DNA from: Escherichia coli
GTDB taxonomy: Bacteria > Pseudomonadota > Gammaproteobacteria > Enterobacterales > Enterobacteriaceae
DNA: 64,000 bases
Reading direction: 5' to 3' (one strand)
NCBI RefSeq assembly: GCF_016026235.1
Contig: NZ_CP065613.1
How positions within the stretch are numbered: position 1 is the stretch's first letter; each line of letters begins with the position of its first letter. Positions 1 to 64,000 of the stretch are shown piece after piece. The translations under genes were made by a program, and so were the position numbers. A model generated the notes under the pieces. It was not told the origin of the DNA. It saw only the letters and a program-made list of their open reading frames with translations, and did not search any database.

Positions 1-375
1 CGTTTGATTATTGAAGAATTACTGGAAGATGGCAGCGATCCGGACGCGCTGTACACCATCGAACACCATCTTTCCGCAGACGATCTGGAAACCCTGGAAA
101 AAGCAGCAGTTGAAGCGTTTAAACTTGGTTACGAAGTGACCGATCCAGAAGAGCTGGAAGTTGAAGATGGTGATATCGTGATTTGCTGCGACATCCTCAG
201 CGAGTGCGCGTTGAATGCCGATCTGATCGATGCCCAGGTTGAACAACTGATGACGCTGGCGGAGAAATTTGACGTTGAGTACGACGGTTGGGGCACTTAC
301 TTTGAAGATCCTAACGGCGAAGACGGCGACGATGAAGATTTTGTCGATGAAGACGATGACGGGGTTCGCCACTAA
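1..375 (+). CDS. rraB: RNase E inhibitor RraB, 5'-partial (start lies upstream of window)
   Basis: ORF 4..375 translation matches RraB C-terminal 123 aa including acidic tail [14 protein letters not shown]; frame stays open to position 1. Confidence 0.85.
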
Positions 376-420
376 TTAATTGATTAAAATGCCCGATAGC
401 ACACACTAGCGGGCATTTTT

Positions 421-924
421 TTAGAGTTCGCGTAGCATCCGCACTTCACAATCTACATGGCCCGTGCAGCCAAGTGCATAGTCGATATGTTGAAAACCTA
501 AATGTTCATACAAACCAATCGCTTCTTTCAAAAAAGCGGTCGTTTCCAGATAGCAGCGTTTGAAGCCCATCTCTCGTGCCTGCTCCATCGCCATTAAGGC
601 CAGTTTTTTCGCCAGCCCTTTACCGCGAATAGCCGGAAGAAAATACATCTTCTGCAGTTCGCAAATGTCCGACTCACTCCCGGTTAATGGCGCAATCCCA
701 CCGCCGCCGACCACTTCACCATCGTACTCAACCACCCAATATGCATGACCCGGCTGACTATACACTTGATACAACTCGTCCAGGTTCGGATCGGCGACGG
801 TGTAGCCTTTATCAGCGGTAAGACCGTATTCGGCGGATACCTGACGAATGACGCGGGCGATGGCGGGATTATCCTGCTGCGTCAGGCGACGCATTACAGG
901 TGATTGCGGCGCAATGTTATTCAT
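421..924 (-). CDS. yjgM: GNAT-family N-acetyltransferase YjgM
   Basis: 167-aa ORF with acetyl-CoA binding motif (RGKGLAKKL); conserved position between rraB and yjgN. Confidence 0.85.
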
Positions 925-1116
925 AGTTTAACCCAATAAAAATAAAGTAATTATACATTTGTTTAATACCACTCTCTTCTTACGTGCGCAAGCATCTTAT
1001 AAAGCAATAAAGTTTTTGCCAGCCTATTACTGATAAGAGTATTGTAACGTGGCAGAACATTTTACTGTCTGTATCTATAAATTATATCAATGGATTTTTT
1101 AATTCAGGGGATTTTT

Positions 1117-2313
1117 ATGGCTCAAGTTATTAATGAAATGGATGTTCCGTCCCATTCGTTTGTTTTTCATGGTACAGGTGAGAGATATTTTCTTATTTGT
1201 GTGGTGAATGTGTTGTTAACGATTATAACGCTAGGTATCTATTTACCATGGGCATTAATGAAATGTAAGCGTTATCTCTATGCTAATATGGAAGTTAACG
1301 GACAACGATTTTCTTATGGAATTACCGGTGGGAATGTTTTTTTTAGTTGTCTTGTTTTTGTTTTTTTCTATTTCGCAATCTTAATGACAGTGTCAGCAGA
1401 TATGCCACTTGTTGGCTGTGTTTTGACTTTGTTACTGTTGGTTTTGCTTATATTTATGGCAGCAAAAGGACTGCGTTATCAGGCCTTGATGACCAGTCTC
1501 AACGGCGTAAGATTTAGTTTTAATTGCTCTATGAAAGGGTTCTGGTGGGTAACCTTTTTCTTGCCGATTTTAATGGCCATTGGGATGGGGACTGTTTTCT
1601 TTATCTCGACAAAGATGCTACATGCCAATAGTTCAAGTAGTGTTATTATATCTGTGGTTCTGATGGCAATAGTTGGTATTGTTTCCATTGGTATTTTTAA
1701 TGGTACTTTATATAGTCTGGTAATGGGTTTTCTCTGGAGCAATACCAGTTTCGGTATACATCGTTTCAAGGTGAAATTAGATACTACGTATTGTATAAAA
1801 TATGCCATTCTCGCATTTTTAGCTTTATTACCTTTTCTCGCTGTTGCTGGTTATATTATCTTCGATTAAATATTAAATGCGTATGATAGTTCTGTGTATG
1901 CAAATGATGATATTGAGAATTTACAGCAATTTATGGAAATGCAACGTAAAATGATAATCGCGCAGTTAATCTATTATTTTGGGATTGCTGTTAGCACCAG
2001 TTATTTAACGGTGTCGTTGCGAAATCATTTTATGAGCAACCTGTCACTGAATGATGGGCGTATTCGTTTTCGCTCAACTTTAACATACCACGGTATGCTT
2101 TATCGCATGTGTGCGTTGGTGGTGATATCCGGGATTACGGGCGGTCTGGCTTATCCACTGCTGAAAATATGGATGATTGACTGGCAGGCAAAAAATACGT
2201 ATTTGCTGGGCGATTTGGATGACCTTCCTTTAATCAATAAAGAAGAACAACCAGATAAAGGCTTCTTAGCCAGTATTTCACGGGGAATTATGCCTTCTTT
2301 ACCATTTCTGTAA
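1117..2313 (+). pseudogene. yjgN: inner membrane protein YjgN (DUF898) interrupted by in-frame TAA at 1867..1869
   Basis: ORFs 1090..1869 and 1894..2313 are in the same frame separated only by one TAA codon; combined length from MAQVINEMD matches the ~398-aa YjgN. Confidence 0.6.
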
Positions 2314-2339
2314 GAGATAAAAAAGGCCGGAGCATGCTC

Positions 2340-3634
2340 CTGAGGGATCCCCAGAAAATTTAGTAAACCATTATCATATTGGTATACCGTTGCTGTAGAA
2401 CTTTCAGCCCTGCGTCAAGTGACAGTGTGTTTAGTATGAGTGGAGAATGTCGAATCACATTCTCCGCCAGTTTTAATAACGAGATGACTCGCCTGTGCTT
2501 CACTGTATTTGCCTGATATTTATGATGTATCCCTTTGTTTTCCAGGCTGAAACCGCTTAACCACATAATGATACTGGCTAATGTTGCGATCAGACTCAAT
2601 ACCGTGACCCGCCCAGATGAATGACTGGCACCAAACCGTAGTCCAAATCCCCAGCGAGGATTTTTTTCATCCCTGAAATTTTGCTCAATTTGCATTCTAC
2701 GGCTGTATAATTTCATTACCTGTTTTGGCGAGAACTCAGTACTGTTTGTGAAAATAAACCATGGTGATTTCCCGGCAGTACGAGCTTTAGCCGTCACCGA
2801 TGGTCTGGTTGCTCTTTCCTTCGAGCGTTTAAATCTACGACCTTTAGGCTTACTTTTATAAAGATAAAAATGCCCTTCATGTTGTGCATTTTTATCTCGA
2901 CCCAGCAGGCCTTCACCTAAATAAATTGCTGTCGTTGATGCTTTTGTGCCTGAGTCCGACACCTTTTCCCAGCCATTACCAACATTGTAATAATGATTGC
3001 CCAGTACCCGGCAAATATAGGTCCAGCCACGGGAGCGGAGCTGTTGGAACCATCGCCCCTGAAAACCGGCATCTGTAATAACAATGACATCAGTCCCGGG
3101 GGAAAAGCACTCAGCAAGCGATTCCAGAAAACGCTCATGTACATCTGCATTCGCTGTCTGTGATGATGGAACGACACAACTCATCAACGGTAAAGAACGC
3201 CCGTCACATGCCAGGCTTGCCCGCAAAAGCTGAAAACGAGAGGCATGATAAGCACTCCAGTCAATGAGTATCACAACACGAGACATTCCCCGCGTAATCT
3301 TTTGGGTAATTCGCTGAAAAATGGTGGAAACCTCATTTTGCAAATGTCGATTCCCCAACAGTCGATCCACCCGCTTTATTTTGTTTTTAACTGATGCCGT
3401 ACCGGTTAAATGACGCCCGATACTGGTAAGTGTGAGGGAAGCGCCATTTATTACAGCATTAGTTGCGTCAATCAGTGATTTTTGACGGTAAAGATGCAAA
3501 GGGGCCAGTATGTTGTTAAGGAAATTTTGGCATAATGAACGTGCAGGCATAGTGGTGATCTCCTTGAAATTGTTAGCACAATCAATTAGATCACATCTCA
3601 CTATGCCTGTCTTGTTTTCTGGGGATTCCTCAGG
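2340..3634 (-). mobile_element. IS4-family insertion sequence (IS10-like), copy 1, ~1295 bp, flanked by 9-bp direct repeat AGCATGCTC
   Basis: Imperfect terminal inverted repeats CTGAGGGATCCCCAG / CTGGGGATTCCTCAG; duplicated 9-mer at 2331..2339 and 3635..3643; internal transposase ORF. Confidence 0.85.
2360..3550 (-). CDS. IS4-family (IS10-like) DDE transposase
   Basis: Motifs KRVDRLLGNRHL, DAGF, YSRRMQIEQNFRDEK, HKYQANTVKHR resemble the IS10 transposase; start placed at MPARSLCQ by alignment to the IS10 transposase N-terminus. Confidence 0.8.
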   Translation of the reverse strand: MPARSLCQNFLNNILAPLHLYRQKSLIDATNAVINGASLTLTSIGRHLTGTASVKNKIKRVDRLLGNRHLQNEVSTIFQRITQKITRGMSRVVILIDWSAYHASRFQLLRASLACDGRSLPLMSCVVPSSQTANADVHERFLESLAECFSPGTDVIVITDAGFQGRWFQQLRSRGWTYICRVLGNHYYNVGNGWEKVSDSGTKASTTAIYLGEGLLGRDKNAQHEGHFYLYKSKPKGRRFKRSKERATRPSVTAKARTAGKSPWFIFTNSTEFSPKQVMKLYSRRMQIEQNFRDEKNPRWGFGLRFGASHSSGRVTVLSLIATLASIIMWLSGFSLENKGIHHKYQANTVKHRRVISLLKLAENVIRHSPLILNTLSLDAGLKVLQQRYTNMIMVY

Positions 3635-3672
3635 AGCATGCTCCGGCCTTCGTTTTCATCACTGTGTTTTGA

Positions 3673-6528
3673 TTACAGCGCGGCGATAACAGCCTGCTGT
3701 TCAATCAGCTTCGCTTTCGCTTCTGCATAGCCTTCCAGCTTCTCACGCTCTTTCGCGATGACCGCTTCCGGTGCGCGGGCGACAAAGCCTTCATTCGCCA
3801 GCTTGTTCTCGATACGGCTGATTTCACCTTCAATCTTCGCCACTTCTTTCGCCAGACGCGCCAGCTCATCTTCTTTGTTGATGAGGCCAGCCATCGGGAT
3901 CAGCAGCTCTGCACCGTCGATGATCTTCGTAACGGAAACCGGACCTTTGTCATCGGCAGGCAGCACGGTGATGCTTTCCAGACGCGCCAGGGTTTGCAGG
4001 AAGCCACGGTTTTCATTTACGCGACGTTCTGCATCCGCGCTGCAACCACGCAGCAGCAGCTCCAGCGGTTTGCCCGGCGCGATGTTCATCTCTGCACGGA
4101 TGTTACGTACCGCAACGATCGCCTGTTTCAGCCACTCGGTGTCGGCCAATGCGGCTTCATCAACCTGAGATGCATCATACTGCGGGAACGGCTGCAGCAT
4201 GATGGTGTCGGCAGTGATACCGCAAAGTACTTTCACACGCTGCCAGATGGTTTCGGTGATGAACGGAATGATCGGATGCGCGAGGCGCAGCAGACCTTCC
4301 AGCACGGTCACCAGCGTATGGCGAGTACCGCGCAGTTCGGCTTCGGTGCCACCGTTCATTACCGGCTTAGTCAGCTCCAGATACCAGTCACAGAACTGGT
4401 TCCAGGTGAACTCATACAGAATGCCTGCGGCGATATCGAAGCGGAAGCTGTCCAGCGCTTCGCGGTACGCTTTGATGGTCTGGTTGAACTCCGCCAGAAT
4501 CCAGCGATCCGCCAGCGACAGCGTCATCTCGCCGCCGTTGAAGCCGCAATCCTGATCTTCGGTGTTCATCAGCACAAAGCGGCTGGCGTTCCACAGCTTG
4601 TTACAGAAGTTACGGTAACCTTCCAGGCGTTTCATATCCCAGTTGATATCGCGACCGGTAGAAGCCAGCGCCGCCAGGGTGAAGCGCAGCGCGTCAGTAC
4701 CGTGCGGTTCAATACCGTTCGGGAACTGCTTCTCGGTGCGCTTACGGATTTTGTCCGCCAGCTGTGGCTGCATCATATTGCCGGTGCGTTTTTCCAGCAG
4801 TTCTGGCAGCGAAATACCGTCAACCATATCCAGTGGATCAATAACGTTACCCTTGGATTTGGACATCTTCTGGCCTTCGTCGTCACGAATCAGGCCGGTC
4901 ATGTAAACAGTGTGGAACGGCACCTGCGGTTTGCCATTTTCATCTTTGATGAAGTGCATGGTCATCATGATCATGCGGGCAATCCAGAAGAAGATGATGT
5001 CGAAACCAGATACCATCACGCTGGTTGGGTGGAACTGACGCAGGGCGTCGGTATTTTCCGGCCAGCCAAGGGTAGAGAAGGTCCACAGCGCAGAAGAGAA
5101 CCAGGTGTCGAGAACGTCTTCGTCCTGACGCAGGACAACATCAGCACCGAGGTTATTTTCTTTACGCACTTCGTCTTCGTTGCGGCCAACATAAACGTTA
5201 CCCGCTTCGTCATACCATGCCGGGATACGGTGACCCCACCACAACTGACGAGAGATACACCAGTCCTGAATATCGCGCATCCAGGAGAAGTACATGTTTT
5301 CGTACTGCTTCGGTACGAACTGAATGTCGCCGTTCTCAACCGCTTCAACTGCCGGTTTCGCCAGGACATCGGCACGCACGTACCACTGGTCGGTCAGCAT
5401 CGGTTCGATGACCACGCCACCACGGTCGCCATAAGGAACGGTCAGGTCATGTGGTTTAATTTCTTCCAGCAGGCCGAGTGCGTCAACCGCAGCAACGACC
5501 GCTTTACGTGCAGCAAAACGCTCCAGTTTCTGGAATTCTGCGGGGATCTCGCTGGAATAAACGTCAGATTCGTTACCTTTGGTATCGAACACCTGGGCAC
5601 TTTCACGGATATCGCCGTCAAAGGTCAGGATGTTGATCATCGGCAGGGCGTGACGTTTACCGACTTCATAGTCGTTAAAGTCGTGCGCCGGGGTGATCTT
5701 CACGCAGCCGGTGCCTTTTTCCATGTCGGCGTGTTCGTCGCCAACGATCGGAATACGACGGTTAACCAGCGGCAGAATGACATATTTGCCAATCAGATCT
5801 TTGTAACGCGGATCTTCCGGGTTAACGGCCACGCCGGTATCGCCCAGCAGGGTTTCCGGACGAGTAGTCGCAACCACCAGATAATCTTTACCATCTGCGG
5901 TTTTCGCGCCGTCAGCCAGCGGATAGCGGATGTGCCACATCGAACCTTTCGATTCGCGGTTTTCCACTTCCAGGTCAGAGATAGCGGTGCGCAGTTTCGG
6001 ATCCCAGTTTACCAGGCGTTTGCCACGGTAAATCAGGTCTTCTTTATACAGACGAACGAAAACTTCTTTCACCGCATTGGACAGGCCTTCGTCCATAGTG
6101 AAGCGTTCACGCTCCCAGTCTACGGAGTTGCCGAGACGGCGCATCTGACGGGTAATGGTGCCGCCAGATTCCGCTTTCCATTCCCAGATTTTGTCGATGA
6201 AAGCTTCGCGGCCGTAGTCGTGACGGGTTTTACCTTCTTCTGCGGCAATCTTGCGCTCAACGACCATCTGGGTAGCGATCCCGGCGTGGTCAGTACCGAC
6301 CTGCCACAGGGTGTTTTTGCCCTGCATGCGCTGATAGCGGATCATGGTATCCATGATGGTTTGCTGGAAGGCGTGACCCATATGCAAACTGCCGGTGACG
6401 TTCGGCGGCGGGATCATGATGCAGAAACTTTCCTGGCTTTCATCGCCATTAGGCTTAAAGTAGCCCTGCTTTTCCCAGTGCTCGTAAAGCGGCTGTTCGA
6501 TATCTTGTGGGTTATATGTCTTTTCCAT
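3673..6528 (-). CDS. valS: valine--tRNA ligase
   Basis: 951-aa ORF with class I aaRS HMGH and KMSKS motifs and C-terminal coiled coil. Confidence 0.97.
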
Positions 6529-6971
6529 TATTTCCAGGTTGCCGTATTCAGGTTGAAACCAGCCACGCGGTAGGCTTTATAGCGTTCGCGCGCCAGTTGT
6601 TTCAGAGAATCTTCATAAGGAACGAAGTCTACCACTTCTGTGAAAGCGGTGGCAAAATCTGCAAAGCTTGTTCGCAGACTAATCAATATATCGCGCGGGC
6701 TGCTGCTGCGTTTTTGCGGCCAGGCGATCTCCACCGGCGCACCGCCGCGCGGTCCTTCTCCCGCTAAATTATGCGGAACAAAGCTTTCTGCCGGACGCGC
6801 CCACAGGGCTTCATCCAGCCGGTAAGCCTGATTTTCATCTTCACAGGCGATGAGCACGCGCTTACCACTGCGCCAACGTTCTGCGGCAATTTCACACACC
6901 AGTTGCTCAACGGCGCTTAAGCCATCGACGGTGGTGTCATTGTCCAGAAGGTAGAACGTCGCGTTTTTCAT
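6528..6971 (-). CDS. holC: DNA polymerase III chi subunit
   Basis: Translation from [12 protein letters not shown] matches HolC (147 aa); stop overlaps valS start. Confidence 0.9.
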
Positions 6972-7104
6972 ATATGGGGCTTCTTGTGGTGGATTTAAAT
7001 ATTGCTGCATTCCTCACCCTGAAAGATGAGCAATGAATTTCTATTGCGCTCGATCGGCACCCTCTCCCTTAGGGAGAGGGTTAGGGTGAGGGTAAAACGC
7101 AAAC

Positions 7105-8619
<1,515 letters not shown>

Positions 8620-8882
8620 CTACGCTCCTGAATCTTAAAGACAACGGCGGTGGCTACAGATAGAATTGCAAGCTTTCGTAACTCATGTCCGCTGTTGCGA
8701 TGACTTCGTGTTAATCTTAACGTTATTACGGCATTGGCACGTCAGAACAAAATCTGAGAGGTGAATCCGTTGAGTATAATTATCTTAGCGACGATTTCGA
8801 CGACTCAAGAGAATAAATGACGTTTAAGCCATGAAACAAGCTAAAATCCTGCAAAAGACGAGTTTTTACGGGCGTATTTAAA

Positions 8883-9983
8883 GTGATAATCATAAGATAT
8901 CTGGTGCGGGAGACGCTCAAAAGCCAGCTGGCGATACTTTTCATCTTGCTTTTGATCTTCTTCTGTCAAAAGTTAGTGAGGATCCTCGGCGCAGCGGTTG
9001 ACGGCGATATTCCGGCGAATCTGGTGCTCTCCCTTCTCGGGTTGGGTGTGCCGGAAATGGCGCAGCTTATCCTGCCATTAAGCCTGTTCCTCGGGCTGCT
9101 GATGACGCTGGGCAAACTGTATACCGAAAGTGAAATTACGGTAATGCATGCCTGCGGCCTGAGCAAAGCGGTTCTGGTGAAAGCGGCAATGATCCTTGCG
9201 GTATTCACGGCAATCGTCGCGGCGGTTAACGTGATGTGGGCGGGACCGTGGTCATCGCGTCATCAGGATGAAGTGTTAGCAGAAGCGAAAGCGAACCCTG
9301 GCATGGCGGCGCTGGCGCAAGGGCAATTCCAGCAAGCGACTAATGGCAGTTCGGTGCTGTTCATCGAAAGCGTTGACGGCAGCGATTTCAAAGATGTATT
9401 CCTCGCGCAAATTCGACCAAAAGGTAATGCACGTCCTTCTGTGGTGGTGGCCGATTCCGGACATTTAACCCAGCTGCGCGACGGCTCCCAGGTCGTCACT
9501 CTCAACCAGGGAACGCGCTTCGAAGGCACTGCACTGTTACGTGATTTCCGCATTACGGACTTCCAGGATTATCAGGCGATCATTGGTCACCAGGCGGTGG
9601 CGCTCGACCCGAACGATACCGACCAGATGGACATGCGCACATTGTGGAACACTGACACCGATCGTGCCCGCGCAGAACTGAACTGGCGTATCACGTTGGT
9701 ATTCACCGTGTTTATGATGGCACTTATGGTTGTACCGTTGAGCGTGGTTAACCCGCGTCAGGGACGCGTACTGTCGATGCTGCCAGCCATGCTGCTGTAT
9801 CTACTTTTCTTCCTGATCCAGACCTCCCTGAAATCGAACGGCGGTAAAGGTAAGCTGGACCCAACGCTGTGGATGTGGACCGTTAACCTGATTTATCTGG
9901 CTTTGGCGATTGTTCTCAACCTTTGGGACACCGTGCCGGTCCGCCGCCTGCGCGCCAGTTTTTCGCGTAAAGGAGCGGTGTGA
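8883..9983 (+). CDS. lptF: LPS export ABC permease LptF
   Basis: 366-aa membrane protein; overlapping stop/start with lptG. Confidence 0.93.
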   Translation: MIIIRYLVRETLKSQLAILFILLLIFFCQKLVRILGAAVDGDIPANLVLSLLGLGVPEMAQLILPLSLFLGLLMTLGKLYTESEITVMHACGLSKAVLVKAAMILAVFTAIVAAVNVMWAGPWSSRHQDEVLAEAKANPGMAALAQGQFQQATNGSSVLFIESVDGSDFKDVFLAQIRPKGNARPSVVVADSGHLTQLRDGSQVVTLNQGTRFEGTALLRDFRITDFQDYQAIIGHQAVALDPNDTDQMDMRTLWNTDTDRARAELNWRITLVFTVFMMALMVVPLSVVNPRQGRVLSMLPAMLLYLLFFLIQTSLKSNGGKGKLDPTLWMWTVNLIYLALAIVLNLWDTVPVRRLRASFSRKGAV

Positions 9984-11065
9984 TGCAACCTTTTGGCGTA
10001 CTTGACCGCTATATCGGTAAAACTATTTTTACCACCATCATGATGACGCTGTTCATGCTGGTGTCGCTGTCGGGCATTATCAAGTTTGTCGATCAGCTGA
10101 AAAAAGCCGGGCAGGGGAGTTACGACGCGTTAGGCGCAGGAATGTATACCTTGCTGAGCGTGCCGAAAGATGTGCAAATCTTCTTCCCGATGGCGGCTCT
10201 GCTTGGGGCGTTGCTTGGTCTTGGGATGCTGGCGCAGCGCAGCGAACTGGTGGTGATGCAGGCTTCTGGTTTTACCCGTATGCAGGTGGCGCTGTCGGTG
10301 ATGAAAACCGCCATTCCGCTGGTCTTACTGACGATGGCGATTGGTGAATGGGTCGCGCCGCAGGGCGAGCAGATGGCGCGTAACTACCGTGCCCAGGCGA
10401 TGTACGGCGGCTCGTTACTCTCCACTCAGCAAGGCTTATGGGCGAAAGATGGCAACAACTTCGTCTACATTGAGCGGGTTAAAGGTGACGAAGAGTTAGG
10501 TGGCATCAGTATTTATGCCTTTAACGAGAATCGTCGTCTGCAATCCGTACGCTATGCCGCTACCGCGAAGTTTGACCCGGAACATAAAGTCTGGCGTCTG
10601 TCGCAGGTTGATGAATCTGATCTGACCAATCCGAAACAGATCACCGGTTCGCAGACGGTGAGCGGCACCTGGAAAACCAACCTCACGCCGGACAAACTGG
10701 GCGTGGTGGCGCTGGACCCGGATGCACTCTCCATCAGTGGTTTGCACAACTACGTGAAGTATCTGAAGTCGAGCGGTCAGGATGCCGGACGTTATCAGCT
10801 CAACATGTGGAGCAAAATCTTCCAGCCGCTATCCGTGGCGGTGATGATGTTGATGGCTCTGTCGTTCATCTTTGGCCCGCTGCGTAGCGTACCGATGGGC
10901 GTGCGTGTGGTCACCGGTATCAGCTTCGGTTTTGTCTTCTACGTACTGGACCAGATCTTCGGCCCGCTGACGTTGGTTTACGGCATCCCGCCGATTATCG
11001 GCGCGTTGCTGCCAAGCGCCAGCTTCTTCTTAATCAGTCTGTGGCTGTTAATGAGAAAATCGTAA
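9983..11065 (+). CDS. lptG: LPS export ABC permease LptG
   Basis: 360-aa product starting MQPFGVLDRY. Confidence 0.93.
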   Translation: MQPFGVLDRYIGKTIFTTIMMTLFMLVSLSGIIKFVDQLKKAGQGSYDALGAGMYTLLSVPKDVQIFFPMAALLGALLGLGMLAQRSELVVMQASGFTRMQVALSVMKTAIPLVLLTMAIGEWVAPQGEQMARNYRAQAMYGGSLLSTQQGLWAKDGNNFVYIERVKGDEELGGISIYAFNENRRLQSVRYAATAKFDPEHKVWRLSQVDESDLTNPKQITGSQTVSGTWKTNLTPDKLGVVALDPDALSISGLHNYVKYLKSSGQDAGRYQLNMWSKIFQPLSVAVMMLMALSFIFGPLRSVPMGVRVVTGISFGFVFYVLDQIFGPLTLVYGIPPIIGALLPSASFFLISLWLLMRKS

Positions 11066-11079
11066 TCTGATGAACGAAT

Positions 11080-11108
11080 AAAGGGAGCGAAAGCTCCCTT
11101 TATTATTG
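11080..11108 (+). terminator. rho-independent terminator downstream of lptG
   Basis: Hairpin AAGGGAGC-gaa-GCTCCCTT followed by T-rich run. Confidence 0.55.
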
Positions 11109-11225
11109 TTAGCAAAGTGAGCTTCGTTCATGTCTGAAAAATCATGAAAATTCAATATATTGCAGTAGTGTAGGCATGATAAGGCGCGCCAGCGTTGCAT
11201 CAGGCAAAGACAAATCGCACCTGGC

Positions 11226-12728
11226 TTACCTTTTTCTCCCCCCCAGCAAACTCCCCAACATTCCACGCACAATCTGATTCGTCACCTGGCGGGCGGCGCT
11301 TTTCGCCATTGTTTGCACAACACCATCTTTCTTCCCGCCGCGTGGTCCGGTAGTGCCGAACAAAATATCCTTCAATCCACCAAGAATGCCGTCATCTACC
11401 GCTACCTCTTTCCCTTTCGCGGGGGGATTATTTTGCTGCTCGGTGCTTGCCTGTACGCCTTTTTGCAACATCTCATAGGCGGATTCCCGGTCCACGTCAT
11501 CCTCGTACTTGCCATACACCGGAGAGTGATTAATCAAGCCATTACGCTCATCTTCCGTCACCGGTCCCATCCGCGAACAAGGCGCAATCACCATCGCCCG
11601 TTCCACCACAGAAGGACTTCCTTTTGCATCGAGAAACGAGATTAACGCCTCGCCGGTCCCCAGTTCCTGGATTGCCTTTTCGGTATCAAATGCCGGATTG
11701 GCCCGCATGGTTTGCGCCGCTACCTTCACTGCTTTCTGATCTTTTGGCGTAAAAGCCCGCAAAGCGTGCTGAACGCGATTACCGAGCTGGCCGAGCACAT
11801 TATCCGGAATATCAGACGGGTTTTGCGAAACGAACCAGACGCCCACGCCTTTTGAGCGAATAAGCCTTATCACCTGCTCAATCTTATCCAGCAGTACCTG
11901 TGGCGCATCGTTAAACAGCAGATGTGCTTCGTCGAAGAAAAACACCAGTTTTGGTTTCTCCAGATCGCCCGCTTCAGGCAATTGTTCATACAACTCTGAA
12001 AGCATCCACAGCAGGCTGGCGGCGTACAGTTTCGGCATCTGATAAAGCTTCTCGGCGCTGAGGATATTGATAACGCCTTTACCGTTGGCATCGGTACGCA
12101 TCCAGTCTTTGATATCCAGCATCGGCTCACCAAAGAAGTGTGCTGCGCCTTGCTGTTCCAGCGATAACAGCCCGCGCTGGATGGCACCAACCGATGCGCT
12201 ACTGATATTACCGTACTGATTCTGGAAGGATTTGGCGTTATCGCCGATGTACTGGGTAATTGCCCGCAGATCTTTAAAGTCGAGCAGTAACAGCCCCTGA
12301 TCGTCAGCAATGCGGAAAATGATATTCAGCACGCCAGATTGCACATCGTTGAGATTCAACAGCCGCGCCAGCAACAGCGGCCCCAGATCCGAAACCGTCG
12401 CCCGCACCGGATGGCCCTTCTCGCCAAAGATATCCCACACCACCACCGGATTAGCATGCGGTTGCCAGTCATTTACGCCGATATTTTTAAGCCTTGCGAG
12501 CAGTTTTTCCGACGCCGTTCCTGCCTGCGCGATGCCGGTCAGATCGCCTTTCACATCGGCCATAAACACCGGAACACCGATTTCCGATAGAGACTCCGCC
12601 AGTTTTTGCAGCGTGACAGTTTTACCCGTCCCCGTTGCGCCAGTAATCAGCCCGTGACGGTTAGCCATTCTCGGCAGTAAAAATAGTTCTGTGTCCGGCG
12701 TGCGGGCAATTAACAGGGGTTCGCTCAT
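11226..12728 (-). CDS. yjgR: DUF853 P-loop NTPase YjgR
   Basis: 500-aa ORF with Walker A GATGTGKT. Confidence 0.9.
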
Positions 12729-12805
12729 GAGATATCCTCCAGTTTCCTGCCTGGAGTATAGGCAACGTCCGGCAAAGAGAATACGTGTAATGAAGAGAAA
12801 ATAAC

Positions 12806-13804
12806 CTAAAGCGTGTTGCCGTGATAAATCTGATACCCGAGGTCAACAGTGTTGTGGTTGTGATCGTTATTTTTAATTTTGCTCAGCAACATTTGGGCGG
12901 CCATCCGACCAATATCAAAACGGGGAGTAATTACGCTGGCGAGGCTTGGGATCATTTGCCTGCCAATCTCCAGCCCATGAAAACCCGCAATGGAAATTTG
13001 TTCTGGCACGGCGAGGTTTCGCTCGCGGCACAGCAGAAGCGCACCCATCGCAATATCGTCATTGGTGCAAAATACACCGTCTAAATCCGGGTTTGCGCTA
13101 AGGGCATCACGCATTAACTGCATTCCTAAATGAATGGATGAGATGGCGCGTGGATTCATGCGTAATGGGGAAAGATTATGCAGCATCATCGCATCGCAAT
13201 ACCCCTGATAACGCTGTTCATCGCGGGTGTCATCTTTGGAACCGAGATACAGAATTTTGTGCCTGACTCGCTTCTCCAGCATGGTACACACCATGTCAAA
13301 AGCGGCCTGCCGATTATCAAAACCGACCTCCATATCCAGCCGTTCTCCCTGTACATCCATCAATTCCACGACCGGAATGGTGGCTGAACGCAGAAATTTC
13401 ACCGTCCTGATGGTGTGATATTTTTCCGAAAGTATAATCCCGTCAATGTTATAAGAGAGCAGGTTAATCACCGACTCTTCTTCGGAATCGCGATCGTAAT
13501 TGTAATTAGCAATAAGGGTCTGATAATTATGCTCAGAGGTGACGGATTCTATTCCCACGAGAATGTCAGCGAAGAGTTGATTTTGAAATGACGGAATCAA
13601 GATACCGAGGGTATAACTTTGTGCATTCAACAACATGCCGGGAGCGCGATTAGGGATATAATTGATCTCTTCCATAATTTTGGCGATGCGCTCGCCTGTT
13701 TCCTTTGCCACCTTTTTCGGCGAGCGGATATAACGACTCACGGTCATTTTTGTTACGCCAGCCAGCGTAGCGATATCCTGTAAAGAAATTCTGTGATTGC
13801 GCAT
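12806..13804 (-). CDS. idnR: LacI-family regulator of L-idonate catabolism IdnR
   Basis: N-terminal HTH ([18 protein letters not shown]) plus periplasmic-binding-like domain; start at MRNHRISL. Confidence 0.9.
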
Positions 13805-13870
13805 AACTTCTCCCAACGTCGGGGGAATCTTCAATCTTCCCCCGAAACTACATCACAATATTTTATTCTT

Positions 13871-15190
13871 TCAGTGCAATACGGCGTTAATGGCTAACAC
13901 GCCCAGCAAACCCATAATAGAAATAAGGGTTTCCATCACCGTCCAGGTACGCAACGTTTCACCAACCGTCAGATTAAAATACCCTTTAAATAGCCAGAAG
14001 CCAGGGTCGTTTACGTGTGACGCGATCACGCTGCCCGCACCGGTTGCCAGTACCATTAAAGCGGGATCGGCATGGGTAACGTTGATAATCGGCAACACCA
14101 CACCCGCGGTGGTAATGGCCGCGACGGTGGCAGAGCCCAGAGCGATACGCAACAGCGCCGCAACAGTCCAGCACATCAATAACGGCGAAAGCGTAGTTCC
14201 GGTCATTAAGTGTGAAATATAGTGCCCGACACCGCTATCTACTAATACCTGCTTAAACGCGCCGCCGCCAGCGATAATAAACACAATCATCGCGATAGCG
14301 CCTATAGAATCCCCAATGATATCCATGATTTGCTCGATGGTGCGTCCATTACGTCGGCCCAGTGTGAAAATCGCAATAACAATGGCAATAAACAGCGCAA
14401 CGGCAGGGTTACCGACAAATTCAAAGAAGAGGCGCACGGTGTTAGTTTTCGGTAACGTAATTTCACAAACGGCGGCGATAGCCATCAGGATGACCGGGAT
14501 CACGGCAGCGAAAATACTGTTCCAGAAGGAGGGCATCTCCTCTTCGCTAAACAGATGAGGATTAAATAAGCCTTCCGGTGGTGCTTTCTCAAAGCGAGTT
14601 AGCAGTTTAGAAAACAGCGGTCCTGCGACAATAACTGTCGGAATGGTAATGATAAATCCATACAGTAAAGTCGTTCCGAGATTAGCCTCAAAGATAGTCG
14701 CGATGGCAGTAGGCCCTGGATGTGGCGGCAGAAAACAGTGGGTTACAGAGAGCGCTGCTACCATTGGTACGCCAACATACAACAGGGGTAATCCTGATGA
14801 TGCTACGATGGTAAATACCAACGGCAACAGCAGGACAAAACCCACTTCAAAAAACATGGCGAGGCCCACAACCAGACCAGTGATCACTAGCGCCCATTGC
14901 ACGCGTTTTTTACCAAAAGTAGCAATCAGCGTAGTGGCGATACGTTGTGCCGCACCCGTATCAGAAATCAGCTTGCCTAACATGGCCCCGAAACCGAGGA
15001 TCATTGCCAGCCCACCGAGCGTGCTGCCGATACCATTTTGTATAGAGTGCAGGACGGCCTGTGCATCCATCCCTTCGGCAAATCCGACGACGGCAGCTAC
15101 CAGAACGAGGGCAATAAAGCCGTTAACTTTAAAGCCGATCATCAGGATAAGAAGCAGCGCGACGCCTGCCGCAATAATGATTAATGGCAT
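13871..15190 (-). CDS. idnT: GntP-family L-idonate/5-ketogluconate transporter IdnT
   Basis: 439-aa polytopic membrane protein in idn operon context. Confidence 0.92.
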   Translation of the reverse strand: MPLIIIAAGVALLLILMIGFKVNGFIALVLVAAVVGFAEGMDAQAVLHSIQNGIGSTLGGLAMILGFGAMLGKLISDTGAAQRIATTLIATFGKKRVQWALVITGLVVGLAMFFEVGFVLLLPLVFTIVASSGLPLLYVGVPMVAALSVTHCFLPPHPGPTAIATIFEANLGTTLLYGFIITIPTVIVAGPLFSKLLTRFEKAPPEGLFNPHLFSEEEMPSFWNSIFAAVIPVILMAIAAVCEITLPKTNTVRLFFEFVGNPAVALFIAIVIAIFTLGRRNGRTIEQIMDIIGDSIGAIAMIVFIIAGGGAFKQVLVDSGVGHYISHLMTGTTLSPLLMCWTVAALLRIALGSATVAAITTAGVVLPIINVTHADPALMVLATGAGSVIASHVNDPGFWLFKGYFNLTVGETLRTWTVMETLISIMGLLGVLAINAVLH

Positions 15191-15254
15191 AGTCTTTATC
15201 TCTTATTAGTGCCAGAAAAGCAGCGCTTTCGCGCTGCACGTAGGGTAGTAGGTG

Positions 15255-16019
15255 TTAAACAGCCACTAACATGCCGCCATCAACAAACAACAGGTGGCCG
15301 TTTACGAAATCAGAGGCTTTTGAAGAAAGGAACACCGCAGCACCAATCAGTTCCTGCGGATCTCCCCAGCGTGCGGCGGGGGTCCGTTTGCACAACCAGG
15401 CGGTGAAGGCTTCGTCCTCAACCAGTGCTTTAGTCATTTCTGTTTTGAAATAGCCCGGCGCAATACCGTTGACCTGAATATTGTGGCGCGCCAGCTCGAC
15501 GCACATGCCGCGGGTGAGCATTTTTACCGCCCCTTTCGATGCGGCATAAGGGGTGATGGTGTCACGTCCCAGTTCGCTTTGCATCGAGCAAATATTAATA
15601 ACTTTACCTGCCTTGCGTTCAACCATGTGACGAGTTACCGCTTGCGATACCAGGAACACGGCGGTCTGGTTTACTGCGATCACATCATTCCACTCTTGTT
15701 CAGGGAACTCAGTAAAAGGATGACGGCGCTGGATACCGGCGTTATTCACCAGCACATCAATGGGGCCGATGTCCTTTTCGATATGTTCAACGGCGGCATC
15801 AATTTCATGTTTATGAGTAACATTAAAAGGTGCGGCAACGGCCTGAATATCCTCCTGGTGGAGTTTTTCTACAGCAAGTTCTGCGCGTTCGGCAGTAATA
15901 TCATTAATAATTATTTGTGCGCCATATTTACCCAGGCCGGTTGCCAGTAAAAAGCCAATGCCCTGTGCTGAACCGGTAATCAAGATATTTTTTCCTGCCA
16001 GTGAAAATAGATCGTTCAT
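15255..16019 (-). CDS. idnO: 5-keto-D-gluconate 5-reductase (SDR family) IdnO
   Basis: 254-aa SDR with TGSAQGIG cofactor motif. Confidence 0.92.
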   Translation of the reverse strand: MNDLFSLAGKNILITGSAQGIGFLLATGLGKYGAQIIINDITAERAELAVEKLHQEDIQAVAAPFNVTHKHEIDAAVEHIEKDIGPIDVLVNNAGIQRRHPFTEFPEQEWNDVIAVNQTAVFLVSQAVTRHMVERKAGKVINICSMQSELGRDTITPYAASKGAVKMLTRGMCVELARHNIQVNGIAPGYFKTEMTKALVEDEAFTAWLCKRTPAARWGDPQELIGAAVFLSSKASDFVNGHLLFVDGGMLVAV

Positions 16020-16042
16020 TGTATTATTCCTTTATTTATCTC

Positions 16043-17074
16043 TTAGAAAACAAGCTGGACTTTTGCTGCCTGGGTTTTATCACCGGCGAAACGTAGCGCC
16101 TCTTCCAGGTCAGTGAAGGGATATTCAGCACTCAGTAAAGGCAGTGGATTGATAACGCCATTCGCCAGCCATGACACTGCGGTATTAAATTCGCTGGTAA
16201 AACGGAAAGAGCCTTTGAGTGAAATCTCCTTACCAATCAATGTCATCATTGGGAATTCTGCCATCGCGCCTCCCATACCTACCTGCACCATTACGCCGCG
16301 TGCACGAGTGACCTCCAGACAGGTATTCACTGATGAAGGATGACCGGACACTTCAAAGCTGACATCGAAATAGCCTTTTTCCGCTTTCCAGTGATCCATG
16401 TCGTCGTTTTGTGGGTTTACGAGCACATCCGCCCCCATCTCTTTACCCAGCGAAAGGGAACGGGGACTCACATCGGCACAGACAATTTCCGCGGCCCCCA
16501 GTGTTTTCACAGCACTGACAATCAGGCAGCCAATGGGCCCAACACCAGAAATAAATACTCGCTTGCCCTGTAACTCGCCGGCCTGATGTGCGGCATGAAT
16601 CGCGACGGCTAAAGGTTCGGCAAAAGCCATAACCTTTTCGTCAGCTTTGGCCGGATAAGGGACACATTGCGACGTTTCGACCATTTTATAACGGGTAAAA
16701 CCACCATCAACATGAGGGAAATACATGGCACTGCCAAAAAAACGCATATCTGTACACTGATTCTCGTTATGTTCAATGCAGTATTTGCAGTGACCGCACG
16801 GTTTAGACGGATTAATGGCTACCGTTTGCCCTTCATGTAATTCTGATGAGTCGCTATGAATAACTTTACCGATAACTTCATGACCTAACACCATCGGTGC
16901 CTTTATCATGAAATTACCTACTTTTCCTTCCTGATAATAATGTAAATCGGAACCGCAAATTCCACCTCGGGTTATTTGTACTAATGTTCCATTATTATTC
17001 CAATCTATCGTCTGCTCGGTAACGGCAACAGTTTTCTTGCCCGCAACAACGCAGGACTGTGTTTTCACTTGCAT
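16043..17074 (-). CDS. idnD: L-idonate 5-dehydrogenase (zinc MDR family) IdnD
   Basis: 343-aa zinc-ADH fold (GHE, CxxCxxC motifs). Confidence 0.92.
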   Translation of the reverse strand: MQVKTQSCVVAGKKTVAVTEQTIDWNNNGTLVQITRGGICGSDLHYYQEGKVGNFMIKAPMVLGHEVIGKVIHSDSSELHEGQTVAINPSKPCGHCKYCIEHNENQCTDMRFFGSAMYFPHVDGGFTRYKMVETSQCVPYPAKADEKVMAFAEPLAVAIHAAHQAGELQGKRVFISGVGPIGCLIVSAVKTLGAAEIVCADVSPRSLSLGKEMGADVLVNPQNDDMDHWKAEKGYFDVSFEVSGHPSSVNTCLEVTRARGVMVQVGMGGAMAEFPMMTLIGKEISLKGSFRFTSEFNTAVSWLANGVINPLPLLSAEYPFTDLEEALRFAGDKTQAAKVQLVF

Positions 17075-17290
17075 AAATTCCTCACTGGTCAGGTAGACAC
17101 CTCGGAAGCATTTAAGCGGTTTTAATTGTTATTATTTGTGATGAAGATCACGTCAGAAAATTGTTACATTACTATGTTACGCATAACGTGATGTGCCTTG
17201 TAATTCTTATCAGCAGAAATAAAAAAACGTGAAATTATTATGCCACCAGGCGTAGTATCGCAGCAGGTAAGATGATTCAGGAGATTTTAA

Positions 17291-17854
17291 ATGGCGGGTG
17301 AAAGCTTTATTTTGATGGGCGTTTCAGGGAGTGGTAAAACATTAATTGGTAGCAAGGTTGCCGCGTTATTATCTGCTAAATTTATTGATGGTGACGATCT
17401 TCATCCAGCCAAAAATATAGATAAAATGTCGCAGGGTATTCCATTATCTGATGAAGATCGACTTCCCTGGCTGGAACGCTTAAATGATGCTTCATACAGT
17501 CTTTATAAAAAGAATGAAACAGGATTTATTGTCTGTTCATCATTAAAAAAACAGTATCGTGATATTTTACGCAAGGGTAGCCCCCATGTTCATTTCCTCT
17601 GGTTAGATGGCGACTATGAAACTATTCTCGCGCGAATGCAGCGTCGGGCTGGGCATTTTATGCCGGTAGCGTTACTAAAAAGTCAGTTTGAGGCACTGGA
17701 GCGTCCACAAGAAGATGAACAGGATATTGTGCGCATTGATATCAACCATGATATTGCCAATGTCACTGAACAATGTCGGCAGGCTGTGCTGGCGATACGA
17801 CAAAACAGAATATGTGCGAAAGAGGGCAGCGCCTCAGATCAGCGCTGCGAATGA
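17291..17854 (+). CDS. idnK: gluconokinase IdnK
   Basis: 187-aa P-loop kinase (GVSGSGKT), divergent from idnD. Confidence 0.92.
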   Translation: MAGESFILMGVSGSGKTLIGSKVAALLSAKFIDGDDLHPAKNIDKMSQGIPLSDEDRLPWLERLNDASYSLYKKNETGFIVCSSLKKQYRDILRKGSPHVHFLWLDGDYETILARMQRRAGHFMPVALLKSQFEALERPQEDEQDIVRIDINHDIANVTEQCRQAVLAIRQNRICAKEGSASDQRCE

Positions 17855-17857
17855 TTT

Positions 17858-18877
17858 TCAAAAATCGGCTTTCAACACCACGCGGTAACGCGCCTTACCG
17901 TCGCGCACATGCTGGATGGCGTCGTTAATTTTCGACATCGGGAACAATTCGGTAGTCGGCGCAACCTTGCTGCGGGCGGCAAAACGCATCAGCTTACGCA
18001 ACTCATAAGGCGTGCCAGTAGCAGAGCCAGAGACACTGCGATCGCCCGCAATTAACGTAAAGGCCGGAACAGACAGCGGCGTGAGAACCGCACCGACCGT
18101 ATGGAAATTACCGCCATACGTCAGCGCCTCAAAATAAGGCTGCCAGTCGAGGCTGACGTTCACAGTATTGATAATGAGATCAAACTGCCCCGCCAGAGTT
18201 TTCAGTGCCTGCGGATCGCGGCTATTCACCACTTTATCGGCACCCATCGCCAGTACTTCCTGCTCTTTCGCCGGATTTGAACTAAAGGCTGTCACCTCGC
18301 ATCCCATTGCGTGCAGAAGTTTTATAGCGATATGCCCCAGCCCGCCAATACCAATTACCCCAACGCGGCTGGTAGCAGTGATATGGTGCATCAACAGTGG
18401 TTTAAAGACCGTGATACCGCCGCACAACAGCGGCCCGGCGGACTCGATATCAATATTTTCTGGCAGTGGAATCACCCATTGCCAGTCCGCACGCAACTTC
18501 TCGGCAAAGCCACCGCGATTCATAATCGTCGGCACCGCACCTTGCTCGCAGTTGATCTGATTACCGCTAATACAGGCGTCGCAGTGACCACAGCTACGCG
18601 CCGTCCAGCCAATCCCGACACGCTGACCGACCTGCAAACCTTTATCCTGCGCGGCGCTCCCGAGTGCCACCACGCGCCCAATCACCTCATGCCCGGCAAC
18701 CAGCGGATACTGTGAAAATCCCCATTCGTTATCGATCATCGACAGATCGGAATGGCAGATCCCGCAGTAATCCACCTGCACTTCAATATCTTGTGGCTTC
18801 AGCTCACCGGGATCGTACTCATAAACTTCCAGTTCTCCGCCCGCTTCTTTTGCGGCATAGCTTTTTATCATCGACAT
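17858..18877 (-). CDS. ahr: NADPH-dependent aldehyde reductase Ahr (YjgB)
   Basis: Zinc-ADH family; start at [11 protein letters not shown] giving 339 aa. Confidence 0.9.
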
Positions 18878-19015
18878 TTTTTGGTCCTTCTCTGGTGTTG
18901 TCTGGGAAGTGTAGAGCATGGCAGGGCGGGGTGCCTGGAGTGTGACAAAGGTTACACATCGCGGTATGCAATGCTGAAAATTTCAGCACTTAGCGAGGTG
19001 CGAGCAAGCTGGCGC

Positions 19016-19043
19016 TTGCATGGTGGTGCGTGACAGGTATAAT
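19016..19043 (+). promoter_or_regulatory. putative sigma70 promoter of leuX (-35 TTGCAT, -10 TATAAT)
   Basis: TTGCAT and TATAAT hexamers with ~16-17 bp spacing about 30 bp upstream of the tRNA 5' end. Confidence 0.5.
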
Positions 19044-19072
19044 TCACAACGTTTTCCGCATACCTCTTCAGT

Positions 19073-19157
19073 GCCGAAGTGGCGAAATCGGTAGACGCAG
19101 TTGATTCAAAATCAACCGTAGAAATACGTGCCGGTTCGAGTCCGGCCTTCGGCACCA
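19073..19157 (+). tRNA. leuX: tRNA-Leu (anticodon CAA)
   Basis: 85-nt sequence GCCGAAGTGGCGAAATCGGTAGACGCAGTTGATTCAAAATCAACC...GGCACCA with CAA anticodon loop, long variable arm and 3' CCA. Confidence 0.9.
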
Positions 19158-19320
19158 TTAGTACTTCCAAGAACATCCGAGAAAGTCCAATTATTCCTTA
19201 AAAATCAATGCTTGCAGCGACTTTTACGTCCTGTGTCTTCCGAGGTTGTCCGTTGAAATCCGGATGTTATTGGGGGCATAATTGGGGGCATCTTAACTTC
19301 GATTAGAAATGTGCCCCCAA

Positions 19321-20577
19321 ATGAAGCTTAACGCCAGACAGGTCGAGACCGCAAAGCCAAAAGACAAAACCTACAAAATGGCCGATGGTGGCGGTTTGTA
19401 TCTTGAGGTTTCGGTCAAAGGTTCCAAATACTGGCGCATGAAATACAGACGTCCCTCTGACAAAAAAGAGGATCGCCTCGCTTTTGGTGTTTGGCCTACT
19501 GTGACGCTTGCTCAGGCAAGAGCAAAACGCGATGAAGCTAAAAAGCTTTTAGTACAGGGCATAGACCCAAAAGTCGTACAAAAAGAAGCTCAGGCCGAGA
19601 ATTCGGGGGCATATACTTTTGAAACTATCGCCCGAGAATGGCATGCCAGTAACAAGCGTTGGAGTGAAGACCATCGATCGCGTGTTCTTCGCTATCTTGA
19701 GCTTTATATCTTTCCTCATATTGGTTCGTCCGACATTCGGCAGCTTAAAACCAGCCACCTGTTAACCCCGATTAAAAAAGTTGATGCCAGTGGCAAACAC
19801 GATGTCGCTCAGCGCCTGCAACAGCGCGTCACGGCCATTATGCGTTATGCCGTACAGAACGATTACATCGACTCAAATCCAGCCAGCGATATGGCCGGTG
19901 CGCTATCGACAACCAAAGCGCGACATTACCCTGCTTTACCTTCTAGCCGGTTCCCTGAGTTTCTTGCACGTCTTGCTGCCTATCGCGGCCGCAAAATGAC
20001 GCGTATTGCAGTCGAGTTATCTCTACTTACCTTCGTTCGCTCTAGTGAGATGCGATTTGCCCGATGGGATGAGTTTGATTTTGATAACGCCTGCTGGCGG
20101 ATACCGGCGCGGCGTGAAGAAATCGAAGGTGTGCGTTACTCCTATCGTGGGATGAAGATGAAAGAGGAACATATTGTTCCATTGAGCACTCAGGCTCTAG
20201 CTTTGCTGGATGAGTTGAAGAAGCTTAGTGGAGATAATCCTAGACTGTTTCCCGGTGATCATGATCCCAATAAAGTTATGAGCGAAAACACAGTTAATAA
20301 TGCGCTCAGGACTATGGGCTACGACACACAAACGGAAGTATGTGGGCATGGTTTTAGAACAATGGCGCGTGGTGCTTTGGGGGAGTCGGGGCTTTGGAGT
20401 GATGATGCGATAGAACGTCAGTTAAGCCACTCGGAGCGCAATAATGTTCGTGCAGCTTATATCCATACTTCAGAGCATTTGGACGAACGTCGATTGATGA
20501 TGCAATGGTGGGCGGATTTCCTATCAGCAAATCGTGAGACTTTCGTAACACCATTTGATTTTGCAAAAAAATATTAA
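19321..20577 (+). CDS. intB: P4-type tyrosine integrase
   Basis: Begins MKLNARQVETAKPKDKTYK; C-terminal catalytic region with HGFR...R motifs; lies immediately 3' of a tRNA gene. Confidence 0.9.
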   Translation: MKLNARQVETAKPKDKTYKMADGGGLYLEVSVKGSKYWRMKYRRPSDKKEDRLAFGVWPTVTLAQARAKRDEAKKLLVQGIDPKVVQKEAQAENSGAYTFETIAREWHASNKRWSEDHRSRVLRYLELYIFPHIGSSDIRQLKTSHLLTPIKKVDASGKHDVAQRLQQRVTAIMRYAVQNDYIDSNPASDMAGALSTTKARHYPALPSSRFPEFLARLAAYRGRKMTRIAVELSLLTFVRSSEMRFARWDEFDFDNACWRIPARREEIEGVRYSYRGMKMKEEHIVPLSTQALALLDELKKLSGDNPRLFPGDHDPNKVMSENTVNNALRTMGYDTQTEVCGHGFRTMARGALGESGLWSDDAIERQLSHSERNNVRAAYIHTSEHLDERRLMMQWWADFLSANRETFVTPFDFAKKY

Positions 20578-20668
20578 TAATTGATTTTTTCTGTATGTTT
20601 TTGTTAGGTATTAATCAATTTCAGTTTTACTTTCATCTATAACAGACTTATACACGGAATGATGCGTT

Positions 20669-23409
20669 ATGATTACAAAAGATATAGTTGTTAGTGCATA
20701 TAATTGTCTTAAGTCATATGCTTACTACGAAAACTTAAATTTTTTCCTAAAGGAAGAAATCGCTCAATTTGAAGATTCTCTCTATGACGAAAAAATAGAA
20801 AAAGTGGTTGATTTTTTTGAAAATAATAATGACATTAACTTTAATGAGTGGCTAAATAAAATTGATGTTGAATTATTACCAAAAAAAATTGATAGCCATT
20901 TGGATATTGAGCAAACGAGCGGAGCTCTTTTTTTAAGTAATAATAAGACATCAGATGAATACAAAGTAGGTGCTGTAAATTATTTGATCGTTGCTCCTAT
21001 TGAAATATATTTAATAGAAACACTCTGGTCTATCTTTGTTGGTTCAATGCTAGATGACAAGTTTTCTGATTCGGTTTATGGAAATAGAATATCAAAAGTA
21101 ATAAAAAATATTCTAAGAATAGTTTCGATGCGCCAAAAAACTCCTCAAAAAATATCTTTGAAAGATACATTGATAATTATAATAAATGGCGAGATGGTGG
21201 TATCGATAAAGCGATAGAAGTTATAGAAAAAGAGCGAAATGATGTTGCAATTCTTTCTCTGGATCTTAAGGGTTTTTATTATAATATAGATATAGATTTT
21301 GATGCCATTGATAGAATTATTGACGAAGAACAATTAGAAGAAATTAAAGCTCTTTCTATGTTGTTGAATAGTAAATTGAGGTTGATGCATCAAAAATACA
21401 GAGAGAAAATATCTCCATATATTGGTGTGACACATTCAACTCCTTCATCAAAAGGCATTCCAATTGGATTTACTTCTTCTGCCATATTATCTAATTGGTA
21501 TTTAATGGGTTTTGATAAAGATATTAAATCAAAAATTAACCCATCGTACTACGGTCGCTATGTGGATGATATTCTTTTAGTTTTTTCATCCCCGGACATT
21601 AAAAAAGAAGATAAAGGTGAAGAAGTAATAAAATTCATAGAGCGAACCCTTAATGGATTCATTAAACAGGCAGCGAATGATGAGAAAGGCTTTACGTTGA
21701 CCGAGAGTTATCATGAATTACCAATTCAAAAGGATAAATTGATTTTTCATTATTTCAATAAAGATCATAGTTTGGCTGGTTTACAAGTCTTCAAACAAGA
21801 AATTGAGAACAGAAGCAGTGCATTTCGTTTTTTACCGGAAGAACATATATCTAGCGATCTCGATAAATTTGCTTATGATATATTACTTGATGGTTCGGCA
21901 AATAAATTTAGAAGTATTGTAGGTTTGGCAGAGAATGAAACTGAATTATCAAAATATATATCATCACATATCTTAGCTCATAGGCTTTGCAATCTTCCAT
22001 CGAATGAGAATACCTTAAAGCAAATAACGCTGTTTTTTAAAGGTGAAAATTCTCTAAGGTTCAGTCGGTTATGGGAGAAAGTTCTATCGTATACATTAAT
22101 TACAAGAAAATATGGATTTTCAATCGCCTTTTACAAACAAATTAAAGAATCAATTAATAAAATTAAGTGGAAGGAAGGTGATAGTGTTATATCTCCAAAA
22201 CTTAAAAATGGAATGCAGAAATACATTGATATTTCTCTTTGTTTGAATTTGGCTTTGTTAGATTTAAATGTCATTTTAGGTGATAAAGAGCCACAAAATA
22301 GAGCTTTGGAAGGTTTGAAATCTTTAATTAAACAGTCCGATGGAATGTCTGTTCTAATTGAAAGATTTAGAAGCAGTAATTTGATTCGTCATAATCTAGT
22401 GTCTTGGCCTTTAGCTAACTATACTAAATATAAAGGAGATCTTACTGAGGAGAATTTATACAGTAAGATGCATGGTATTCCACTTGATAATGATAAATTA
22501 AATAAAACCCCTAGATATATTCATGCTGATGAAAAGCAGCTTTTCGATTTGATTGATGCTCTTCATACAAGAAAACTACATAAGTTTACGCATGAAAATA
22601 AGCATCACTTAAAAAATTGCTCTGTTACTAAGATAAAAGATAATAAAGCTCTTGAAATAAAGGTAGGAATTGATGATAGAAGTGGTAATGACACAATAAA
22701 AGTTGCGTTGGCAAATATGAGAGTTGAACGTCGTAATATTGAAAGTGCTTGCAGAAAAGATCAGTCTCCAAATTTAAGTTATGAACGACAAAGAAACCTT
22801 TATCGTATTCTCAACTCGGCAACTGAAGAAAATGTGCAGATATTACTACTCCCTGAGTTATCAATTCCTGTGTCGTGGTTACCTTTTATGGCAGCACATT
22901 CAAGGAGAAAACAAATATCTTTGATTTTCGGATTAGAGCATTGGGTTATTAACGAACGCGCATATAATATTTTGGTTGAAATGCTGCCTTATACTTCAAA
23001 CTTTAAACACAAATCCAGTATGTTAGTTTTTCGAGTGAAAAATCATTACGCACCTAGTGAGATTACGATGCTGAATTCTTTAAGGTTAAAAATATCCTCT
23101 CCTAAACCTAGTAAACAACGGTATCATTTGATTAAGTGGAAAAACGTATCATTTTCTACATACAACTGTTTTGAACTGGCTAATATCGAGCATAGAGCAT
23201 TATTTCGTTCGCAGTTGGATATTTTATTTGCTTGCGTATGGAATCAAGATATAAATTATTATCAACATATCACTGAGTCAGCGACACGGGATTTACATTG
23301 TTATGTGGCTCAATCGAATACTTCGCATTATGGCGGTTCTTGTGTTCTACAACCGACCAGTAGCACTATTTCAAATAAGATATATGTAAAAGGTGGGGAA
23401 AACCACTGA
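20669..23409 (+). pseudogene. reverse transcriptase-nitrilase fusion (DRT1/UG1-like), with a -1 frame change near 21130-21155 and 3' end severed by IS insertion
   Basis: Frame switch between ORF 20669..21217 and the frame carrying RT motif A (AILSLDLKGFYYNID) and motif C (YGRYVDDILLVF); C-terminal nitrilase-superfamily triad motifs LLLPELSIP, FRVKNHYAPSE, STYNCFELAN; stop codon TGA supplied by the IS end. Confidence 0.7.
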
Positions 23410-24700
23410 GGGATCCCCAGAAAATTTAGTAAACCATTATCATATTGGTATACCGTTGCTGTAGAACTTTCAGCCCTGCGTCAAGTGACAGTGTGTTTAG
23501 TATGAGTGGAGAATGTCGAATCACATTCTCCGCCAGTTTTAATAACGAGATGACTCGCCTGTGCTTCACTGTATTTGCCTGATATTTATGATGTATCCCT
23601 TTGTTTTCCAGGCTGAAACCGCTTAACCACATAATGATACTGGCTAATGTTGCGATCAGACTCAATACCGTGACCCGCCCGGATGAATGACTGGCACCAA
23701 ACCGTAGTCCAAATCCCCAGCGAGGATTTTTTTCATCCCTGAAATTTTGCTCAATTTGCATTCTACGGCTGTATAATTTCATTACCTGTTTTGGCGAGAA
23801 CTCAGTACTGTTTGTGAAAATAAACCATGGTGATTTCCCGGCAGTACGAGCTTTAGCCGTCACCGATGGTCTGGTTGCTCTTTCCTTCGAGCGTTTAAAT
23901 CTACGACCTTTAGGCTTACTTTTATAAAGATAAAAATGCCCTTCATGTTGTGCATTTTTATCTCGACCCAGCAGGCCTTCACCTAAATAAATTGCTGTCG
24001 TTGATGCTTTTGTGCCTGAGTCCGACACCTTTTCCCAGCCATTACCAACATTGTAATAATGATTGCCCAGTACCCGGCAAATATAGGTCCAGCCACGGGA
24101 GCGGAGCTGTTGGAACCATCGCCCCTGAAAACCGGCATCTGTAATAACAATGACATCAGTCCCGGGGGAAAAGCACTCAGCAAGCGATTCCAGAAAACGC
24201 TCATGTACATCTGCATTCGCTGTCTGTGATGATGGAACGACACAACTCATCAACGGTAAAGAACGCCCGTCACATGCCAGGCTTGCCCGCAAAAGCTGAA
24301 AACGAGAGGCATGATAAGCACTCCAGTCAATGAGTATCACAACACGAGACATTCCCCGCGTAATCTTTTGGGTAATTCGCTGAAAAATGGTGGAAACCTC
24401 ATTTTGCAAATGTCGATTCCCCAACAGTCGATCCACCCGCTTTATTTTGTTTTTAACTGATGCCGTACCGGTTAAATGACGCCCGATACTGGTAAGTGTG
24501 AGGGAAGCGCCATTTATTACAGCATTAGTTGCGTCAATCAGTGATTTTTGACGGTAAAGATGCAAAGGGGCCAGTATGTTGTTAAGGAAATTTTGGCATA
24601 ATGAACGTGCAGGCATAGTGGTGATCTCCTTGAAATTGTTAGCACAATCAATTAGATCACATCTCACTATGCCTGTCTTGTTTTCTGGGGATTCCTCAGG
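23406..24700 (-). mobile_element. IS4-family insertion sequence (IS10-like), copy 2, flanked by 9-bp direct repeat GGAAAACCA
   Basis: Same element as copy 1 at a constant offset; duplicated 9-mer at 23397..23405 and 24701..24709. Confidence 0.85.
23426..24616 (-). CDS. IS4-family (IS10-like) DDE transposase
   Basis: Identical protein to copy 1; the ORF-track N-terminal extension crosses the IS boundary and is not part of the gene. Confidence 0.8.
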   Translation of the reverse strand: MPARSLCQNFLNNILAPLHLYRQKSLIDATNAVINGASLTLTSIGRHLTGTASVKNKIKRVDRLLGNRHLQNEVSTIFQRITQKITRGMSRVVILIDWSAYHASRFQLLRASLACDGRSLPLMSCVVPSSQTANADVHERFLESLAECFSPGTDVIVITDAGFQGRWFQQLRSRGWTYICRVLGNHYYNVGNGWEKVSDSGTKASTTAIYLGEGLLGRDKNAQHEGHFYLYKSKPKGRRFKRSKERATRPSVTAKARTAGKSPWFIFTNSTEFSPKQVMKLYSRRMQIEQNFRDEKNPRWGFGLRFGASHSSGRVTVLSLIATLASIIMWLSGFSLENKGIHHKYQANTVKHRRVISLLKLAENVIRHSPLILNTLSLDAGLKVLQQRYTNMIMVY

Positions 24701-24709
24701 GGAAAACCA

Positions 24710-24848
24710 TTGCATCCTAACTACTACTTTAAATATATATGCATTGAGAGAGGCTCAATATCGTTCATTCAGAATTAACTCCGATACTATTAAACACAAT
24801 CCTCCAGGGTTTGACTATAATGCTCTATTAGAGCGAGGTGAGAAATGA
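24710..24848 (+). pseudogene. displaced 3' end (last 45 codons) of the RT-nitrilase gene
   Basis: After removing the IS and one duplicated 9-mer the RT frame continues ...GGENH-CILTTTLNIYALREAQYRSF...ERGEK to TGA at 24846..24848. Confidence 0.65.
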
Positions 24849-25534
24849 GTAGCTTTTGGGAAGGTATTTTGTCATCAAGCATTTCATTTGCAATTATTGG
24901 ATTTGTTTGTAAGGCTTTTTTACAACATATTGATAAAAGAGAGTTAGAATCATTTAAAAATAAGTTGAAATATGAAAGTGAACAGAGAATTAAAGAGGAT
25001 GAACGTGCTTATAATTTTAAAAAAGCAAGAGATCTTGAAATCGGACGTTGGGGGTTAACATTACTTAGTGCTGCAAATGGTTTTTTAGGAAGGCTATGTT
25101 ATATTAAAGATCACAATGACCTATCGTCGGATCAATATTATATTGATAGTACAAGATTCTATCTATGCCAATATTTTTGCTGGGTACATCAATTCAGGAA
25201 AAATAGAGATTCATCTGTATTTTCACCAACTAATGATGAAATGTTAATAACTGAATTAATCAAAAATATTTCTATAGCCCTACGAGAGAACGATATTGGT
25301 TTTCCTTGTATTAGATCTCTTGAACAAAAGTATATAGGTGAAAGCCTTAGCATTGGTGCTGAATGTATGTCCTATAAAGATTTTATCGATTCTAAAGTAT
25401 TAGAAAACTATGCACCTCTAAATGATTTTGTTGAAGCAATTCTACAAAATAATAATAAAGATTATATCGATAAACTCGTTATCCCATTCCAAGATCTCAA
25501 GACCAGATTTGATGCGGCATTACAAAATAAATGA
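24845..25534 (+). CDS. hypothetical protein with N-terminal transmembrane helix, translationally coupled to the RT-nitrilase gene
   Basis: 229-aa ORF; ATGA start/stop overlap with the RT tail; hydrophobic segment ILSSSISFAIIGFVCKAFL; AT-rich like the RT gene. Confidence 0.6.
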   Translation: MSSFWEGILSSSISFAIIGFVCKAFLQHIDKRELESFKNKLKYESEQRIKEDERAYNFKKARDLEIGRWGLTLLSAANGFLGRLCYIKDHNDLSSDQYYIDSTRFYLCQYFCWVHQFRKNRDSSVFSPTNDEMLITELIKNISIALRENDIGFPCIRSLEQKYIGESLSIGAECMSYKDFIDSKVLENYAPLNDFVEAILQNNNKDYIDKLVIPFQDLKTRFDAALQNK

Positions 25535-25735
25535 TTTTTTTACCTGCGCGCAATGCTCTCCCCGCCTCGCCCGCCCGCTTTGCGGGGCGGTTTTAATGCA
25601 GTTGCACTGACACGCTCAGACCGCGCCGGGAATGGCGCGGTCTGCAGAAAATGAGGCAGGGAAACGCATGCAAAGCCATGCACCTTATCGATGCATGGCT
25701 TTTTTCAGTAAAAACAGGCGGATTTTCGGGGAATT

Positions 25736-26279
25736 TTACACAGACTGACGTGATGCCAGTTGCGCACTTTTACGCGAAAAAATCATGTTCTGCGCAGGGG
25801 TGAATTTTTCACGGCTGTCATCCACCGAAGCCGCGTCAGGCCTGAATCCGATGGTCGTTAAAATGTCGCTATCCTGTGCGGAATAATTAATTTTTTCACC
25901 CTTCGCAAGCCAGGACAGGAGGGCTTCACGCAGGGCATCTGTGGCACGCTGTATGGCACAGTTTCGGGCAATGGCCGTCAGCTCACTGTAGCCCATCAGC
26001 TCCGGTGCCAGTGCCGCCGCCAGTGCTGTGCCGTGCTGCTGCATAAAATCATTCAGCCGGTCGCGGATGCTGATGTGCTGAACGGCTTCATGCGAACGAA
26101 TATAACGACCGGCGGCCTGATTCACCTGCCATTTTCTGACTTCGATAATATTGCGTAATTCGTCCAGGCGACTGACGTTTCTGCCTTCTCCTGACAGAAG
26201 CCGCAGATATTCCTGTTCGGCCGCAGCCAGCTCATTTTTGCGTTGCAGCCATGCTGCTTTGTTATTCTGACAGGTGTCA
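25736..26279 (-). pseudogene. psu: P4 Psu-like (polarity suppression) protein, 5' end truncated by IS1
   Basis: 180-aa alpha-helical product recognised as P4 Psu-like; the first codons of ORF 25736..26293 are read from IS1 terminal sequence, so the native start is missing. Confidence 0.55.
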
Positions 26280-26334
26280 GGTAATGCTGCCAACTTACTG
26301 ATTTAGTGTATGATGGTGATTTTAAGGTGCTTGC

Positions 26335-26610
26335 GTGGCTTCCATTTCCATCAGATGTGCTTCCTGCTCCGCTACTGAAGGCGTGGTGCGTAACGGCAAA
26401 AGCACTGCCGGACATCAGCGCTATCTCTGCTCTCATTGCCGTAAAACATGGCAACTGCAGTTCACTTACACCGCCTCTCAGCCCGGTACGCACCAGAAAA
26501 TCATTGATATGGCCATGAATGGCGTCGGATGTCGCGCCAGTGCACGCATTATGGGCGTTGGCCTCAACACGGTTTTACGTCACTTAAAAAACTCAGGCCG
26601 CAGTCGGTAA
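26335..26610 (+). CDS. insA: IS1 InsA
   Basis: 91-aa product with zinc-finger CxxC...CxxC and HTH, matching InsA. Confidence 0.9.
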
Positions 26611-27032
26611 CCTCGCGCATACAACCGGGCAGTGATGTGATTGTCTGCGCTGAAATGGACGAACAGTGGGGCTACGTCGGTGCTAAATCACGTCAGCGCT
26701 GGCTGTTTTACGCGTATGACAGGATACGGAGGACGGTTGTGGCGCACGTCTTCGGTGAACGCACTCTGGCCACACTGGAGCGTCTTCTGAGCCTGCTGTC
26801 GGCCTTTGAGGTCGTGGTATAGATGACGGATGGCTGGCCGCTGTATGAATCACGCCTGAAGGGAAAGCTGCACGTTATCAGCAAGCGTTACACTCAGCGC
26901 ATTGAGCGACATAATCTGAATCTGAGACAACATCTGGCAAGGCTGGGACGGAAGTCACTGTCGTTCTCAAAATCGGTGGAGCTGCATGACAAGGTCATCG
27001 GGCATTATCTGAACATAAAACACTATCAGTAA
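26529..27032 (+). pseudogene. insB: IS1 InsB with internal TAG stop at 26820..26822
   Basis: InsB frame is split into ORFs 26529..26822 and 26823..27032 by one stop where IS1 normally has a Trp codon (VVIWMTDGW). Confidence 0.7.
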
Positions 27033-27345
27033 GTTGGAGTCATTACCCGGCGTGCGTGCCAGGTACAGTCGTTCGGCTGGAAAAATACGGGGGCTGAGCC
27101 TGCTGGCAACACTGAGCACAATAGTGCGGTGGCTTATTGGCTATCACGCTTAAAATAAAGGGGTAGATCTGAGACAGCAGGCCAACAGAATTAAAACGCG
27201 GCGGGTAATATCGTATCTGACATTAGCGAAGAATATCTTGCGATACTCCTCGCTAATTTTAAAACGAATGGTGCTGATCACCGTTCTTAATCACTTCGCC
27301 AGAACCGACCATAATATGGTGTTGGTTTATTAGCGCTGATTCATG

Positions 27346-27358
27346 GGGATCCCTCAGT
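27346..27358. repeat. solo 13-bp match (GGGGATCCCTCAG) to the terminal repeat of the IS4-family element
   Basis: Exact reverse-complement of the IS left terminus (CTGAGGGATCCCC) with no adjacent IS body. Confidence 0.4.
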
Positions 27359-27380
27359 GCTTTTGCGGTTTTTTATATCT

Positions 27381-28205
27381 TTAAAGCAGTAGCGGTAGGG
27401 TCGCGCTGGCAGTTTGCTGGCTCACATCGCTGTACTTATGATCCAGCGCAATCAGCGATGTGGTGAGTAACTCTACCAACAGCATAACTCCCACCTTGGC
27501 ATTCAGCGCGCCAGCGCTCAAGGGGCCTTCCGGTTTGGCCGCGACCAGTTGAATATCACTCAGCGAAGCTAACGGACTGCGCGGCGTATTACTCAGCGCC
27601 AGTACACGCACACCTTGCTTACGCGCTAGTTTTACGACATGCAGCAGATCGCGCGTGGATCCAGAACTGGAAATCGCCACCACGAACGTGTTTTTACTAA
27701 GTGTTGTGGCGTTCATGGCAGCACGATGCATATCGCTGAACAATTGTGCGGGTTTCCCCAGACGCAGGAGTTTGTAATGTAAATACTCCCCCAGAATAGC
27801 ACTGGCTGCTACGCCATAAATCTGTACTGACTGAGCCTGATGCAGTGCAAGCGTGGCTGCTTCCAGCAAGGTCCTATCGAGTAATTTTGCTGTGTCCTGT
27901 AGTGCTTGCACGGATTCATTGACCACATTGTCAATCTCATCACCGCCGTACTCTACAGACTGTACTTGTCGGAGATCGAGTGCAAGCGCCATTTTGAATT
28001 CGTTATAGCCCTTACACCCCAGCGTTCGGCACAGACGTGTGACGCTAGCCTCGCTGGTGCCGCTTTCACGCGCCAGTTCGGTAATCGTCAGGTAGACAAC
28101 TTTTGCCGGATCGCTAAGTACAAACTCTCCCAGCTTCTGTTGAGTTCGACTATATCCATCAACGCTCTGGCGCAATCTCAGCAGCAGGTTTTCATTTTCT
28201 GGCAT
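27381..28205 (-). CDS. RpiR/MurR-family transcriptional regulator (HTH + SIS domain)
   Basis: 274-aa ORF; N-terminal HTH (LTITELARESGTSEASVTRL) and SIS sugar-phosphate-binding region; divergent from the PTS gene. Confidence 0.8.
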   Translation of the reverse strand: MPENENLLLRLRQSVDGYSRTQQKLGEFVLSDPAKVVYLTITELARESGTSEASVTRLCRTLGCKGYNEFKMALALDLRQVQSVEYGGDEIDNVVNESVQALQDTAKLLDRTLLEAATLALHQAQSVQIYGVAASAILGEYLHYKLLRLGKPAQLFSDMHRAAMNATTLSKNTFVVAISSSGSTRDLLHVVKLARKQGVRVLALSNTPRSPLASLSDIQLVAAKPEGPLSAGALNAKVGVMLLVELLTTSLIALDHKYSDVSQQTASATLPLLL

Positions 28206-28370
28206 GCAAAATCCTTAATGCGTTTCTCTGCCGATAGTGTGGCGGAAAGTAGGGGAGAGATGCCAGTCATTTTAAAAAAGTATGATCGGTGTCTTGGTTT
28301 TTGATGGTAATTTTCATTTTTAAAATTAGTTATGGTAAAAATTTTTATCAATAATCGGGGAGATGAAAAA

Positions 28371-29927
28371 ATGATGCAAATATTTAGCGGCGCTTCGTCA
28401 GGCGCATGGTTTGAAAAAGCGCAGCGGTTCGGCAAATCGTTCATGCTGCCGATTGCGGTATTGCCCGCAGCGGGGTTGTTGTTGGGGATTGGTGGGGCTC
28501 TGTCGAATCCCAATACGTTGACGGCCTACCCATTCTTGAATGTCGACTGGCTGCAGGCAATCTTCACAATCATGACCAGCGCAGGTTCTATTGTGTTTGC
28601 CAACCTGTCGGTACTCTTTGCGGTCGGCGTCGCCGTGGGGCTGGCGAAATCGGATAAAGGCACTGCCGGGCTTGCGGCATTGCTAGCGTTTCTGGTGATG
28701 AATGCTACCATCAACGCCTTATTAACGCTAAATGGAACGTTGGCGCACAAGAACCCCGGTTCAGTTGGCCAGGGGATGACGCTTGGTATTCAGACACTGG
28801 AAACTGGTGTGTTTGGTGGGGTGGTGATTGGTCTCGTCACCTGCACGTTACATAGCCGTTTCAATAAAGTCTCACTACCTCAGTTTCTCGGTTTTTTTAG
28901 TGGTTCTCGTTTTGTACCCATTATCAGCTCCCTTGCCGCGATAGTAGTGGGTGCGGTTATGACGGTGGTGTGGCCGCATTTCCAGAAACTCATTTTTGGA
29001 CTGGGCGGCCTGGTGGATGCGACGGGCTATCTGGGGACGCTGTTGTACGGCTTCATCCTGCGTATGCTTGGTCCACTGGGTTTACACCATATCTTTTATT
29101 TGCCGTTCTGGACGACGGCGCTGGGCGGCAGTGAAATCGTCAACGGCCAGTTGGTTGAAGGTACGCAGCGGATTTTCTTTGCCCAACTTGCCGATCCGAA
29201 TACGCAGCAGTTCTACGCGGGTACCGCTCGCTTTATGTCCGGGCGCTTTATCACCATGATGTTTGGCCTGCTTGGCGCATGTCTGGCAATGTACCATACG
29301 GCAAAGCCGGAGAATAGAAAGGTTGTCGCCGGACTACTTTTGTCGGCAGCCTTGACCTCTTTCCTGACGGGAATCACTGAGCCTGTTGAGTTCTCCTTCC
29401 TGTTTGTCGCGCCCGTATTATACGTAATTCACGCCTTCTTCGATGGTCTGGCGTTTATGGTCGCCCATATTTTACATATCACTATTGGGCAAACCTTTTC
29501 GGGCGGGCTTATCGATTTCCTTCTCTTCGGCGTGTTGCAGGGGGAATCTAAAACAAACTGGATGTATGTCCCCATAGTGGGAATACCGTGGTTCTTCCTT
29601 TACTACTTCACTTTCCGCTATTTGATTAACCGCTTTGGCTGGCTGACGCCGGGTCGTGAGAACGTAACCCTGGTTGAATCCGGCCAGCCTCAGAGTGAAC
29701 GCGCAGCGGCAGTCATTGCCGGGCTGGGAGGCAAAGAGAATCTGGAAGAGGTGGACTGTTGCGCCACGCGCCTGCGCGTGACGGTTAAAGAGAGCAGTAA
29801 GGTAGATGAAGCTGCGCTGAAAGTGACCGGAGCGCGTGGCGTGATTATTCGCGGCAACGGCGTTCAGGTGATTTATGGCCCTCATGTCACCATCATTAAA
29901 AACGAAGTCGAAGAGATTTTATCGTAA
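28371..29927 (+). CDS. PTS glucose-family EIICB component
   Basis: Polytopic EIIC followed by EIIB motif CATRLR; GGGGAG Shine-Dalgarno ahead of ATG at 28371 (ORF track starts at 28332). Confidence 0.8.
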
Positions 29928-30616
29928 TGAAAACTGTACTGGATTCCCTGAAAGGTAAATTAATCGTCTCCTGTCAGGCTCTGGAAAATGAGCCTCTACA
30001 TAGTCCGTTTATTATGTCACGTATGGCGCTGGCGGCAGCACAAGGTGGTGCTGCAGGTATCCGTGCCAACAGCGTGGCGGATATTAGTGCTATCAAAGAG
30101 ATTGTCTCCCTTCCGATGATAGGGATTATCAAACGCGATTACCCTGGCAGTGAGGTGTTTATCACGGCCACTCTCCGGGAAGTGGATGAGTTGATGACCG
30201 TTGAGCCGGAAATTATTGCCCTGGATGCTACTGCGCGCCCGCGCCCTGGTGGTCAGACGCTGGAAGAACTGGTCACGCAGATCCGCGCTCGCTACCCGTC
30301 CGTACTTCTGATGGCAGATATAGCAACAGTAGAAGAGGCGGTGACAGCTGAACGTCTGGGTTTTGACTGTGTGGGCACTACGCTCTACGGCTATACCGCA
30401 GAAACTGCCAGGCATGTGCTGGCGGAAAATGACTGTGGATTCTTACGTGAGGTCCTGGCAGCGGTCAGCGTTCCGGTTGTGGCGGAAGGGAACGTCGATA
30501 CCCCGGAACGTGCCGCACGTTGCCTAACATTAGGCGCTCATACCGTGGTGGTTGGGGGGGCAATCACTCGTCCGCAGCAGATAACGACACGCTTTATCGC
30601 GGCGATCGCCTCGTAA
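29927..30616 (+). CDS. putative N-acetylmannosamine-6-phosphate 2-epimerase (NanE family)
   Basis: 229-aa TIM-barrel-like product; start overlaps the EIICB stop (TAATG). Confidence 0.75.
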
Positions 30617-30643
30617 AGCACCGATGGGGTATGATACTTTGGT

Positions 30644-30673
30644 GGGGATAAGCGATAATTATCGCTTATCCCC
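30644..30673. repeat. perfect 30-bp palindrome GGGGATAAGCGATAATTATCGCTTATCCCC
   Basis: Exact dyad symmetry directly downstream of the NanE-like gene, without a T-run. Confidence 0.6.
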
Positions 30674-31856
30674 ATATTGAGAGTGTTATGCAGTACCCGA
30701 TTAGCTAGATTTTCCAGACCCTGCAAGGTGAGGGGGACTATTGACGCGCTGGACGAACTATTCGCCACGCTGAGCTACGACAAACCGCGGGTGATTGCGC
30801 TGCACTTTAAAATTTCCGAAGGTTATACCCTGTTGATGCTGATTACCACCTTCACCAGCTGCCTGATATTGTGCAAAAACTACGGCTGGTGAAGGTTGGT
30901 TTTACCATTACTGCTGTATATACCCTGCAACTGTTATGGCTGAATGGCGAGCAGTACATCCTTCCGTGTCTTATCAACACCATTATTGGTTGTTTAATTG
31001 CTTCGGCGGTACCGTCTGGTTGTGGTCACAGTGGTATAACGGGTTATTGCGTAAGAATGCCCATGACGCTTCAGAAGCCTATCAGAAAGTGATATTGGCT
31101 CAGCAGCACTTTACAAACGGCGGTACAGTGGCTGGGAGATTATTGCCGATCCGATATGCCGCATTAATGAGAGAGTTCATCATAGGAGAACGCTTTTGCC
31201 AAATAAACCACCTGCCTGTCGTCCAGAATCGCCGCGTAGCTGGTTTTCCCAACCGTTTGCTCAGAAATGAGATCAATAGCCGCAAATCGCGGGCCTGATC
31301 GATGCTTTCAATATAGTTAGCCGCCATTTTTTGCAGCGCCAGGCCCACGTGATACAAGCGTGTATCCGGCATATAGAGCGGATAGTCGTTATCGAGAAAC
31401 TCCTGAGTCAGGCAGTGGGCGGAGCTTCTGGGAATATAGAGGTAATCTGCGAGGCGATCTGATGTATAATCTGTTTAGTAAGAGTAGCGTTTTTAACGCT
31501 ATTACGTCCATGGTGTAGCCTATATGCAGGCAAAGTTCATATCCTTGAGTTTTATGTCAGCCTCTTCCTTTAAGCATCTACTTGGTGTCTATCGTTACTT
31601 CGCACACAAGCATCATGTATATGATGTAACGAAATTAGTTAACGCCCTTATAAGAATCAAGACGTTATCGGGACGCTGTTAACCTGGCTATCCATCCCAA
31701 AACCGGTGCTGACTGGCAATAGCGCGGACAGCAAAATCGGGTGATGACACCGGGGCAGAATGAAAAATATTATCTTGCTGGCGCGTTACATAGCTGAACG
31801 GGCAAAGTCTGCTACGTGGGCAGTAACCGCAAAGTTCAGCCTTATTTATCAGTCTG

Positions 31857-32090
31857 TTGAAGCAACTGAAGTCTGTGTACCGGCGGGCAAAAACGATGCC
31901 CCTCATCGTGGATAATTACATTATTCACAAAAGCCGGGAAACGCAGCGTTGGCTGAAGGAAAATCCGAAGTTCAGGGTGATTTATCAGCAAGTTTACTCG
32001 CCATGGGTAAATCATTTTGAACGGCTATGGCAGGCGCTTCATGAAACGATAACGCGCAATCATCAGTGCCGGAGATGTGGCAGTTGCTGA
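31857..32090 (+). pseudogene. C-terminal fragment of a DDE transposase (IS630-like motif YSPWVNHFERLW)
   Basis: 77-aa ORF with no N-terminal catalytic domain; surrounding frames broken. Confidence 0.4.
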
Positions 32091-32176
32091 AAAAAGTCCA
32101 ACACTTTATGGAAACTGCCAGTCCGTTCCCCGGCGGGAGACATGGTCTGGCAAAAGTGTAGCGGTATTAGGCGCAG

Positions 32177-32470
32177 CTATTTAGCGACATATTCCTTTGT
32201 TTTATCGTCAGTTCGTAAACGTCCGATAGCGATGATGTGAAGTGCACTATTTGCAGCACGCTCCCCACCCCGATTAAGTCGGTAACGGTTCATTTTTTTA
32301 GAAGATACGGTAACCGAGTTGACACCACACAGCACCGCAAAACCTGATTCTATTCTTAGCCGTTGGGGATTATCTCCGGCAGTGATGAGCAACTGCGAAG
32401 CGCTTTCGTATCCAACAGCATTACGTTTAATCAGTTCAGGTGCCAGTTCATCGACAATTGCCGCAATCAT
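32177..32470 (-). pseudogene. C-terminal fragment of an IS110-family-like transposase
   Basis: 97-aa ORF whose pattern (GVNSVTVSSKK...RGGERAANSALHIIAIGRLR) parallels the C-terminal region of the intact IS110-family protein at 36419..37546. Confidence 0.35.
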
Positions 32471-32861
32471 GACATCAAGGTCGGCGATTTCATCATGTAA
32501 CTCGAAATAGCGTCAGGCAAGTGATTTCAATGCAATGCGATAAACGTTGGTAACATTACGATATTCACTGGCACTAGGCTTCCAGGATCCCGGAGTCCTG
32601 ATAAGTTGCATACGTGTCATATTTCTGAGTGGTTCGCGTAATTCATCCGGTGCAGAGATAATATAGGAATGGATAATCTGGAGAGCGACTCTGCAGGCTG
32701 ATATTGCGGTTTTGCGGCAAGTTTTTGGCATCCGCTTCTACGCCAAATACCTGAAGTAGGAATGGATGCGTTAGCAGCATACATCCGGATCTGCGCGGGG
32801 AATAGCCGGAAACGGCTATCCCTACCACAATAGCTAACTTTGTAATAGTGCCCTTTTAGGC

Positions 32862-33893
32862 TCATGTACTCTGACGTAATTCTATCTGGTAGTTGAATTG
32901 CACGATACGCGACTCTTCTGATTCATCATGATTATTATTCAATAGCCCAATCAGTAACTTACCCGTCTCTATCCCCATTTTTTTGTAGTCAATACGGATG
33001 GATGTCAAGGTTGGGTGTGTTTGATCGCAATTGTCTGAACCATCAAGACAAGCTACAGCGATATTTTCAGGAATTTTTAACAAACGCCGCTGGCACTCAA
33101 ACATGATACCCAGCGCAATCTCTTCGTGGCTGCAAATCACAGCATCCAGCTCTGGTTGTCGCAGTAATATCTCGTTTAATGCGTAACGCCCCAATTGCAG
33201 ACTTGCGGCATCCGGCATGGTGATAACAAGATCAGAGTTCTGGTAATGGCTCAACATTGCTTTATGCCAGCCGTTCAGTTGCTGACGTTGCAGGCGGTTG
33301 TCCATATGCGCACCGATAAATCCGATATTCTTATAACCCTGTTCCAGCAGATGTTCGGTCAGTTTATGTGATGCTTCAAAAAATGCTGTTTCGATGGTAA
33401 TTTGAGCCGGACTGAAAGGGGAACCGACAACGTTAATGGTAGGTATATTTGTTTTCTCGAGTATCTGGTGAGTTTTATCAGCCAACTGAGAACCAAAAAT
33501 AACTAACGCCGCCGGGTTGCCTTGAAGAAGCGTCATCAGAATTTCAGCTTCTTTGAGCTGATTATACTCATGACACCCAAGCAGTAGCTGGAATTCATTT
33601 TTATTAAGCACCTGCTGCAACGACTGCATAAAGCGGGAGCTGGCTTTATCTGTCAGGGAAGGAACCAGTACGGCGACTGTATCACTGTGACCAGATGCAA
33701 GGGCGCCAGCAGTTCTGTTGGGAATATAACCCAACTCTTCTACGGCCTGTTCTATCTTTTCCCTCAGCTTGTCAGATACCTGTTCCGGTGTTCTCAGCGC
33801 ACGGGAAACGGTCATGGTTCCGACACCTGCAAAGTTAGCGACCTCCTGCAGCGTCACCCGTCCGGTACCACGGCGCTTACGTGTTTTTTCCAT
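32862..33893 (-). CDS. LacI-family transcriptional regulator
   Basis: 343-aa ORF with N-terminal HTH (TLQEVANFAGVGTMTVSRAL) and sugar-binding domain; divergent from the PTS operon. Confidence 0.8.
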   Translation of the reverse strand: MEKTRKRRGTGRVTLQEVANFAGVGTMTVSRALRTPEQVSDKLREKIEQAVEELGYIPNRTAGALASGHSDTVAVLVPSLTDKASSRFMQSLQQVLNKNEFQLLLGCHEYNQLKEAEILMTLLQGNPAALVIFGSQLADKTHQILEKTNIPTINVVGSPFSPAQITIETAFFEASHKLTEHLLEQGYKNIGFIGAHMDNRLQRQQLNGWHKAMLSHYQNSDLVITMPDAASLQLGRYALNEILLRQPELDAVICSHEEIALGIMFECQRRLLKIPENIAVACLDGSDNCDQTHPTLTSIRIDYKKMGIETGKLLIGLLNNNHDESEESRIVQFNYQIELRQST

Positions 33894-34163
33894 TTCGACT
33901 CCATGGATAATTACAACCAGCTGTTTTCATTACTGTTATTTCACCATTACTCTTTCCAGTTTTTGCCCACGGTAGCAAATATCCTGTTGCATTGTATATG
34001 CAGGAACCGAATATAGCCAAAGCATGGCGGCAGAGAAATGATAGCGCTATCACAAAGATTGGTAGCGTTATCAGATAGCGCTATCAAATGCGACAATCAT
34101 CACATTAATTAATGCGTAAAATATCTACTCTCCTGTTAATTATCATCGGGAGTTATCAGTAGC

Positions 34164-34607
34164 ATGTTAAAAAATCTATTAAATACAGAGGTCGTTCAGG
34201 TCGTGGAACAGGCCAAAGACTGGCGGGAAGCCGTGGCGATTTCATGCCGGCCGTTGATTGAAAACGGTTCTATCGAACCGCGTTATGTTGATGCGATCTA
34301 TCGCTCGCACGACACTATCGGTCCGTACTATGTGGTTGGCCCTGGTATTGCGATGCCTCATGCGCGCCCGGAAGAGGGAGCTAACAAGCTGTCATTAGCA
34401 CTGACCCTGATCCCTTCAGGTGTGAATTTTGATGCCGATGAAAACGATCCAGTGAAATTACTGATTGTGCTGGCTGCAACCGACAGTACCAGCCACATTG
34501 AAGCGATTTCTCAACTCGCCAAGTTATTCGATAACGAAAAAGACATACAGGCCATTTTGATGGCCAAAACGACGCAGGACATTTTGTCTGTTATTGCGCG
34601 CTATTAA
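34164..34607 (+). CDS. PTS EIIA component (ascorbate/mannitol-type)
   Basis: 147-aa ORF with phosphorylatable His region GIAMPHAR. Confidence 0.75.
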   Translation: MLKNLLNTEVVQVVEQAKDWREAVAISCRPLIENGSIEPRYVDAIYRSHDTIGPYYVVGPGIAMPHARPEEGANKLSLALTLIPSGVNFDADENDPVKLLIVLAATDSTSHIEAISQLAKLFDNEKDIQAILMAKTTQDILSVIARY

Positions 34608-34622
34608 TCCAGAGGAACATTT

Positions 34623-34910
34623 ATGAAAATTACAGTGGTTTGCGGTAACGGCTTAGGCACCAGCCTGATGATGGAAATGAGCATTAAAAGCATTTTGAAG
34701 GATTTGTCCGTCAGCGCTGATGTTGATCACGTCGACCTGGGCTCCGCGAAAGGGACGCCGAGTGATATCTATGTCGGCACCAAAGACATTGCCGAGCAGT
34801 TAGTCGCGCAGTCTGTCGCAGGCAAAATCGTCGCACTGGAAAATATGATTGATAAGAAAGCCATGAGAGAACGTTTATCCGTGGTATTAAACGAATTAGG
34901 CGCACTGTAA
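34623..34910 (+). CDS. PTS EIIB component (ascorbate-type)
   Basis: 95-aa ORF with N-terminal Cys motif VVCGNGLGTS. Confidence 0.75.
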   Translation: MKITVVCGNGLGTSLMMEMSIKSILKDLSVSADVDHVDLGSAKGTPSDIYVGTKDIAEQLVAQSVAGKIVALENMIDKKAMRERLSVVLNELGAL

Positions 34911-34922
34911 GCTGGGGGCGAT

Positions 34923-36179
34923 ATGGATTTCTTTCGTTTTTTGATGAGCGATGTACTTTCCGAACCCGCAGTGCTGGTCGGTTTAATCGCCCTGATTGGC
35001 CTGATTGCACAGAAAAAACCGGTAACCGAATGCATTAAAGGTACCGTCAAGACCATTATGGGGTTTGTGATTTTAGGCGCAGGGGCGGGTTTAGTTGTGT
35101 CGTCACTGGGTGACTTCGCAAACATTTTCCAGCATGCCTTTGGTATTCAGGGTGTAGTGCCGAACAATGAAGCCATTGTTTCCGTAGCGCAGAAAAGCTT
35201 CGGGAAAGAAATGGCGATGATTATGTTCTTTGCGATGGTTATCAACATTATGATTGCCCGTTTCACACCGTGGAAATTTATCTTCCTGACCGGTCATCAC
35301 ACGTTGTTTATGTCGATGATGGTAGCGGTAATTCTGGCAACAGCAGGCATGACCGGCATTACGCTTATAGCCGTTGGCTCTTTGGTTGTTGGCGTGGCAA
35401 TGGTCTTTTTCCCGGCTATTGCGCATCCGTACATGAAGAAAGTGACCGGTTCTGATGACGTTGCCATCGGCCACTTCTCAACATTATCTTATGTATTGGC
35501 CGGTTTCATCGGCAGCAAGTTTGGTAATAAAGAGCACTCGACTGAAGACATGAATGTGCCGAAAAGTCTGCTGTTCTTGCGCGACACGCCGGTTGCTATC
35601 TCTTTTACCATGAGCATAATTTTCCTGGTGACGTGCCTGTTTGCGGGTGCAGATGCGGTGAAAGAGCTTAGCGGTGGTAAAAACTGGTTCATGTTCTCTA
35701 TCATGCAATCCATTACCTTCGCAGCTGGCGTGTACATCATTCTGCAGGGTGTGCGCATGGTGATTGCGGAGATTGTCCCGGCATTCAAAGGTATTTCAGA
35801 CAAGCTGGTTCCGAATGCCAGACCTGCTCTCGATTGCCCGGTCGTCTTCCCTTACGCACCTAACGCTGTACTGGTTGGTTTCCTGAGTAGCTTTGCTGCA
35901 GGTTTAATCGGTATGTTCACGTTGTATCTGCTGAACATGATCGTGATTATTCCTGGTGTGGTGCCGCACTTCTTCGTAGGTGCAGCTGCAGGGGTATTCG
36001 GTAATGCAACGGGTGGACGTCGTGGTGCGATTTTGGGTGCCTTCGCTCAAGGCTTGCTTATTACCTTCCTGCCAGTATTCTTATTGCCGGTGCTGGGTGA
36101 TATTGGTTTTGCTAACACCACCTTCAGTGATGCTGACTTTGGCGCACTGGGTATTTTGTTAGGGATTATCGTTCGCTAA
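34923..36179 (+). CDS. PTS EIIC component (ascorbate-type, SgaT/UlaA-like)
   Basis: 418-aa polytopic membrane protein following EIIA and EIIB. Confidence 0.75.
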   Translation: MDFFRFLMSDVLSEPAVLVGLIALIGLIAQKKPVTECIKGTVKTIMGFVILGAGAGLVVSSLGDFANIFQHAFGIQGVVPNNEAIVSVAQKSFGKEMAMIMFFAMVINIMIARFTPWKFIFLTGHHTLFMSMMVAVILATAGMTGITLIAVGSLVVGVAMVFFPAIAHPYMKKVTGSDDVAIGHFSTLSYVLAGFIGSKFGNKEHSTEDMNVPKSLLFLRDTPVAISFTMSIIFLVTCLFAGADAVKELSGGKNWFMFSIMQSITFAAGVYIILQGVRMVIAEIVPAFKGISDKLVPNARPALDCPVVFPYAPNAVLVGFLSSFAAGLIGMFTLYLLNMIVIIPGVVPHFFVGAAAGVFGNATGGRRGAILGAFAQGLLITFLPVFLLPVLGDIGFANTTFSDADFGALGILLGIIVR

Positions 36180-36418
36180 TATTTTGATGACATTAATATC
36201 CTCCAGGATTTCAGGAACGTGGAGGATATTAATTCCTCTTATTTTCTCCATTTTTCTTTCTTCCAGTCAGGACTGCATCCGATTAATCGTAAGGCAGTAT
36301 GACTTTCTGTGAGACAGATGCTGGCCAACGTGGGATATTTAACGCGGGTTAACATCGTTGTCAGAGCCGCATGGGTGAGCTGTTGCTACACCCCGGTATT
36401 TCCACCACGGAGGCCAGC

Positions 36419-37546
36419 ATGAACAACAATAACACATTGTACGTCGGGTTAGATGTTCACAAAGAATCGATTACTGTCGCTTATGCTATCAATTCAGAAC
36501 CTGTTGAACTGATGGGTAAAATTGGCACATCACCTACTGATATTCAGAATCTTTGTAAACGTCTCAGGTCAAAGTCATCGCAGGTCAGTATCGTTTATGA
36601 AGCGGGGCCCTGTGGTTATGGACTTTATCGTCGGCTGGTGAAATCCGGTTTTGACTGCATGGTCTGCGCCCCCTCACTTATCCCGAAAAAACCGGGGGAG
36701 CGGGTTAAAACCGATCGCCGTGATGCCATCAGACTTGTGCGTTCACTGCGTGCAGGAGATCTTTCTGCTGTCTACGTACCCGGCATTGAAGATGAGGCAT
36801 TCCGGGATTTGGCCCGGGCATGGGCATCTGCCCGCGATGATTTACGGCATGCAAGGCAACGTCTGAAATCGTTTCTTCTGGTTCATGGGGTCCATTATGT
36901 CGGGCGAGCAGATTGGGGCCCTGCACACCGACGCTGGCTCAGCAAATACTCATTCGAAAGTCCCTGGCGACAATTAGCTTTTGACGAACACCGTCGTACA
37001 ATAGAAGACCGGCAGGCACAATGTGAACGGCTGGAATCCGCCCTGAAGGAGGCCGTTACCGAATGGAGGCTGTATCCGGTAGTAGAGGCGCTGCAAGCCA
37101 TGCGAGGGATTCAGTTTATTACTGCGGTTGGATTAATTTCTGAACTGGGTGATCTGACCCGTTTTGAACATCCACGACAACTGATGTCATGGTTTGGTAT
37201 CACGCCATCAGAATATTCATCGGGTGGAAGCAGACATCAGGGCAGCATTACCAAAGCCGGAAACAGCTATGCCAGAAAGCTATTGGTCGAGGCAGCGTGG
37301 AGTTACCGTCATCCGGCACGCATCAGTCCGGCAATACAAAAAAGGCAGGAAAATTTACCCCGCCCCGTCATTGACAGAGCATGGGATGCTCAACTCAGGC
37401 TTTGTAAGAGGTATCGAAAACTTCAGGCCAAAGGAAAGAATGTCAATATTACAATTGTTGCTGTTGCACGTGAGCTGGCGGGTTTTATCTGGGATATGGG
37501 CCGAATAGCAATATCTGTCGCACAACAACCACAATGTCACAAATAA
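36419..37546 (+). CDS. IS110-family transposase/recombinase (DEDD N-terminal domain)
   Basis: Start at MNNNNTLYVGLDVHKESI after GGAGG; C-terminal motif GITPSEYSSGGSRHQGSITKAGNSYARKLL typical of the IS110 family. Confidence 0.8.
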   Translation: MNNNNTLYVGLDVHKESITVAYAINSEPVELMGKIGTSPTDIQNLCKRLRSKSSQVSIVYEAGPCGYGLYRRLVKSGFDCMVCAPSLIPKKPGERVKTDRRDAIRLVRSLRAGDLSAVYVPGIEDEAFRDLARAWASARDDLRHARQRLKSFLLVHGVHYVGRADWGPAHRRWLSKYSFESPWRQLAFDEHRRTIEDRQAQCERLESALKEAVTEWRLYPVVEALQAMRGIQFITAVGLISELGDLTRFEHPRQLMSWFGITPSEYSSGGSRHQGSITKAGNSYARKLLVEAAWSYRHPARISPAIQKRQENLPRPVIDRAWDAQLRLCKRYRKLQAKGKNVNITIVAVARELAGFIWDMGRIAISVAQQPQCHK

Positions 37547-38138
37547 AAAATGAGAATAACCAGTTCCCTGAAGGCGACGTAGCCCGGTACAAGAGTAACC
37601 CACGTTAGCGCTTGGCGACGGCGGAACAAAGCTGATTCGCGACGTAAGAAAGTGGCAGGCTCATATGACGGACCTCTGTAATGCGGTATCCAACCCGCGA
37701 ATATCAGCGTGATTCACCGTCGGATTTACTGCTACGTCGCCCTCAGGGAATTAAACCTAAAAAGAAAATCGTCAAAATTAGAGATTCCGGTTTGACACGG
37801 AAAGTCATATCAGCGCTGACGGGTGACCCTAAGCCCTGATAATCATAGCTTAAGGTGAGGATTTATGAGGGATTAATTAGGAAAAGTAATAATTAATTTG
37901 TTGTCAGTCGGCGATGTTTGTTAGGCCAATATTTCAAAAATAATCCAGCTTGTCGTCAATAATTGCGATAAAGAGATAAATTAAAGTTAAATAATTAAAT
38001 CATTAAAAAATTACGCCATTAAAATGCGAGGCGTCTTCCGGATTAGAATCGATAAAACAGAATGGGTTAAAGAGAGCGATATAATAGCGGCGGGTGCTTG
38101 AGGCTGTCTGTCTCAGGCATTAGCTGAACGGCAGATAG

Positions 38139-38193
38139 AGAAAAGCCCCGAGTGATATTTTACCATCAACCCGAGGCCCCCTATATGCTGAAC
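38139..38193 (-). ncRNA. sokC: putative Sok-type antisense RNA of the hok/mok locus (position inferred, not seen)
   Basis: Inferred from the canonical hok/sok layout, in which the antitoxin RNA is antisense to the mok start region; no promoter or terminator verified. Confidence 0.3.
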
Positions 38194-38394
38194 ACATGTA
38201 GAGTGCCTCTTACTGACCGTAAGGTCAAGGAGAAGAGAGCAATGAAGCAGCATAAGGCGATGATTGTCGCCCTGATCGTCATCTGTATCACCGCCGTAGT
38301 GGCGGCGCTGGTAACGAGAAAAGACCTCTGTGAGGTTCACATCCGAACTGGCCAGACGGAGGTTGCTGTTTTCACGGCTTACGAATCCGAGTAA
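38185..38394 (+). CDS. mokC: Mok-type translational coupling frame overlapping hok
   Basis: 69-codon frame starting MLNTCRVPL that ends at the same stop as hok. Confidence 0.6.
   Translation: MLNTCRVPLTDRKVKEKRAMKQHKAMIVALIVICITAVVAALVTRKDLCEVHIRTGQTEVAVFTAYESE
38242..38394 (+). CDS. hokC: Hok/Gef-family type I toxin (50 aa)
   Basis: MKQHKAMIVALIVICITAVVAALVTRKDLCEVHIRTGQTEVAVFTAYESE, a single-TM Hok family peptide. Confidence 0.85.
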   Translation: MKQHKAMIVALIVICITAVVAALVTRKDLCEVHIRTGQTEVAVFTAYESE

Positions 38395-38417
38395 GAGCAA
38401 CGGCGGGGAGTGATCCC

Positions 38418-39712
38418 CTGAGGGATCCCCAGAAAATTTAGTAAACCATTATCATATTGGTATACCGTTGCTGTAGAACTTTCAGCCCTGCGTCAAGTGA
38501 CAGTGTGTTTAGTATGAGTGGAGAATGTCGAATCACATTCTCCGCCAGTTTTAATAACGAGATGACTCGCCTGTGCTTCACTGTATTTGCCTGATATTTA
38601 TGATGTATCCCTTTGTTTTCCAGGCTGAAACCGCTTAACCACATAATGATACTGGCTAATGTTGCGATCAGACTCAATACCGTGACCCGCCCGGATGAAT
38701 GACTGGCACCAAACCGTAGTCCAAATCCCCAGCGAGGATTTTTTTCATCCCTGAAATTTTGCTCAATTTGCATTCTACGGCTGTATAATTTCATTACCTG
38801 TTTTGGCGAGAACTCAGTACTGTTTGTGAAAATAAACCATGGTGATTTCCCGGCAGTACGAGCTTTAGCCGTCACCGATGGTCTGGTTGCTCTTTCCTTC
38901 GAGCGTTTAAATCTACGACCTTTAGGCTTACTTTTATAAAGATAAAAATGCCCTTCATGTTGTGCATTTTTATCTCGACCCAGCAGGCCTTCACCTAAAT
39001 AAATTGCTGTCGTTGATGCTTTTGTGCCTGAGTCCGACACCTTTTCCCAGCCATTACCAACATTGTAATAATGATTGCCCAGTACCCGGCAAATATAGGT
39101 CCAGCCACGGGAGCGGAGCTGTTGGAACCATCGCCCCTGAAAACCGGCATCTGTAATAACAATGACATCAGTCCCGGGGGAAAAGCACTCAGCAAGCGAT
39201 TCCAGAAAACGCTCATGTACATCTGCATTCGCTGTCTGTGATGATGGAACGACACAACTCATCAACGGTAAAGAACGCCCGTCACATGCCAGGCTTGCCC
39301 GCAAAAGCTGAAAACGAGAGGCATGATAAGCACTCCAGTCAATGAGTATCACAACACGAGACATTCCCCGCGTAATCTTTTGGGTAATTCGCTGAAAAAT
39401 GGTGGAAACCTCATTTTGCAAATGTCGATTCCCCAACAGTCGATCCACCCGCTTTATTTTGTTTTTAACTGATGCCGTACCGGTTAAATGACGCCCGATA
39501 CTGGTAAGTGTGAGGGAAGCGCCATTTATTACAGCATTAGTTGCGTCAATCAGTGATTTTTGACGGTAAAGATGCAAAGGGGCCAGTATATTGTTAAGGA
39601 AATTTTGGCATAATGAACGTGCAGGCATAGTGGTGATCTCCTTGAAATTGTTAGCACAATCAATTAGATCACATCTCACTATGCCTGTCTTGTTTTCTGG
39701 GGATTCCTCAGG
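38418..39712 (-). mobile_element. IS4-family insertion sequence (IS10-like), copy 3, flanked by 9-bp direct repeat AGTGATCCC
   Basis: Same termini as copies 1 and 2; duplicated 9-mer at 38409..38417 and 39713..39721; target lies in GGGGAGTGATCCCC. Confidence 0.85.
38438..39628 (-). CDS. IS4-family (IS10-like) DDE transposase
   Basis: Identical protein to copies 1 and 2. Confidence 0.8.
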   Translation of the reverse strand: MPARSLCQNFLNNILAPLHLYRQKSLIDATNAVINGASLTLTSIGRHLTGTASVKNKIKRVDRLLGNRHLQNEVSTIFQRITQKITRGMSRVVILIDWSAYHASRFQLLRASLACDGRSLPLMSCVVPSSQTANADVHERFLESLAECFSPGTDVIVITDAGFQGRWFQQLRSRGWTYICRVLGNHYYNVGNGWEKVSDSGTKASTTAIYLGEGLLGRDKNAQHEGHFYLYKSKPKGRRFKRSKERATRPSVTAKARTAGKSPWFIFTNSTEFSPKQVMKLYSRRMQIEQNFRDEKNPRWGFGLRFGASHSSGRVTVLSLIATLASIIMWLSGFSLENKGIHHKYQANTVKHRRVISLLKLAENVIRHSPLILNTLSLDAGLKVLQQRYTNMIMVY

Positions 39713-39801
39713 AGTGATCCCCGCCACTTTACAGGTGCTCGCATATCTTCAACGCACCCTATTTTTACCCAGGCCTGCCCACGGGCAGGCTTTTGGGGAG
39801 G

Positions 39802-40932
39802 TTAGCGGGTCAGGTCGTCAAAAAACTTCTTCACACCATCAAAGAAGCTCTTTGAGCGCGGGCTGTTGTGCTCGCCGGTTGGGCCACCGAAGCTTTCTTG
39901 CAGCTCTTGCAGCAGCTGTTTCTGCTTCTCGTTCAGGCCTACCGGTGTTTCGACGACAACGCGGCACAGCAAATCACCCTGTGCGCCACCGCGGACAGAC
40001 TTGACGCCTTTACCGCGCATACGGAATAGCTTACCGGTCTGGGTTTCGCCAGGCACTTTCAGTTTGACGCGACCATCAAGGGTCGGTACTTCGATTTCGC
40101 CACCCAGCGCCGCCATAGCGAAGTTGATCGGGACTTCGCAATACAGGTTGTTGCCTTCACGCTCGAAAATCGGGTGCTGTTTAACCTGAACCTGAACGTA
40201 CAGATCGCCTGCCGGTGCGCCATGCTCGCCCGCTTCACCTTCGCCCGCAAGACGGATGCGGTCTCCAGTGTCCACCCCTGCCGGGATTTTAACGGACAGC
40301 GTTTTGCTGCGCTCAACACGACCATGACCATGACATTTGTTGCACGGATCTTTGATCAGCGTACCGCGGCCCTGACAGTGTGGACAGGTCTGCTGCACGG
40401 CAAAGAAACCCTGGCGCATCTGCACCTGACCAGAACCATGACAGGTCGGACAGGTCTGCGGCTGTGTACCTGGTTTTGCACCGCTACCGTGGCAAACGTC
40501 ACACTCTTCCAGAGTCGGAATGCGGATCTCTTTGGTCACGCCACGTACAGCTTCTTCGAGGGTGAGCTCCATGTTATAGCGTAAATCAGCACCGCGCGCC
40601 GCACGTTGACGACCACGTCCGCCGCCAAAAATATCGCCGAAAACGTCACCAAAAATATCGCTGAAGTCTGCGCCGCCGCCAAAACCGCCGCCGCCCATGC
40701 CACCTTGCTCAAACGCAGCATGACCATACTGATCGTATGCCGCACGTTTTTGCGAGTCGGTCAGAACTTCATAAGCTTCCTTGATCTCTTTAAATTTCGC
40801 CTCGGCCTCTTTGTCACCCTGGTTACGGTCTGGGTGGTATTTCATGGCCAGGCGTTTGTAGGCCTTTTTGATTTCACGCTCTTCCGCTGTTTTGGAAACG
40901 CCTAAAATCTCGTAATAATCTTGCTTAGCCAT
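39802..40932 (-). CDS. dnaJ: chaperone DnaJ (Hsp40)
   Basis: J-domain with HPD, G/F-rich region and four CxxCxGxG zinc motifs; start at [11 protein letters not shown]. Confidence 0.97.
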
Positions 40933-41020
40933 CTTTTTTAAATTGCCCCTAGATGAATGCACGGGCGGAGAGGAAATTCCCCTTCGCCCGTGTCAGTATA
41001 ATTACCCGTTTATAGGGCGA

Positions 41021-42937
41021 TTATTTTTTGTCTTTGACTTCTTCAAATTCAGCGTCGACAACATCGTCATCTTTCGCGTTGTTTGCAGAAGCATCAGCAC
41101 CGGCAGTCTGCTGCTGGGCATGTTGCTGCTGGGCGATTTCCATCAGTTTCTGGGAAACCTGTGCCAGTTCCTGCATTTTCGCTTCGATAGCGGCTTTGTC
41201 TTCACCTTTCAGAGCAGTTTCCAGTGCAGTCAGCGCAGACTCGATAGCAGTTTTGTCGTCAGCCGGCAGTTTGTCGCCTGCTTCTTCAACCTGCTTACGG
41301 GTGCTGTGCAGCAGATGGTCGCCCTGGTTGCGAGTCTGTACCAGCTCTTCAAACTTACGGTCAGCTTCGGCGTTAGCTTCTGCGTCGCGTACCATTTTCT
41401 GGATTTCATCTTCGTTCAGACCAGAAGAAGCCTTGATGGTGATCTTCTGCTCTTTACCGCTGTTTTTATCTTTCGCGGAAACGTGCAGGATACCGTCAGC
41501 ATCGATATCGAAGGTAACTTCGATCTGCGGCATGCCGCGCGGTGCCGGGTTGATACCATCCAGGTTGAACTGACCCAGAGATTTGTTATCAGCCGCACGT
41601 TTACGTTCACCCTGCAGCACGTGGATGGTTACCGCAGACTGGTTGTCTTCAGCGGTAGAGAACACCTGGCTGTGCTTGGTCGGGATAGTGGTGTTTTTCG
41701 CGATCAGCGTCGTCATCACACCGCCCATGGTTTCGATACCCAGAGACAGCGGGGTAACGTCCAGCAGCAGTACGTCTTTTACGTCACCAGTCAGAACACC
41801 ACCCTGAACAGCAGCACCGATTGCTACAGCTTCGTCCGGGTTAACATCTTTACGCGGCTCTTTACCAAAGAACTCAGCAACTTTCTTCTGAACCATTGGC
41901 ATACGAGTCTGACCACCAACGAGGATAACGTCGTCGATATCAGATACGGACAGGCCAGCGTCCTGCAGTGCAACTTTCAGCGGCTCAATGGAACGGTTTA
42001 CCAGATCTTCAACCAGGCTTTCCAGTTTCGCACGAGTCACTTTGATGTTCATGTGTTTCGGACCGGTCGCGTCTGCAGTGATGTACGGCAGGTTAACGTC
42101 GGTCTGCTGAGCGGAAGACAGTTCGATTTTCGCTTTTTCTGCCGCTTCTTTCAGGCGCTGCATTGCCAGCGGATCGTTGCGCAGGTCAATGCCCTGATCT
42201 TTCTTGAATTCTTCAACCAGATAGTTGATCAGACGGCTGTCGAAGTCTTCACCACCCAGGTGGGTATCACCGTTGGTTGCCAGAACTTCGAAGGTTTTTT
42301 CGCCGTCAACTTCGTCGATTTCGATAATAGAAATATCGAAAGTACCACCACCCAGGTCATAAACCGCGATAGTACGGTTGCCAGTACCTTTGTCCAGACC
42401 GTAAGCCAGCGCAGCTGCGGTCGGTTCGTTGATGATACGTTTTACTTCGAGACCAGCGATACGGCCTGCGTCTTTGGTTGCCTGACGCTGAGCATCGTTA
42501 AAGTATGCCGGTACGGTGATAACAGCTTCAGTTACCGGTTCACCCAGGTAATCTTCAGCGGTTTTCTTCATTTTTTTCAGCACTTCAGCAGAGATCTGCG
42601 GCGGTGCCATTTTCTGGCCTTTAACTTCGACCCATGCGTCGCCGTTATCAGCAGCAATAATTTTGAACGGCATGATGGAAACATCACGCTGTACTTCTTC
42701 GTCCTGGAAGCGGCGGCCAATCAGGCGTTTAATCGCAAACAGGGTGTTTTGCGGGTTCGTCACTGCCTGACGTTTAGCCGGCTGACCAACCAGAGTTTCA
42801 CCATCCTGGGTATAGGCAATAATAGAAGGCGTGGTGCGATCGCCTTCGGCGTTCTCCAGCACGCGAGGAGTGGTGCCATCCATAATCGCTACACAAGAGT
42901 TGGTAGTACCCAGGTCGATACCAATTATTTTACCCAT
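41021..42937 (-). CDS. dnaK: chaperone DnaK (Hsp70)
   Basis: 638-aa Hsp70 with signatures IDLGTTNS and DLGGGTFD. Confidence 0.98.
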
Positions 42938-43054
42938 CTAAACGTCTCCACTATATATTCGGTCATCATGTGGTTGTGAGTCTGTAATAGGGGCGAAACG
43001 TCTGGTTTCAACTGCCCAATTTCATTTTTTTGCAGACTCACTCACTGCGGTTGA

Positions 43055-43100
43055 CTACTAAATGGGGTCGTAACCCACGTCATCAAGGGGGAGATGCAAA
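43055..43100 (-). promoter_or_regulatory. putative sigma32 heat-shock promoter of dnaK
   Basis: Minus-strand reading CCCCCTTGATGACGTGG...CCCCATTTAGT resembles the sigma32 -35 (CTTGAA) and -10 (CCCCATNT) consensus. Confidence 0.5.
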
Positions 43101-43313
43101 AATTTTTTGTGCTTTTGCTCAGAAATTTCGCGATATGGCAGGACAAGACGTAAAATTGACAGCAATTTTATTCATATAAAGAATGAATCGCAGCCAAGGT
43201 ATTCATCAAAAAATTGTAATAAAAAGAAAAGATTACGTGCCTGAATCTTCTCTTTATCAGCAGTAAACTAGTGGGTATTCATCCCCCTACCTCTTCCCAC
43301 TAAGAGAATCCTT

Positions 43314-43718
43314 ATGAAATCCGTTTTTACGATTTCCGCCAGCCTGGCGATTAGCCTGATGCTGTGCTGCACGGCGCAGGCAAACGACCATAAACTCCTC
43401 GGCGTCATTGCAATGCCGCGTAACGAAACCAACGATCTGGCGCTGAAACTTCCTGTTTGTCGCATTGTGAAACGCATACAACTCTCTGCCGACCATGGCG
43501 ATTTACAGTTAAGCGGTGCATCGGTTTATTTCAAAGCCGCCCGTAGCGCCAGTCAGAGCCTGAATATTCCTTCAGAAATAAAAGAAGGGCAAACCACTGA
43601 CTGGATCAACATTAACAGTGATAACGACAATAAACGCTGCGTCTCAAAAATCACCTTTTCCGGTCATACGGTGAACTCATCGGATATGGCCACGCTGAAA
43701 ATTATCGGCGACGACTAA
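43314..43718 (+). CDS. yaaI: DUF2541 periplasmic protein YaaI
   Basis: 134-aa ORF with signal peptide; conserved position next to dnaK. Confidence 0.85.
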
Positions 43719-43743
43719 CGCCAGAATATAGAAGCCACAAAAA

Positions 43744-44457
43744 ATGAATGTTAATTACCTGAATGATTCAGATCTGGATTTTCTCCAGCATTGTAGTGAG
43801 GAACAGTTAGCAAATTTCGCCCAGCTGCTCACCCATAATGAAAAAGGCAAAACTAGCCTCTCCAGCGTACTGATGCGCAACGAACTGTTTAAATCGATGG
43901 AAGGACATCCCGAGCAACATCGCCGCAACTGGCAGCTGATTGCTGGAGAATTACAGCATTTTGGTGGCGATAGTATCGCCAACAAACTGCGCGGACACGG
44001 TAAATTGTATCGGGCCATTTTGCTCGATGTTTCAAAACGATTGAAGCTGAAAGCCGACAAAGAGATGTCTACGTTTGAAATTGAGCAACAGTTACTGGAA
44101 CAATTTCTGCGTAATACCTGGAAGAAAATGGACGAGGAACATAAGCAGGAGTTTCTGCACGCGGTCGATGCCAGGGTGAATGAGCTGGAAGAGCTGCTGC
44201 CGCTGCTGATGAAAGACAAATTATTGGCAAAAGGCGTGTCGCATTTGCTTTCCAGCCAATTGACCCGCATTTTACGCACCCACGCAGCAATGAGCGTGCT
44301 TGGGCATGGTTTGCTGCGCGGCGCGGGTCTGGGAGGCCCTGTGGGCGCAGCATTAAATGGGGTTAAAGCGGTCAGCGGCAGCGCCTATCGCGTGACGATT
44401 CCAGCCGTACTGCAAATCGCCTGCCTGCGCCGGATGGTTAGCGCCACTCAGGTCTGA
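43744..44457 (+). CDS. yaaW: UPF0174 protein YaaW
   Basis: 237-aa ORF in conserved synteny. Confidence 0.85.
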   Translation: MNVNYLNDSDLDFLQHCSEEQLANFAQLLTHNEKGKTSLSSVLMRNELFKSMEGHPEQHRRNWQLIAGELQHFGGDSIANKLRGHGKLYRAILLDVSKRLKLKADKEMSTFEIEQQLLEQFLRNTWKKMDEEHKQEFLHAVDARVNELEELLPLLMKDKLLAKGVSHLLSSQLTRILRTHAAMSVLGHGLLRGAGLGGPVGAALNGVKAVSGSAYRVTIPAVLQIACLRRMVSATQV

Positions 44458-44605
44458 TACCGGAAACCGGGGAAAATTTTCATTTTCCCCTCAAAAGATC
44501 GTAGACACTGCCCCACTGGCTGATTATTATGCCGCGCCCTGAAAACACTACAGTTATTCAGGGAAATTATTTCACCATTCATTCGATGATGATTTTTGAG
44601 GAATT

Positions 44606-45172
44606 ATGGGCAACACTAAGTTGGCTAATCCGGCACCGCTGGGCCTGATGGGCTTCGGCATGACCACCATTCTGCTTAACCTGCACAACGTGGGTTATTT
44701 CGCTCTGGACGGTATTATTCTTGCCATGGGCATTTTCTACGGCGGCATCGCGCAAATTTTTGCCGGTCTGCTGGAGTACAAAAAAGGCAACACTTTCGGT
44801 TTAACCGCATTCACCTCTTACGGTTCTTTCTGGCTGACGCTGGTTGCGATTCTGCTGATGCCGAAACTGGGTCTGACCGATGCGCCAAATGCACAGTTCC
44901 TTGGTGTCTACCTGGGTCTGTGGGGCGTATTTACGCTGTTTATGTTCTTCGGCACTCTGAAAGGCGCACGCGTCCTGCAATTCGTTTTCTTTAGCCTGAC
45001 CGTGCTGTTTGCCCTGCTGGCGATCGGTAACATTGCCGGTAATGCCGCGATCATCCACTTTGCCGGCTGGATTGGTCTGATCTGCGGTGCCAGCGCAATC
45101 TATCTGGCGATGGGTGAAGTGCTGAACGAGCAGTTTGGTCGCACCGTTCTGCCGATTGGTGAATCCCACTAA
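44606..45172 (+). CDS. satP: succinate-acetate/proton symporter SatP (YaaH)
   Basis: 188-aa six-TM product, GPR1/FUN34/YaaH family. Confidence 0.9.
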   Translation: MGNTKLANPAPLGLMGFGMTTILLNLHNVGYFALDGIILAMGIFYGGIAQIFAGLLEYKKGNTFGLTAFTSYGSFWLTLVAILLMPKLGLTDAPNAQFLGVYLGLWGVFTLFMFFGTLKGARVLQFVFFSLTVLFALLAIGNIAGNAAIIHFAGWIGLICGASAIYLAMGEVLNEQFGRTVLPIGESH

Positions 45173-45182
45173 TTGTTTTGAG

Positions 45183-45208
45183 ATCCCCCCGCTCGGGGGG
45201 ATTTTTTT
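45183..45208 (+). terminator. rho-independent terminator after satP
   Basis: Hairpin ATCCCCCCGCTCGGGGGGAT followed by TTTTTTT. Confidence 0.6.
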
Positions 45209-45797
45209 ATTCGCTAACGTCGCGTCTTGCACTCTTCGGTCTGAATGCAGCAACCACTTCTGGTGCCGTTTCAACGTATGGCCCTTCCAGCAACTGAATG
45301 CAGTACGGTACGCTGGCAAAAATACCGTGTACCACAACGTTACCCTCAGCGTCCTTCACACCTTCCAGCGTCTCTTTAATAGACTTCGGCTGACCGGGTA
45401 AGTTAAGGATCAGCGCCTGTTTGCGAATCACACCCACCTGACGCGAAAGGATCGCAGTTGGTACAAAATGCAGGCTGATCTGACGCATCTGTTCACCAAA
45501 GCCAGGCATCTCGCGGTCCGCTACTGCCAGCGTCGCATCGGGCGTTACGTCACGACGCGCCGGGCCAGTTCCGCCCGTGGTGAGCACCAGATGGCAACTC
45601 ATTTCATCCACCAGCTCACACAACGTTTGTTCGATGATCGCCTGCTCATCGGGGATTAAGCGGGTTTCCAGTTCAAACGGCGTGGTTAGCGCCGATGTCA
45701 GCCATTCTTCCAGCGCAGGGATGCCTTTATCCTGATAAACGCCGCTGGATGCGCGATCAGAGATGGAAACTAAGCCAATACGTAAAGTATTCATCAA
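45207..45797 (-). CDS. mog: molybdopterin adenylyltransferase Mog
   Basis: 196-aa MoaB/MogA-fold product (TTGGTG motif). Confidence 0.92.
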   Translation of the reverse strand: MMNTLRIGLVSISDRASSGVYQDKGIPALEEWLTSALTTPFELETRLIPDEQAIIEQTLCELVDEMSCHLVLTTGGTGPARRDVTPDATLAVADREMPGFGEQMRQISLHFVPTAILSRQVGVIRKQALILNLPGQPKSIKETLEGVKDAEGNVVVHGIFASVPYCIQLLEGPYVETAPEVVAAFRPKSARRDVSE

Positions 45798-45908
45798 GAT
45801 TTTTCCGTTTAAACAGTCTCGTTAAACAGAATGATACACTGCGAAGGGAGTGACAGACAGGCTTCAGAAGAGGTAGCGTGACCGACTTCCCGGTCACGCT
45901 AAGAATGA

Positions 45909-46862
45909 TTACAGCAGATCGCCGATCATTTTTTCCAGTTTTTCCTGGTCAATAGCAAACTTACGGATACCTTCCGCCAGTTTATCTACTGCCATTGGAT
46001 CCTGGTTGTGCTGCCACAGGAACTCGGACTCAGTGATACGCGCCGGACGCGCTTTCACTTCGCCGGTGTAAGACAGTTTACGTTCGATAGCCCCTTCGCT
46101 CTCCGCCAGCTCTTTCAGCAGTGCCGGTGCGATGGTCAGACGGTCGCAGCCTGCCAGTTCCAGAATTTCGCCGATGTTACGGAAGCTTGCGCCCATAACC
46201 ACGGTTTCATAACCGTGCTCTTTGTAGTACTGGTAGATTTCAGATACAGAAACCACGCCCGGATCTTCTGCCGGAGCGTACTCTTTCTTATCGGTATTCG
46301 CTTTGTACCAGTCAAGAATACGGCCAACAAACGGCGAGATCAGGAACACGCCCGCTTCCGCACAAGCACGAGCCTGAGCGAAGGAGAACAGCAGGGTCAG
46401 GTTACAGTTGATGCCTTCTTTTTCCAGCTGTTCTGCAGCACGGATACCCTGCCAGGTAGAAGCCAGTTTGATCAGAATACGATCGTTGCTAATACCTGCA
46501 TCGTTGTAAAGTTTGATCAGGCGTTTTGCTTTCGCAATTGACGCTTCGGTGTCATAGGAAAGACGCGCATCAACTTCAGTTGAGATACGGCCCGGAACCA
46601 GTTTCAGGATTTCCAGACCAATATTTACTGCCAGTTTGTCGGTCGCGTCCACGATCTGCTGCGCGCGATCGTTGCTCTGCTGTTTCGCCCAGGCGACAGC
46701 ATCATCAATCAACTTACGATATTCCGGAATCTGCGCTGCGTTAAGAATGAGAGAAGGGTTGGTTGTGGCATCCTGCGGTTGATACAGCTTCATTGCCGCG
46801 ATGTCCCCAGTGTCGGCCACTACGGTGGTGTACTGACGAAGGGAGGTCAATTTGTCCGTCAT
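45909..46862 (-). CDS. talB: transaldolase B
   Basis: Start at [13 protein letters not shown] giving 317 aa. Confidence 0.95.
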
Positions 46863-47140
46863 GATAGTATTTCTCTTTAAACAGCTTGTTAGGGGGATGT
46901 AACCGGTCTGCCCTGATGATATCACGACGCAACGTCAGCGCAACCGCCGACAAGACGGTTATCGCCAGGCGAGACTGTTTCGGATTTCTGACACTGCGTT
47001 GATATCGCCCGCCATTTTTATACAAAACCTCATGTATGCTACGCAGAAGTTATCAAGTACCTCGTAGCGTATATACTTCTTAAACAATTGGTAACGTTTA
47101 CACAGGAAAGTCATCGCGACCGGCAATAAGAGGGATATGC

Positions 47141-48571
47141 ATGCCAGATTTTTTCTCCTTTATTAACAGCGTCCTTTGGGGATCGGTAATGATTTACCTG
47201 CTCTTCGGCGCAGGTTGTTGGTTCACTTTTCGCACCGGATTTGTGCAGTTTCGCTACATCCGCCAGTTTGGCAAAAGTCTTAAAAATAGCATTCATCCAC
47301 AGCCAGGCGGTTTAACCTCATTTCAGTCATTGTGTACCAGTCTTGCGGCGCGCGTGGGTAGCGGCAACCTGGCCGGCGTTGCGCTGGCAATTACCGCCGG
47401 TGGACCTGGAGCCGTCTTTTGGATGTGGGTTGCCGCGTTTATCGGCATGGCGACCTCGTTTGCCGAATGTTCTCTGGCACAACTTTATAAAGAACGTGAC
47501 GTCAATGGACAGTTTCGTGGCGGACCGGCATGGTATATGGCGCGCGGGCTGGGGATGCGTTGGATGGGCGTTCTGTTCGCCGTCTTTTTGCTCATCGCCT
47601 ATGGCATAATTTTCAGCGGAGTTCAGGCGAACGCCGTTGCCCGCGCCCTAAGTTTTTCTTTTGATTTTCCTCCGCTGGTGACAGGCATTATTCTCGCTGT
47701 CTTTGCTCTGCTGGCAATCACTCGCGGTCTTCATGGCGTCGCCCGGCTCATGCAGGGGTTTGTCCCGTTGATGGCGATAATCTGGGTGCTGACCAGCATG
47801 GTGATTTGCGTAATAAATATCGGGCAACTTCCCCACGTCATTTGGTCTATTTTTGAGAGTGCTTTTGGCTGGCAGGAAGCGGCAGGCGGCGCGGCGGGAT
47901 ATACCTTAAGCCAGGCGATTACTAACGGTTTTCAGCGCAGTATGTTTTCCAATGAGGCGGGAATGGGTTCGACGCCAAACGCGGCAGCGGCAGCGGCGTC
48001 CTGGCCTCCGCATCCGGCAGCGCAAGGGATTGTCCAGATGATTGGCATTTTTATCGACACCCTGGTCATCTGTACGGCAAGCGCCATGCTGATATTACTG
48101 GCGGGTAACGACACAACCTACATGCCGCTGGAAGGTATTCAGCTTATCCAGAAGGCGATGCGGGTGCTAATGGGTTCCTGGGGTGCTGAGTTTGTTACCC
48201 TCGTGGTTATTCTGTTTGCCTTCAGCTCCATCGTTGCCAACTACATTTATGCCGAAAACAATCTCTTCTTTTTACGCCTGAACAACCCTAAAGCGATCTG
48301 GTGTTTGCGGATCTGCACCTTCGCAACGGTCATCGGCGGCACCTTGCTAAGCCTTCCGCTGATGTGGCAATTGGCAGATATCATAATGGCCTGCATGGCT
48401 ATTACCAATTTGACCGCCATTTTACTGCTCTCGCCTGTGGTTCATACCATTGCCAGTGATTATCTACGCCAGCGTAAACTCGGCGTGCGCCCGGTGTTTG
48501 ATCCGTTGCGTTATCCGGATATCGGTCGCCAGCTTTCTCCGGACGCGTGGGATGATGTTTCGCAGGAGTAA
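47141..48571 (+). CDS. yaaJ: sodium:alanine symporter family transporter YaaJ
   Basis: 476-aa polytopic membrane protein. Confidence 0.9.
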   Translation: MPDFFSFINSVLWGSVMIYLLFGAGCWFTFRTGFVQFRYIRQFGKSLKNSIHPQPGGLTSFQSLCTSLAARVGSGNLAGVALAITAGGPGAVFWMWVAAFIGMATSFAECSLAQLYKERDVNGQFRGGPAWYMARGLGMRWMGVLFAVFLLIAYGIIFSGVQANAVARALSFSFDFPPLVTGIILAVFALLAITRGLHGVARLMQGFVPLMAIIWVLTSMVICVINIGQLPHVIWSIFESAFGWQEAAGGAAGYTLSQAITNGFQRSMFSNEAGMGSTPNAAAAAASWPPHPAAQGIVQMIGIFIDTLVICTASAMLILLAGNDTTYMPLEGIQLIQKAMRVLMGSWGAEFVTLVVILFAFSSIVANYIYAENNLFFLRLNNPKAIWCLRICTFATVIGGTLLSLPLMWQLADIIMACMAITNLTAILLLSPVVHTIASDYLRQRKLGVRPVFDPLRYPDIGRQLSPDAWDDVSQE

Positions 48572-48640
48572 TCACAACTATCGATCAACTCATTCTCTTT
48601 TTTTGCTAAAGTCGGCATAAATTTCCTGCAAGGACTGGAT

Positions 48641-49417
48641 ATGCTGATTCTTATTTCACCTGCGAAAACGCTTGATTACCAAAGCCCGTTGACCACCACG
48701 CGCTATACGCTGCCGGAGCTGTTAGACAATTCCCAGCAGTTGATCCATGAAGCGCGGAAACTGACGCCTCCGCAGATTAGCACGCTGATGCGCATCAGCG
48801 ACAAACTGGCGGGTATCAACGCCGCTCGCTTTCATGACTGGCAGCCAGATTTCACGCCGGAGAATGCCCGCCAGGCGATTCTGGCGTTTAAAGGTGATGT
48901 CTACACCGGCTTGCAGGCCGAAACCTTCAGCGAAGACGATTTCGATTTTGCCCAACAGCATTTGCGAATGCTTTCCGGCTTGTATGGCGTACTGCGCCCG
49001 CTCGATTTAATGCAGCCTTATCGTCTGGAAATGGGGATCCGTCTTGAGAATGCCCGAGGGAAAGATCTGTATCAATTCTGGGGAGATATCATCACCAACA
49101 AGCTGAACGAGGCGCTCGCAGCACAAGGCGATAATGTGGTGATTAATCTGGCGTCAGATGAGTATTTTAAATCGGTGAAGCCGAAGAAATTGAATGCCGA
49201 GATTATCAAGCCGGTGTTCCTCGATGAGAAGAACGGCAAATTTAAGATAATCAGCTTCTACGCTAAGAAAGCACGCGGTCTGATGAGTCGTTTTATTATT
49301 GAAAATCGGCTGACCAAACCAGAGCAACTGACAGGTTTTAATAGCGAAGGTTACTTCTTTGATGAAGCTTCCTCCAGCAATGGCGAACTGGTGTTTAAAC
49401 GCTACGAGCAGCGTTAA
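48641..49417 (+). CDS. yaaA: peroxide stress protein YaaA (DUF328)
   Basis: 258-aa ORF in conserved synteny. Confidence 0.9.
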
Positions 49418-49424
49418 GTTTGCA

Positions 49425-49560
49425 GTCAATGCCGGATGCGGCGTGAACGCCTTATCCGGCCTACAAAAGCATGCAGATTCAATATATTGCAGAATTCACG
49501 TAGGCCTGATAAGACGCGCCAGCGTCGCATCAGGCGCTGAATGCCGGATTGTTACCCGGC
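49425..49560. repeat. REP/BIME palindromic repeat cluster
   Basis: GCCGGATGCGGCGTGAACGCCTTATCCGGCCTAC and an inverted partner GTAGGCCTGATAAGACGCGCCAGCGTCGCATCAGGC. Confidence 0.65.
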
Positions 49561-49569
49561 ATTTGTCAT

Positions 49570-49866
49570 TTAGCGGTGATGTTTGCCTGGACCATGACCG
49601 CCGTGATGATCATGAGGAGCTTTCTTATGGTGGCGCGGCGGTGGCGGCGGTCCGTGTGGGTGCCAGCGATTGCCTCGCCATTCATAATGTTGTTTCCACC
49701 AGCCGTGGTCGCGCCAGTGACCGCCATCCCAGTAATAGCCACGATTATCACGATCGCCTATCTGTAATTTTACTGACGGGACTAACGTAATTTCCGCAGC
49801 CTGTGCTGCCATGGGAGCGACCAGAACCAGGGAAAGTGCGAGTACGATAGATTGCATCTTTTTCAC
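49570..49866 (-). CDS. yaaX: DUF2502 secreted protein YaaX
   Basis: 98-aa ORF with signal peptide and His/Gly/Trp-rich repeats. Confidence 0.8.
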
Positions 49867-50079
49867 AGGTTACTCCTTTTATCATTGCCCGTTATGGGTC
49901 GATATCTGGAGATTACGCGATGAGAACGACGGTTGTTATTCTCCGCAATCCTAATCTCTAAGTTACCGCATTTATTGAGAATTTCTCCTTTTTCCCTGCC
50001 GTTTTTCTCCATAATTTCTTCATAAAAAAGCCGGGCTGCATAAAAGCAAACCCGGCCTGATTGAGATAATGAATAGATT

Positions 50080-51366
50080 TTACTGATGATTCATCATCAA
50101 TTTACGCAACGCAGCAAAATCGGCGGGCAGATTATGTGAAAGCAAGGGTAAATCAGCACGTTCTGCCAGCTCTTTTGGCAGATCCAACGTTTCACCGAGA
50201 ATCGCTTCCACGCTCTCTTTAAATTTCGCCGGATGCGCGGTGCCGAGGAACAAGCCATATTCGCCTGGATTCAACTGGTCACGCAGCGCACGATACGCTA
50301 CGGCAGCGTGCGGCTCCGAGGTGTAGCCCAGTTCTTTTAACTCACGCATTGTCTGTTGCGTGGTTTCATCATCCACGGCTGCATAACCCAGCTCTTTCAG
50401 TTGCCAGATTTTGCGGCGGAACAACTCTTCCACACGCGGCCAGTTGTTCGGCTGACTCACGTCCATCGCGTTGGATAACGTCGCCTGAGTCGCTTTGGGT
50501 GACCACTGACCGTCGTGCAGGAAACGTGGCACGGTATCGTTCACGTTGGTCGCAGCAATAAAACGTTTCACCGGCAGACCGAGTGACTTCGCCAGCAGAC
50601 CCGCCGTCAAATCGCCGAAGTTTCCGCTTGGCACCGAGACAACCAGCTGGTTGCGCGCTTCCTGCGGCAGCTGCGCAACTGCTTCAAAGTAGTAGCAAAT
50701 CTGCGCCAGCAAACGGCTGATGTTAATCGAGTTAGCCGAGTTTAACCCCAGCGCCACTTTCAGTTCTTCATCATCAAACGCCTGCTTCACCAGCGCCTGA
50801 CAGGCATCGAAATCGCCGTCGATGGCAACAGTTTCGATATTGCCGCCCAACGTACAGAACAGTTTTTCTTGCAGTGGACTGATTTTGCCTCGTGGATAGA
50901 GGATAACCACTTTCACATTCGGCAAACCGTAGAAAGCATGAGCCACTGCCGCTCCGGTATCACCGGAGGTCGCGGTCAGAATGGTCACTGGCTTATCGCC
51001 CGCAATATGGGTCAGCATTTGTGCCATAAAGCGACCGCCGAAATCTTTAAATGCCAGCGTTGGCCCGTGGAACAATTCCAGACAACCGACATCGCTTTCA
51101 ACATTGGCGACCGGAGCCGGGAAGGCAAACGCCGCGCGCACGCGCTCTTCCAGGATTTCCTGCGGGATTTCATCACCAATAAACGCCGAGAGGATCTTCG
51201 CACTGCGGGTGACAAAATCCAGCTTCAGCATCTCATCAATTTCAGTCAGGCTGAATTCCGGCAGGTCATGCGGAAAAAACAGCCCCTGATTTTTGCCCAA
51301 CCCCTGGGTTACGGCTTGCGCAAAGCTGACCTGCTCGTTGTGATCTTTCAGATTGTAGAGTTTCAT
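50080..51366 (-). CDS. thrC: threonine synthase
   Basis: 428-aa PLP enzyme; last gene of thrLABC. Confidence 0.97.
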   Translation of the reverse strand: MKLYNLKDHNEQVSFAQAVTQGLGKNQGLFFPHDLPEFSLTEIDEMLKLDFVTRSAKILSAFIGDEIPQEILEERVRAAFAFPAPVANVESDVGCLELFHGPTLAFKDFGGRFMAQMLTHIAGDKPVTILTATSGDTGAAVAHAFYGLPNVKVVILYPRGKISPLQEKLFCTLGGNIETVAIDGDFDACQALVKQAFDDEELKVALGLNSANSINISRLLAQICYYFEAVAQLPQEARNQLVVSVPSGNFGDLTAGLLAKSLGLPVKRFIAATNVNDTVPRFLHDGQWSPKATQATLSNAMDVSQPNNWPRVEELFRRKIWQLKELGYAAVDDETTQQTMRELKELGYTSEPHAAVAYRALRDQLNPGEYGLFLGTAHPAKFKESVEAILGETLDLPKELAERADLPLLSHNLPADFAALRKLMMNHQ

Positions 51367-52299
51367 TTAGTTTTCCAGTACTCGTGCGCCCGCCGTATCC
51401 AGCCGGCAAATATGAACAAAACCTTCCTGATTTTGCAGGTAGTTCTTACCCAACCAGTCGGCAACGCGCTGGGCGGTATCCGGCTTGTCACATAGAGCGA
51501 ACAAGGTCGGGCCGGAGCCGGAGATACCGCTCGCTACCGCGCCGATTTCCGCGACCGCCTGCCGCGCCTGCCGGAAGCCAGGCAGTAACCGTTCACGGTA
51601 GGGTTCAGCGATAACATCTTTCATCAGCTTCGCGGCAAGCTCAGGCTGACGGGAATAGCAGGCGTGAATGAAGCCAGCCAGATGTCGCCCGTGCGCAATG
51701 CAATCCTGGCGGCGATACTGCGCCGGTAAAATAGCCCGGGCTTCTGCCGTCGAGACTTTAATTCCCGGATACGCCAGCACCCACAGCCACTCATCAAACC
51801 CTGGCACTTGCTGGCTGATGATGTCGTTTTCTTCGATCATCAACTGCATACCACCAAGAAAACACGGTGCCACGTTGTCGTAATGAATGCTGCCGGAGAT
51901 ACGTCCTTCCAGCTCGCCCATCAAAGCCAGCAAACGGGTGTCATTAAGTGGCTTGCCGCAGTGTTCATTCATCGCCATCAGCGCCGCGACCACCGAACAG
52001 GCGCTGGAGCCTAAGCCCGAGCCGATCGGCATATTCTTTTCCAGAGTCATCGCCACTGGAATTTGCTTGCCCAGCTCCAGGCAAAAACGCTCCCAGCACT
52101 GATAAACGATATTTTCCCGTGGTTCTGACGGCAGCTTATCGGCAAAGCGTCCGAGGTTGTTGAGACTGAATGTCTCTGCCGCCTCAACCGTGACTACATC
52201 TCCGAGCAATGCACCATCAACGGGTGTCACCGCCGCCCCGAGCACATCAAACCCGACGCTCATATTGGCACTGGAAGCCGGGGCATAAACTTTAACCAT
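51367..52299 (-). CDS. thrB: homoserine kinase
   Basis: 310-aa GHMP kinase ([10 protein letters not shown] motif). Confidence 0.97.
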
Positions 52300-52300
52300 G

Positions 52301-54763
52301 TCAGACTCCTAACTTCCATGAGAGGGTACGTAGCAGATCGGCAAAGACACCAGCAGCGGTAACGTCATTGCCCGCACCATATCCGCGCAGCACCAACGGC
52401 AGCGGCTGATAATAGTGGCTATAAAAGGCCAGGGCGTTTTCGCCATTTTTCACTTTGAACAGCGGATCATTCCCATCCACTTCGGCAATCTTCACGCGGC
52501 AGACACCATCTTCATCAATATTGCCAACATAGCGCAAAACTTTTCCTTCATCACGGGCCTTCGCCACGCGCGCGGCAAAGAGATCGTCGAGCTGTGACAG
52601 ATTCGCCATAAAAGCGGCAACATCACCCTCGGCGTTAAACTCTGCGGGCAGCACAGGTTCAATTTCAATATCCGCCAGCTCCAGTTCACGTCCCGTTTCA
52701 CGAGCGAGAATCAATAGTTTACGCGCCACATCCATACCAGAAAGATCATCTCGCGGGTCCGGTTCGGTATAACCCATTTCCCGCGCCAGCGTGGTCGCCT
52801 CGGAGAAACTCATGCCTTCGTCTAACTTGCCGAAGATATAAGAAAGCGAACCTGAAAGAATGCCGGAGAACTTCACCAATTCATCACCTGCATTGAGCAG
52901 ATTTTGCAGGTTCTCAATAACCGGTAATCCAGCCCCAACGTTGGTGTCATAGAGGAATTTACGCCGCGATTTTTCCGCCGCATAACGCAACTGATGATAG
53001 TAATCCATCGACGAGGTGTTGGCCTTTTTGTTCGGCGTGACAACGTGGAAACCTTCGCGCAGGAAGTCGGCATATTGATCCGCCACTGCCTGGCTGGAGG
53101 TGCAGTCAACAATGACCGGGTTCAGCAGATGATATTCTTTCACGAGGCGAATTAAGCGCCCGAGATTAAACGGCTCTTTGGCTTGTGCAAGTTCTTCCTG
53201 CCAGTTTTCCAGATTAAGGCCATGCACACTAGTGAGCAGAGCCTTCGAGTTGGCAACGCCGCAGACACGTAAGTCGATATGTTTATTCTTCAGCCAGCTT
53301 TGCTGACGCTTCAGTTGCTCCAGCAGCGCACCGCCAACGCCACCGACGCCAATCACAAACACTTCGATAACCTGATCGGTATTGAACAGCATCTGATGAG
53401 TAACGCGCACGCCAGTGGTCGCATCATCGTTATTTACCACGACAGAGATTGAGCGTTCAGAAGATCCCTGAGCAATGGCGACAATGTTGATATTGGCGCG
53501 GGCCAGCGCGGCAAAGAATTTCGCCGAGATCCCACGCAAGGTGCGCATACCATCACCTACCACCGAGATAATGGCCAGCCGTTCCGTCACCGCCAGCGGC
53601 TCCAGTAAGCCTTCTTTCAGTTCCAGGTAGAACTCTTCCTGCATTGCCCGTTCAGCCCGCACACAGTCGCTTTGCGGAACGCAGAAACTGATACTGTATT
53701 CGGAAGATGATTGCGTAATCAGCACCACGGAAATACGGGCGCGTGACATCGCGGCAAAGACGCGCGCCGCCATGCCGACCATTCCTTTCATCCCCGGGCC
53801 GGAAACGCTGAACATTGCCATGTTATTCAGATTGGAAATGCCCTTGACCGGTAATTCGCCTTCATCACGACTGGCACCAATGAGCGTACCTGGTGCTTGA
53901 GGATTTCCGGTATTTTTAATCAGGCAAGGGATCTGGAACTGGGCGATGGGGGTAATGGTGCGGGGGTGAAGAACTTTAGCGCCGAAGTAGGAAAGCTCCA
54001 TCGCTTCCTGGTAGGACATCGACTTCAACAACCTCGCATCGGGCACCTGACGCGGGTCGCAGGTATAGACCCCGTCAACGTCCGTCCAAATCTCGCAACA
54101 ATCGGCGCGTAAACAGGCAGCCAGCACCGCCGCGGAGTAGTCGGAACCGTTGCGTCCAAGTACCACCAGTTCGCCTTTTTCATTACCGGCGGTGAAGCCT
54201 GCCATCAGCACCATGTGATCAGCCGGAATACGACTTGCCGCAATACGGCGGGTGGACTCAGCAATATCGACGGTAGATTCGAGGTAATGCCCCACTGCCA
54301 GTAGTTTTTCGACCGGATCGATAACGGTAACGTTGTGACCACGCGCTTCTAACACGCCGGCCATAATGGCGATCGACATTTTCTCGCCACGGCAAATCAG
54401 CGCAGCGTTAATGCTATCCGGGCACTGCCCTAACAAACTAATGCCATGCAGGACATGTTTTATTTGGGCAAATTCCTGGTCGACGAAAGTTTTCAATTGC
54501 GCCAGCGGGAATCCCGGCTGGGCGGCGGCGAGTCCCGTCAAAAGTTCGGCAAAAATACGTTCGGCATCGCTGATATTGGGTAAAGCATCCTGGCCGCTAA
54601 TGGTTTTTTCAATCATCGCCACCAGGTGGTTGGTGATTTTGGCGGGGGCAGAGAGGACGGTGGCCACCTGCCCCTGCCTGGCATTGCTTTCCAGAATATC
54701 GGCAACCCGCAGAAAACGTTCTGCATTTGCCACTGATGTACCGCCGAACTTCAACACTCGCAT
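52301..54763 (-). CDS. thrA: bifunctional aspartokinase I / homoserine dehydrogenase I
   Basis: Start at [17 protein letters not shown] giving 820 aa. Confidence 0.97.
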
Positions 54764-54791
54764 GGTTGTTACCTCGTTACCTTTGGTCGAA

Positions 54792-54828
54792 AAAAAAGCC
54801 CGCACTGTCAGGTGCGGGCTTTTTTCTG
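54792..54828 (-). terminator. thr operon attenuator terminator
   Basis: Minus-strand hairpin AAAAGCCCGCACCTGACAGTGCGGGCTTTTTTTT between thrL and thrA. Confidence 0.75.
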
Positions 54829-54843
54829 TGTTTCCTGTACGCG

Positions 54844-54912
<69 letters not shown>

Positions 54913-55122
54913 TGTTGTGTACTCTGTAATTTTTATCTGTCTGTGCGCTATGCCTATATTGGTTAAAGTATTTAGTGACCTAAGTCAATAAAATTTTAAT
55001 TTACTCACGGCAGGTAACCAGTTCAGAAGCTGCTATCAGACACTCTTTTTTTAATCCACACAGAGACATATTGCCCGTTGCAGTCAGAATGAAAAGCTGA
55101 AAAATACTTACTAAGGCGTTTT

Positions 55123-55809
55123 TTATTTGGTGATATTTTTTTCAATATCATGCAGCAAACGGTGCAACATTGCCGTGTCTCGTTGCTCTAAAAGCCCCAG
55201 GCGTTGCTGTAACCAGTCGACCAGTTTTATGTCATCTGCCACTGCCAGAGTCGTCAGCAATGCCATGACTCGTTCGCGTAAAGCTTGCAGTTGATGTTGG
55301 TCTGCCGTTGTGTCACTTTTCGCCGGTTGTTGTATTAATGTTGCTAATTGATAGCAATAGACCATCACCGCCTGCCCCAGATTGAGCGAAGGATAATCCG
55401 CCACCATCGGCACACCAGTAAGAACGTCAGCCAACGCTAACTCTTCGTTAGTCAGCCCGGAATCTTCGCGACCAAACACCAGCGCGGCATGGCTCATCCA
55501 TGAAGATTTTTCCTCTAACAGCGGCACCAGTTCTACTGGCGTGGCGTAGTAATGATATTTCGCCCGACTGCGCGCAGTGGTGGCGACAGTGAAATCGACA
55601 TCGTGTAACGATTCAGCCAGTGTTGGGAAAACTTTAATATTATCAATAACATCACCAGATCCATGTGCGACCCAGCGGGTGGCTGGCTCCAGGTGTGCCT
55701 GACTATCGACAATCCGCAGTTCGCTAAAACCCATCGTTTTCATTGCCCGCGCCGCTGCCCCAATATTTTCTGCTCTGGCGGGTGCGACCAGGATAATCGT
55801 TATACGCAT
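55123..55809 (-). CDS. yjtD: SpoU-type tRNA/rRNA methyltransferase YjtD (LasT)
   Basis: Start at MRITIILVAPARAENIGA giving 228 aa. Confidence 0.88.
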   Translation of the reverse strand: MRITIILVAPARAENIGAAARAMKTMGFSELRIVDSQAHLEPATRWVAHGSGDVIDNIKVFPTLAESLHDVDFTVATTARSRAKYHYYATPVELVPLLEEKSSWMSHAALVFGREDSGLTNEELALADVLTGVPMVADYPSLNLGQAVMVYCYQLATLIQQPAKSDTTADQHQLQALRERVMALLTTLAVADDIKLVDWLQQRLGLLEQRDTAMLHRLLHDIEKNITK

Positions 55810-56444
55810 ATTGCCACTCTTCTTGACCAAATAACCGCGAACAGGGTGATCACTGTCAACTTATTACGCGGTGCGAATTTACAAATTCTTAACGTAAGTC
55901 GCAGAAAAAGCCCTTTACTTAGCTTAAAAAAGGCTAAACTATTTCCTGACTGTACTAACGGTTTAATTGTTAAAAAATGCTACATATCCTTCTGTTTACT
56001 TAGGATAATTTTATAAAAAATAAATCTCGACAATTGGATTCACCACGTTTATTAGTTGTATGATGCAACTAGTTGGATTATTAAAATAATGTGACGAAAG
56101 CTAGCATTTAGATACGATGATTTCATCAAACTGTTAACGTGCTACAATTGAACTTGATATATGTCAACGAAGCGTAGTTTTATTGGGTGTCCGGCCCCTC
56201 TTAGCCTGTTATGTTGCTGTTAAAATGGTTAGGATGACAGCCGTTTTTGACACTGTCGGGTCCTGAGGGAAAGTACCCACGACCAAGCTAATGATGTTGT
56301 TGACGTTGATGGAAAGTGCATCAAGAACGCAATTACGTACTTTAGTCATGTTACGCCGATCATGTTAATTTGCAGCATGCATCAGGCAGGTCAGGGACTT
56401 TTGTACTTCCTGTTTCGATTTAGTTGGCAATTTAGGTAGCAAAC

Positions 56445-57161
56445 ATGCAGACCCCGCACATTCTTATCGTTGAAGACGAGTTGGTAACACGCAACACGTT
56501 GAAAAGTATTTTCGAAGCGGAAGGCTATGATGTTTTCGAAGCGACAGATGGCGCGGAAATGCATCAGATCCTCTCTGAATATGACATCAACCTGGTGATC
56601 ATGGATATCAATCTGCCGGGTAAGAACGGTCTTCTGTTAGCGCGTGAACTGCGCGAGCAGGCGAATGTTGCGTTGATGTTCCTGACTGGCCGTGACAACG
56701 AAGTCGATAAAATTCTCGGCCTCGAAATCGGTGCAGATGACTACATCACCAAACCGTTCAACCCGCGTGAACTGACGATTCGTGCACGCAACCTGCTGTC
56801 CCGTACCATGAATCTGGGTACTGTCAGCGAAGAACGTCGTAGCGTTGAAAGCTACAAGTTCAATGGTTGGGAACTGGACATCAACAGCCGTTCGTTGATC
56901 GGCCCTGATGGCGAGCAGTACAAGCTGCCGCGCAGCGAGTTCCGCGCCATGCTTCACTTCTGTGAAAACCCAGGCAAAATTCAGTCCCGTGCTGAACTGC
57001 TGAAGAAAATGACCGGCCGTGAGCTGAAACCACACGACCGTACTGTAGACGTGACGATCCGCCGTATTCGTAAACATTTCGAATCTACGCCGGATACGCC
57101 GGAAATCATCGCCACCATCCACGGTGAAGGTTATCGCTTCTGTGGTGATCTGGAAGATTAA
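56445..57161 (+). CDS. arcA: aerobic respiration control response regulator ArcA
   Basis: 238-aa OmpR-family response regulator beginning [12 protein letters not shown]. Confidence 0.97.
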
Positions 57162-57182
57162 TCGGCTTTTCCACCGTCAAAA

Positions 57183-57216
57183 AAAACGGCGCTTTTTAGC
57201 GCCGTTTTTATTTTTC
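57183..57216. terminator. bidirectional rho-independent terminator between convergent arcA and creD
   Basis: Hairpin AACGGCGC-TTTTTA-GCGCCGTT flanked by A-run and T-run. Confidence 0.6.
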
Positions 57217-57220
57217 AACC

Positions 57221-58573
57221 TTATTTCCAGATACGTAATTCATCGTCCGTTGTAACTTCTTTACTGGCTTTCATTTTCGGCAGTGAAAACGCATACCAGT
57301 CGATATTACGAGTCACAAACATCATGCCGGCCAGCGCCACCACCAGCACACTGGTTCCCAACAACAGCGCGCTATCGACAGAGTTGAGCAGTCCCCACAT
57401 CACTCCATCCAGCAACAACAGCGCGAGGGTAAACAACATGCTATTGCGCCAGCCTTTCAATACCGCCTGCAAATAAATACCGTTCATTAACGCCCCAATC
57501 AGACTGGCGATTATCCATGCCACGGTAAAACCGATATGTTCAGAAAGCGCCAGCAAGAGCAAATAAAACATCACCAATGAAAGCCCCACCAGCAAATATT
57601 GCATTGGGTGTAAACGTTGCGCGGTGAGCGTTTCAAAAACAAAGAACGCCATAAAAGTCAGTGCAATCAGCAGAATGGCGTACTTAGTCGCCCGGTCCGT
57701 TAATTGGTATTGATCGGCTGGCGTCGTCACTGCGACGCTAAACGCGGGGAAGTTTTCCCAGCCGGTATCATTGCCTGAAGCAAAACGCTCACCGAGATTA
57801 TTAGCAAACCAGCTGCTTTGCCATTGCGCCTGAAAACCTGACTCGCTAACTTCCCGTTTGGCTGGCAAAAAATCACCTAAAAAACTGGGATGCGGCCAGT
57901 TGCTGGTTAAGGTCATTTCGCTATTACGCCCGGCAGGCACCACAGAAAGATCGCCGGTACCGCTTAAATTCAGGGCCATATTCAGCTTCAGGTTCTGCTT
58001 CCGCCAGTCCCCTTCGGGTAAAGGGATATGCACGCCCTGCCCGCCTTGCTCTAACCCGGTGCCGGGTTCAATGGTCAGCGCCGTTCCGTTAACTTCAGGC
58101 GCTTTCACCACACCAATACCACGCGCATCCCCGACGCTAATCACAATAAATGGCTTGCCAAAGGTGATATTTGGCGCGTCGAGTTCGCTAAGACGCGAAA
58201 CATCGAAATCGGCTTTTAGCGTTAAATCACTGTGCCAGACCTGACCGGTATAAATCCCTATCTTGCGTTCTTCCACGTTCTGATTGCCATCAACCATCAA
58301 TGACTCAGGTAACCAAAAATGGATAAAACTTCGTTTCCGCTCCACGGTTTTATCCTCTTCCTGTACCGTATAAAGCTCGGTCACAGGAATAGCGATAAGC
58401 GGCCCAACGAGTTTTTGCGGCCCGCTGGTACTTTGGCGAATCGCATCTTCCACATCGCTACGGTAATCGGCACGTTCGACAATCACCTGCCGAATCAGCA
58501 TTATCGGAATCAACAACAGCAATACTGCACCAAACAGGGTGGTCATTTTCCAGAACAGGGGGGATTTCAACAT
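57221..58573 (-). CDS. creD: inner membrane protein CreD
   Basis: 450-aa ORF, last gene of creABCD. Confidence 0.92.
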   Translation of the reverse strand: MLKSPLFWKMTTLFGAVLLLLIPIMLIRQVIVERADYRSDVEDAIRQSTSGPQKLVGPLIAIPVTELYTVQEEDKTVERKRSFIHFWLPESLMVDGNQNVEERKIGIYTGQVWHSDLTLKADFDVSRLSELDAPNITFGKPFIVISVGDARGIGVVKAPEVNGTALTIEPGTGLEQGGQGVHIPLPEGDWRKQNLKLNMALNLSGTGDLSVVPAGRNSEMTLTSNWPHPSFLGDFLPAKREVSESGFQAQWQSSWFANNLGERFASGNDTGWENFPAFSVAVTTPADQYQLTDRATKYAILLIALTFMAFFVFETLTAQRLHPMQYLLVGLSLVMFYLLLLALSEHIGFTVAWIIASLIGALMNGIYLQAVLKGWRNSMLFTLALLLLDGVMWGLLNSVDSALLLGTSVLVVALAGMMFVTRNIDWYAFSLPKMKASKEVTTDDELRIWK

Positions 58574-58630
58574 AGTCTTCTCCTTTGCAATGGCAGCAGG
58601 ATACGAAGGCTATGTGGGAAGAATTTGAAG

Positions 58631-60055
58631 CTATGTGAAGTGACGGTGAAGTCGAAGCGAGGCCAGCACGCCACCTTCCTGCACGTTGCGCAGCGTGACT
58701 TCGCCGTTAAACAAACGGGCGACCTCACTGACGAACGCCAACCCCAGACCGCTGCTTTTTTGCCCATTTGCACGCGGCAAAGAGTAAAAGCGTTCAAAAA
58801 TACGTGACAGCGCGTAGTCAGGAATACCACTACCGGTATCCAGCACCTTAAGCGTGACGTGTTCCTGATCCACTTCGGCGCTTAGCGTTATACGACCGCT
58901 CTCGGGGGTAAAATCGATGGCGTTATCCAGTAAATTCCCCAGCGCCTGATCCAGTAACGCCGGTTCAGCAGCAACATTAACCTCGGTGGGCGTAACATGT
59001 AGAGTGATGTTTTTTTCTGCCAACTGCACGGTGCGCGCTTCGCTGACGCGGCGGAATAATGCCGCCACATCAACAGCAGTCAAAACGACTTCCTGACGAT
59101 TCTCCAGTCTTGCCTGGCGTAGTAACGTTTCCACCAGTGCCTGCATTCGCGCATTTTGCGTCAGAATGTTGTCAGTAAAACGAGCCACTACTTCAGGCGG
59201 CGGACCTTCGCGTAAAATTTCCGCCGCGCCACGAATCGCCGCCAGTGGGCTTTTTAGCTCATGGGTTAACGCATAAACATACTGCTCAATATAGTTTTTC
59301 CCTTCCAGCTTCACGCGCATACTTTCCAGCGCCTGCGCGAGTTTACGCAGCTCGCTACTACCGAGATCGGGAAGAGGAACGGGCTTATTGTCAGTGACGG
59401 AATCAGCATAGCGAGTGAGCCGGGCAATGGAGCGGTTGATCCACCAAACCATGCCTGCGCCAATCACCAGTGCGATCCCCAACAAAATGGCGCTGGCCCA
59501 TAAAATTCGCCGCTCGCTGCGTTTAATGACCGGAGCCATCGCCGCGTTCGGTTTGCCTACGCTCAAAACGCCAATAAGCCGCGAGCCGTCCATAATCGGC
59601 GCGGCAACATACATCACCGAACTTTCGGGATCGGCAGGATTTTGCAACGTGCTACGCGCACCATACTGACCACGCAACGTTAGCCAGACGTCATTCCAGC
59701 GCGAATAATCCTGCCCAACGGCTTTATTTGCCGAATCGAACAATACTTTGCCCTGCGCATCGGTCATATAGACATGATATTCATTGCGCACTTTGTTAAT
59801 GCCACCGATATTGGCGCGAAACGGGCGGTGTTGTAGCTGATTAAACGCCTGCGCCAGTTGCCCATGCGTTGGGTCCCCAGAGAGCAAATCGGGACGCGCC
59901 AGCTCCGCCAGCAACGTTGCGGTATCGATTAACGTCCCCTCCGTTGCTCTTCGCACGCCCGGTTTAACTTCTTTGACAAAAATAGCCAGTACGAACCAGG
60001 CCGCCACCGCCACCAGTAAAAAATAGCCCAGCAGCAACCGCATGCCGATACGCAT
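58631..60055 (-). CDS. creC: sensor histidine kinase CreC
   Basis: 474-aa kinase with H-box (HELKSPLAAIRG) and ATPase domain. Confidence 0.93.
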   Translation of the reverse strand: MRIGMRLLLGYFLLVAVAAWFVLAIFVKEVKPGVRRATEGTLIDTATLLAELARPDLLSGDPTHGQLAQAFNQLQHRPFRANIGGINKVRNEYHVYMTDAQGKVLFDSANKAVGQDYSRWNDVWLTLRGQYGARSTLQNPADPESSVMYVAAPIMDGSRLIGVLSVGKPNAAMAPVIKRSERRILWASAILLGIALVIGAGMVWWINRSIARLTRYADSVTDNKPVPLPDLGSSELRKLAQALESMRVKLEGKNYIEQYVYALTHELKSPLAAIRGAAEILREGPPPEVVARFTDNILTQNARMQALVETLLRQARLENRQEVVLTAVDVAALFRRVSEARTVQLAEKNITLHVTPTEVNVAAEPALLDQALGNLLDNAIDFTPESGRITLSAEVDQEHVTLKVLDTGSGIPDYALSRIFERFYSLPRANGQKSSGLGLAFVSEVARLFNGEVTLRNVQEGGVLASLRLHRHFT

Positions 60056-60744
60056 TACAGGCCCCTCAGGCTATATCCCATGCCGCGATGAGTATTAATC
60101 GGAGAAAGATCGGGGTTGATGGCGCGCAGCTTGGCACGCAACGTTTTAATGTGGGTATCGACGGTGCGATCGTAGGTGTCCTGCGCATCTTCCCACACGC
60201 TATCCATTAGTTGCTGGCGGGACCAGACGCGGCCTGGCGACTTGAGTAACGTCTTCAGCAATAAAAACTCATACCGCGTCAGCGTTAATGGCGTGTCAAA
60301 CCAGCTGATCTGCGCCGCGGGTTCATTCAATTCAAAATGACCAATACGGATGACGGGAGACGGCGACGAGAACTTCTTCACCCGACGCAGTAAGGTGCGC
60401 ACCCTGGCGCACACTTCGCGGGGTGAAAACGGTTTAGCCACATAGTCGTCAGCGCCAATTTCCAGCCCAAGCAGGCGATCGACCTCTTCACTTCGGGCCG
60501 TCAGGAACAGTACAGGTAACGCCGGATGGAGCGCCAGTAACTGGCGGCACAATTCAAAGCCGCTGATATCAGGCAAACCAACATCGAGAATCATGACGTC
60601 GGGAACCTGCTGGCGAGCTTTATCCAGCACCGGCAAGCCTCGCTCAAAGACCTCGACGGCAAAACCTTCCTGCTGCAACATGTAGACCAGCGTGTCGGCT
60701 ATCCCTTGCTCATCTTCCACTAACCAGACCGTTTCCCGTTGCAT
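60055..60744 (-). CDS. creB: response regulator CreB
   Basis: 229-aa OmpR-family regulator; overlaps creC start. Confidence 0.93.
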   Translation of the reverse strand: MQRETVWLVEDEQGIADTLVYMLQQEGFAVEVFERGLPVLDKARQQVPDVMILDVGLPDISGFELCRQLLALHPALPVLFLTARSEEVDRLLGLEIGADDYVAKPFSPREVCARVRTLLRRVKKFSSPSPVIRIGHFELNEPAAQISWFDTPLTLTRYEFLLLKTLLKSPGRVWSRQQLMDSVWEDAQDTYDRTVDTHIKTLRAKLRAINPDLSPINTHRGMGYSLRGL

Positions 60745-60756
60745 AAATCGCCTCTG

Positions 60757-61230
60757 TTATTGCCGCCACGGCATGACAGGAACCGCGCTAATCGCGTTTT
60801 TCGGCGAACCTTCTACAACTTTGTCGGAGTAAGCCAGATAAGCGAGCGCGTTGCGTTTGGCGTCATAAAAGCGCACGACCTGTAACGACTTAAAGACCAG
60901 GGACGTGCGTTTTTTGAATACTACCTCGCCCTGAGCTTTGCCGTTTTTAATACGATCCGACAGTTCAATCGGCCCGACTTGCTGACAAGAAATAGCCGCA
61001 TCGGAGGTATCTTCCGCCAGACCCAATCCCCCTTTAATACCACCTGTTTTCGCCCGGCTCACATAACAGGTGACATTTTTCACATCGGGATCGTCAAAGG
61101 CTTCCACAACAATTTTGTGATCCGGGCCGATCATTTTAAATACGGTGTCGACCGAACCAATCTCTTCTGCATGAGCCAATGGCCCCAGCATTATCAGGCT
61201 TAAAGACAGGATCAAATGCTTGTATTTCAT
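60757..61230 (-). CDS. creA: periplasmic protein CreA
   Basis: 157-aa ORF with signal peptide. Confidence 0.9.
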
Positions 61231-61440
61231 ATTGTTACCATTTTTATCTATTACACGAGCAATTAGTTCGTCACGGTAAATAACATATTGATTAAGAACA
61301 AAATCTCAATACTTTTATTTCCGTCAAGCCCTAAAACATACTCTACTAAGAAAAAAACACTGAATGCTAAAACAGCAAAAAATGCTATTATCCAATTACC
61401 TGATGTCAGGTGCTCGTTGTTGAAAGGATGAGGATATTTT

Positions 61441-62310
61441 ATGGATCAGGCCGGCATTATTCGCGACCTTTTAATCTGGCTGGAAGGTCATCTGGATCAG
61501 CCCCTGTCGCTCGACAATGTAGCGGCGAAAGCAGGTTATTCCAAGTGGCACTTACAGAGAATGTTTAAAGATGTCACTGGCCATGCTATTGGCGCGTATA
61601 TTCGTGCTCGTCGTTTGTCGAAATCGGCGGTCGCACTACGCCTGACTGCGCGTCCGATTCTGGACATCGCGCTGCAATACCGCTTCGACTCTCAACAGAC
61701 ATTTACTCGCGCATTCAAGAAGCAGTTTGCCCAGACTCCTGCACTTTACCGCCGTTCTCCTGAATGGAGCGCCTTTGGTATTCGCCCGCCGCTACGTCTG
61801 GGTGAATTCACAATGCCAGAGCACAAATTTGTCACCCTGGAAGATACGCCGCTGATTGGTGTTACCCAGAGCTACTCCTGTTCGCTGGAGCAAATCTCTG
61901 ATTTCCGCCATGAAATGCGTTATCAGTTCTGGCACGATTTTCTCGGCAACGCGCCGACCATTCCGCCAGTGCTCTACGGCCTGAATGAAACGCGTCCGAG
62001 TCAGGATAAAGACGACGAACAAGAGGTATTCTATACCACCGCGTTAGCCCAGGATCAGGCAGATGGCTATGTACTGACGGGGCATCCGGTGATGCTGCAG
62101 GGCGGCGAATATGTGATGTTTACCTATGAAGGTCTGGGAACCGGCGTGCAGGAGTTTATCCTGACGGTATACGGAACGTGCATGCCAATGCTCAACCTGA
62201 CGCGCCGTAAAGGTCAGGATATTGAGCGATACTACCCGGCAGAAGACGCCAAAGCGGGAGATCGCCCAATTAATCTGCGCTGTGAACTGCTGATTCCTAT
62301 CCGCCGTTAA
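61441..62310 (+). CDS. rob: AraC/XylS-family right-origin-binding protein Rob
   Basis: 289-aa product with N-terminal dual HTH and C-terminal GyrI-like domain. Confidence 0.95.
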   Translation: MDQAGIIRDLLIWLEGHLDQPLSLDNVAAKAGYSKWHLQRMFKDVTGHAIGAYIRARRLSKSAVALRLTARPILDIALQYRFDSQQTFTRAFKKQFAQTPALYRRSPEWSAFGIRPPLRLGEFTMPEHKFVTLEDTPLIGVTQSYSCSLEQISDFRHEMRYQFWHDFLGNAPTIPPVLYGLNETRPSQDKDDEQEVFYTTALAQDQADGYVLTGHPVMLQGGEYVMFTYEGLGTGVQEFILTVYGTCMPMLNLTRRKGQDIERYYPAEDAKAGDRPINLRCELLIPIRR

Positions 62311-62954
62311 CGCTGCAGCTCATCTAATGCAGGGGCGTCCAGATGCGAGATGTCCCCTGCGGTTTCAACGACCCAGCCAGACGCCAGCCACAGGCTTTCC
62401 TGATAATCCACGCGCGAAATAGAACAGTTACGCAGACGTAAGCGGCGCTCTGCCCATGCTGGTAATCCGAGAATCGTACTCACCAGACATCCCAGTGCAA
62501 TACCATGGCTCACCAGCAGCGGTCGGCTTCCCTGCGGTAAGTCCCGGCAAGATTCCAGTGCCGCATTGACGCGATCGCTGAGCTCCTGCATTGACTCGCC
62601 TTCAGGAATACGCCCGTCAACGGTGCCATTGACCAGCTGCCGACGCCAGTTCTCTTCTTCTTCGGTCAGAGAATCGATATGTCTTTTTTCCAGCACACCC
62701 ATGTTTAATTCACGCAGGCGAGAATCAAAGATGATGTCACAGCCGCAGGCCTGGGCGATGATTTCCGCCGTACGCCGGGTGCGTCCTAAATCGCTACTGA
62801 TAATATGCGTAATGCCAAGCTCTTTGGCACGGGTTGCCACCTGCATCGCCTGTTGCTCACCTTTGGCGGTCAGCGGGCTGTCAGACTGGCCCTGAATACG
62901 TCGCTCGGCGTTCCACTGCGTTTCACCGTGGCGGACTAGGTATACCTGTAACAT
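62307..62954 (-). CDS. gpmB: probable phosphoglycerate mutase GpmB (YtjC)
   Basis: 215-aa histidine phosphatase (LVRHGETQWN). Confidence 0.93.
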   Translation of the reverse strand: MLQVYLVRHGETQWNAERRIQGQSDSPLTAKGEQQAMQVATRAKELGITHIISSDLGRTRRTAEIIAQACGCDIIFDSRLRELNMGVLEKRHIDSLTEEEENWRRQLVNGTVDGRIPEGESMQELSDRVNAALESCRDLPQGSRPLLVSHGIALGCLVSTILGLPAWAERRLRLRNCSISRVDYQESLWLASGWVVETAGDISHLDAPALDELQR

Positions 62955-62993
62955 GCTTTTTTTCCGTATACTGCTGTAACGTTAATTTTCTGA

Positions 62994-63527
<534 letters not shown>

Positions 63528-63606
63528 GACGGATAAGGCGTTCACGCCGCATCCGGCATTCGGTGCACGATGCCTGATGCGACGCTGCCGCGTCTTATCA
63601 GGCCTA
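63528..63606. repeat. REP palindromic element
   Basis: GGCGTTCACGCCGCATCCGGCA...GCCTGATGCGACGCTGCCGCGTCTTATCAGGCCTAC. Confidence 0.6.
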
Positions 63607-63611
63607 CAAAA

Positions 63612-63953
<342 letters not shown>

Positions 63954-64000
63954 TTAGCGGGGGAAGCAAAATGCCTCCCCCGGTTGTACTCGCTAAAGAG

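Follow-up and report, generated by a model that had tools for sequence, protein, structure and literature searches.

Organization of the locus

The window analyzed here, a stretch of 64,000 nucleotides from an Escherichia coli genome (contig NZ_CP065613.1), contains an intact gene for a small transmembrane (TM) protein of 229 aa at 24845..25534 on the plus strand. The gene is preceded by a tRNA-Leu (CAA) gene, the satellite attachment site (19073..19157, plus strand), a P4-type tyrosine integrase (19309..20577, plus strand) and the remains of a reverse transcriptase (RT)-nitrilase gene, and is followed by a P4-type cos region (25553..25572) and by psu (polarity suppression; 25736..26280, minus strand). 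This order of tRNA-Leu, int, RT-nitrilase, TM, cos and psu is that of the int-psu hotspot of a P4-like satellite. A megablast alignment with phage P4 runs precisely up to the final base (11624) of the linear P4 record, which corresponds to window position 25572 and places cos 19-38 nt past the stop codon of the TM gene. The cos sequence, which we take to be GGCGAGGCGGGGAAAGCAC, also occurs in the P4 clone that is printed with the material for plasmid pFR76, discussed below. An IS1 element of 768 bp (26281..27048, plus strand) has removed the 5' end of psu and truncates the satellite; beyond it, delta, sid, alpha and the remaining satellite genes are missing from the window. Strain M19 carries tRNA-Leu, int, RT, TM and psu followed by delta, sid-like, ash, icd-like and primase genes, which represents a complete P4-like satellite. 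The satellite in the window is a decayed remnant.

The ATG of the TM gene (24845-24847) overlaps the TGA of the RT frame (24846-24848) by 4 nt in the sequence ATGA (context GGTGAGAAATGAGTAGC), and a Shine-Dalgarno-like AGGTGA motif can be read from the sequence 3 nt upstream of the ATG. The RT frame that ends at this overlap comprises the last 46 codons of the RT-nitrilase, located 3' of an insertion sequence, and the list of open reading frames together with the sequence freed of this element bears out the 229-aa ORF and its ATGA overlap on the RT stop, as described in a previous sequence-only reading of the locus. The low GC content that this reading attributed to both genes is likewise present, with 30.3% for the TM ORF and 31.3% for the RT vs 48.9% for the whole window. 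A promoter scan remained at chance level (21 found vs 21.4 expected) and is uninformative on expression of the orphaned gene. The insertion sequence, ISEc60, separates the TM gene from its native promoter. Hairpins had also been noted 3' of the gene. Three strong stem-loops are indeed found between cos and psu (25571..25701; at about 25571-25590, 25615-25646 and 25671-25701), and the 190 nt downstream of the TM gene fold with a z-score of -4.7 against shuffled sequences, but this stretch, which takes in cos as well as the end of psu, is kept in ~850 E. coli genomes. The stem-loops thus belong to the P4 backbone and do not form a terminator specific to the TM gene.

Identification of the TM protein

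Two PADLOC models named RTasTM match the TM protein over its full length (residues 1-229 of 229 in both cases), PDLC03013 with an E-value of 5.2e-164 and PDLC03799 with an E-value of 1.2e-122. Searches of NCBIfam and PHROGs returned no match to the protein, and Pfam returned none to the protein or to any of 20 family members, even at E <= 10. A PHROGs family whose function is not known, phrog_5606, is weakly matched by remote TM relatives only, and when the family profile was run against PDB sequences, no match fell below E 0.39. The earlier statement that no domain can be recognized is accurate for Pfam, NCBIfam and PHROGs, but not for PADLOC with its full-length RTasTM model.

Rousset et al. 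(2022; PMC9122126) print in their Table S2A a 'Protein 2', encoded on plasmid pFR76, with which the TM protein shares all 229 residues (100% identity). The TM protein is also identical to the NCBI protein WP_000094232.1, which Table S1A of that study lists as WP_000094232. The plasmid carries the 'RT-nitrilase + 1TM' system of E. coli E101, cloned out of a P4-like satellite. As a whole, this system is a validated anti-phage defense, assayed at room temperature; its RT was described as 'from unknown group 5' and as 'associated with a transmembrane effector' (Rousset et al., 2022; PMC9122126). What is printed of the E101 insert, its first 399 nt, is identical to window positions 20546-20944 and spans the promoter region and the 5' end of the RT gene. 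In DefenseFinder, the E101-type system is named Rst_RT-nitrilase-Tm.

It is near certain that the ORF encodes the transmembrane component of this known two-gene UG5-large 'RT-nitrilase + 1TM' anti-phage system. The best explanation overall, for which we estimate a probability of about 85%, is that the gene is the known TM partner, that it has been orphaned here in a satellite remnant and that its product represents an accessory membrane module. The partner has already been published and validated within its system and is hence not a new one. As a discovery, the gene carries little weight, since both protein and operon are published and validated and defense-annotation tools already model them. 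The additions made here are modest and consist of the decayed locus, the position of the gene next to cos, a predicted topology, a set of invariant residues and remote relatives in UG6 and RT-less contexts.

Clade assignment and inactivation of the RT-nitrilase

The 5' part of the RT-nitrilase pseudogene (20669..23405, plus strand) covers codons 1 to ~912, with a YVDD motif at 21358+ and a nitrilase domain that starts in the 22700s. Both fragments of the broken frame match the PADLOC model RT_UG5-nitrilase (PDLC02995), one with E 0 and 1649 bits (profile positions 231-913) and the other with E 1.4e-83 (profile positions 1-150). The next-best clade, Drt1a, is matched only in part, with 68.6 and 35.3 bits in the RT core. 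Membership in DRT1 was rejected on the basis of this partial match (69 vs 1649 bits) and of the length of the intact RT (958 aa vs about 1200-1300 aa for UG1/Drt1a). DRT1, which had served as the frame of comparison in the sequence-only reading, therefore has to be replaced by UG5-large.

Two lesions inactivate the gene. An A6 run at 21103..21108 (plus strand), which is A7 in intact copies, reflects a 1-nt deletion that shifts the RT frame after residue 146; this allele is shared with strains FDAARGOS_943 and JNE170426. In addition, ISEc60, an IS4-like element of 1294 bp with the terminal inverted repeats CTGAGGGATCCCCAGAAAA / CTGAGGAATCCCCAGAAAA, is inserted within the nitrilase domain (23406..24699, minus strand) between the left (23396..23405) and right (24700..24709) copies of a 10-bp target duplication, GGGAAAACCA. 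The end of the RT-nitrilase, i.e. the last 46 codons and the stop that overlaps the TM start, follows at 24710..24848 on the plus strand. E. coli Res13-Lact-EA06-22 provided the intact reference, with an RT (WP_000628823.1, 958 aa) and a TM protein (WP_000094232.1, 229 aa) that overlap by 4 nt. If the missing A is restored and the insertion sequence and one duplication copy are removed, the window yields an ORF of 2877 nt that encodes 958 aa and ends with ...LLERGEK and the stop. The TM gene shows no lesion in comparison with the intact Res13 copy.

Owing to the deletion and the ISEc60 insertion, the copy of the defense system in the window is predicted from its sequence to be non-functional, with the intact TM gene as an orphan. 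The RT had previously been treated as merely 'reconstructed', whereas it is a pseudogene in this genome, and the proposed co-transcription of the TM gene with the RT no longer holds here because of the frameshift and the insertion. For genome annotation, the locus should be described as a decayed P4-like satellite with an inactivated defense system that is neither active nor novel.

Distribution and decay within E. coli

The full-length locus was found in 30 of 5426 complete genomes, and two more carry the 5' part of the RT only. Half of the 14 copies inspected have an intact RT (Res13, JNE132847, EC9952, 2022H047, E8, B27 and 19KM1831). The lesions in the remaining copies are diverse. The deletion of A435 occurs in the window, JNE170426 and FDAARGOS_943, a G521A stop in M19, an additional A122 in FORC_031 and 254D-1, an additional T144 together with an IS1-mediated deletion in E1739, and deletions of T221 and T606 together with an IS3-mediated deletion in A19. 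Insertion of IS1 into the RT is found in FDAARGOS_943 and insertion of ISEc60 in the window. The SNP pattern of the window matches that of FDAARGOS_943, a strain in which ISEc60 is present in 38 places.

In several E. coli genomes the RT is dead and the TM ORF intact, so the protein is not toxic by itself. Tolerance of the TM protein without the RT fits a gated effector and a harmless adaptor equally.

Co-occurrence with RT-nitrilases and remote relatives

The family is a small one, with 29 clusters when grouped at 90% identity; grouped at 50% identity, 20 representatives remain among 1.84 billion proteins. A UG5-large RT-nitrilase is located directly upstream of the TM homolog in 11 independent lineages, mostly with a 4-nt overlap, and this is the case for every relative of at least 37% identity that could be placed. 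The relatives at or above 37% identity come from E. coli, Pantoea, Pectobacterium, Morganella, Dickeya, Erwinia, Silvania, Photobacterium and one metagenomic lineage, and many of them also present a P4-type integrase upstream. The other two of the 11 are remote relatives (27-30% identity), likewise found directly 3' of UG5-large RTs. The identities of RT and TM protein to the E. coli pair are strongly correlated (Spearman 0.98, 9 lineages). A search for related loci with a narrower family alignment recovered only three species-representative genomes.

The co-occurrence analysis supports the proposal that the protein is a co-inherited and translationally coupled partner of the RT-nitrilase. By the criteria of the sequence-only reading, this proposal would have been refuted by a wide occurrence of the gene without any RT neighbor or by RT-nitrilases that never have it downstream, and neither is observed for the close family. 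Among the remote relatives, the association is less strict. The relative P0034 heads a UG6 operon that encodes the TM protein, an RTasDnaG-like primase, RT_UG6 and RTasNitrilase. The operon of P0038 has no RT; after the TM gene, it encodes an uncharacterized 569-aa protein, an LmuB-like SMC ATPase and a nuclease-like DUF2779 protein. For P0044 and P0041, the next gene encodes an uncharacterized protein of ~208 aa, again with no RT in view. The 569-aa and ~208-aa partners of these RT-less relatives have no match in Pfam, NCBIfam or PADLOC. All remote members (27-33% identity) match the RTasTM profile. The close family is a faithful RT-nitrilase partner, and the superfamily looks modular.

Predicted structure and topology

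The single N-terminal hydrophobic helix proposed from sequence is confirmed by a lone Kyte-Doolittle peak at residues 8-26 (ILSSSISFAIIGFVCKAFL; 19-residue mean of 1.94), with no second window above 1.6 in the rest of the protein. The charged and likely coiled segment that was described next to it also agrees with the data, as residues 27-70 contain 12 K/R and 10 D/E and a long helix is modeled at residues 31-89. This AlphaFold2 model was built with 18 homologs and is all-alpha (pLDDT 87, pTM 0.72), consisting of a TM helix at residues 3-28, the long helix at 31-89 and a six-helix bundle. No K/R residues precede the TM helix and 5-7 K/R are present in the 20 residues that follow it in 18/18 homologs; under the positive-inside rule, this distribution would place the domain of ~200 residues in the cytoplasm. 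The TM protein is therefore predicted to be a single-pass protein with N-out/C-in topology and a TM helix at residues ~5-27.

Residues R83, Y98, S102, T103, L159 and Q161 are invariant across the wide family, which also shares the motifs E-x-x-R-W-x-N-P-x-L-S-x-x-N-G-L-x-G-R-L, Y-Y-x-x-S-T and S-L-E-Q-R-x-I-G-E. Conservation within the close family peaks in the TM helix, with 81% column identity vs 72-77% elsewhere. Mutagenesis could be guided by the invariant positions on the cytoplasmic side, by the N-out/C-in topology and by the remote relatives found in UG6 and RT-less operons.

Structure prediction and a remote-homology search, both suggested along with the sequence-only reading, provided a confident all-alpha model and the RTasTM profile match. 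A Foldseek search against AFDB50 retrieved the protein's own family, followed by weak matches to uncharacterized proteins of ~250 aa, some of which are labeled DUF4760 (E about 1e-5) or Cthe_2314-like HEPN; the fold search of the AlphaFold2 model gave no informative match and no channel-like fold. One 56%-identical Salmonella fragment also carries the DUF4760 label. Membership in DUF4760 (PF15956) was rejected, as HMMER gave no match and the likeness is limited to the weak Foldseek hits and this fragment. The HEPN reading, with an Rx4-6H motif starting at the invariant R83, was rejected because the family lacks a conserved histidine at position 90.

Comparison with known defense systems

The closest known system is the E101 'RT-nitrilase + 1TM' system of pFR76, which has the same TM protein (100%) in the same int-psu hotspot of a P4-like satellite. 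The window differs in that its RT is a pseudogene (frameshift and ISEc60) and its satellite is truncated by IS1. In the terms of Mestre et al. (2022), the E101 system is UG5-large + TM, and in those of PADLOC it is RT_UG5-nitrilase + RTasTM. The window presents the features of this type, i.e. a UG5 RT with a fused C-terminal nitrilase (C-N hydrolase), an RTasTM protein with one TM helix, adjacency of both genes on the same strand once the insertion sequence is removed and a location between int and psu; the exception is the integrity of both genes, as the RT is broken. Mestre et al. (2022; PMC9226505) reported that TM clusters 85 and 1858 accompany UG5-large and UG1, with a TM partner in 31/299 UG5-large loci and cluster 85 in 33/175 UG1/DRT1 members. 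The TM protein was called necessary in that study by comparison of different constructs (PMC9226505); for the E. coli system, no direct TM-deletion test was found in the literature consulted.

For DRT1, the TM partner is Drt1b, as attributed to Gao et al. (2020) in PMC13275509 and bioRxiv 10.64898/2025.12.16.694600. In these sources, drt1b is reported to be needed in the Klebsiella pneumoniae system. About 18% of drt1 genes adjoin drt1b (Neville et al., 2026; PMC13275509). Drt1b resembles the protein studied here in being a small TM protein beside a class 3 RT-nitrilase in a minority of loci, and differs in the clade of its RT, which is UG1, whereas the RT of the window is UG5. A PADLOC scan at E <= 10, in which the inclusion of a Drt1b model is unconfirmed, matched the TM protein with the two RTasTM models only. 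A distant relationship to Drt1b is possible, as cluster 85 is said to be common to UG1 and UG5-large. The sequence-only reading had regarded such a partner as foreign to the DRT1 architecture. The published clusters 85 and 1858, the drt1b genes and the RTasTM model of PADLOC contradict this view, and a TM partner belongs to the known architecture of both UG5-large and DRT1.

Other RT-nitrilases operate without a TM partner. DRT11 of Sinorhizobium meliloti RMO17, which belongs to the same RT-nitrilase family, is a UG5-large system that has no TM gene and no need of one, defends well in an abortive-infection-like manner and requires the catalytic sites of both RT and nitrilase (bioRxiv 10.64898/2025.12.16.694600). 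A DRT1 system that lacks drt1b also defends well (PMC13275509). Since TM-less systems are protective and only 31/299 UG5-large loci carry the gene, the TM protein is accessory, restricted to some lineages, and does not belong to the core. Its role in these lineages is the point of interest, given that some RT-nitrilase systems work without it.

Two further systems offer analogies. In Hailong, the membrane channel HalA is blocked by a poly-dA adduct of HalB, and Neville et al. (2026; PMC13275509) propose an analogous arrangement for drt1b. The likeness to the present pair is by analogy only and lies in the pairing of a membrane protein with an enzyme whose product is template-free DNA linked to protein; the protein of the window differs by its single TM helix, and no channel-like fold was detected. 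SLATT-type TM effectors accompany other UG/Abi RTs and CBASS (Mestre et al., 2022; PMC9226505), which resembles RTasTM in that small membrane proteins are swapped among defense systems, here UG5-large, UG6 and RT-less operons. Membership in SLATT was rejected, as SLATT proteins have 2-3 TM helices and the protein of the window has one and no Pfam match.

Possible roles of the TM protein

In intact copies, the TM protein would be co-translated with the RT-nitrilase via the ATGA overlap and may serve as an accessory, lineage-specific membrane module of an abortive-infection system. For DRT1, dormant filaments driven by the DNA adduct have been described, together with an abortive-infection response in which the nitrilase acts as effector (PMC13275509). 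By extension, the core enzyme of the present system may produce protein-primed DNA adducts, with the nitrilase as effector. The charged helix (residues 31-89) and the bundle with R83, Y98, S102, T103 and Q161 are predicted to face the cytoplasm, where the RT-nitrilase would be located, and could present a conserved binding surface to it.

The role that we favor among those considered, tentatively and at somewhat less than even odds, is that of a second membrane-acting effector or amplifier that would be triggered by the activated RT-nitrilase. This corresponds to the view of Rousset et al. and, by analogy, resembles the Hailong-like idea of Neville et al. for drt1b. The second most likely role, possible at roughly one chance in three or slightly below, is that of a membrane adaptor or sensor, in which the bundle would bind the RT-nitrilase or its DNA adduct and hold or gate the enzyme at the inner membrane, leaving the nitrilase as the sole effector. 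Such an arrangement would place the RT-nitrilase where phage DNA enters. The remote homologs with unrelated partners (LmuB-like SMC ATPase, UG6) are more typical of swappable effector modules, and the pronounced conservation of the TM helix (81% vs 72-77%) would be unusual for a passive anchor; both observations argue against the adaptor.

It is also conceivable, if rather improbable, that the RTasTM family represents a portable helical-bundle module with a membrane anchor and without a fixed link to UG5-large. If this module served as a common effector at the membrane, or as a sensor gated, as in the Hailong proposal, by protein-linked DNA, class 3 RT and SMC-type defense would share an output, and as a corollary the orphan TM copy of the window might retain a function of its own.

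A further explanation, that the gene acts alone, e.g. as a membrane protein or in superinfection exclusion by the satellite, and merely adjoins the RT, would account for its survival in the window. Every retained TM ORF is intact, with 99.6-100% identity in genomes whose RT was lost to several independent inactivations, and remote relatives without any RT exist. However, the RT is a 4.2-fold larger target, and six small lesions in the RT with none in the TM gene are expected by chance in ~28% of cases, so that no selection on the TM gene can be inferred from its intactness. Two genomes have lost the TM gene along with the 3' end of the RT, and the strict adjacency, the predominant 4-nt overlap and the co-divergence with UG5-large across 11 lineages leave a stand-alone role very unlikely. 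A DRT1 (UG1) RT-nitrilase with a newly acquired, undescribed membrane partner can practically be dismissed, even though Rousset et al. remark on an architecture reminiscent of DRT1 (PMC9122126), since the RT scores 1649 bits for UG5-nitrilase vs 69 bits for Drt1a, the partner is published and has its own PADLOC model, and DRT1 itself carries drt1b in ~18% of loci.

Inactivation of the RT-nitrilase gene

The RT-nitrilase gene of the window is a pseudogene that carries both a frameshift and an ISEc60 insertion. The frameshift, a contraction of A7 to A6 at window positions 21103-21108, is common to the E. coli strains FDAARGOS_943 and JNE170426, while the 1294-bp ISEc60 element occupies positions 23406-24699 and is accompanied by a 10-bp target duplication (GGGAAAACCA). 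ISEc60 was seen at this RT site in none of the complete E. coli genomes with the locus (n = 32). Among the E. coli copies (loci L001-L006 and L029-L036), at least five independent routes to loss of RT gene function are represented in a set of only about 30 genomes, the lesions including one nonsense mutation, several homopolymer frameshifts and events involving IS1, IS3 and ISEc60. The ORF of the adjacent membrane protein gene (TM gene) is unbroken in the E. coli copies, except where it was lost along with the 3' end of the RT gene. The repeated inactivation may hint at a costly RT-nitrilase, although the excess of RT lesions over TM lesions in these loci is not statistically significant once target size is considered.

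Upstream of the TM gene in the window, a hybrid ORF of 90 aa (24576-24848) starts within ISEc60, antisense to the transposase, crosses the end of the element into the last 46 RT codons and still overlaps the start of the TM gene by ATGA. Translation of the TM gene could still be achieved by coupling to the hybrid ORF, if outward transcription comes from ISEc60.

The satellite remnant

A P4-type cos site is located at window positions 25553-25572, 19-38 nt 3' of the TM stop codon, and the alignment with phage P4 at this site ends precisely where the linear P4 record ends. The window cos sequence differs by two bases from what we take to be the P4 cohesive end. Further downstream, psu is truncated at its 5' end by a 768-bp IS1 (26281-27048), beyond which the window lacks the remaining P4-like satellite genes (delta, sid, alpha etc.). 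The P4-like satellite is a non-mobilisable remnant. The insB frame of the IS1 copy appears to contain an in-frame stop near position 26820.

Relatives of the membrane protein

A Foldseek search of AFDB50 with the AlphaFold2 model of the TM protein (md6d14a16eda6) returned numerous weak similarities (E 1e-6 to 1e-4) to uncharacterised proteins of about 250 aa from diverse bacteria and several fungi. Some of these matches carry the label DUF4760, 'lysogenic protein' or Cthe_2314-like HEPN; membership of the RTasTM family in DUF4760 is unsupported by Pfam.

Remote RTasTM relatives are found in several operon contexts. One (33% identity) heads a UG6 operon (L016:1393-7217), followed by a DnaG-like primase, RT_UG6 and a stand-alone nitrilase; the publications consulted make no mention of a TM partner for UG6. 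Members of a subfamily of about 300 aa with a longer coiled-coil stalk (L026:7001-8705, L019:317-2322) are always followed by a conserved protein of about 208 aa, the operons being visible only to the contig ends; Pfam, NCBIfam and PADLOC yielded no match for this protein. Another relative (31% identity) belongs to a compact same-strand cluster that comes after sbcCD (L020:6001-12765, and likewise L021) and contains no RT. The relative is followed there by a 569-aa protein that matches no family, by a 1034-aa LmuB-like SMC ATPase and by a DUF2779 protein. This cluster may represent a Lamassu-like system that is as yet undescribed and includes a membrane component.

Follow-up and report, generated by a model that had tools for sequence, protein, structure and literature searches.

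Hairpins beside psu in an Escherichia coli island very probably belong to the cos region of a decayed P4-type satellite prophage

The window, a 64,000-nucleotide stretch of Escherichia coli DNA, contains a hairpin-rich interval (25535-25735) bounded on one side by RTasTM, the last gene of a cargo operon, which ends at 25534, and on the other by a minus-strand psu ORF whose end lies at 25736; the placement given in the first-pass annotation, between the cargo operon and psu, is correct. The genes and elements of the surrounding island are as follows.

19073-19157, plus strand: tRNA-Leu(CAA), identified with ARAGORN, with the integrase gene directly after it
19309-20577, plus strand: P4-type integrase (Pfam Arm-DNA-bind_3, Phage_int_M, Phage_integrase), 88% identical in DNA sequence to P4 int
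20669-24848, plus strand: RT_UG5-nitrilase, a DRT-type reverse transcriptase gene, broken into fragments 20669-21217, 21358-23409 and 24576-24848
24845-25534, plus strand: RTasTM, the last cargo gene (PADLOC PDLC03013, E = 5e-164, full length)
25736-26279, minus strand: psu (polarity suppression/capsid decoration; Pfam Psu, E = 7e-86), its 5' end removed by IS1
26280-27046: the IS1 copy truncating psu, with terminal repeats at 26280 and ~27046

We take the tRNA-Leu(CAA) gene to be the integration site of a P4-type element; P4 itself integrates at leuX. The element has lost much of its content. Fragments of the RT_UG5-nitrilase gene correspond to positions 1-150, 231-913 and 909-958 of the PADLOC PDLC02995 profile; an internal stop splits the gene at about profile positions 150-231, and in strain M19 (NZ_CP010221, around 3,870,300-3,871,800) the homologue of intact length likewise has an internal stop and carries a pseudogene annotation. 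The 3' end of the gene has been hit by an IS of ~1.3 kb (23406-24698; limits set by comparison with M19) that carries a DDE_Tnp_1 transposase and is associated with a target duplication of ~11 bp. In psu, a match to P4 (98.9%) holds up to 26279, where IS1 begins. Beyond IS1, matches to P4 and to the M19 element cease, and delta, sid, the cI/immunity region, epsilon and alpha are absent; chromosomal RpiR-family, PTS EIIBC and NanE-like genes come after IS1. Loss of the satellite genes that would follow psu suggests an IS1-mediated deletion. Since the M19 element, with identical cargo genes, still has delta, sid, its immunity region and alpha intact, the window holds a further-decayed copy, a relic in which the RT cargo is a pseudogene, psu is truncated and the remainder is deleted.

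Within the interval, all three of the inverted repeats reported in the first-pass annotation were found where it had put them.

25571-25590, plus strand: hairpin 1, CCGCCCGC/GCGGGGCGG, 8 pairs with one bulge, followed by TTTT at 25591-25594
25617-25627 and 25634-25644: hairpin 2, CAGACCGCGCC/GGCGCGGTCTG, a perfect 11-bp stem with a 6-nt loop
25672-25682 and 25692-25702: hairpin 3, AAAGCCATGCA/TGCATGGCTTT, a perfect 11-bp stem with a 9-nt loop
25703-25708, plus strand: the tail 3' of hairpin 3, TTTCAG, which together with the six-T run from 25700 has the shape of a plus-strand terminator

The six-T run (25700-25705) is made up of the last three stem bases of hairpin 3 and a TTT tail, and on the minus strand TTTGCATGCGTTT comes after the same stem. 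A terminator scan picked up hairpin 1 and missed hairpin 3 solely through its loop limit of 8. Hairpin 2, with a conserved core of GCGCC-N6-GGCGC, lacks a T-run on both strands. Folded as single-stranded DNA, hairpin 2 (z = -6.0) and hairpin 3 (z = -4.9) each surpassed all shuffles (0/200 as good), hairpin 1 was not clearly better than shuffles (z = -1.6; 9/200 as good), and the 201-nt region as a whole folded better than shuffles on the plus (z = -3.7) and minus (z = -7.1) strands.

When 25400-26400 was compared with phage records by BLAST, the best match was phage P4. Positions 25572-26279 align with P4 10917-11624 at 98.9% identity, the match running out precisely where the linear P4 genome ends; in an alignment to the circularised P4 junction the match runs through the cohesive end into P4 1-27 and stops at 25545. 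The segment 25545-26279 is 98.9% identical to the end-junction of circularised P4, taking in the 3' flank of psu, the right end and, from the left end, its first 27 nt. In the linear P4 record the final base is the partner of 25572 and the initial base that of 25571; the cohesive-end sequence accordingly occupies 25553-25571, and the P2 record labels these 19 nt cosL/cosR. Staggered nicks would be expected between 25552 and 25553 and between 25571 and 25572. With a probability of about 0.93, we conclude that 25546-25735 is the cos (cohesive-end/DNA-packaging) region of a P4-type satellite prophage integrated at tRNA-Leu(CAA). The cos site of such satellites is an already known feature, met here as a decayed copy. 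The first-pass annotation was thus right that the hairpins are real, and missed the identity of the region that contains them. Its parts, with the adjoining end of the cargo, are listed below.

25535-25545: the last 11 nt of cargo-specific sequence, TTTTTTTACCT
25546-25600: the core cos (~55 bp), with GCGCGC, the 19-nt cohesive end, hairpin 1 and TTTTAATGCA, common to P2-type helpers
25553-25571: the 19-nt cohesive-end sequence, ATGCTCTCCCCGCCTCGCC (complement GGCGAGGCGGGGAGAGCAT, versus GGCGAGGCGGGGAAAGCAC in P4/P2)
25591-25606: the conserved block TTTTAATGCAGTTGCA, comprising the first ATGCA motif and TGCA, 91% identical in 24 distant satellites and ~90% or more in helpers
25664-25702: the ATGCA-repeat block, with ATGCA at 25669, 25678 and 25691, containing hairpin 3
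25709-25735: a satellite-specific block, AAAAA..GCGG.ATTTTCGGGGA.TT, reaching up to the psu stop codon, 74% identical in distant satellites and with invariant columns

By sequence alignment the cohesive-end 19-mer matches that of P4/P2 at 17 of 19 positions, the window differing from P4 by A for G at 25553 and C for T at 25558 in addition to a few point differences elsewhere. Both variant bases are present in other satellites and helpers, and their combination in ATGCTCTCCCCGCCTCGCC is rare (found in 1 of the 33 satellite representatives and in none of 110 helper-type rows). The sequence has the form of a rare hybrid of two common satellite 19-mer types, GTGCTTTCCCCGCCTCGCC and ATGCTCTCCCCGCCACGCC; the helper-type sites can be sorted into a small number of distinct 19-mer classes, CTCGTATCCCCGCCACGCC (30 sites) being one.

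The P4 cos itself (NC_001609 / X51522; right end 11461-11624 joined to left end 1-27) has all three hairpins and the same order of psu, ~164 bp, cut site and hotspot. It differs from the window in its cargo, which is gop/beta/cII in P4 and the RT_UG5-nitrilase system here, and in the IS1 truncation of the present element. Alignment also places the core in P2 and in a Klebsiella P2-like phage, in both directly after the portal gene, where its parts are GCGCGC, the cohesive end, GCCCGCTT..GG.CGG and TTTTAATGCA. A conserved cos of 55 bp is cited in PMC9594776, where flanks beyond this core are reported to raise P2/P4 cosmid transduction more than 1000-fold; an effect of this size fits the presence of functional elements to the right of the core. 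A cos position downstream of psu, edging the psu-int hotspot, is the layout described for satellites in PMC9122126, and in the window the region likewise lies downstream of psu and borders the psu-int hotspot, a layout repeated in 93 of 93 satellite loci.

These loci form the satellite set (n = 93), which combined a Psu-alignment scan, a genome scan and P4-like loci from a pattern scan, and in which Psu is 38-100% identical in amino acid sequence. A scan of genome contigs with a single Psu protein gave 5 loci; diversity needed the alignment-based scan of viral contigs. A second, helper-type set was assembled by pattern scan of viral contigs and comprised ~106 distinct cos sites without psu nearby. 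The cos core is present in all 93 satellite loci, where its distance to the psu stop hardly varies, and across the 106 helper-type sites conservation of the core is 90-99% outside the positions fixed by the search pattern. The parts conserved in helpers are GCGCGC, the cohesive end, TTTTAATGCA..TGCA, CCGCGCC..GGCG and three ATGCA motifs, and the intervening sequence is not conserved. The ATGCA motifs of the window (25596, 25669, 25678, 25691) are invariant in 33 satellites and 80-99% conserved in the 106 helpers. Most helpers do not conserve the block at 25709-25735, which looks like the cohesive-end core (GGCG..CGGGGA) copied in inverted and interrupted form; AAAAACGGGGAAA occurs at a similar position in a subset of helper sites. 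One metagenomic locus (L125, URND01000141.1), labelled 'uncultured Clostridiales bacterium', has a psu-cos region 99% identical to that of E. coli P4, and its label is probably a binning or contamination artefact of a metagenome-assembled genome.

The pattern is sharpest in the 24 distant satellites whose Psu is less than 70% identical, where segment identities relative to the window are 85-94% in blocks and 24-41% in spacers. Identity is 94% for the cohesive end with GCGCGC, 88% for the left arm of hairpin 1 and 62% for its right arm, 91% for TTTTAATGCA..TGCA, 24% for spacer A, 88% for CTCAG with the left arm of hairpin 2, 85% and 49% for the inner and outer right arm of that hairpin, 41% for spacer B, and 88-93% for the arms and 75% for the loop of hairpin 3. 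Perfect stems of at least 6 bp were found at the position of hairpin 1 in 21% of satellites and 6% of helpers, at that of hairpin 2 in 45% and 38%, and at that of hairpin 3 in 94% and 19%. Hairpin 1 abuts the cos cut site inside the ~55-bp core common to P4 and its helper P2; its left arm falls within an invariant cos block and its right arm is variable. To judge from these comparisons, the alternation of blocks and spacers common to satellite and helper has the look of a multi-part protein recognition site.

A check proposed in the first-pass annotation was covariation across homologous loci, and in 33 diverse satellites none was found. Stems in the 33-satellite alignment were paired in 79.4% of cases versus 79.1% after shuffling, with a covariation score of 0.096 versus 0.090 (56/500 shuffles as high), and RNAalifold gave a covariation term of +0.07. 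At hairpin 1, 72% of cells were paired with zero compensatory changes, the right arm often being non-complementary. The inner 7 pairs of hairpin 3 are invariant or nearly so and do not covary; in 22 of the 33, its pair 130-154 reads A.C on the plus strand, equivalent to G.U on the psu-sense strand. Hairpin 2 keeps its inner 5 pairs in satellites, and its outer 6 are often broken without compensation.

Helper-type sites carry differing perfect stems at the position of hairpin 2, related by compensatory changes (one pair is CG in 30 sites and GC in 30); examples are GCCCGCCA/TGGCGGGC, CAGCGCCA/TGGCGCTG, ACGGGGCCA/TGGCCCCGT and CCGCGCC/GGCGCGG. Stems there reach 8 bp or more in 28% of sites versus 0.1% of shuffles, and the covariation score is 0.153 compared with 0.116 in shuffles (0/500 as high) and 0.06-0.09 in slid controls, with the caveat that related sequences can exceed the shuffle control even without structure. 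In columns 97-125 of alignment A3 (equivalent to 25617-25644), many sites, L104, L036 and L010 among them, have perfect, GC-rich, lineage-specific stems of 8-14 bp, and some helper stems at this position are flanked by A-runs and T-runs, like bidirectional terminators. In helpers, then, dyad symmetry or structure at hairpin 2 is selected beyond primary sequence, and such selection may reflect a dimeric protein, a DNA structure or, in some of the helpers with A/T-run flanks, a terminator.

The second of these options can be put more specifically: hairpin 2, and possibly hairpin 1, would act not as a linear binding sequence but as a cruciform or hairpin extruded on the supercoiled circular substrate, a structural DNA signal to which the ATGCA motifs add the sequence-specific part. 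The diversity of perfect stems across helper-type cos sites, their excess over shuffles and the helper covariation score are all compatible with this, and P2 terminase prefers covalently closed circular monomers. Concerted change in the two half-sites is, however, equally expected of a dimeric protein whose specificity differs between lineages; about 60% of helper sites have no significant stem at this position, the outer pairs in satellites are often broken and uncompensated, some of the helper stems resemble ordinary terminators, and the shuffle control is subject to the caveat given above. We regard an extruded structure as unlikely.

Less likely still is that the region consists of convergent rho-independent terminators, one serving the cargo on the plus strand and one serving psu on the minus strand, and that its conservation stems from that role alone. 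Certain features do have the right form. Hairpin 1 presents on the plus strand a GC-rich stem directly followed by a U-tract, as hairpin 2 does not, and was reported by the scan together with its T4. Hairpin 3 is an 11-bp stem with AAA on one flank and a T-run on the other, T-runs being present on both sides in the window; its extended form is satellite-specific, lies always just downstream of psu and tracks the presence of that gene, as the stem frequencies given above reflect. The psu-sense strand retains T3-4, GCATGC and T3-4 in most of the 33 satellites, and the commonest variant at pair 130-154 is a G.U on that strand, on which hairpin 3 is also the more stable in 30 of 33. This last asymmetry is weak evidence as to which strand is transcribed: hairpin 2 favours the other strand just as often (30/33), a control spacer is biased too (23/33), and composition explains much of it. 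Sub-threshold Rfam matches were to the terminator portions of RydC and Thr_leader.

A terminator role alone nevertheless accounts poorly for the comparative data. Terminators change compensatorily and do not keep their loops, whereas here loops and flanks are near-invariant and covariation is lacking, and primary sequence in stem and loop is, unlike that of typical terminators, maintained in helpers and across satellites that have diverged widely. Helper phages lacking psu possess these motifs too; hairpin 2 is without a T-run; in most lineages hairpin 1 has a decayed right arm, and about a third of those sampled by the 33 satellites have an interrupted plus-strand T-run after hairpin 3. Terminator-like sites in 24500-26800 do not exceed the number in shuffles (2 versus 2.6), and identity with the P4 end-junction would be left unexplained. 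A literature search brought up no direct evidence for a psu terminator.

Termination is plausible as a secondary role, for hairpin 3 in both directions and for hairpin 1 with respect to the cargo operon. Hairpin 3, which with its A-run and T-run flanks is like a bidirectional rho-independent terminator, is the best candidate for a terminator of psu (the late operon) that may also stop transcription from the hotspot. Hairpin 1, like such terminators in its GC-rich stem and T4, could at best be an opportunistic plus-strand stop for the cargo operon, since other satellites carry their cargo in one orientation or the other (PMC9122126). The extended hairpin 3 is missing from the two satellites that diverge most (L038 and L102; Psu 39-44% identical); in its place, the interval separating their ATGCA block from psu is longer by ~50 nt and holds another GC-rich stem, with T5 after it on the psu-antisense strand. 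This arrangement hints that the conserved trait is the stopping of transcription from the cos/hotspot side into psu.

The junction of hotspot and cos lies at 25545/25546, homology to P4 and other satellites starting at 25545-25548, and the left flanks beyond GCGCGC differ in every satellite locus. The block is present in 2441 of 5426 complete E. coli genomes; in these, homology starts at 25542-25548, and only 30 share the cargo flank. The gene beside cos in 8 sampled satellites encodes LmuB, PDC-M18A, PDC-M36A or an unknown protein, and an RT in none (0/8); it is gop in P4 and encodes a SIR2 protein in one E. coli match. Cargo of such variety beside one and the same block makes the region independent of the RT system.

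The suggestion in the first-pass annotation that a small structured RNA might be tied to the RT system, with the hairpins encoding a non-coding RNA that works with RT_UG5-nitrilase/RTasTM as retron/DRT ncRNAs do, finds encouragement in the proximity of that system and in the better-than-shuffled folding of the 201-nt region, and is extremely improbable given that the block lies outside the variable cargo with its boundary only 11 nt past the last cargo gene, is far more widespread than this cargo, adjoins cargo other than an RT in P4 and in all 8 satellites sampled, recurs in P2-type phages, and neither covaries in satellites nor belongs to an Rfam family. Searches of Rfam (E <= 1 over 20-32 kb and E <= 10 over 25450-25800) returned sub-threshold, terminator-like pieces only. 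The long-range pairing that dominates the minus-strand fold and lies behind its z-score, between 25550-25568 (the cohesive end) and 25653-25671, was rejected as chance, with 9.7 of 16 matches kept in other satellites versus 9.0 after shuffling. The cargo found beside the block includes gop/beta of P4, SIR2, LmuB, PDC-M18A and PDC-M36A.

Taking the region as a P4-type cos site, we can outline how it would work in a functional satellite. The terminase of a P2-type helper would recognise 25546-25735 on replicated satellite DNA, make staggered nicks on both sides of the 19-mer at 25553-25571, and then package the genome, the cos site doubling as the fixed border of the variable psu-int defence hotspot. 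Hairpin 1 would be a piece of the ~55-bp core that P2 also has, with a left arm held invariant because it flanks the cut site and a right arm free to drift, and hairpin 2 would be a dyad element retained at this position by P2-family cos sites. Hairpin 3 would arise from three ATGCA repeats spaced ~10-13 bp apart, to which P4-type satellites appear to have added AAAGCC/GGCTTT and T-runs, giving a stem-loop that in its extended form would most likely double as a terminator, of psu (late operon) transcription on one strand and of transcription arriving from the hotspot on the opposite one. From sequence comparison we infer that the ATGCA repeats are putative recognition sites of the terminase (small subunit), and that the hairpin-2 dyad may contribute with them to terminase binding. 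In this genome the cos site is probably without current function, because the element has decayed.

The region can be compared with known packaging sites at two removes. The cos of P2/Peduoviridae (cosL/cosR, NC_001895) shares GCGCGC, the 19-nt end, GCCCGCTT..GG.CGG TTTTAATGCA and three similarly spaced ATGCA motifs. P2 itself differs in having neither hairpin 2 nor the AAAGCC/GGCTTT extension that makes hairpin 3, and helper cos sites are flanked by the portal gene on one side and by the helper's own hotspot on the other. Primary mapping of the P2/P4 cos is said to be that of Ziermann and Calendar in 1990. In the cos of lambda (cosQ-cosN-cosB), a site of staggered nicking has short, repeated protein-recognition motifs arrayed to one side of it; the logic is that of the site in the window, and the two share no sequence similarity.

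For annotation, a hairpin-rich stretch beside a defence system in a P4-type island is to be read as the satellite cos and the fixed edge of the psu-int hotspot, and not as a candidate regulatory or template RNA of the cargo. Recognising the cos gives the exact cargo boundary (25545/25546) and exposes the island as a decayed satellite in which the RT gene is broken, psu is truncated, and genes for replication and immunity are missing. The one mildly new point is the comparative map of the extended cos, together with the compensatory variation of the hairpin-2 dyad in helpers: a small refinement of an old topic, showing which parts of the extended cos are common to satellites and their helpers.

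Follow-up and report, generated by a model that had tools for sequence, protein, structure and literature searches.

A psu-like reading frame that runs into a copy of IS1 near the tRNA gene leuX of Escherichia coli raises the question of what this insertion sequence replaced, how far the loss extends, and by which route it came about. The locus lies in a stretch of 64,000 nucleotides (the window), for which the first-pass annotation had proposed that IS1-mediated deletion removed the remainder of a P4-like satellite and left an integrase, cargo, and a psu fragment. The reading favoured here, at a probability of roughly 0.9, is an IS1-bounded deletion in a P4-like satellite at leuX, both ends of which are the termini of a single IS1, with a moderate preference for recombination between two IS1 copies as its cause.

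The satellite remnant at leuX

The left part of the locus, from leuX to the terminus of IS1, consists of the following features:

19073-19157 (+ strand): leuX, tRNA-Leu(CAA), the satellite integration site on the attL side (ARAGORN; tRNA-Leu in collinear relatives)
19309-20577 (+ strand): P4-type tyrosine integrase, apparently intact (Pfam Arm-DNA-bind_3, Phage_int_M, and Phage_integrase; annotation of relatives)
20669-23405 (+ strand): cargo gene 1, an RT_UG5-nitrilase reverse transcriptase (RT), pseudogene (PADLOC match of a homologue, alignment, and collinearity)
23406-24698 (- strand): IS4-family insertion sequence of 1293 bp inside the RT gene (NCBIfam transpos_IS4_2, 360 bits; empty site in L007)
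24845-25534 (+ strand): cargo gene 2, an RT-associated transmembrane effector (RTasTM), intact ORF (PADLOC, E = 5e-164, full length)
25572-26279 (- strand): stretch homologous to the cos-proximal end of phage P4, holding psu' (megablast against phage records)
25736-26279 (- strand): psu', codons 11-190 of 190 plus the third base of codon 10 (Pfam PF07455, BLASTP, tblastn, and junction comparison)

The stretch at 25572-26279 has 98.9% nucleotide identity to positions 10917-11624 of P4 (X51522; megablast), and the homology to the right end of P4 begins at 25572, beside a GC-rich hairpin with a T-run. P4 cos-proximal sequence is kept between the cargo and psu' (window 25550-25590), so that the remnant still carries the packaging-site region, though without replication or excision. 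The core set of P4-like satellites comprises int, psu, delta, sid, alpA, epsilon, and alpha (PMC8628076). With the proteins of the intact leuX satellite of strain M19 as tblastn queries, only int and psu' were recovered from the window, and delta, sid, epsilon, alpha, and attR were absent from all 64 kb when DNA comparison was combined with this search. The tRNA gene leuX is present; the attR copy of the M19 type is not, the sole 14-mer match to the leuX 3' end in the 64-kb window being leuX itself. Because the genes for replication, immunity, capsid size/remodelling, and activation were lost together with attR, the remnant cannot excise or be packaged, and the element is what is left of a P4-like satellite, not a functional one.

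The two cargo genes match the RT_UG5-nitrilase and RTasTM cassette of PADLOC, with an RT frame that is no longer intact. An intact RT homologue of 958 aa in strain E1316 matches PADLOC RT_UG5-nitrilase over its full length; aligned to it, the window RT has a 1-nt deletion near 21102 that brings a stop after codon 182, and the IS insertion displaces the last 139 nt of the gene to 24710-24848. The IS4-family element responsible has duplicated 11 bp of its target (GGGGAAAACCA, at 23395-23405 and 24699-24709). Given the frameshift and the IS4-family insertion, the RT cargo of the window strain is predicted to be dead. An RT of unknown group 5 with a C-terminal nitrilase, paired with a transmembrane effector, was reported from the int-psu hotspot of P4 by Rousset et al. 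2022 (PMC9122126), and the hotspot has already been described (PMC9122126, PMC8628076); the same two genes lie between int and psu in the window, where, unlike in the reported cassette, the RT is inactivated. RT pseudogenes were also seen in M19 (internal stop), JNE170426 (frameshift), FDAARGOS_943 (IS1A insertion plus frameshift), and E1739, and among the loci examined an intact RT occurs in E1316 only.

The cargo-psu segment is carried by 30 complete E. coli genomes, 13 of which have the same satellite intact at leuX, with psu, delta, and sid, in the order leuX, int, RT_UG5-nitrilase, TM effector, cos, psu, delta, sid ... alpha, attR. Two of the intact satellites were inspected in full (M19 and JNE170426), and in both the order is leuX, P4-type integrase, RT, a 229-aa protein, psu, delta, sid, an HTH gene, ash, icd, three small ORFs, the alpha primase-helicase, and attR, followed by the integrase of a second island. 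Collinearity of the window with M19 holds from a point upstream of leuX up to precisely 26279, with the IS4-family insertion as the sole break; up to this breakpoint the window is 98-99.9% identical to the M19 and JNE170426 elements, following them base for base to the terminus of IS1. In M19 the satellite extends 6.8 kb beyond this point and ends in attR, where the 3' end of leuX recurs in degenerate form (L007, ~22217-22240). The loss amounts to at least 6.8 kb of satellite, together with attR and part of the next island; the 13 intact relatives and the collinearity to 26279 support the earlier proposal that an integrase, cargo, and a psu fragment are all that was left. JNE170426 was considered as a model of the neighbourhood before the deletion and rejected, as its content downstream of the intact satellite differs (fimbrial, pgt, and fec genes, with no RpiR island within 50 kb).

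The IS1 copy and the psu frame fused to it

The features from the psu' boundary rightwards are:

26280-26293 (- strand): IS1-derived 5' extension of the psu ORF, TTG GCA GCA TTA CC (junction comparison)
26280-27047 (+ strand): IS1 (IS1F type), complete, 768 bp, without target-site duplication (terminal repeats and flank comparison)
26335-26610 (+ strand): insA of this IS1 (Pfam match)
27048-27360 (no strand assigned): right flank, a decayed IS4-family transposase remnant of the RpiR/PTS/nanE island (comparison with IS1-free genomes)
27381-28205 (- strand): MurR/RpiR-family regulator, the first intact gene to the right of the deletion (Pfam HTH_6 and SIS; annotation)

The psu-like ORF (25736-26293, - strand; 558 nt, 185 aa) takes its TTG start codon, and 14 bases in all, from IS1, in agreement with the first-pass annotation, in which its first codons were described as IS1-derived. 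Its residues 6-185 align to residues 11-190 of an intact 190-aa Psu from a satellite at ssrA (179/180 identical; BLASTP), the Psu of M19 as a tblastn query gives 100% identity over residues 11-190, and the ORF matches the Pfam Psu profile at full length (PF07455, E = 6.6e-86, profile positions 6-181 of 182). The junction with IS1 falls inside codon 10: intact psu reads ATGGAAAGCACAGCCTTACAGCAGGCCTT followed by TGACAC and the window ...AGTAAGTTGGCAGCATTACC followed by TGACAC, IS1 having taken the place of the first 29 nt of the gene, native ATG included. With a TAA in frame 4 codons ahead of the TTG, the window has no alternative start for psu. The absence of the native start was correctly recognised in the earlier reading, with the refinement that the loss from psu is limited to 10 codons; besides residues 1-10 and the start, the fragment has lost its place as the last gene of sid-delta-psu, as delta and sid are gone.

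The known Rho-contact residues of Psu (R43, D49, E56, and helix alpha7, 170-186; PMC11718236) all lie inside the retained residues 11-190. Having lost the operon promoter and start codon, psu' may conceivably be active if expressed, but there is no hint of expression. The IS1-derived 5' extension contains no convincing ribosome-binding site, and the sole promoter-like site at the psu'/IS1 junction is a hybrid with its -35 in the IS1 end (26293-26264, - strand), which was rejected as a promoter of the psu ORF because the transcription start would fall downstream of the TTG. That the chimeric ORF is nevertheless translated via read-through or IS1-borne signals and acts as a domesticated constitutive inhibitor of Rho-dependent termination is very improbable. 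As it keeps every known Rho-contact residue it could inhibit such termination if translated, and this role, if true, could be why the psu fragment stays unchanged in 17 genomes of an enterotoxigenic-type lineage. In RefSeq the chimeric ORF is WP_016234065.1 (e.g. L010 20892-21449), which bears the PGAP label ‘phage polarity suppression protein’ and no pseudogene flag; the practical value of the present analysis is a correction of this annotation to a 5'-truncated remnant fused to IS1 codons.

The IS1 has the expected size (768 bp) and imperfect terminal inverted repeats of ~23 bp (IRL, GGTAATGCTGCCAACTTACTGAT, 26280-26302; IRR, 27025-27047; 3 mismatches between the arms). It diverges by ~9% from IS1A, and its type is named IS1F by RefSeq in some strains. 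Both insA and insB have the expected Pfam domains and the A6C frameshift motif (TTAAAAAAC) is present near 26590, but a TAG nonsense codon at 26820-26822 cuts insB and with it the prospect of a functional InsAB' transposase. Judged by its sequence, the element is a member of IS1 that is predicted to be transposase-defective and non-autonomous. The same codon of insB is TGG in DEC5E, E1316, and E1739, while the corresponding IS1 copy in FDAARGOS_943 is annotated ‘internal stop’ and the TAG is also found in the IS1F of HH97 and in the fecI-adjoining IS1F of JNE170426 (L009 25723-26490). As it is common to IS1F copies at other loci, the defect probably predates the psu'-IS1 junction, and its distribution suggests that the IS1F copies in the region of the leuX island either have a common origin or have undergone gene conversion with one another.

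IS1 insertion normally duplicates 8-9 bp of target, occasionally more. The 9-bp flanks of the window IS1, CAGGTGTCA on the left (26271-26279) and CGGCGTGCG on the right (27048-27056), agree at 3/9 positions, in line with the mismatch first reported, and no direct repeat, longer or offset, is present within 30 bp on either side, where the sole shared word of at least 5 bp is CAGGT, at non-equivalent positions. Simple insertions served as controls: the IS4-family element of the window has its 11-bp duplication, and direct repeats border the IS1A copies of L005 and L010. The first of these IS1A copies, in strain SCPM-O-B-7615 (L005 9001-9768), lies in the hotspot gene of an otherwise intact P4-like satellite at ssrA and is flanked by an 11-bp direct repeat (TCACTACATCT), the usual length being 9 bp.

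Origin of the deletion

To the right of IS1 the window continues from 27048 with the IS4-family remnant, the RpiR-family regulator, a PTS transporter, and nanE. In IS1-free genomes (e.g. 13C1079T) the remnant extends leftwards across 27048, reading ...GAGCGTTTTGGTTT directly followed by CGGCGTGCG..., and IS1 therefore joins sequences that are not adjacent in any unrearranged genome. The relative orientation of leuX and the RpiR island is as in other strains, which indicates deletion and not inversion. Relative to the earlier reading, the deletion is found to pass attR into the neighbouring island, ending in the IS4-family remnant upstream of the RpiR gene. Many B2-type strains (S88, for example) have IS4-family elements elsewhere in the chromosome that are ~88% identical to this remnant (27053-27360), whose protein motif resembles that of the intact element at 23406-24698.

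Both junctions (psu'-IS1-remnant, 1.9 kb) are common to 16 other complete genomes from several studies and countries, at 98.9-99.9% identity. Dozens of IS1 copies are present in these strains and repeats are the usual cause of misjoins, so that a collapse of IS1 repeats could in principle have joined psu to the RpiR island during assembly; the identical structure in 16 independently assembled genomes excludes such an artefact, the chance of which is practically nil, and derived forms occur in two further strains (E1316 and E1739). The rest of the satellite might otherwise have been moved by IS1-mediated inversion or translocation to a place beside a second IS1 elsewhere in the chromosome, as IS-mediated inversions occur in IS1-rich genomes and the window is only 64 kb of this one. 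However, a junction of the IS1 right end with CAGGTGTCA and the 5' part of psu is absent from 5,426 complete E. coli genomes, including the 16 strains with this locus, each of the 17 genomes with the psu'-IS1 junction gave one single match to the cargo-psu query, and the unchanged orientation of leuX and the RpiR island likewise speaks against relocation, which is largely refuted and very improbable.

The lack of a target duplication has been ascribed to recombination between insertion sequences or to adjacent deletion (PMC11708052), and the term ‘IS1-mediated deletion’ used in the first-pass annotation covers both. It stands insofar as the deletion ends exactly at the termini of IS1; it does not separate the two mechanisms, and the founding event leaves no mark that would do so. 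In the favoured course of events, a P4-like satellite with the RT_UG5-nitrilase/TM defence cassette would have integrated at leuX, and two IS1 copies of the same orientation would have been present, one at the RpiR island edge, the other newly inserted in psu. Homologous recombination between them would have removed the interval as a circle, leaving one IS1 with one half-site from each insertion, which would explain why the 9-bp flanks are unrelated. Psu codons 1-10, delta, sid, the immunity and replication genes, alpha, and attR would have been lost in this step, along with the adjoining part of the next island up to the IS4-family remnant upstream of the RpiR gene. Two chimeric queries represented the precursor junctions (the IS4-family remnant plus CGGCGTGCG plus the IS1 left end, and the IS1 right end plus CAGGTGTCA plus the psu 5' end), and neither was covered to at least 80% in any of the 5,426 complete genomes. 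Such absence of the matching half-sites is expected for a deletion in which the interval was lost as a circle.

Sister strains carry later changes at the same IS1. In E1316 (IS1 at L006 9745-10512) the psu'-IS1 junction is kept and IS1 is bordered on the right by a truncated rbsK that lies ~13 kb further on; the E1316 IS1 has 15 differences from the window copy between positions 80 and 542, mostly to IS1A-type bases, and 13 differences from the FDAARGOS_943/HH97 copy. In E1739 (IS1 at L012 11383-12150) the junction of IS1 with the truncated rbsK is kept and the left flank lies inside the RT gene (window 22470), the differences from the E1316 IS1 being confined to the first 127 bp (16/16 IS1A-type) and one base at position 764. 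A change of flank accompanied by a swap of the adjoining IS1 segment is predicted by an IS1 × IS1 crossover and not by transposition. The mosaic IS1 of E1316 and E1739 is a record of successive crossovers of this kind, with a loss of ~13 kb to the right, as far as rbsK, followed by one of ~3.8 kb to the left, into the RT gene, and the two strains provide direct evidence, as read from their sequences, pointing to IS1 × IS1 homologous recombination at the leuX locus. With at least 40 matches to IS1 pieces in these strains, recombination partners are plentiful.

The founding event may alternatively have been an adjacent deletion, in which an IS1 resident at the RpiR island edge (27048) underwent intramolecular replicative transposition into a target in psu; the DNA in between would be deleted, and IS1 would keep its old right flank and gain a new left one. 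IS1 is well known as a classical source of adjacent deletions. The same signature, with the insertion sequence retained and the target duplication lost, has been described for such events (PMC11708052). The two-IS1 intermediate was not found among the 5,426 complete genomes, and the window IS1 is uniformly of the IS1F type with no mosaic signal of its own, both of which count against the recombination route. Many lineages also have a near-identical IS1F at this island edge, at a distance of 177 bp: its right junction in the widespread configuration of HH97, O55:H7 DEC5E, and many others (L001/L002 8774) is at window 27225, closer to the RpiR gene by this distance than that of the window IS1. 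The HH97 copy is 100% identical to that of FDAARGOS_943 and has no target duplication (CGAATGTCG on one side, AGCGAAGAA on the other), and to the left of IS1F in HH97 and DEC5E is a truncated STY4528-family island replication gene, missing its first ~140 profile positions. That this copy too truncates its neighbour suggests a long-resident IS1F eroding whatever lies to its left.

The leuX element of HH97 and DEC5E is an integrase/MobH island and not P4-like, and the gene to the left of their IS1, considered as another Psu, was rejected as such because it has no similarity and is the truncated STY4528-family protein. The window arrangement cannot have been derived from the HH97 type by deletion, as the 177 bp at 27048-27224 are kept in the window and absent in HH97.

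Several observations weigh against adjacent deletion. The premature stop in insB, common to copies at other loci, means that transposase would have to be provided in trans, and the IS1 enzyme is mainly cis-acting. The mosaic IS1 seen in the later deletions at the same IS1 is not a product of transposition, and a junction of IS1 with 27048 that has a left flank other than psu' was found in no genome. Adjacent deletion from a long-resident IS1F is a serious alternative, at somewhat less than even odds. We infer IS1 × IS1 recombination for the founding event with only moderate preference, because of the insB nonsense codon, the presence of the TAG in the IS1F copies of HH97 and JNE170426, and the IS1-rich nature of the strains.

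Relation to known elements

The locus agrees with described IS-bounded deletions that lack target duplications (PMC11708052) in having a complete, precisely bounded insertion sequence with unrelated flanks, in the loss of the intervening DNA, and in the stepwise extension of the deletion on either side in related strains. Nothing essential distinguishes it from these, its particulars being a transposase-defective IS1F and a mosaic IS1 that documents crossover. The satellite family, the insertion sequence, and the class of event are all already known, and the locus represents ordinary mobile-element decay, with a satellite that is not mobilisable and a defence cassette presumed dead in the window strain. 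It is a clear worked example of stepwise two-sided erosion of a tRNA-linked island by IS1, with the crossovers recorded in mosaic IS1, and may be of use in teaching and in the benchmarking of tools that call satellites or defence islands.

Phage P4 (X51522 / NC_001609) resembles the window in its psu region (98.9% nucleotide identity) and in the order int, hotspot cargo, cos, psu, which in the intact leuX satellites (M19, JNE170426) is preceded by leuX as it is here. In contrast to both, the window has nothing past psu codon 10 (delta, sid, the immunity region, epsilon, alpha, and attR), and its cargo differs from the gop/beta/cII of P4. In K-12 we take leuX to be followed by a cryptic P4-type integrase remnant (the intB region), presumably with neither a psu fragment nor RT cargo at this position, and an IS1F copy to lie beside the fec operon. 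The window and the K-12 intB region are alike in a P4-type integrase left at leuX, a decayed island downstream, and a resident copy of the IS1F type; the arrangement of fecI and IS1F is present in JNE170426.

Follow-up and report, generated by a model that had tools for sequence, protein, structure and literature searches.

The probable end of a dead IS10-group element beside an rpiR-type regulator gene in Escherichia coli

The stretch of DNA analyzed here, 64,000 nucleotides of the E. coli contig NZ_CP065613.1 (hereafter, the window), carries beside an rpiR-type regulator gene a 13-mer that is very probably the genuine transposase-3′ terminal inverted repeat of a dead IS10-group element, a sister of ISEc60 and ISSfl1, inserted in an eno/rpiR terminator and later truncated. 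The initial annotation had described the 13-mer as an orphan terminus with no IS body nearby. This was wrong: a 310-bp IS remnant at positions 27048–27357 ends with the 13-mer. The first reading is corrected in that the sequence is not an orphan, is not derived from ISEc60, and was cut by IS1. The relic is an ordinary dead IS remnant, which RefSeq, in a sister genome, already lists as part of an IS4-family transposase, and one-ended, truncated IS copies are common in E. coli and Shigella islands.

Terminal Sequence

The 13-mer, GGGGATCCCTCAG at 27345–27357 on the + strand, is the exact reverse complement of CTGAGGGATCCCC, the left terminus of an IS10-like element, ISEc60, as had been claimed; it was verified against the three intact copies of this element in the window. 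A blastn-short comparison of ISEc60 with the window extends the exact identity to 14 bp, and these 14 bp (27344–27357, + strand) form the relic's terminal inverted repeat at the 3′ side of the transposase gene, conventionally called IRR. Exact copies of the 13-mer are found in the window only at the three ISEc60 ends and at 27345–27357, and no second terminus within two mismatches is present in the window besides the ISEc60 ends.

A 13-mer might arise by chance in native intergenic DNA. An exact match of this length is expected about 0.002 times in 64 kb on both strands and about 0.15 times in a 5-Mb genome. When the whole 1294-bp ISEc60 is compared, three further 13-mer matches of its internal positions do occur in the window, and because of them the match length alone proves nothing. 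The significance of the 13-mer lies rather in its position at the exact terminus and in its continuation into homologous IS sequence. It coincides with the terminus in the right orientation, it adjoins 296 bp of homologous IS, and it is missing from the empty site in Citrobacter and Raoultella (see below). We regard a chance origin as extremely improbable.

The terminus is shared by a whole clade. CTGAGGGATCCCC is common to the transposase-3′ ends of ISEc60, ISSfl1, an IS in E. coli SCU-123, and the relic, while the 5′ end is CTGAGGAATCCCC in ISEc60, ISSfl1, and the SCU-123 element. Position 7 of the relic terminus is G, like the transposase-3′ ends of ISEc60, ISSfl1, and the SCU-123 element, whose 5′ ends have A. 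The same asymmetry, A on the 5′ side of the transposase gene and G on its 3′ side, is consistent in these three elements and in an IS10A-family copy. The shared 13-mer reflects clade-wide conservation of the terminal repeat and not descent of the relic from ISEc60.

Body of the Relic

The 310-bp remnant (27048–27357, + strand) of an IS4-family, IS10-group element was recognized by its homology to the SCU-123 element, a 1312-bp IS, and by the RefSeq annotation of an identical sequence. Its left edge at 27048 was set by comparison with a longer relic (L004), which is 82.7% identical to the 1312-bp IS over 740 bp. The remnant contains a transposase pseudogene fragment (27049–27333, + strand) that covers the last 94 codons with an internal stop after codon 34, followed by 24 bp including the terminal repeat. 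The fragment reads toward the 13-mer, and its translation ends with ...NMVLVY*, while the intact ISEc60 transposase ends with ...NMIMVY*.

The closest intact relative of the relic is the 1312-bp IS encoding WP_001111620.1, located between rtT and narI in SCU-123 (L002, 1994–3305). The relic is 88.2% identical in nucleotide sequence to positions 1008–1312 of this element over 305 bp, and its translated fragment gives a gapless alignment with the C-terminal 94 residues of the 399-aa IS4-family transposase at 73% identity (E = 7e-43). Nucleotide identity is 80% to a copy on a Salmonella plasmid and 77% to ISSfl1. The fragment also aligns without gaps to the C-terminal 94 residues of the ISEc60 transposase, with 45% identity (E = 1e-22); blastn aligned nothing between the relic and ISEc60 outside the terminal 14 bp. 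The distance from the stop codon to the terminus is 24 bp in both the relic and the SCU-123 element, and 20 bp in intact ISEc60 owing to a 4-bp indel. The blastn-short comparison with ISEc60 alone suggested a true orphan; the body came to light only when the comparison was made at the protein level and with further E. coli IS elements.

The surviving fragment aligns to the C-termini of transposases that score 344–360 bits on NF033591 (transpos_IS4_2) and match PF01609. The fragment alone gives no Pfam match; the DDE domain is gone. A terminal inverted repeat of the CTGA..ATCCCC type (CTGAGGGATCCCC) is present at the boundary of the relic, where homology to the uninterrupted Citrobacter sequence begins. 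A second inverted repeat and a target-site duplication are lacking, and none of the strains examined retains the 5′ part of the element. Such a one-ended state is expected for a truncated relic, which is a remnant and not a complete member of the IS4 family. A miniature element (MITE or solo-IR type) was also considered as a candidate and rejected, as the sequence has a single terminus and a single locus per genome, always beside rpiR.

By the ISfinder convention, copies of one IS share >90% DNA or 95% protein identity. The relic shares 45% protein identity with ISEc60, with a blastn alignment of only the terminal 14 bp, and its DNA identity to the 1312-bp E. coli IS (88.2%) lies under 90%. 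Judged from these alignments, the relic is either a decayed copy of the 1312-bp IS or a sister element of it. As the nearest intact relative is 88% identical, no name is assigned to the presumed parent element.

It had been proposed that the 13-mer is a relic of an IS-mediated deletion. Relic it is, and what fails is the notion of an isolated terminus, since 310 bp of the body remain. In its specific form, the proposal would make the 13-mer a solo remnant of ISEc60 left by an ISEc60-mediated deletion, for which one may cite the exact 14-bp identity to the ISEc60 terminus and the activity of ISEc60, whose copies in the window are 1–2 nt apart and which occupies at least 38 places in a sister genome. 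However, the adjoining 296 bp have no blastn similarity and 45% protein identity to ISEc60 and are 88% identical to another IS. Furthermore, the relic lies at one junction in about 460 E. coli genomes, as opposed to the 14 genomes with near-full-length ISEc60, and the truncating element is IS1 and not ISEc60. An origin from ISEc60 is thus very unlikely, and we retain the reading of the 13-mer as the end of a different, dead IS10-group element.

Insertion Site at the eno/rpiR Terminator

The neighboring gene was confirmed to encode an RpiR-type regulator of the RpiR/MurR family, with HTH_6 and SIS domains (27381–28205, – strand); the distance from its stop codon to the IS terminus is 23 bp. This is the first gene of a horizontally acquired sugar-utilization cassette that continues with a PTS EIIBC gene (28332–29927) and an epimerase gene, nanE (29927–30616). 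Orthologues of the regulator share 95% protein identity in Citrobacter freundii, 89% in Raoultella, and 88% in Enterobacter. The gene order in Citrobacter is queE-nanE-PTS-rpiR-eno-pyrG. Raoultella has the same nanE-PTS-rpiR-eno-pyrG order with an epimerase-family gene in place of queE, and in Enterobacter rpiR and eno are separated by an epimerase-family gene.

In C. freundii, the convergent rpiR and eno genes are separated by a canonical bidirectional terminator hairpin, AAAAACCCGCTGCGGCGGGTTTTTTT. Starting from rpiR, the E. coli and Citrobacter sequences are homologous across the T-run, the right arm, and the loop, and the homology breaks off within the left arm, exactly at the base that follows the IS terminus. 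What is left of the insertion target in the window is TGCTTTTGCGGTTTTTTAT (27358–27376), which corresponds to the former eno/rpiR hairpin from its loop through the right arm to the T-run. From this alignment, the ancestral rpiR terminator would have been a hairpin of the Citrobacter type, of which the right half alone appears to remain in E. coli. The 13-mer is absent from the uninterrupted Citrobacter and Raoultella sites, and it is therefore borne by the IS and not native. The first 9–10 bp after the terminus, at the center of the hairpin (CGCTTCGGCG in AF43 and TGCTTTTGCG in the window), are presumed to be the copy of the target duplication that survives. Its counterpart is lost together with the other IS end in every genome examined, because of which the insertion cannot be reconstructed from both sides.

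The 13-mer itself was also tried as a part of the rpiR terminator, a reading set aside as improbable. A terminator scan gave a lone weak stem of five pairs, TGGGGATCCCTCA then GTGCTTTTGC, on the + strand, antisense to rpiR, and folds around the 13-mer are no better than those of shuffled sequences (z = –1.3 to –1.6). Neither scanning nor folding gave a convincing promoter or terminator that involves the 13-mer.

The cassette (window 27358–30740; L012, L014, L016) is native between eno and queE in C. freundii and is found in E. coli in islands in several chromosomal contexts. It is bounded by the IS relic on one side, and on the other side, in AF43, by a partial queE-like (radical SAM) pseudogene. 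This distribution suggests that the cassette was captured and spread horizontally.

Truncation by IS1 and the P4-Like Island

On its left, the relic is cut by a 768-bp IS1 (26280–27047, + strand), whose transposase gene has an internal stop. The region from 26300 to 28300 is 99.9% identical to that of E. coli FDAARGOS_943, in which RefSeq annotates an IS1 transposase pseudogene (window 26335–27032), then a partial "IS4 family transposase" pseudogene without the N-terminus (window 27049–27333), and then a MurR/RpiR regulator. The flanks of IS1 are unrelated (caggtgtca and cggcgtgcg), without a target-site duplication. The junctions themselves can be read directly, and the absence of a duplication points to an adjacent deletion mediated by IS1 or to recombination between two IS1 copies. 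A deletion by the IS10-like element, the other part of the earlier proposal, thus gives way to truncation by IS1.

To the left of IS1 lies psu of a P4-like island whose integrase gene is next to a tRNA-Leu gene. As annotated, the psu ORF (phage polarity suppression; 25736–26293) begins inside the left end of IS1 (26280–26293); the true 5′ end of psu has been removed by the IS1 junction and replaced by IS1 sequence. In the same island, a large reverse-transcriptase gene ("RNA-directed DNA polymerase") is split by an ISEc60 copy into 21358–23409 and 24700–24848 and is followed by a gene for a 229-aa hypothetical protein, both between the tRNA-Leu integrase and psu. In FDAARGOS_943, the reverse-transcriptase gene is uninterrupted by ISEc60 yet frameshifted. 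By analogy, the position of this locus appears to resemble the anti-phage defense hotspot of P4-like satellites.

Distribution and Age

Comparison with related strains had been recommended, and it places the relic at the same rpiR junction in many of them. With a 500-bp probe spanning the relic/rpiR junction, coverage of at least 80% was obtained in 459 of 5426 complete E. coli genomes, including O104:H4, O55:H7, ST131, and NCTC86. No relic copy of at least 99% identity was detected away from rpiR, as judged from counts, 459 of the 494 matching records covering the junction; the remaining matching records are lower identity classes and partial matches to the intact relative. Since the relic is present in about 460 genomes and near-full-length ISEc60 in 14, the relic is much older than the expansion of ISEc60.

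The length of the relic varies between strains. It is 738 bp in 13C1079T, without IS1; 310 bp in this window and in FDAARGOS_943, where IS1 adjoins; 287 bp in AF43; 133 bp in ST131, where IS1 adjoins with another left flank; and 122 bp in BEN2908. In cassette alleles diverged by 6–10%, the relic persists but the terminus itself is mutated, as in AF43 (GGGGAGCCCCCAG) and BEN2908 (GGGGAGCACCCAG), and such mutated termini are as expected under neutral decay.

ISEc60 in the Window

The intact 1294-bp element of the window is ISEc60, after the PGAP name given to identical copies ("IS4-like element ISEc60 family transposase"). Its three copies are in one orientation, differ by 1–2 nt, and are each flanked by 10-bp direct repeats; each starts with CTGAGGGATCCCC and finishes with GGGGATTCCTCAG. 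Copy A (2340–3633, – strand) is intact and lies at the center of the palindrome GGCCGGAGCATGCTCCGGCC, with the target-site duplication GAGCATGCTC. Copy B (23406–24699, – strand), also intact, is the one in the reverse-transcriptase gene of the P4-like island, with the duplication GGGAAAACCA. Copy C (38418–39711, – strand), again intact, lies at the center of GGCGGGGAGTGATCCCCGCC, with the duplication GAGTGATCCC. The initial designation of the element as IS10-like was fair: its transposase scores 360 bits on NF033591 (IS4 family) with a PF01609 match and is 36% identical to that of IS10A/ISVsa5 over 93% of its length, and the termini are similar. Identity to the ISSfl1 transposase is 51.6%.

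FDAARGOS_943 has an empty site at copy B and is without insertions at both sites A and B. The copy B insertion was found in none of the complete E. coli genomes of the collection. Near-full-length ISEc60 occurs in only 14 genomes of the collection, and at least 38 ISEc60 places are found in FDAARGOS_943. With nearly identical copies in the window and many places in the sister genome, ISEc60 is active and multiplying in the lineage of the window. The annotated gene content of FDAARGOS_943 (compared record, NZ_CP065615.1) appears to differ from the ORFs of the window beyond about 36 kb. A literature search found no published description of the ends or the target of ISEc60, only mentions of its name.

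Copy B and the relic offer another possible scenario, in which the relic end is still usable by the ISEc60 transposase in trans and pairs with an ISEc60 end to move or delete the intervening island DNA. Positions 23406 and 27357 are indeed perfect 14-bp inverted termini that bracket 3952 bp in the correct orientation with respect to the left end of copy B, and IS10-type transposases, as in Tn10/IS10, use various combinations of ends. However, past position 14 the relic departs from the ISEc60 ends, whereas the ISEc60 ends agree with each other at 19 of their first 20 bp. In addition, about 14 perfectly retained bases are nothing unusual where overall identity is about 90%, and the lack of any detected copy of at least 99% identity away from rpiR gives no sign of past movement of the relic. 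We consider continued use of this end very improbable. If it were still recognized, the end of a dead relative could be cross-mobilized by a living IS.

Target Preference

Eleven ISEc60 insertions were examined, three in the window and eight in other genomes and plasmids. All have duplications of 10–11 bp whose first base is G, and about 8 of the 11 sites lie at the center of GC-rich palindromes and form a strong hairpin with the duplication in its middle, for example, GGCCGGAGCATGCTCCGGCC, GGCGGGGAGTGATCCCCGCC, and GGCGGGGATTTTCCCCGCC (window 2325–2339/3634–3648 and 38403–38417/39712–39726; L017–L024). ISEc60 appears to prefer the centers of GGGG(N4–7)CCCC, terminator-like palindromes, in which it resembles IS186. 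In one plasmid (L023), an ISEc60 copy and an IS186-type end are directly adjacent at a GC-rich palindrome. The plasmid pCFSAN029787_01 (L017, 65538–66991) has two head-to-tail ISEc60 copies with one 10-bp duplication, GGTAAATCCC, between them, an arrangement that implies repeated insertion at the same palindromic site. If the preference holds genome-wide, landing sites of ISEc60 and the terminators destroyed by it could be better predicted.

The rpiR terminator has received more than one element. In UTME-7, whose rpiR is 85% identical, a different IS4-family relic (L006, 3816–3994) ends at the same nucleotide of the rpiR terminator, aligned to window position 27358. No resemblance of this relic to the ISEc60 or L002 transposases was detected, and it ends in an IS186-like sequence. 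UTME-7 was considered as an empty site and was rejected as such, given the unrelated IS4-family relic at the junction. The coincidence suggests that the rpiR terminator hairpin is a recurrent landing site of IS elements.

This observation also bears on the second proposal of the initial annotation, namely, that the element is drawn to the 13-mer as a short attracting sequence. In this case, a native host 13-mer would mimic the IS end, and the fact that two distinct IS4-family lineages arrived at one and the same nucleotide would fit such an attraction. The proposal does not survive comparison with the uninterrupted Citrobacter and Raoultella sites, from which the 13-mer is missing: it is borne by the IS, and the attracting feature is the terminator palindrome. 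Moreover, ISEc60 targets palindromes of the GGGG(N4–7)CCCC type, unlike its own end; none of its three copies in the window adjoins the relic, and no ISEc60 was seen to abut the 13-mer in about 460 genomes. The likelihood of a native attracting 13-mer is negligible. The attractor of IS4-family elements is the flanking GC-rich hairpin and not the 13-mer, which we continue to read as the end of the inserted element.

Proposed History of the Relic

These observations are consistent with the following course of events. An IS10-group (IS4-family) element, whose nearest intact relative is the IS encoding WP_001111620.1, would have inserted into the GC-rich bidirectional terminator hairpin between eno and rpiR, presumably in the lineage that donated the rpiR-PTS-nanE cassette. 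The cassette would then have reached the E. coli genomic islands in which it is now seen with the IS end as its left boundary. The IS decayed and was truncated repeatedly from its interior, as the relics of 738, 310, 287, 133, and 122 bp show. In the window, IS1 abuts at 27048 and joins the relic to psu of the P4-like island at leuX, probably through an IS1-mediated deletion or IS1-IS1 recombination, given the missing duplication. The terminal 13–14 bp, needed for recognition and cleavage by the transposase, are kept throughout the clade, which accounts for the identity with ISEc60.

With one end and no transposase, the relic is immobile, and most likely it has no function. Its main lasting effect may plausibly be that it deprived the rpiR/eno terminator of its left arm and its distal T-run. 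The relic marks the point at which the Citrobacter-type rpiR-PTS-nanE cassette parted from its native eno and is in this sense a small clue to the mobility of the cassette. From its place at the boundary, the IS may have taken part in the movement of the cassette.

Comparison with Known Elements

The 1312-bp IS and the relic are identical in their last 15 bp (ATGGGGATCCCTCAG) and in the spacing between the stop codon and the terminus. Downstream of narI, the 1312-bp IS is also inserted in a terminator hairpin. It is a full-length element with an intact 399-aa transposase and two ends, whereas the relic keeps 310 bp of the 3′ part, with a stop inside the reading frame. Because of the 12% divergence, the relic is not a recent copy of this IS.

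ISEc60 and the relic belong to the same clade and have an identical 14-bp terminus on the transposase-3′ side and homologous C-terminal transposase sequences. The full-length transposases of ISEc60 and the 1312-bp IS are 53% identical. ISEc60 is intact and multiplying in the lineage of the window, whereas the relic is old and widespread. ISSfl1, an IS4-family element of the Shigella flexneri virulence plasmid, has the terminal 13-mer of the relic and, at 77% nucleotide identity, is farther from it than the 1312-bp IS; the ISSfl1 copy examined has a 9-bp target duplication.

IS10 (IS10A/ISVsa5; Tn10) falls in the same subgroup. The termini of an IS10A-family copy, CTGAAGAATCCCC and CTGAAGGATCCCC, differ from those of the clade at 1 of 13 positions and share the A/G asymmetry at position 7. 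IS10 generates 9-bp duplications at NGCTNAGCN-type sites; the ISEc60 insertions examined, unlike those of IS10, have duplications of 10–11 bp at GC-rich palindromes. In this respect, ISEc60 and the parent of the relic are like IS186, for which GGGG(N6/N7)CCCC is reported as the target (PMC5009759): all of them have inserted into GC-rich palindromic hairpins, and the likeness is one of target choice only.

Follow-up and report, generated by a model that had tools for sequence, protein, structure and literature searches.

Two independent accessory PTS cassettes on a leuX island of Escherichia coli: a likely ManNAc shunt and the vpe locus

Main finding

The stretch of Escherichia coli DNA analysed here (64,000 nucleotides, hereafter the window) carries two intact PTS cassettes that occur independently of each other. 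In our reading, to which we assign a probability of about 0.75, the first (module 1) is a minimal ManNAc shunt and the second (module 2) is the vpe locus. Both are ordinary accessory metabolism that is already known.

Table 1. Features of the two modules and of the surrounding island
Feature	Position	Strand	Basis or detail
tRNA-Leu(CAA), leuX	19073..19157		start of island
Module 1 regulator, RpiR/MurR-family, NanR-like	27381..28205	-	Pfam HTH_6 + SIS
Module 1 divergent control region, AT-rich, 165 bp	28206..28370		sequence inspection
Module 1 glucose-family PTS EIICB, 518 aa, no EIIA domain	28371..29927	+	PTS_EIIC 2e-90, PTS_EIIB
Module 1 NanE, N-acetylmannosamine-6-phosphate 2-epimerase	29927..30616	+	Pfam NanE 6e-70
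Inter-module debris, whole	30794..32734		RefSeq pseudogene annotation transferred from identical E. coli block
YccS/YhfK-type transporter fragment	~30794-31094		RefSeq pseudogene annotation of identical E. coli block
IS630-family fragment	~31696-32161		DDE_3 match at 31857-32090
IS110-family transposase fragment	~32180-32734		Transposase_20 match at 32177-32470
Module 2 regulator, LacI-family, GntR/IdnR-like clade	32862..33893	-	Pfam LacI + Peripla_BP_3
Module 2 operator cluster	34039..34086		TGATAGCGCTATCA 34039-34052; TGGTAGCGTTATCA 34060-34073; AGATAGCGCTATCA 34073-34086
Module 2 EIIA, PTS_EIIA_2 family	34164..34607	+	Pfam 3e-36
Module 2 EIIB, PTS_IIB family	34623..34910	+	Pfam 2e-12
Module 2 EIIC (VpeC), L-ascorbate-family (TC 4.A.7) permease, 418 aa	34923..36179	+	EIIC-GAT 4e-150
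IS110-family element (ISSso6-like), ends island block	36371..37546	+	Pfam + NCBIfam IS110; RefSeq name ISSso6

Integrity and distribution of the two modules

All seven ORFs named by a first-pass annotation of this DNA are present where it placed them, each with domain matches whose E-values are low enough to exclude chance, and both regulators do read divergently from the transporter genes. The EIICB ORF as such spans 28332..29927, of which the RefSeq start, adopted in Table 1, leaves 518 residues. No ORF has an internal stop (0/7), and protein comparison with other E. coli revealed no frameshift. Genes with 99–100% identity to these seven are annotated in hundreds of E. coli genomes, and each exact protein sequence is recorded on at least 1000 contigs; strain 3359 has seven identical proteins, and NCTC 86 has five, the remaining two with one residue difference each. 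Promoter and terminator scans returned matches no better than chance, and transcription units were therefore assigned from gene layout alone.

Of 5426 complete E. coli genomes, 468 (8.6%) carry module 1 in full and 935 (17%) module 2. The two are distributed independently, so that they are separate units and not a pair.

Genomic setting

The block holding both modules belongs to an already described leuX island, namely ROD 40 of E. coli NCTC 86, whose gene order it reproduces; the island is also related to PAI I(AL862). With islands of this type the window shares the insertion site, leuX between ahr and fec, and a P4-type integrase comes after leuX at the island start. In NCTC 86, ROD 40 extends over valS-fecE, bears the label ‘Vpe - pts system’ and carries deoK too. 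A deoK operon lies beside vpe in the ROD 40 and PAI I(AL862)-type islands, whereas the window has none; in three E. coli loci compared, deoK-type genes lie downstream of vpe. Directly past vpeC the window island is truncated by ISSso6, with a junction to the hokC-dnaJ region, and similarity to the E. coli block ends at about 36293. The ‘transposase fragments’ said to separate the modules proved to be IS630-type and IS110-type remnants, accompanied by a transporter fragment (Table 1).

The horizontal acquisition proposed by the first-pass annotation is supported by the leuX island and by the genome counts given above. It is further supported for each module on its own. Thus, module 1 shares 84–93% nucleotide identity with a locus on the Citrobacter core chromosome, where the same trio sits between eno and a radical-SAM gene, and the homology stops about 20 to 120 bp from the gene ends. 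Module 2 recurs as a four-gene cassette with unrelated flanks in at least six genera, represented by E. coli, Providencia, Edwardsiella, Brenneria, Photorhabdus and V. parahaemolyticus. Both cassettes would then be cargo of a leuX-inserted genomic island in an IS-rich, Shigella sonnei-like background.

Such a background invites the view that both modules are silent relics heading for decay, like much Shigella accessory metabolism. Indeed, the island is interrupted by ISEc60, IS1 and ISSso6, the adjacent deoK operon has been lost, and about 400 E. coli genomes retain no more than a remnant of vpeC. However, no damage is seen in the seven ORFs or in either control region, all of which match non-degraded E. 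coli exactly, and neither frameshift nor stop has appeared, which makes decay a quite improbable account of this locus.

Module 1: a candidate ManNAc shunt

Three lines of evidence, namely the identity of NanE, its linkage and the regulator’s closest structure, support the earlier suggestion of an N-acetylated amino sugar as the module 1 substrate, and sharpen it to ManNAc. First, NanE scores 317 bits on NCBIfam NF002231 (cut-off 189) and is 61.9% identical to S. aureus NanE (1Y0E/6VVA). Second, its gene lies directly downstream of that for EIICB in 75 of 80 species loci drawn from two phyla. Most EIICB-NanE loci in this set are linked to an RpiR-family gene, which is divergent and upstream of EIICB in 54 of the 80. 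The EIICB orthologues, from Enterobacterales and Firmicutes, are 68–97% identical, and the loci with the adjacent pair include Bacillales with an EIICB identity of about 70%. Third, the best solved structure for the regulator is V. vulnificus NanR with bound ManNAc-6-P (4IVN), at 237 bits and 45.6% identity over 270 aa, the full length, the second-best structure reaching 112 bits; among NCBIfam equivalogs, none reached its cut-off for this protein.

On these grounds the most likely role of module 1 is ManNAc import followed by conversion to GlcNAc-6-P. EIICB would take up ManNAc and release ManNAc-6-P, which NanE would turn into GlcNAc-6-P for the host’s core NagA/NagB pathway. Having no EIIA of its own, EIICB is presumably phosphorylated by the host EIIA-Glc (Crr). 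It has the domain architecture and the GITEP and CATRLR motifs of E. coli PtsG, MalX and NagE, and PtsG and MalX likewise contain no EIIA domain. PtsG and MalX use Crr. The module has no sialic-acid genes (nanA, nanK, nanT) and would form a ManNAc branch of three genes only.

The regulator is probably a ManNAc-6-P-responsive repressor, to judge from its sequence, and would shut the operon off until ManNAc-6-P builds up. V. vulnificus NanR, of the same RpiR family, is a repressor, in contrast to the studied Gram-positive RpiR regulators, which are activators. The spacing between regulator and EIICB genes (152–210 bp) is kept across Enterobacterales; within the control region there is a single weak inverted repeat (28298-28354), and inspection of the region for inverted repeats defined no operator.

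Similar gene sets have been studied in Gram-positive bacteria. In the S. pneumoniae nan operon an EIIA-less Glc-type EIIBC also adjoins NanE under an RpiR regulator, and this RpiR-type NanR binds ManNAc-6-P. L. monocytogenes has an RpiR/PTS/NanE operon as well, and growth on ManNAc requires its lmo2795-nanE operon. ManNAc specificity of the PTS components themselves was demonstrated in neither organism. Listeria without the nanE-linked PTS still grows on ManNAc, and the authors who studied the nanE-linked pneumococcal EIIBC, SP1684, assigned it to glucosamine; NanE linkage is therefore no proof of ManNAc specificity. According to the Listeria paper, E. coli already imports ManNAc through ManXYZ, which would make module 1 redundant for uptake. 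Our literature search found no direct experiment on the module 1 substrate.

These Gram-positive observations are also what favors a different reading, in which the sugar brought in by EIICB is not ManNAc but glucose, glucosamine, mannosamine or GlcNAc, and the linkage of NanE has some other cause, for example production of ManNAc-6-P from GlcNAc-6-P or activity on another 2-epimer. The best NCBIfam match of EIICB, the glucose-specific IIBC model glcB, points the same way, falling 7 bits under its cut-off (585 vs 591.8). However, every substrate-specific equivalog model stayed below cut-off, including those for glucose, maltose and GlcNAc, and EIICB shares no more than about 45% identity with PtsG (364 bits against the E. 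coli PtsG structures), its orthologues being NanE-linked. Moreover, adjacency of EIICB and NanE in so many species of two phyla argues that the product of the PTS is the substrate of NanE, and the closest characterized relative of the regulator senses ManNAc-6-P. We consider import of another sugar unlikely and keep ManNAc as the preferred substrate.

Module 2: the vpe locus

The first-pass annotation had treated module 2 as anonymous, but it is the published vpe locus. Its EIIA, EIIB and EIIC are identical to those encoded in NCTC 86 ROD 40, which contains a single L-Asc-family EII set, and the regulator differs by one residue. We take the EIIA, EIIB and regulator genes to be vpeA, vpeB and vpeR. 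VpeC has been described as an L-Asc-family EIIC (TC 4.A.7.1.2) without TM11 (PMC6048161); in agreement, the window EIIC does not have the C-terminal hydrophobic segment (TM11) of UlaA. The same genes, with an EIIC likewise devoid of TM11, make up vpe of uropathogenic E. coli AL511.

How far the ascorbate label applies was judged against E. coli UlaABC (UlaA, 4RP8/4RP9; P. multocida homolog, 5ZOV), of the same transporter family. VpeC is 30.6% identical to UlaA and keeps its pivots G58 and G286, plus R288, H135, H194, D314 and F362; it probably shares the elevator mechanism. The MPHxRPEEG His motif of EIIA aligns with UlaC, and the N-terminal VCGNGxGxS Cys motif of EIIB with UlaB. In the pocket, however, only 4 of the 11 vitamin-C contacts of UlaA are kept. 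Of the seven changes one is conservative (I358V), five are invariant in the six genera (T86N, Y87E, I136H, Q139F, Q195F), and M410 is replaced by F or I. Because so few contacts are retained, the ‘ascorbate/ulaA’ label, and with it the ‘ascorbate-type’ EIIC of the first-pass annotation, is valid by sequence at the family level (EIIC-GAT) only.

In a rival reading module 2 is a second L-ascorbate PTS feeding ascorbate-6-P to the chromosomal ula pathway, in line with the RefSeq product name of its EIIC, an ascorbate PTS subunit IIC, to which the gene name ‘ulaA’ is sometimes added. The family membership and retained transport residues are compatible with this, VpeC passes NF006919, ‘PTS ascorbate transporter subunit IIC’ (628 vs 380), and processing by the E. 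coli core ulaG/D/E/F would explain why the cassette encodes no enzyme. Against this, VpeC fails the true-UlaA NCBIfam model (592 vs 890), and mutation of UlaA ascorbate contacts cripples binding, as reported in the UlaA paper, while six of the eleven are replaced non-conservatively here. The gene order is A-B-C instead of the C-B-A of ula, and a GntR-like LacI regulator with its own operator stands in place of the DeoR-type UlaR; neither ulaG/D/E/F nor ulaR, the companions known from the K-12 ula operon, was found near module 2. A citing preprint (bioRxiv 10.1101/2020.08.12.249037) calls the substrate an ‘unknown carbohydrate’. We give a second ascorbate system little credence; the Vpe substrate is probably not L-ascorbate, as judged from the divergent pocket.

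Operator and possible substrate of Vpe

The spacer between the regulator and EIIA genes contains a cluster of three operator matches. At two mismatches or fewer, three were seen in the window where 0.19 were expected, a number reached by 0 of 100 shuffles. In Providencia and Edwardsiella the operator is kept although the rest of the intergenic DNA has diverged, and it occupies the regulator-EIIA spacer of 13/13 compared cassette-bearing loci and of 0/86 other loci. We propose that the regulator, a GntR-like member of the LacI family, represses the cassette from two or three TGATAGCGCTATCA operators before the EIIA gene.

The core of the operator, GATAGCGCTATC, is similar to the footprinted Pseudomonas GntR sites GACAGCGCTATCT and GACAGCGCTGTCT, as well as the P. 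aeruginosa GntR consensus (...TAGCGCT). P. aeruginosa GntR also provides the best-scoring NCBIfam model for the regulator, yet below its cut-off (279 bits vs 400), followed by IdnR (208) and E. coli GntR (175), both under cut-off too; PDB 3H5O, ‘GntR’, scores 173 bits. Pseudomonas GntR repressors respond to gluconate and 6-phosphogluconate. They target gntP/gntK, whereas the module 2 regulator stands beside PTS genes, and for LacI-family proteins a similar operator does not tell which effector is bound. Our leading guess for the Vpe substrate is a gluconate-type aldonic or keto-aldonic sugar acid or lactone.

In the proposed mechanism, HPr would phosphorylate EIIA (His), which would pass the phosphate to EIIB (Cys) and so onto the substrate in VpeC, an elevator-type EIIC. 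No enzyme gene is attached to the cassette in any of the six genera; ‘catabolic’, as both modules had been called, is thus overstated for module 2, and the phosphorylated product must be processed by enzymes encoded elsewhere.

The missing enzymes also suit a sensory or regulatory role, in which Vpe would act through its phosphorylation state on capsule-like surface polysaccharide and virulence instead of nutrition. In citing papers, Vpe is linked to urovirulence and gut fitness, its loss impairs virulence (the same preprint), and vpe mutants of UPEC AL511 have much less group 2 capsule, as relayed by a citing paper. The capsule defect could, however, equally stem from a lost carbon or precursor supply. 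Every UlaA transport-cycle residue is kept in VpeC, which is 88–97% conserved across distant genera. We thus regard a mainly sensory Vpe as rather unlikely and retain uptake as its probable function, a dedicated sugar-type repressor with its operator being the hallmark of inducible uptake.

Identification of module 2

Module 2, a LacI-type regulator divergent from ascorbate-type EIIA, EIIB and EIIC genes, is, as judged from its gene content and protein identities, the published vpe locus. The genome paper on E. coli NCTC 86 assigns both vpe and the deoK operon to ROD 40, the leuX island region of that strain (valS-fecE, 57.9 kb, "Vpe - pts system"), and in that account leaves unspecified which PTS is vpe. 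We find ROD 40 to carry IS1, RpiR, EIICB, NanE, the same debris as here, LacI, EIIA, EIIB, EIIC, a transposase and deoK-type genes, with only one L-Asc-type EII set among them. The window's EIIA, EIIB, EIIC, RpiR and NanE proteins are residue-for-residue those of NCTC 86, and the EIICB and the LacI regulator differ by one residue each. VpeC, the vpe EIIC, has been classed as TC 4.A.7.1.2 and described as being without TM11 (PMC6048161), and is therefore an ascorbate-family EIIC shorter than UlaA, the EIIC of the E. coli L-ascorbate PTS. In agreement, the window EIIC has 418 aa as opposed to 465 in UlaA, and the alignment leaves UlaA residues 437–464 and the last hydrophobic segment (427–445) without a full counterpart. 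The other module 2 genes are presumably those named vpeR, vpeA and vpeB. The label "Vpe" is absent from the depositor names of the exact-sequence clusters.

[quoted passage not shown] A preprint (bioRxiv 10.1101/2020.08.12.249037) describes Vpe as a transporter of 'an unknown carbohydrate' and reports that AL511 became less virulent when it was lost. Colonisation of the gut is a further phenotype that citing papers attribute to vpe. The locus is not a new one: module 2 has been published as a determinant of fitness and virulence in extraintestinal E. coli, and annotations of the whole block exist in hundreds of genomes.

The first-pass annotation had placed seven ORFs here, with transposase fragments between the modules, and ORF and domain calls confirmed all of them (Table). 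Its cautious interpretation is likewise supported; what it missed was the identity of module 2 as vpe. The stretch between the modules consists of a YccS/YhfK-type, an IS630-type and an IS110-type fragment. We considered whether the modules might be pseudogenes, given the IS-rich genome, and rejected this because every ORF is intact, with internal stops in none of the seven. The EIICB start follows RefSeq (28371), giving a protein of 518 aa whose exact sequence is recorded on at least 1000 contigs.

Table. Features of the PTS block and its island surroundings, in window coordinates
Feature	Coordinates	Strand	Domains or models
tRNA-Leu(CAA)	19073..19157		
P4-like integrase	19309..20577		
RVT_1-containing ORF, interrupted by ISEc60 copy	21358..23409		
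ISEc60-like IS4-family transposase gene, first copy	23426..24715		
229-aa partner ORF	24845..25534		
Psu	25736..26293		
RpiR/MurR-type regulator, module 1	27381..28205	-	HTH_6 (PF01418) + SIS (PF01380)
Glucose-family EIICB, module 1	28332/28371..29927	+	PF02378 PTS_EIIC 2e-90, PF00367 PTS_EIIB 3e-15
NanE, module 1	29927..30616	+	PF04131 6e-70; NCBIfam NF002231
LacI-family regulator, module 2	32862..33893	-	
EIIA, module 2	34164..34607		PTS_EIIA_2
EIIB, module 2	34623..34910		PTS_IIB
EIIC-GAT permease (VpeC), module 2	34923..36179		PF03611 4e-150
ISSso6	36371..37546		
ISEc60-like IS4-family transposase gene, second copy	38438..39727		

Regulator and putative operator of vpe

The spacer between the regulator and EIIA holds a perfect 14-bp palindrome, TGATAGCGCTATCA, at 34039–34052, followed by near-copies at 34060–34073 (TGGTAGCGTTATCA) and 34073–34086 (AGATAGCGCTATCA). 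Three matches to the palindrome were thus observed where 0.19 were expected, and none of 100 shuffles reached three. Each of the 13 loci that carry the cassette has the core GATAGCGCTAYC in this spacer, and the core is absent from the 86 other loci compared; in Providencia and Edwardsiella, two palindrome sites are kept in spacers that have otherwise diverged. We infer that the cluster is the operator of the LacI-family protein, a family whose usual logic is repression relieved by induction. By eye, a TTGGTA-17-TATCAA arrangement overlaps these operators and falls short of the criteria of the promoter scan. Scans with promoter and terminator consensus gave counts at or below the shuffled expectation, and hence no promoter is claimed; no Rfam family was detected within the PTS block.

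GntR and IdnR are regulators of sugar-acid pathways. The top three NCBIfam models for the vpe regulator, all scoring below their cut-offs, are NF052440 (P. aeruginosa GntR, 279 against 400), IdnR (208 against 500) and E. coli GntR (175 against 433). The likeness to Pseudomonas GntR extends to the operator, whose AGCGCT-centred palindrome resembles the footprinted sites GACAGCGCTATCT and GACAGCGCTGTCT, as well as the ...TAGCGCT consensus. Pseudomonas GntR repressors are known to be released by gluconate and 6-phosphogluconate.

The substrate of VpeC

Some RefSeq records name the vpeC gene 'ulaA', with the product 'PTS ascorbate transporter subunit IIC'. Several observations bear on whether VpeC does carry ascorbate. 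First, of two curated models with this name, VpeC passes NF006919 ('ascorbate IIC', 628 bits against a cut-off of 380) and fails the UlaA equivalog NF009549 (592 against 890), so the models disagree. Second, VpeC is 30.6% identical to UlaA, in which vitamin C is contacted by T86, Y87, H135, I136, Q139, H194, Q195, D314, I358, F362 and M410, residues whose mutation cripples binding. We aligned UlaA with VpeC and five orthologues, covering six genera. Only H135, H194, D314 and F362 of these contacts are kept in VpeC, together with a conservative I358V; in every one of the six genera, positions 86, 87, 136, 139 and 195 are occupied instead by N, E, H, F and F, and position 410 by F or I. Transport-cycle residues G58, G286 and R288 are retained. 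Third, module 2 differs from the K-12 ula operon in gene order and regulator type and in having no ulaG/DEF; neither ulaG/ulaDEF nor UlaR genes occur in the window or in the cassette loci of the six genera. From these comparisons we conclude that the VpeC pocket would be functional yet tuned to a ligand other than ascorbate. The RefSeq 'ascorbate/ulaA' label is, we conclude, a family-level name, and as a statement about substrate it is very probably wrong, with consequences for attempts to reconstruct the metabolism of pathogenic E. coli and Shigella.

The same four genes occur in Providencia, Edwardsiella, Brenneria, Photorhabdus and Vibrio parahaemolyticus, with EIIC identities of 88–97% (all at least 88% among the matches listed). 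Their flanks are unrelated, that in Brenneria being pta on one side and a NUDIX gene on the other, and no enzyme gene is common to the flanks of these five. The EIIA His motif aligns with that of UlaC and the EIIB Cys motif with that of UlaB, the corresponding ascorbate components. In a PTS, phosphate is relayed from HPr to EIIA, to EIIB and then to the substrate in EIIC, and Vpe would be expected to follow the same course.

Since the known substrate of the family is an acidic sugar lactone, the repressor is GntR-like and the cassette is free of enzymes, we suggest a sugar acid. Tentatively, and with a probability that we put at about 0.25–0.3, the Vpe substrate may be an aldonate, keto-aldonate or lactone that yields, as its 6-phosphate, a compound already present in host metabolism. 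For example, D-gluconate or glucono-lactone might be phosphorylated directly, giving 6-phosphogluconate or a close relative. If true, this would account for the lack of any enzyme in the cassette, for the likeness of its repressor and operator to those of Pseudomonas GntR, and for its benefit to fitness in the gut and urinary tract. Vpe would then be the first TC 4.A.7 PTS with a defined non-ascorbate substrate, a reading that we hold to be less likely than not. The substrate hypothesis is concrete and cheaply testable, built as it is on a conserved operator, a regulator resembling GntR and a cassette free of enzymes.

Module 1 and ManNAc

Module 1 comprises an RpiR-type regulator, a glucose-family EIICB and NanE. 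The EIICB, which is ~45% identical to E. coli PtsG, shows, in alignment with that protein, the GITE motif of its EIIC(Glc) domain and the phosphorylatable Cys of its EIIB domain (CATRLR); Pfam finds no EIIA domain in it, from which we take EIIA-Glc (Crr) to be its likely phosphoryl donor. NanE scores above the cut-offs of the curated family models, along its entire length (PF04131, 235 bits against 27; NF002231, 317 against a cut-off of 189). Its identity to S. aureus NanE (1Y0E/6VVA) is 61.9%, in an alignment of 215 residues that has a single gap, and it stands nearer to the NanE of Firmicutes than to that of Salmonella or Vibrio. The alignment keeps the Lys of the KRDY motif, which we take to be catalytic. 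For the regulator, the best solved relative is 4IVN, which matches over the full length (237 bits, 45.6% identity over 270 residues) and leads the next structure, RccR (112 bits), by a factor of two. 4IVN is V. vulnificus NanR crystallised with ManNAc-6-P. The control region of module 1 offers only a weak AT-rich inverted repeat, and for this reason no operator is proposed.

Relatives of the EIICB were sought in one genome per species, and the loci of the best 80 of the 161 found were analysed. Many of these 80 are from Enterobacterales, with EIICB identities of 77–97%; those from Bacillales, Thermoactinomycetaceae, Vagococcus, Brochothrix and Selenomonadales reach 68–74%, far above the value for PtsG. 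Within the same best 80 of 161, NanE lies directly downstream of EIICB in 75 loci and upstream of it in three from Selenomonadales; it was undetected in two, one of which is cut short where the contig ends. All 54 Enterobacterales loci with sufficient flank have a divergent RpiR-family gene upstream; in most Firmicute loci such a gene sits just downstream of NanE. That the EIICB–NanE linkage is tight in two phyla argues that the product of the PTS is the substrate of NanE. The NanE-linked EIICBs of Enterobacterales and of Bacillales/Selenomonadales are ~70% identical to each other, much more than to any E. coli paralogue, which suggests that an EIICB–NanE–RpiR unit may have moved between Firmicutes and Enterobacterales. 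Yersinia pekkanenii has RpiR and EIICB genes with no NanE detected downstream, and in Pantoea sp. SOD02 the trio is on a 927-kb megaplasmid.

The chemistry of NanE and the nag pathway are established, and the linkage to NanE makes ManNAc the probable substrate of the EIICB. Using host Crr, the EIICB would take up and phosphorylate ManNAc, NanE would turn the product into GlcNAc-6-P for host NagA/NagB, and the NanR-like repressor would be released by ManNAc-6-P. With fair confidence we read module 1 as a self-sufficient ManNAc-to-GlcNAc-6-P shunt. Host sialic acid and the polymers of bacterial cell walls both release ManNAc, and the shunt may therefore aid gut competitiveness. Module 1 resembles the S. 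pneumoniae nan operon, in which a Glc-type EIIBC lacking EIIA accompanies NanE under an RpiR-type NanR that binds ManNAc-6-P. Listeria requires an RpiR/PTS/NanE operon in order to grow on ManNAc. Caveats to the ManNAc reading are that the pneumococcal nanE-linked EIIBC was assigned to glucosamine, that growth on ManNAc persisted when the Listeria PTS was deleted, and that E. coli already imports ManNAc through ManXYZ.

As to origin, these three genes, unchanged in length and spacing, are also found in Citrobacter, where they lie in the core chromosome with eno on one side and a radical-SAM gene on the other. The window copy is 84–92.8% identical to the Citrobacter copies at the nucleotide level, and the homology stops ~12–22 bp past the RpiR stop and ~118 bp past that of NanE; the island therefore captured a 3.4-kb unit. 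A variant that is 96.5% identical occurs in a different island, that of E. coli MRY15-117 (16339..17236 of comparison locus L013). Its neighbours are a transketolase pair and another 'PTS ascorbate IIC' gene, distinct from vpeC, and E. coli islands therefore carry further uncharacterised ascorbate-family PTS sets.

Island setting and distribution

Upstream of the block, the window runs through valS, holC, pepA, lptFG, yjgR, idnRTOD/K, ahr, tRNA-Leu(CAA) and a P4-type integrase. NCTC 86 has a matching gene order, and the PTS block is therefore cargo of the leuX island. Of 5426 complete E. coli genomes, 468 (8.6%) have the whole of module 1 and 935 (17%) the whole of module 2, with remnants of the latter in ~400 more, JJ1887 included. 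The modules are contiguous in 294, in which a 10-kb query over both finds matches of 99–100% identity over 92–93% of its length. We therefore regard them as distinct cassettes that are merely neighbours on this island lineage; that they form one functional pair was considered and rejected, as they occur independently of each other. The vpeC remnant is typically, as in JJ1887, the last 878 bp (35302..36179 in the window), and resembles a scar left by deletion of the vpe cassette, whether the deletion recurred or was inherited.

In the 294 genomes, the block is followed by an aldose-epimerase/fucP-like/rbsK-like/DeoR cluster, which the literature calls the "deoK operon". In the window, the match to these genomes ends ~115 bp beyond the EIIC stop, and an ISSso6-type IS110 element links the island to a region holding sok/hokC, a copy of ISEc60, and dnaJ. 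The same two regions are 123 kb apart in the closest genome, E. coli FDAARGOS_943. The junction and this separation point to an IS-rich, rearranged, Shigella sonnei-like chromosome in which the deoK operon is no longer adjacent. IS-mediated rearrangement is also indicated by the two near-identical IS4-family (ISEc60-like) transposase genes and the one ISSso6.

Both modules belong to ordinary accessory metabolism that has been described before, on an island that is itself known, and nothing here would surprise specialists. The residual value lies in the Vpe substrate hypothesis, the probable database mislabel and the annotation of the NanE-linked PTS.

The left part of the island (19309..26293) looks like a P4-type satellite remnant. 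Its reverse-transcriptase gene is uninterrupted in E. coli 3359, where it encodes 958 aa (6973–9849 of that strain's locus, L001), and this P4-hotspot enzyme may be a defence-type RT. On the other side of the block, a hok/sok-type toxin–antitoxin occupies 38092..38394, with sok RNA (Rfam RF01794, 119.5 bits) overlapping the mokC/hokC ORF (38152..38394).

Follow-up and report, generated by a model that had tools for sequence, protein, structure and literature searches.

What is a perfect palindrome of some 30 bp doing immediately after the nanE-like gene of an Escherichia coli accessory island? The original prediction, made from a 64,000-nucleotide stretch of DNA (referred to below as the window), described such a palindrome with no T-run following it, and suggested that it could be a protein-binding operator, a recombination site or an atypical terminator. 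The palindrome, GGGGATAAGCGATAATTATCGCTTATCCCC, was indeed found by exact match at positions 30644-30673, and its exact dyad was seen to reach one base further on each side than first reported, yielding 32 bp with 16-nt arms and a spacer of 0. Its 5' edge lies 27 nt past the stop codon of the nanE-like open reading frame. The element is far beyond chance, since the longest arm obtained in 300 first-order Markov simulations was 12 nt and the analytic expectation for arms of at least 15 nt is approximately 6e-5 per 64-kb window; the runner-up among the perfect palindromes of the window has arms of only 9 nt. This second-longest palindrome (18 bp) is located at positions 48783-48800.

The region is part of an accessory island of E. 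coli (SE15) comprising fic, IS1, a MurR/RpiR regulator, a PTS EIICB transporter, the nanE-like gene, pseudogene debris (YccS/YhfK, IS630 and IS110 fragments) and lacI-PTS genes. Coordinates of the features discussed here are collected in Table 1. Close homologues of the NanE-like protein (82-94% identity) were found in Citrobacter, Enterobacter, Lelliottia and Raoultella, and positions 27379-30734 of the window display 89.2% identity to C. portucalensis. The gene order in Citrobacter, Enterobacter and Lelliottia is eno, rpiR, PTS, nanE, an intact queE encoding 223 aa, queD and cysJ, with queE beginning 55-72 nt after nanE. This Citrobacter-like eno-rpiR-PTS-nanE-queE arrangement is the donor context of the cassette and the E. 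coli island took rpiR, PTS and nanE along with the spacer that separates nanE from queE and with a queE stub. The divergent control region between rpiR and the PTS gene (window positions 28298-28354) has AT-rich inverted repeats of its own, TTTTTGATGGTAATTTT/AAAATTTTTATCAATAA and TGGTAAAAA/TTTTTATCA. These repeats, which bear no relation to the palindrome, are candidates for the sites at which the RpiR-family regulator binds.

Table 1. Positions of the cassette genes, the palindrome and the queE remnants in the window
Feature	Position	Strand	Remarks
MurR/RpiR-family regulator gene of the cassette	27381-28205	-	Divergently transcribed
PTS EIICB transporter gene of the cassette	28371-29927	+	RefSeq start
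nanE-like gene (N-acetylmannosamine-6-phosphate 2-epimerase, PF04131)	29927-30616	+	Last intact gene of the transferred cassette
Relic sigma-70 promoter-like site of queE	30631-30659	+	-35-like ATGATA 30631-30636, 17-nt spacer, -10 GATAAT 30654-30659
Perfect palindrome	30643-30674		Derived from the quasi-palindrome GGGGATCTGCGATAATTATCGTTTATCCCC, which precedes intact queE in Citrobacter, Enterobacter and Lelliottia
Relic ribosome-binding site and start codon of queE	30679-30690	+	GAGAG 30679-30683, ATG 30688-30690; from alignment with intact queE loci
queE relic, 5' piece	30688-30734	+	Codons 1-16, TAG at codon 7 (MQYPIS*)
queE relic, 3' piece	30739-30804	+	QueE residues ~167-188, in another frame; blastn to queE of L021, L022 and L026

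The cassette was encountered in at least five E. coli contexts, each copy with a queE stub of a different size. These are the fic/IS1 island (300 genomes), a phytase-like/MliC context (approximately 165 genomes), a tRNA-Phe integrase island (locus L036), the native eno-queE site of strain XJ5.2, and the IncF plasmid pF344-1. In XJ5.2 the PTS gene is truncated and QueE (223 aa) is intact; the cassette stands there between eno and queE, in place of ygcG/yqcG. At the native E. coli queE, a CRISPR array comes next (positions 6100-6372 of L037 and 2555-2948 of L018). Among 5426 complete E. coli genomes, 471 possess the palindrome region, each of them a single time; the identity is at least 99% in 300 of these and 90-95% in 170. 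Within the window, too, the palindrome occurs once. When its 18-nt core was compared with the genomes of 100,044 species, 13 isolated matches in unrelated MAGs were obtained and none in Enterobacterales. In phage and plasmid collections, the matches were limited to the homologous cassette (pF344-1 and its relatives) and to native queE, and a scan of positions 30400-31000 against Rfam at a permissive threshold returned only sub-threshold, microRNA-like hairpin noise.

The original prediction correctly placed the palindrome after the nanE-like gene; what had gone unseen is the broken start of queE downstream of it. With a shorter query, the BLAST match to queE was weak and present in every E. 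coli genome. A longer query made it significant: positions 30646-30734 match the native queE upstream region and start with 82% identity (E = 1e-14) in 5418 of 5426 E. coli genomes. The start of the gene in the window reads ATG CAG TAC CCG ATT AGC TAG, as compared to MQYPINEMFQTLQGEGYFT in QueE. For the 3' piece of the relic, the translations compared were IDALDELFATLSYDKPRVIAL versus IEALDELLATLSDDKPRIIAL, and approximately 450 bp of queE are deleted between the two pieces. As positions 30646-30734 and 30739-30804 both match queE, the palindrome stands between the stop codon of nanE and the relic ribosome-binding site and ATG of queE, 14 nt 5' of this relic Shine-Dalgarno/start codon (ATG at 30688). 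The internal deletion is implied to have taken place before the fusion to the YccS/YhfK pseudogene fragment, and the RefSeq annotation of 30688-30804 gives the YccS/YhfK fragment only. This fragment also has a 12-nt perfect inverted repeat, at 30848-30859 and 30885-30896, with a 25-nt spacer.

The homologous 30-mer of Citrobacter is an imperfect repeat, with 12 Watson-Crick pairs and one G-T pair out of 15, and this same ancestral sequence survives in E. coli in the tRNA-Phe island copy L036, the queE of which is truncated. A metagenome scan for GCGATAAT-N26-30-ATGCAGTACCCGATTA returned 111 stretches which, together with the other loci, amounted to 130 loci and 40 distinct 30-mers. All of the loci in which nanE is adjacent to an intact queE are imperfect and none is perfect: they carry 8-12 Watson-Crick pairs of 15, and those with the right-arm variants TTAACG, TTAGCG or TTAAGC (versus TTATCG), or GATACT in Enterobacter, have 8-11. 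The conservation in homologous PTS loci that had been proposed as a check of the original prediction is absent as far as perfect symmetry is concerned, and this symmetry is recently derived. Loci in which nanE is not adjacent to queE (Raoultella-type, K-12 and many metagenomic variants) have 1-9 pairs, with a median of 6. The limitation of quasi-palindromy to the nanE-queE adjacency hints that the ancestral hairpin may serve the nanE transcript; the loci concerned may also form one clade. Where queE is intact, the left arm stays frozen and that on the right drifts, with a loss of pairs, an argument against strong selection for symmetry as such before the death of queE.

The frozen left arm is consistent with constraint by a promoter. 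The sequence TCTGCGATAAT was found in 96 of the 96 intact-queE loci sampled, representing approximately 38 distinct upstream variants. It constitutes an extended -10 element (TG-n-GATAAT), located 17 nt after a TTGACA-like hexamer (ATGATA, ATGACC, AAGACC or TTGGTC) and approximately 28 nt before the queE ATG. A simple promoter scan called this site in Citrobacter with the TG flag (ATGATA-17 nt-TG-c-GATAAT), where 0.2 sites were expected by chance. The same site was called in the window, but without TG: the TG of the ancestral TGCGATAAT is now AG at 30651-30652 (AGCGATAAT), so that ATGATA-17 nt-GATAAT is kept and the extended -10 is lost. The ancestral left arm therefore resembles known extended -10 (TGnTATAAT) sigma-70 promoters in standing 17 nt past a weak -35-like hexamer and 28 nt before the start codon of queE, and probably served as the promoter of that gene; the window site differs from such promoters in the loss of TG, and the gene downstream of it is dead. 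The upstream region of K-12 queE did not pass the scan (AATAAT, weak -35), and the promoter assignment is consequently drawn from the conservation and from the Citrobacter call, and not from K-12.

In the literature consulted we found neither a mapped queE transcription start site nor a description of this strongly conserved extended -10, as seen in Enterobacterales metagenomes (e.g. positions 4705-4733 of L019). Phosphorylated PhoP has been shown to bind within 300 bp upstream of E. coli queE, and no more than that (PMC4974570). Among the loci sampled, AAG in place of CTG was limited to dead-queE loci (17 of 17), an association that represents a single evolutionary origin, as AAG is common to the window type and to the type found at locus L002.

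The manner in which the symmetry became perfect is apparent from a comparison of the lineages. The window 30-mer differs from that of L036 by precisely three substitutions (30650 C>A, 30651 T>A and 30665 T>C), and these fall exactly on the three non-Watson-Crick pairs; by our own calculation, the chance that three random substitutions in 30 nt would close those pairs is 8/109,620, or approximately 7e-5. Divergence within the palindrome (10%) equals that of the cassette background (approximately 11%), indicating that the rate of substitution was ordinary and that only its direction was unusual. The CT>AA change in the left arm is the one that abolishes the promoter TG. In the chromosomal variant of L002 and L038 (GGGAATAAGCGATAATTATCGCTTATTCC), paired G>A and C>T changes are observed together with the loss of one C, and a perfect 28-bp palindrome remains. 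In the copy on plasmid pF344-1 (GGGGCTCTGCGATAATTATCTCAGAGCCCC), the right arm has changed from TTTAT to CAGAG, four substitutions in 5 nt which make it the exact mirror of the left-arm CTCTG; in this copy TG is retained, and the ribosome-binding site and ATG are gone via an 11-bp deletion. The calculated DNA hairpin energies are -7.5 kcal/mol for the ancestral form, -15.2 for the window, -12.3 for the plasmid, -12.0 for L002 and -4.2 for K-12, and the RNA stem of the 30-mer has shifted from -14.0 kcal/mol in the ancestral form to -21.7 in the window.

Template-switch mutations associated with quasi-palindromes were reportedly described by Ripley in 1982. Work by the Lovett laboratory on a thyA hotspot and on lacZ quasi-palindrome reporters has indicated that quasi-palindromes of E. 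coli mutate toward more perfect repeats by template switching (PMC7202029), and in a study of how hairpins arise and are maintained, the same process was put forward as an evolutionary source of perfect stems and of multibase 'compensatory' changes (Monttinen and Loytynoja 2022; PMC8794818). The present series is similar in several respects: the ancestor is imperfect, the derived changes raise complementarity and mirror the opposite arm, and both a multi-base cluster (the TTTAT>CAGAG change of the plasmid) and an apparently 'compensatory' double change (the L002 lineage) are present. By analogy with the published cases, the clustered mirror change of the plasmid looks like a classic template-switch footprint. 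The series differs from these cases in being drawn from natural variation among E. coli lineages and not from a reporter assay, and in that the window-type conversion takes two steps in opposite directions. This conversion is not one clean switch and involves at least two events, the left-arm CT>AA being copied from the right arm and the right-arm T>C matching a G of the left arm. As L036 is imperfect in spite of its truncated queE, the loss of queE alone does not force perfection.

The explanation that we consider probable is that the palindrome is a vestigial promoter of queE, a quasi-palindrome perfected by template-switch mutation under relaxed constraint, and that it has no dedicated function at present. 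The element would then represent the decayed -10 to +1 segment of that promoter. On Citrobacter-like chromosomes, where rpiR-PTS-nanE lies between eno and queE, the spacer holds the imperfect repeat GGGGATCTGCGATAA and TTATCGTTTATCCCC, the left arm of which would be the extended -10 of the queE promoter. E. coli gained the cassette with this spacer and with the queE stub, the latter now broken by the stop at codon 7 and by the internal deletion. Once queE was dead, the promoter sequence would have been freed of constraint, and substitutions mirrored one arm onto the other, probably by a replication template switch (quasi-palindrome mutagenesis), giving rise to the perfect palindrome. As a by-product it can today fold into a strong stem-loop close to the 3' end of PTS-nanE transcripts. 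Of this account, the homology, the ancestral state, the direction and non-random placement of the changes and the presence of a single copy are shown by the sequences; promoter activity of the ancestral form, the template-switch mechanism and the absence of a present-day function are inferred. Selection for a stable hairpin would explain the three symmetry-raising events equally well, mutation bias and selection being inseparable when the evidence consists of sequence data alone.

An additional scenario, possible but in our opinion doubtful, is that selection acted on an RNA stem-loop formed by the palindrome where the PTS-nanE transcript ends, a stronger hairpin having been favoured after the loss of queE. 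It could block 3'-to-5' exonucleases, or could serve as a weak, U-tract-less terminator shielding the cassette from the junk DNA downstream. The short distance from the nanE stop codon and the strengthening of the RNA stem are in line with such a role, as is the folding of the surrounding 121 nt (z = -5.1); pairing was kept or raised independently in three lineages, and nanE-adjacent loci are better paired than the others. In the first of these capacities the element would resemble the 3' stabiliser palindromes of the REP/BIME type, which likewise form hairpins in the intergenic DNA past an operon's final gene and could stop 3' exonucleases; it differs from them in being single-copy, in the absence of the REP consensus and in having an origin traceable to a promoter region. 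As for termination, the 14-15 bp stem (-21.7 kcal/mol as a 30-mer RNA) is the stable G+C-rich stem-loop of an intrinsic terminator, with G+C-rich outer pairs and a position soon after a stop codon. Unlike Rho-independent terminators, however, it is followed by AUAUUGAGAG, and its long stem has an AT-rich centre. The reported lack of a T-run holds for both strands (ATATTGAGAG on the + strand and ACCAAAGTAT on the - strand), and a terminator scan yielded 0 terminator-like sites on either strand in 30000-31500 and none in the Citrobacter homologue.

Selection for the hairpin is also difficult to reconcile with the drift of the right arm in intact loci, with the imperfect repeat of L036, and with the plasmid cluster of four changes in 5 nt, which resembles one templated event and not stepwise selection. 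In addition, the substitutions in the flanks that extend the hairpin are no better than randomly placed ones. Of the three interpretations originally offered, only that of an atypical terminator or hairpin survives, as a minority reading: a 3' hairpin is conceivable, and the U-tract and the terminator call are both missing.

The whole nanE-queE spacer (30617-30706) can be folded into a long RNA hairpin in which GCAUG of the -35 region pairs with the AUG region of queE, and which would hide the queE ribosome-binding site in read-through transcripts; for Citrobacter, Enterobacter and Lelliottia, the predicted fold has an outer stem of a similar kind. The energy of this extended hairpin is -42.5 kcal/mol in the window type versus -21 to -28 in the other types. 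When the same nine flank substitutions were placed at random, 183 of 1500 trials attained the observed energy, and selection on the extended hairpin is not claimed.

A bolder proposal, which we regard as unlikely, is that the perfected palindrome is a newly evolved functional element, in which a dead promoter has turned, within E. coli lineages, into a U-tract-less hairpin at the transcript end that stabilises or insulates the horizontally acquired ManNAc PTS-nanE operon, with three lineages arriving independently at a closed stem. If true, it would provide a datable natural case of template switching making a functional RNA hairpin from a promoter.

An operator function, in which the palindrome would be bound by a dimeric protein such as the MurR/RpiR regulator of the cassette or a repressor of queE, appears quite improbable. 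Perfect dyad symmetry with half-sites of 15-16 bp, and an overlap with the -10 and +1 of the promoter-like site, are what such an operator would display, and matching changes in the two arms are likewise what one would expect of a site that tracked the specificity of a dimer. The half-site ATAAGCGATAA, however, has no copy with up to two mismatches in the rpiR-PTS divergent control region, the inverted repeats of which are different, and a search with the core of the palindrome gave no related site there either. Across orthologous loci only the left (promoter) arm is conserved and the right arm varies freely, without regard to symmetry; the plasmid and window forms differ at 4 of 15 half-site positions although their RpiR proteins are close homologues, and the gene to be controlled is dead. 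These observations speak against the operator put forward in the original prediction.

The suggestion of a recombination or mobility site, whether the end of a mobile element, the target of an integrase or resolvase, or a cruciform hotspot mobilising the cassette, fares worse still and is highly improbable. The occurrence of the cassette in at least five E. coli genomic contexts, an IncF plasmid among them, and the proximity of the palindrome to its right end would suit such a role. The homology breakpoints, however, are not at the palindrome but 32-60 nt past it, at 30706 (L002 type) or 30733-30734 (Citrobacter and plasmid). At the left, where the junctions of the cassette lie at 27228-27380, no second copy or partner site was found near 27379, and flanking direct repeats are absent. 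The same sequence is resident in the native, non-mobile eno-queE locus of other genera, and the nearby remnants of IS1, IS630 and IS110 are sufficient vehicles. Membership in a dispersed palindromic repeat family (REP/BIME, ERIC or MITE-like), which the palindromic and intergenic nature of the element and its location past a stop codon might have suggested and which the genome-wide copy search proposed with the original prediction was to reveal, is refuted by the copy number of one per genome, by the few isolated matches to the core and by the Rfam scan, and its likelihood is practically nil.

On the reading favoured here, the palindrome adds one more case to an established type of event, namely a horizontally transferred promoter relic the repeat of which was perfected in a template-switch manner. 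For genome annotation, it illustrates that a striking perfect palindrome can be the remnant of a neighbouring gene's promoter, brought in by horizontal transfer, and not an operator or a recombination signal. The lineages described form a natural series, from the imperfect ancestor through two forms perfected in different ways to an additional paired change, as would be expected if quasi-palindromes of wild E. coli undergo template switching when constraint is removed. The conservation of TCTGCGATAAT before queE across Enterobacterales may help the study of the PhoQ/PhoP-dependent control of QueE.
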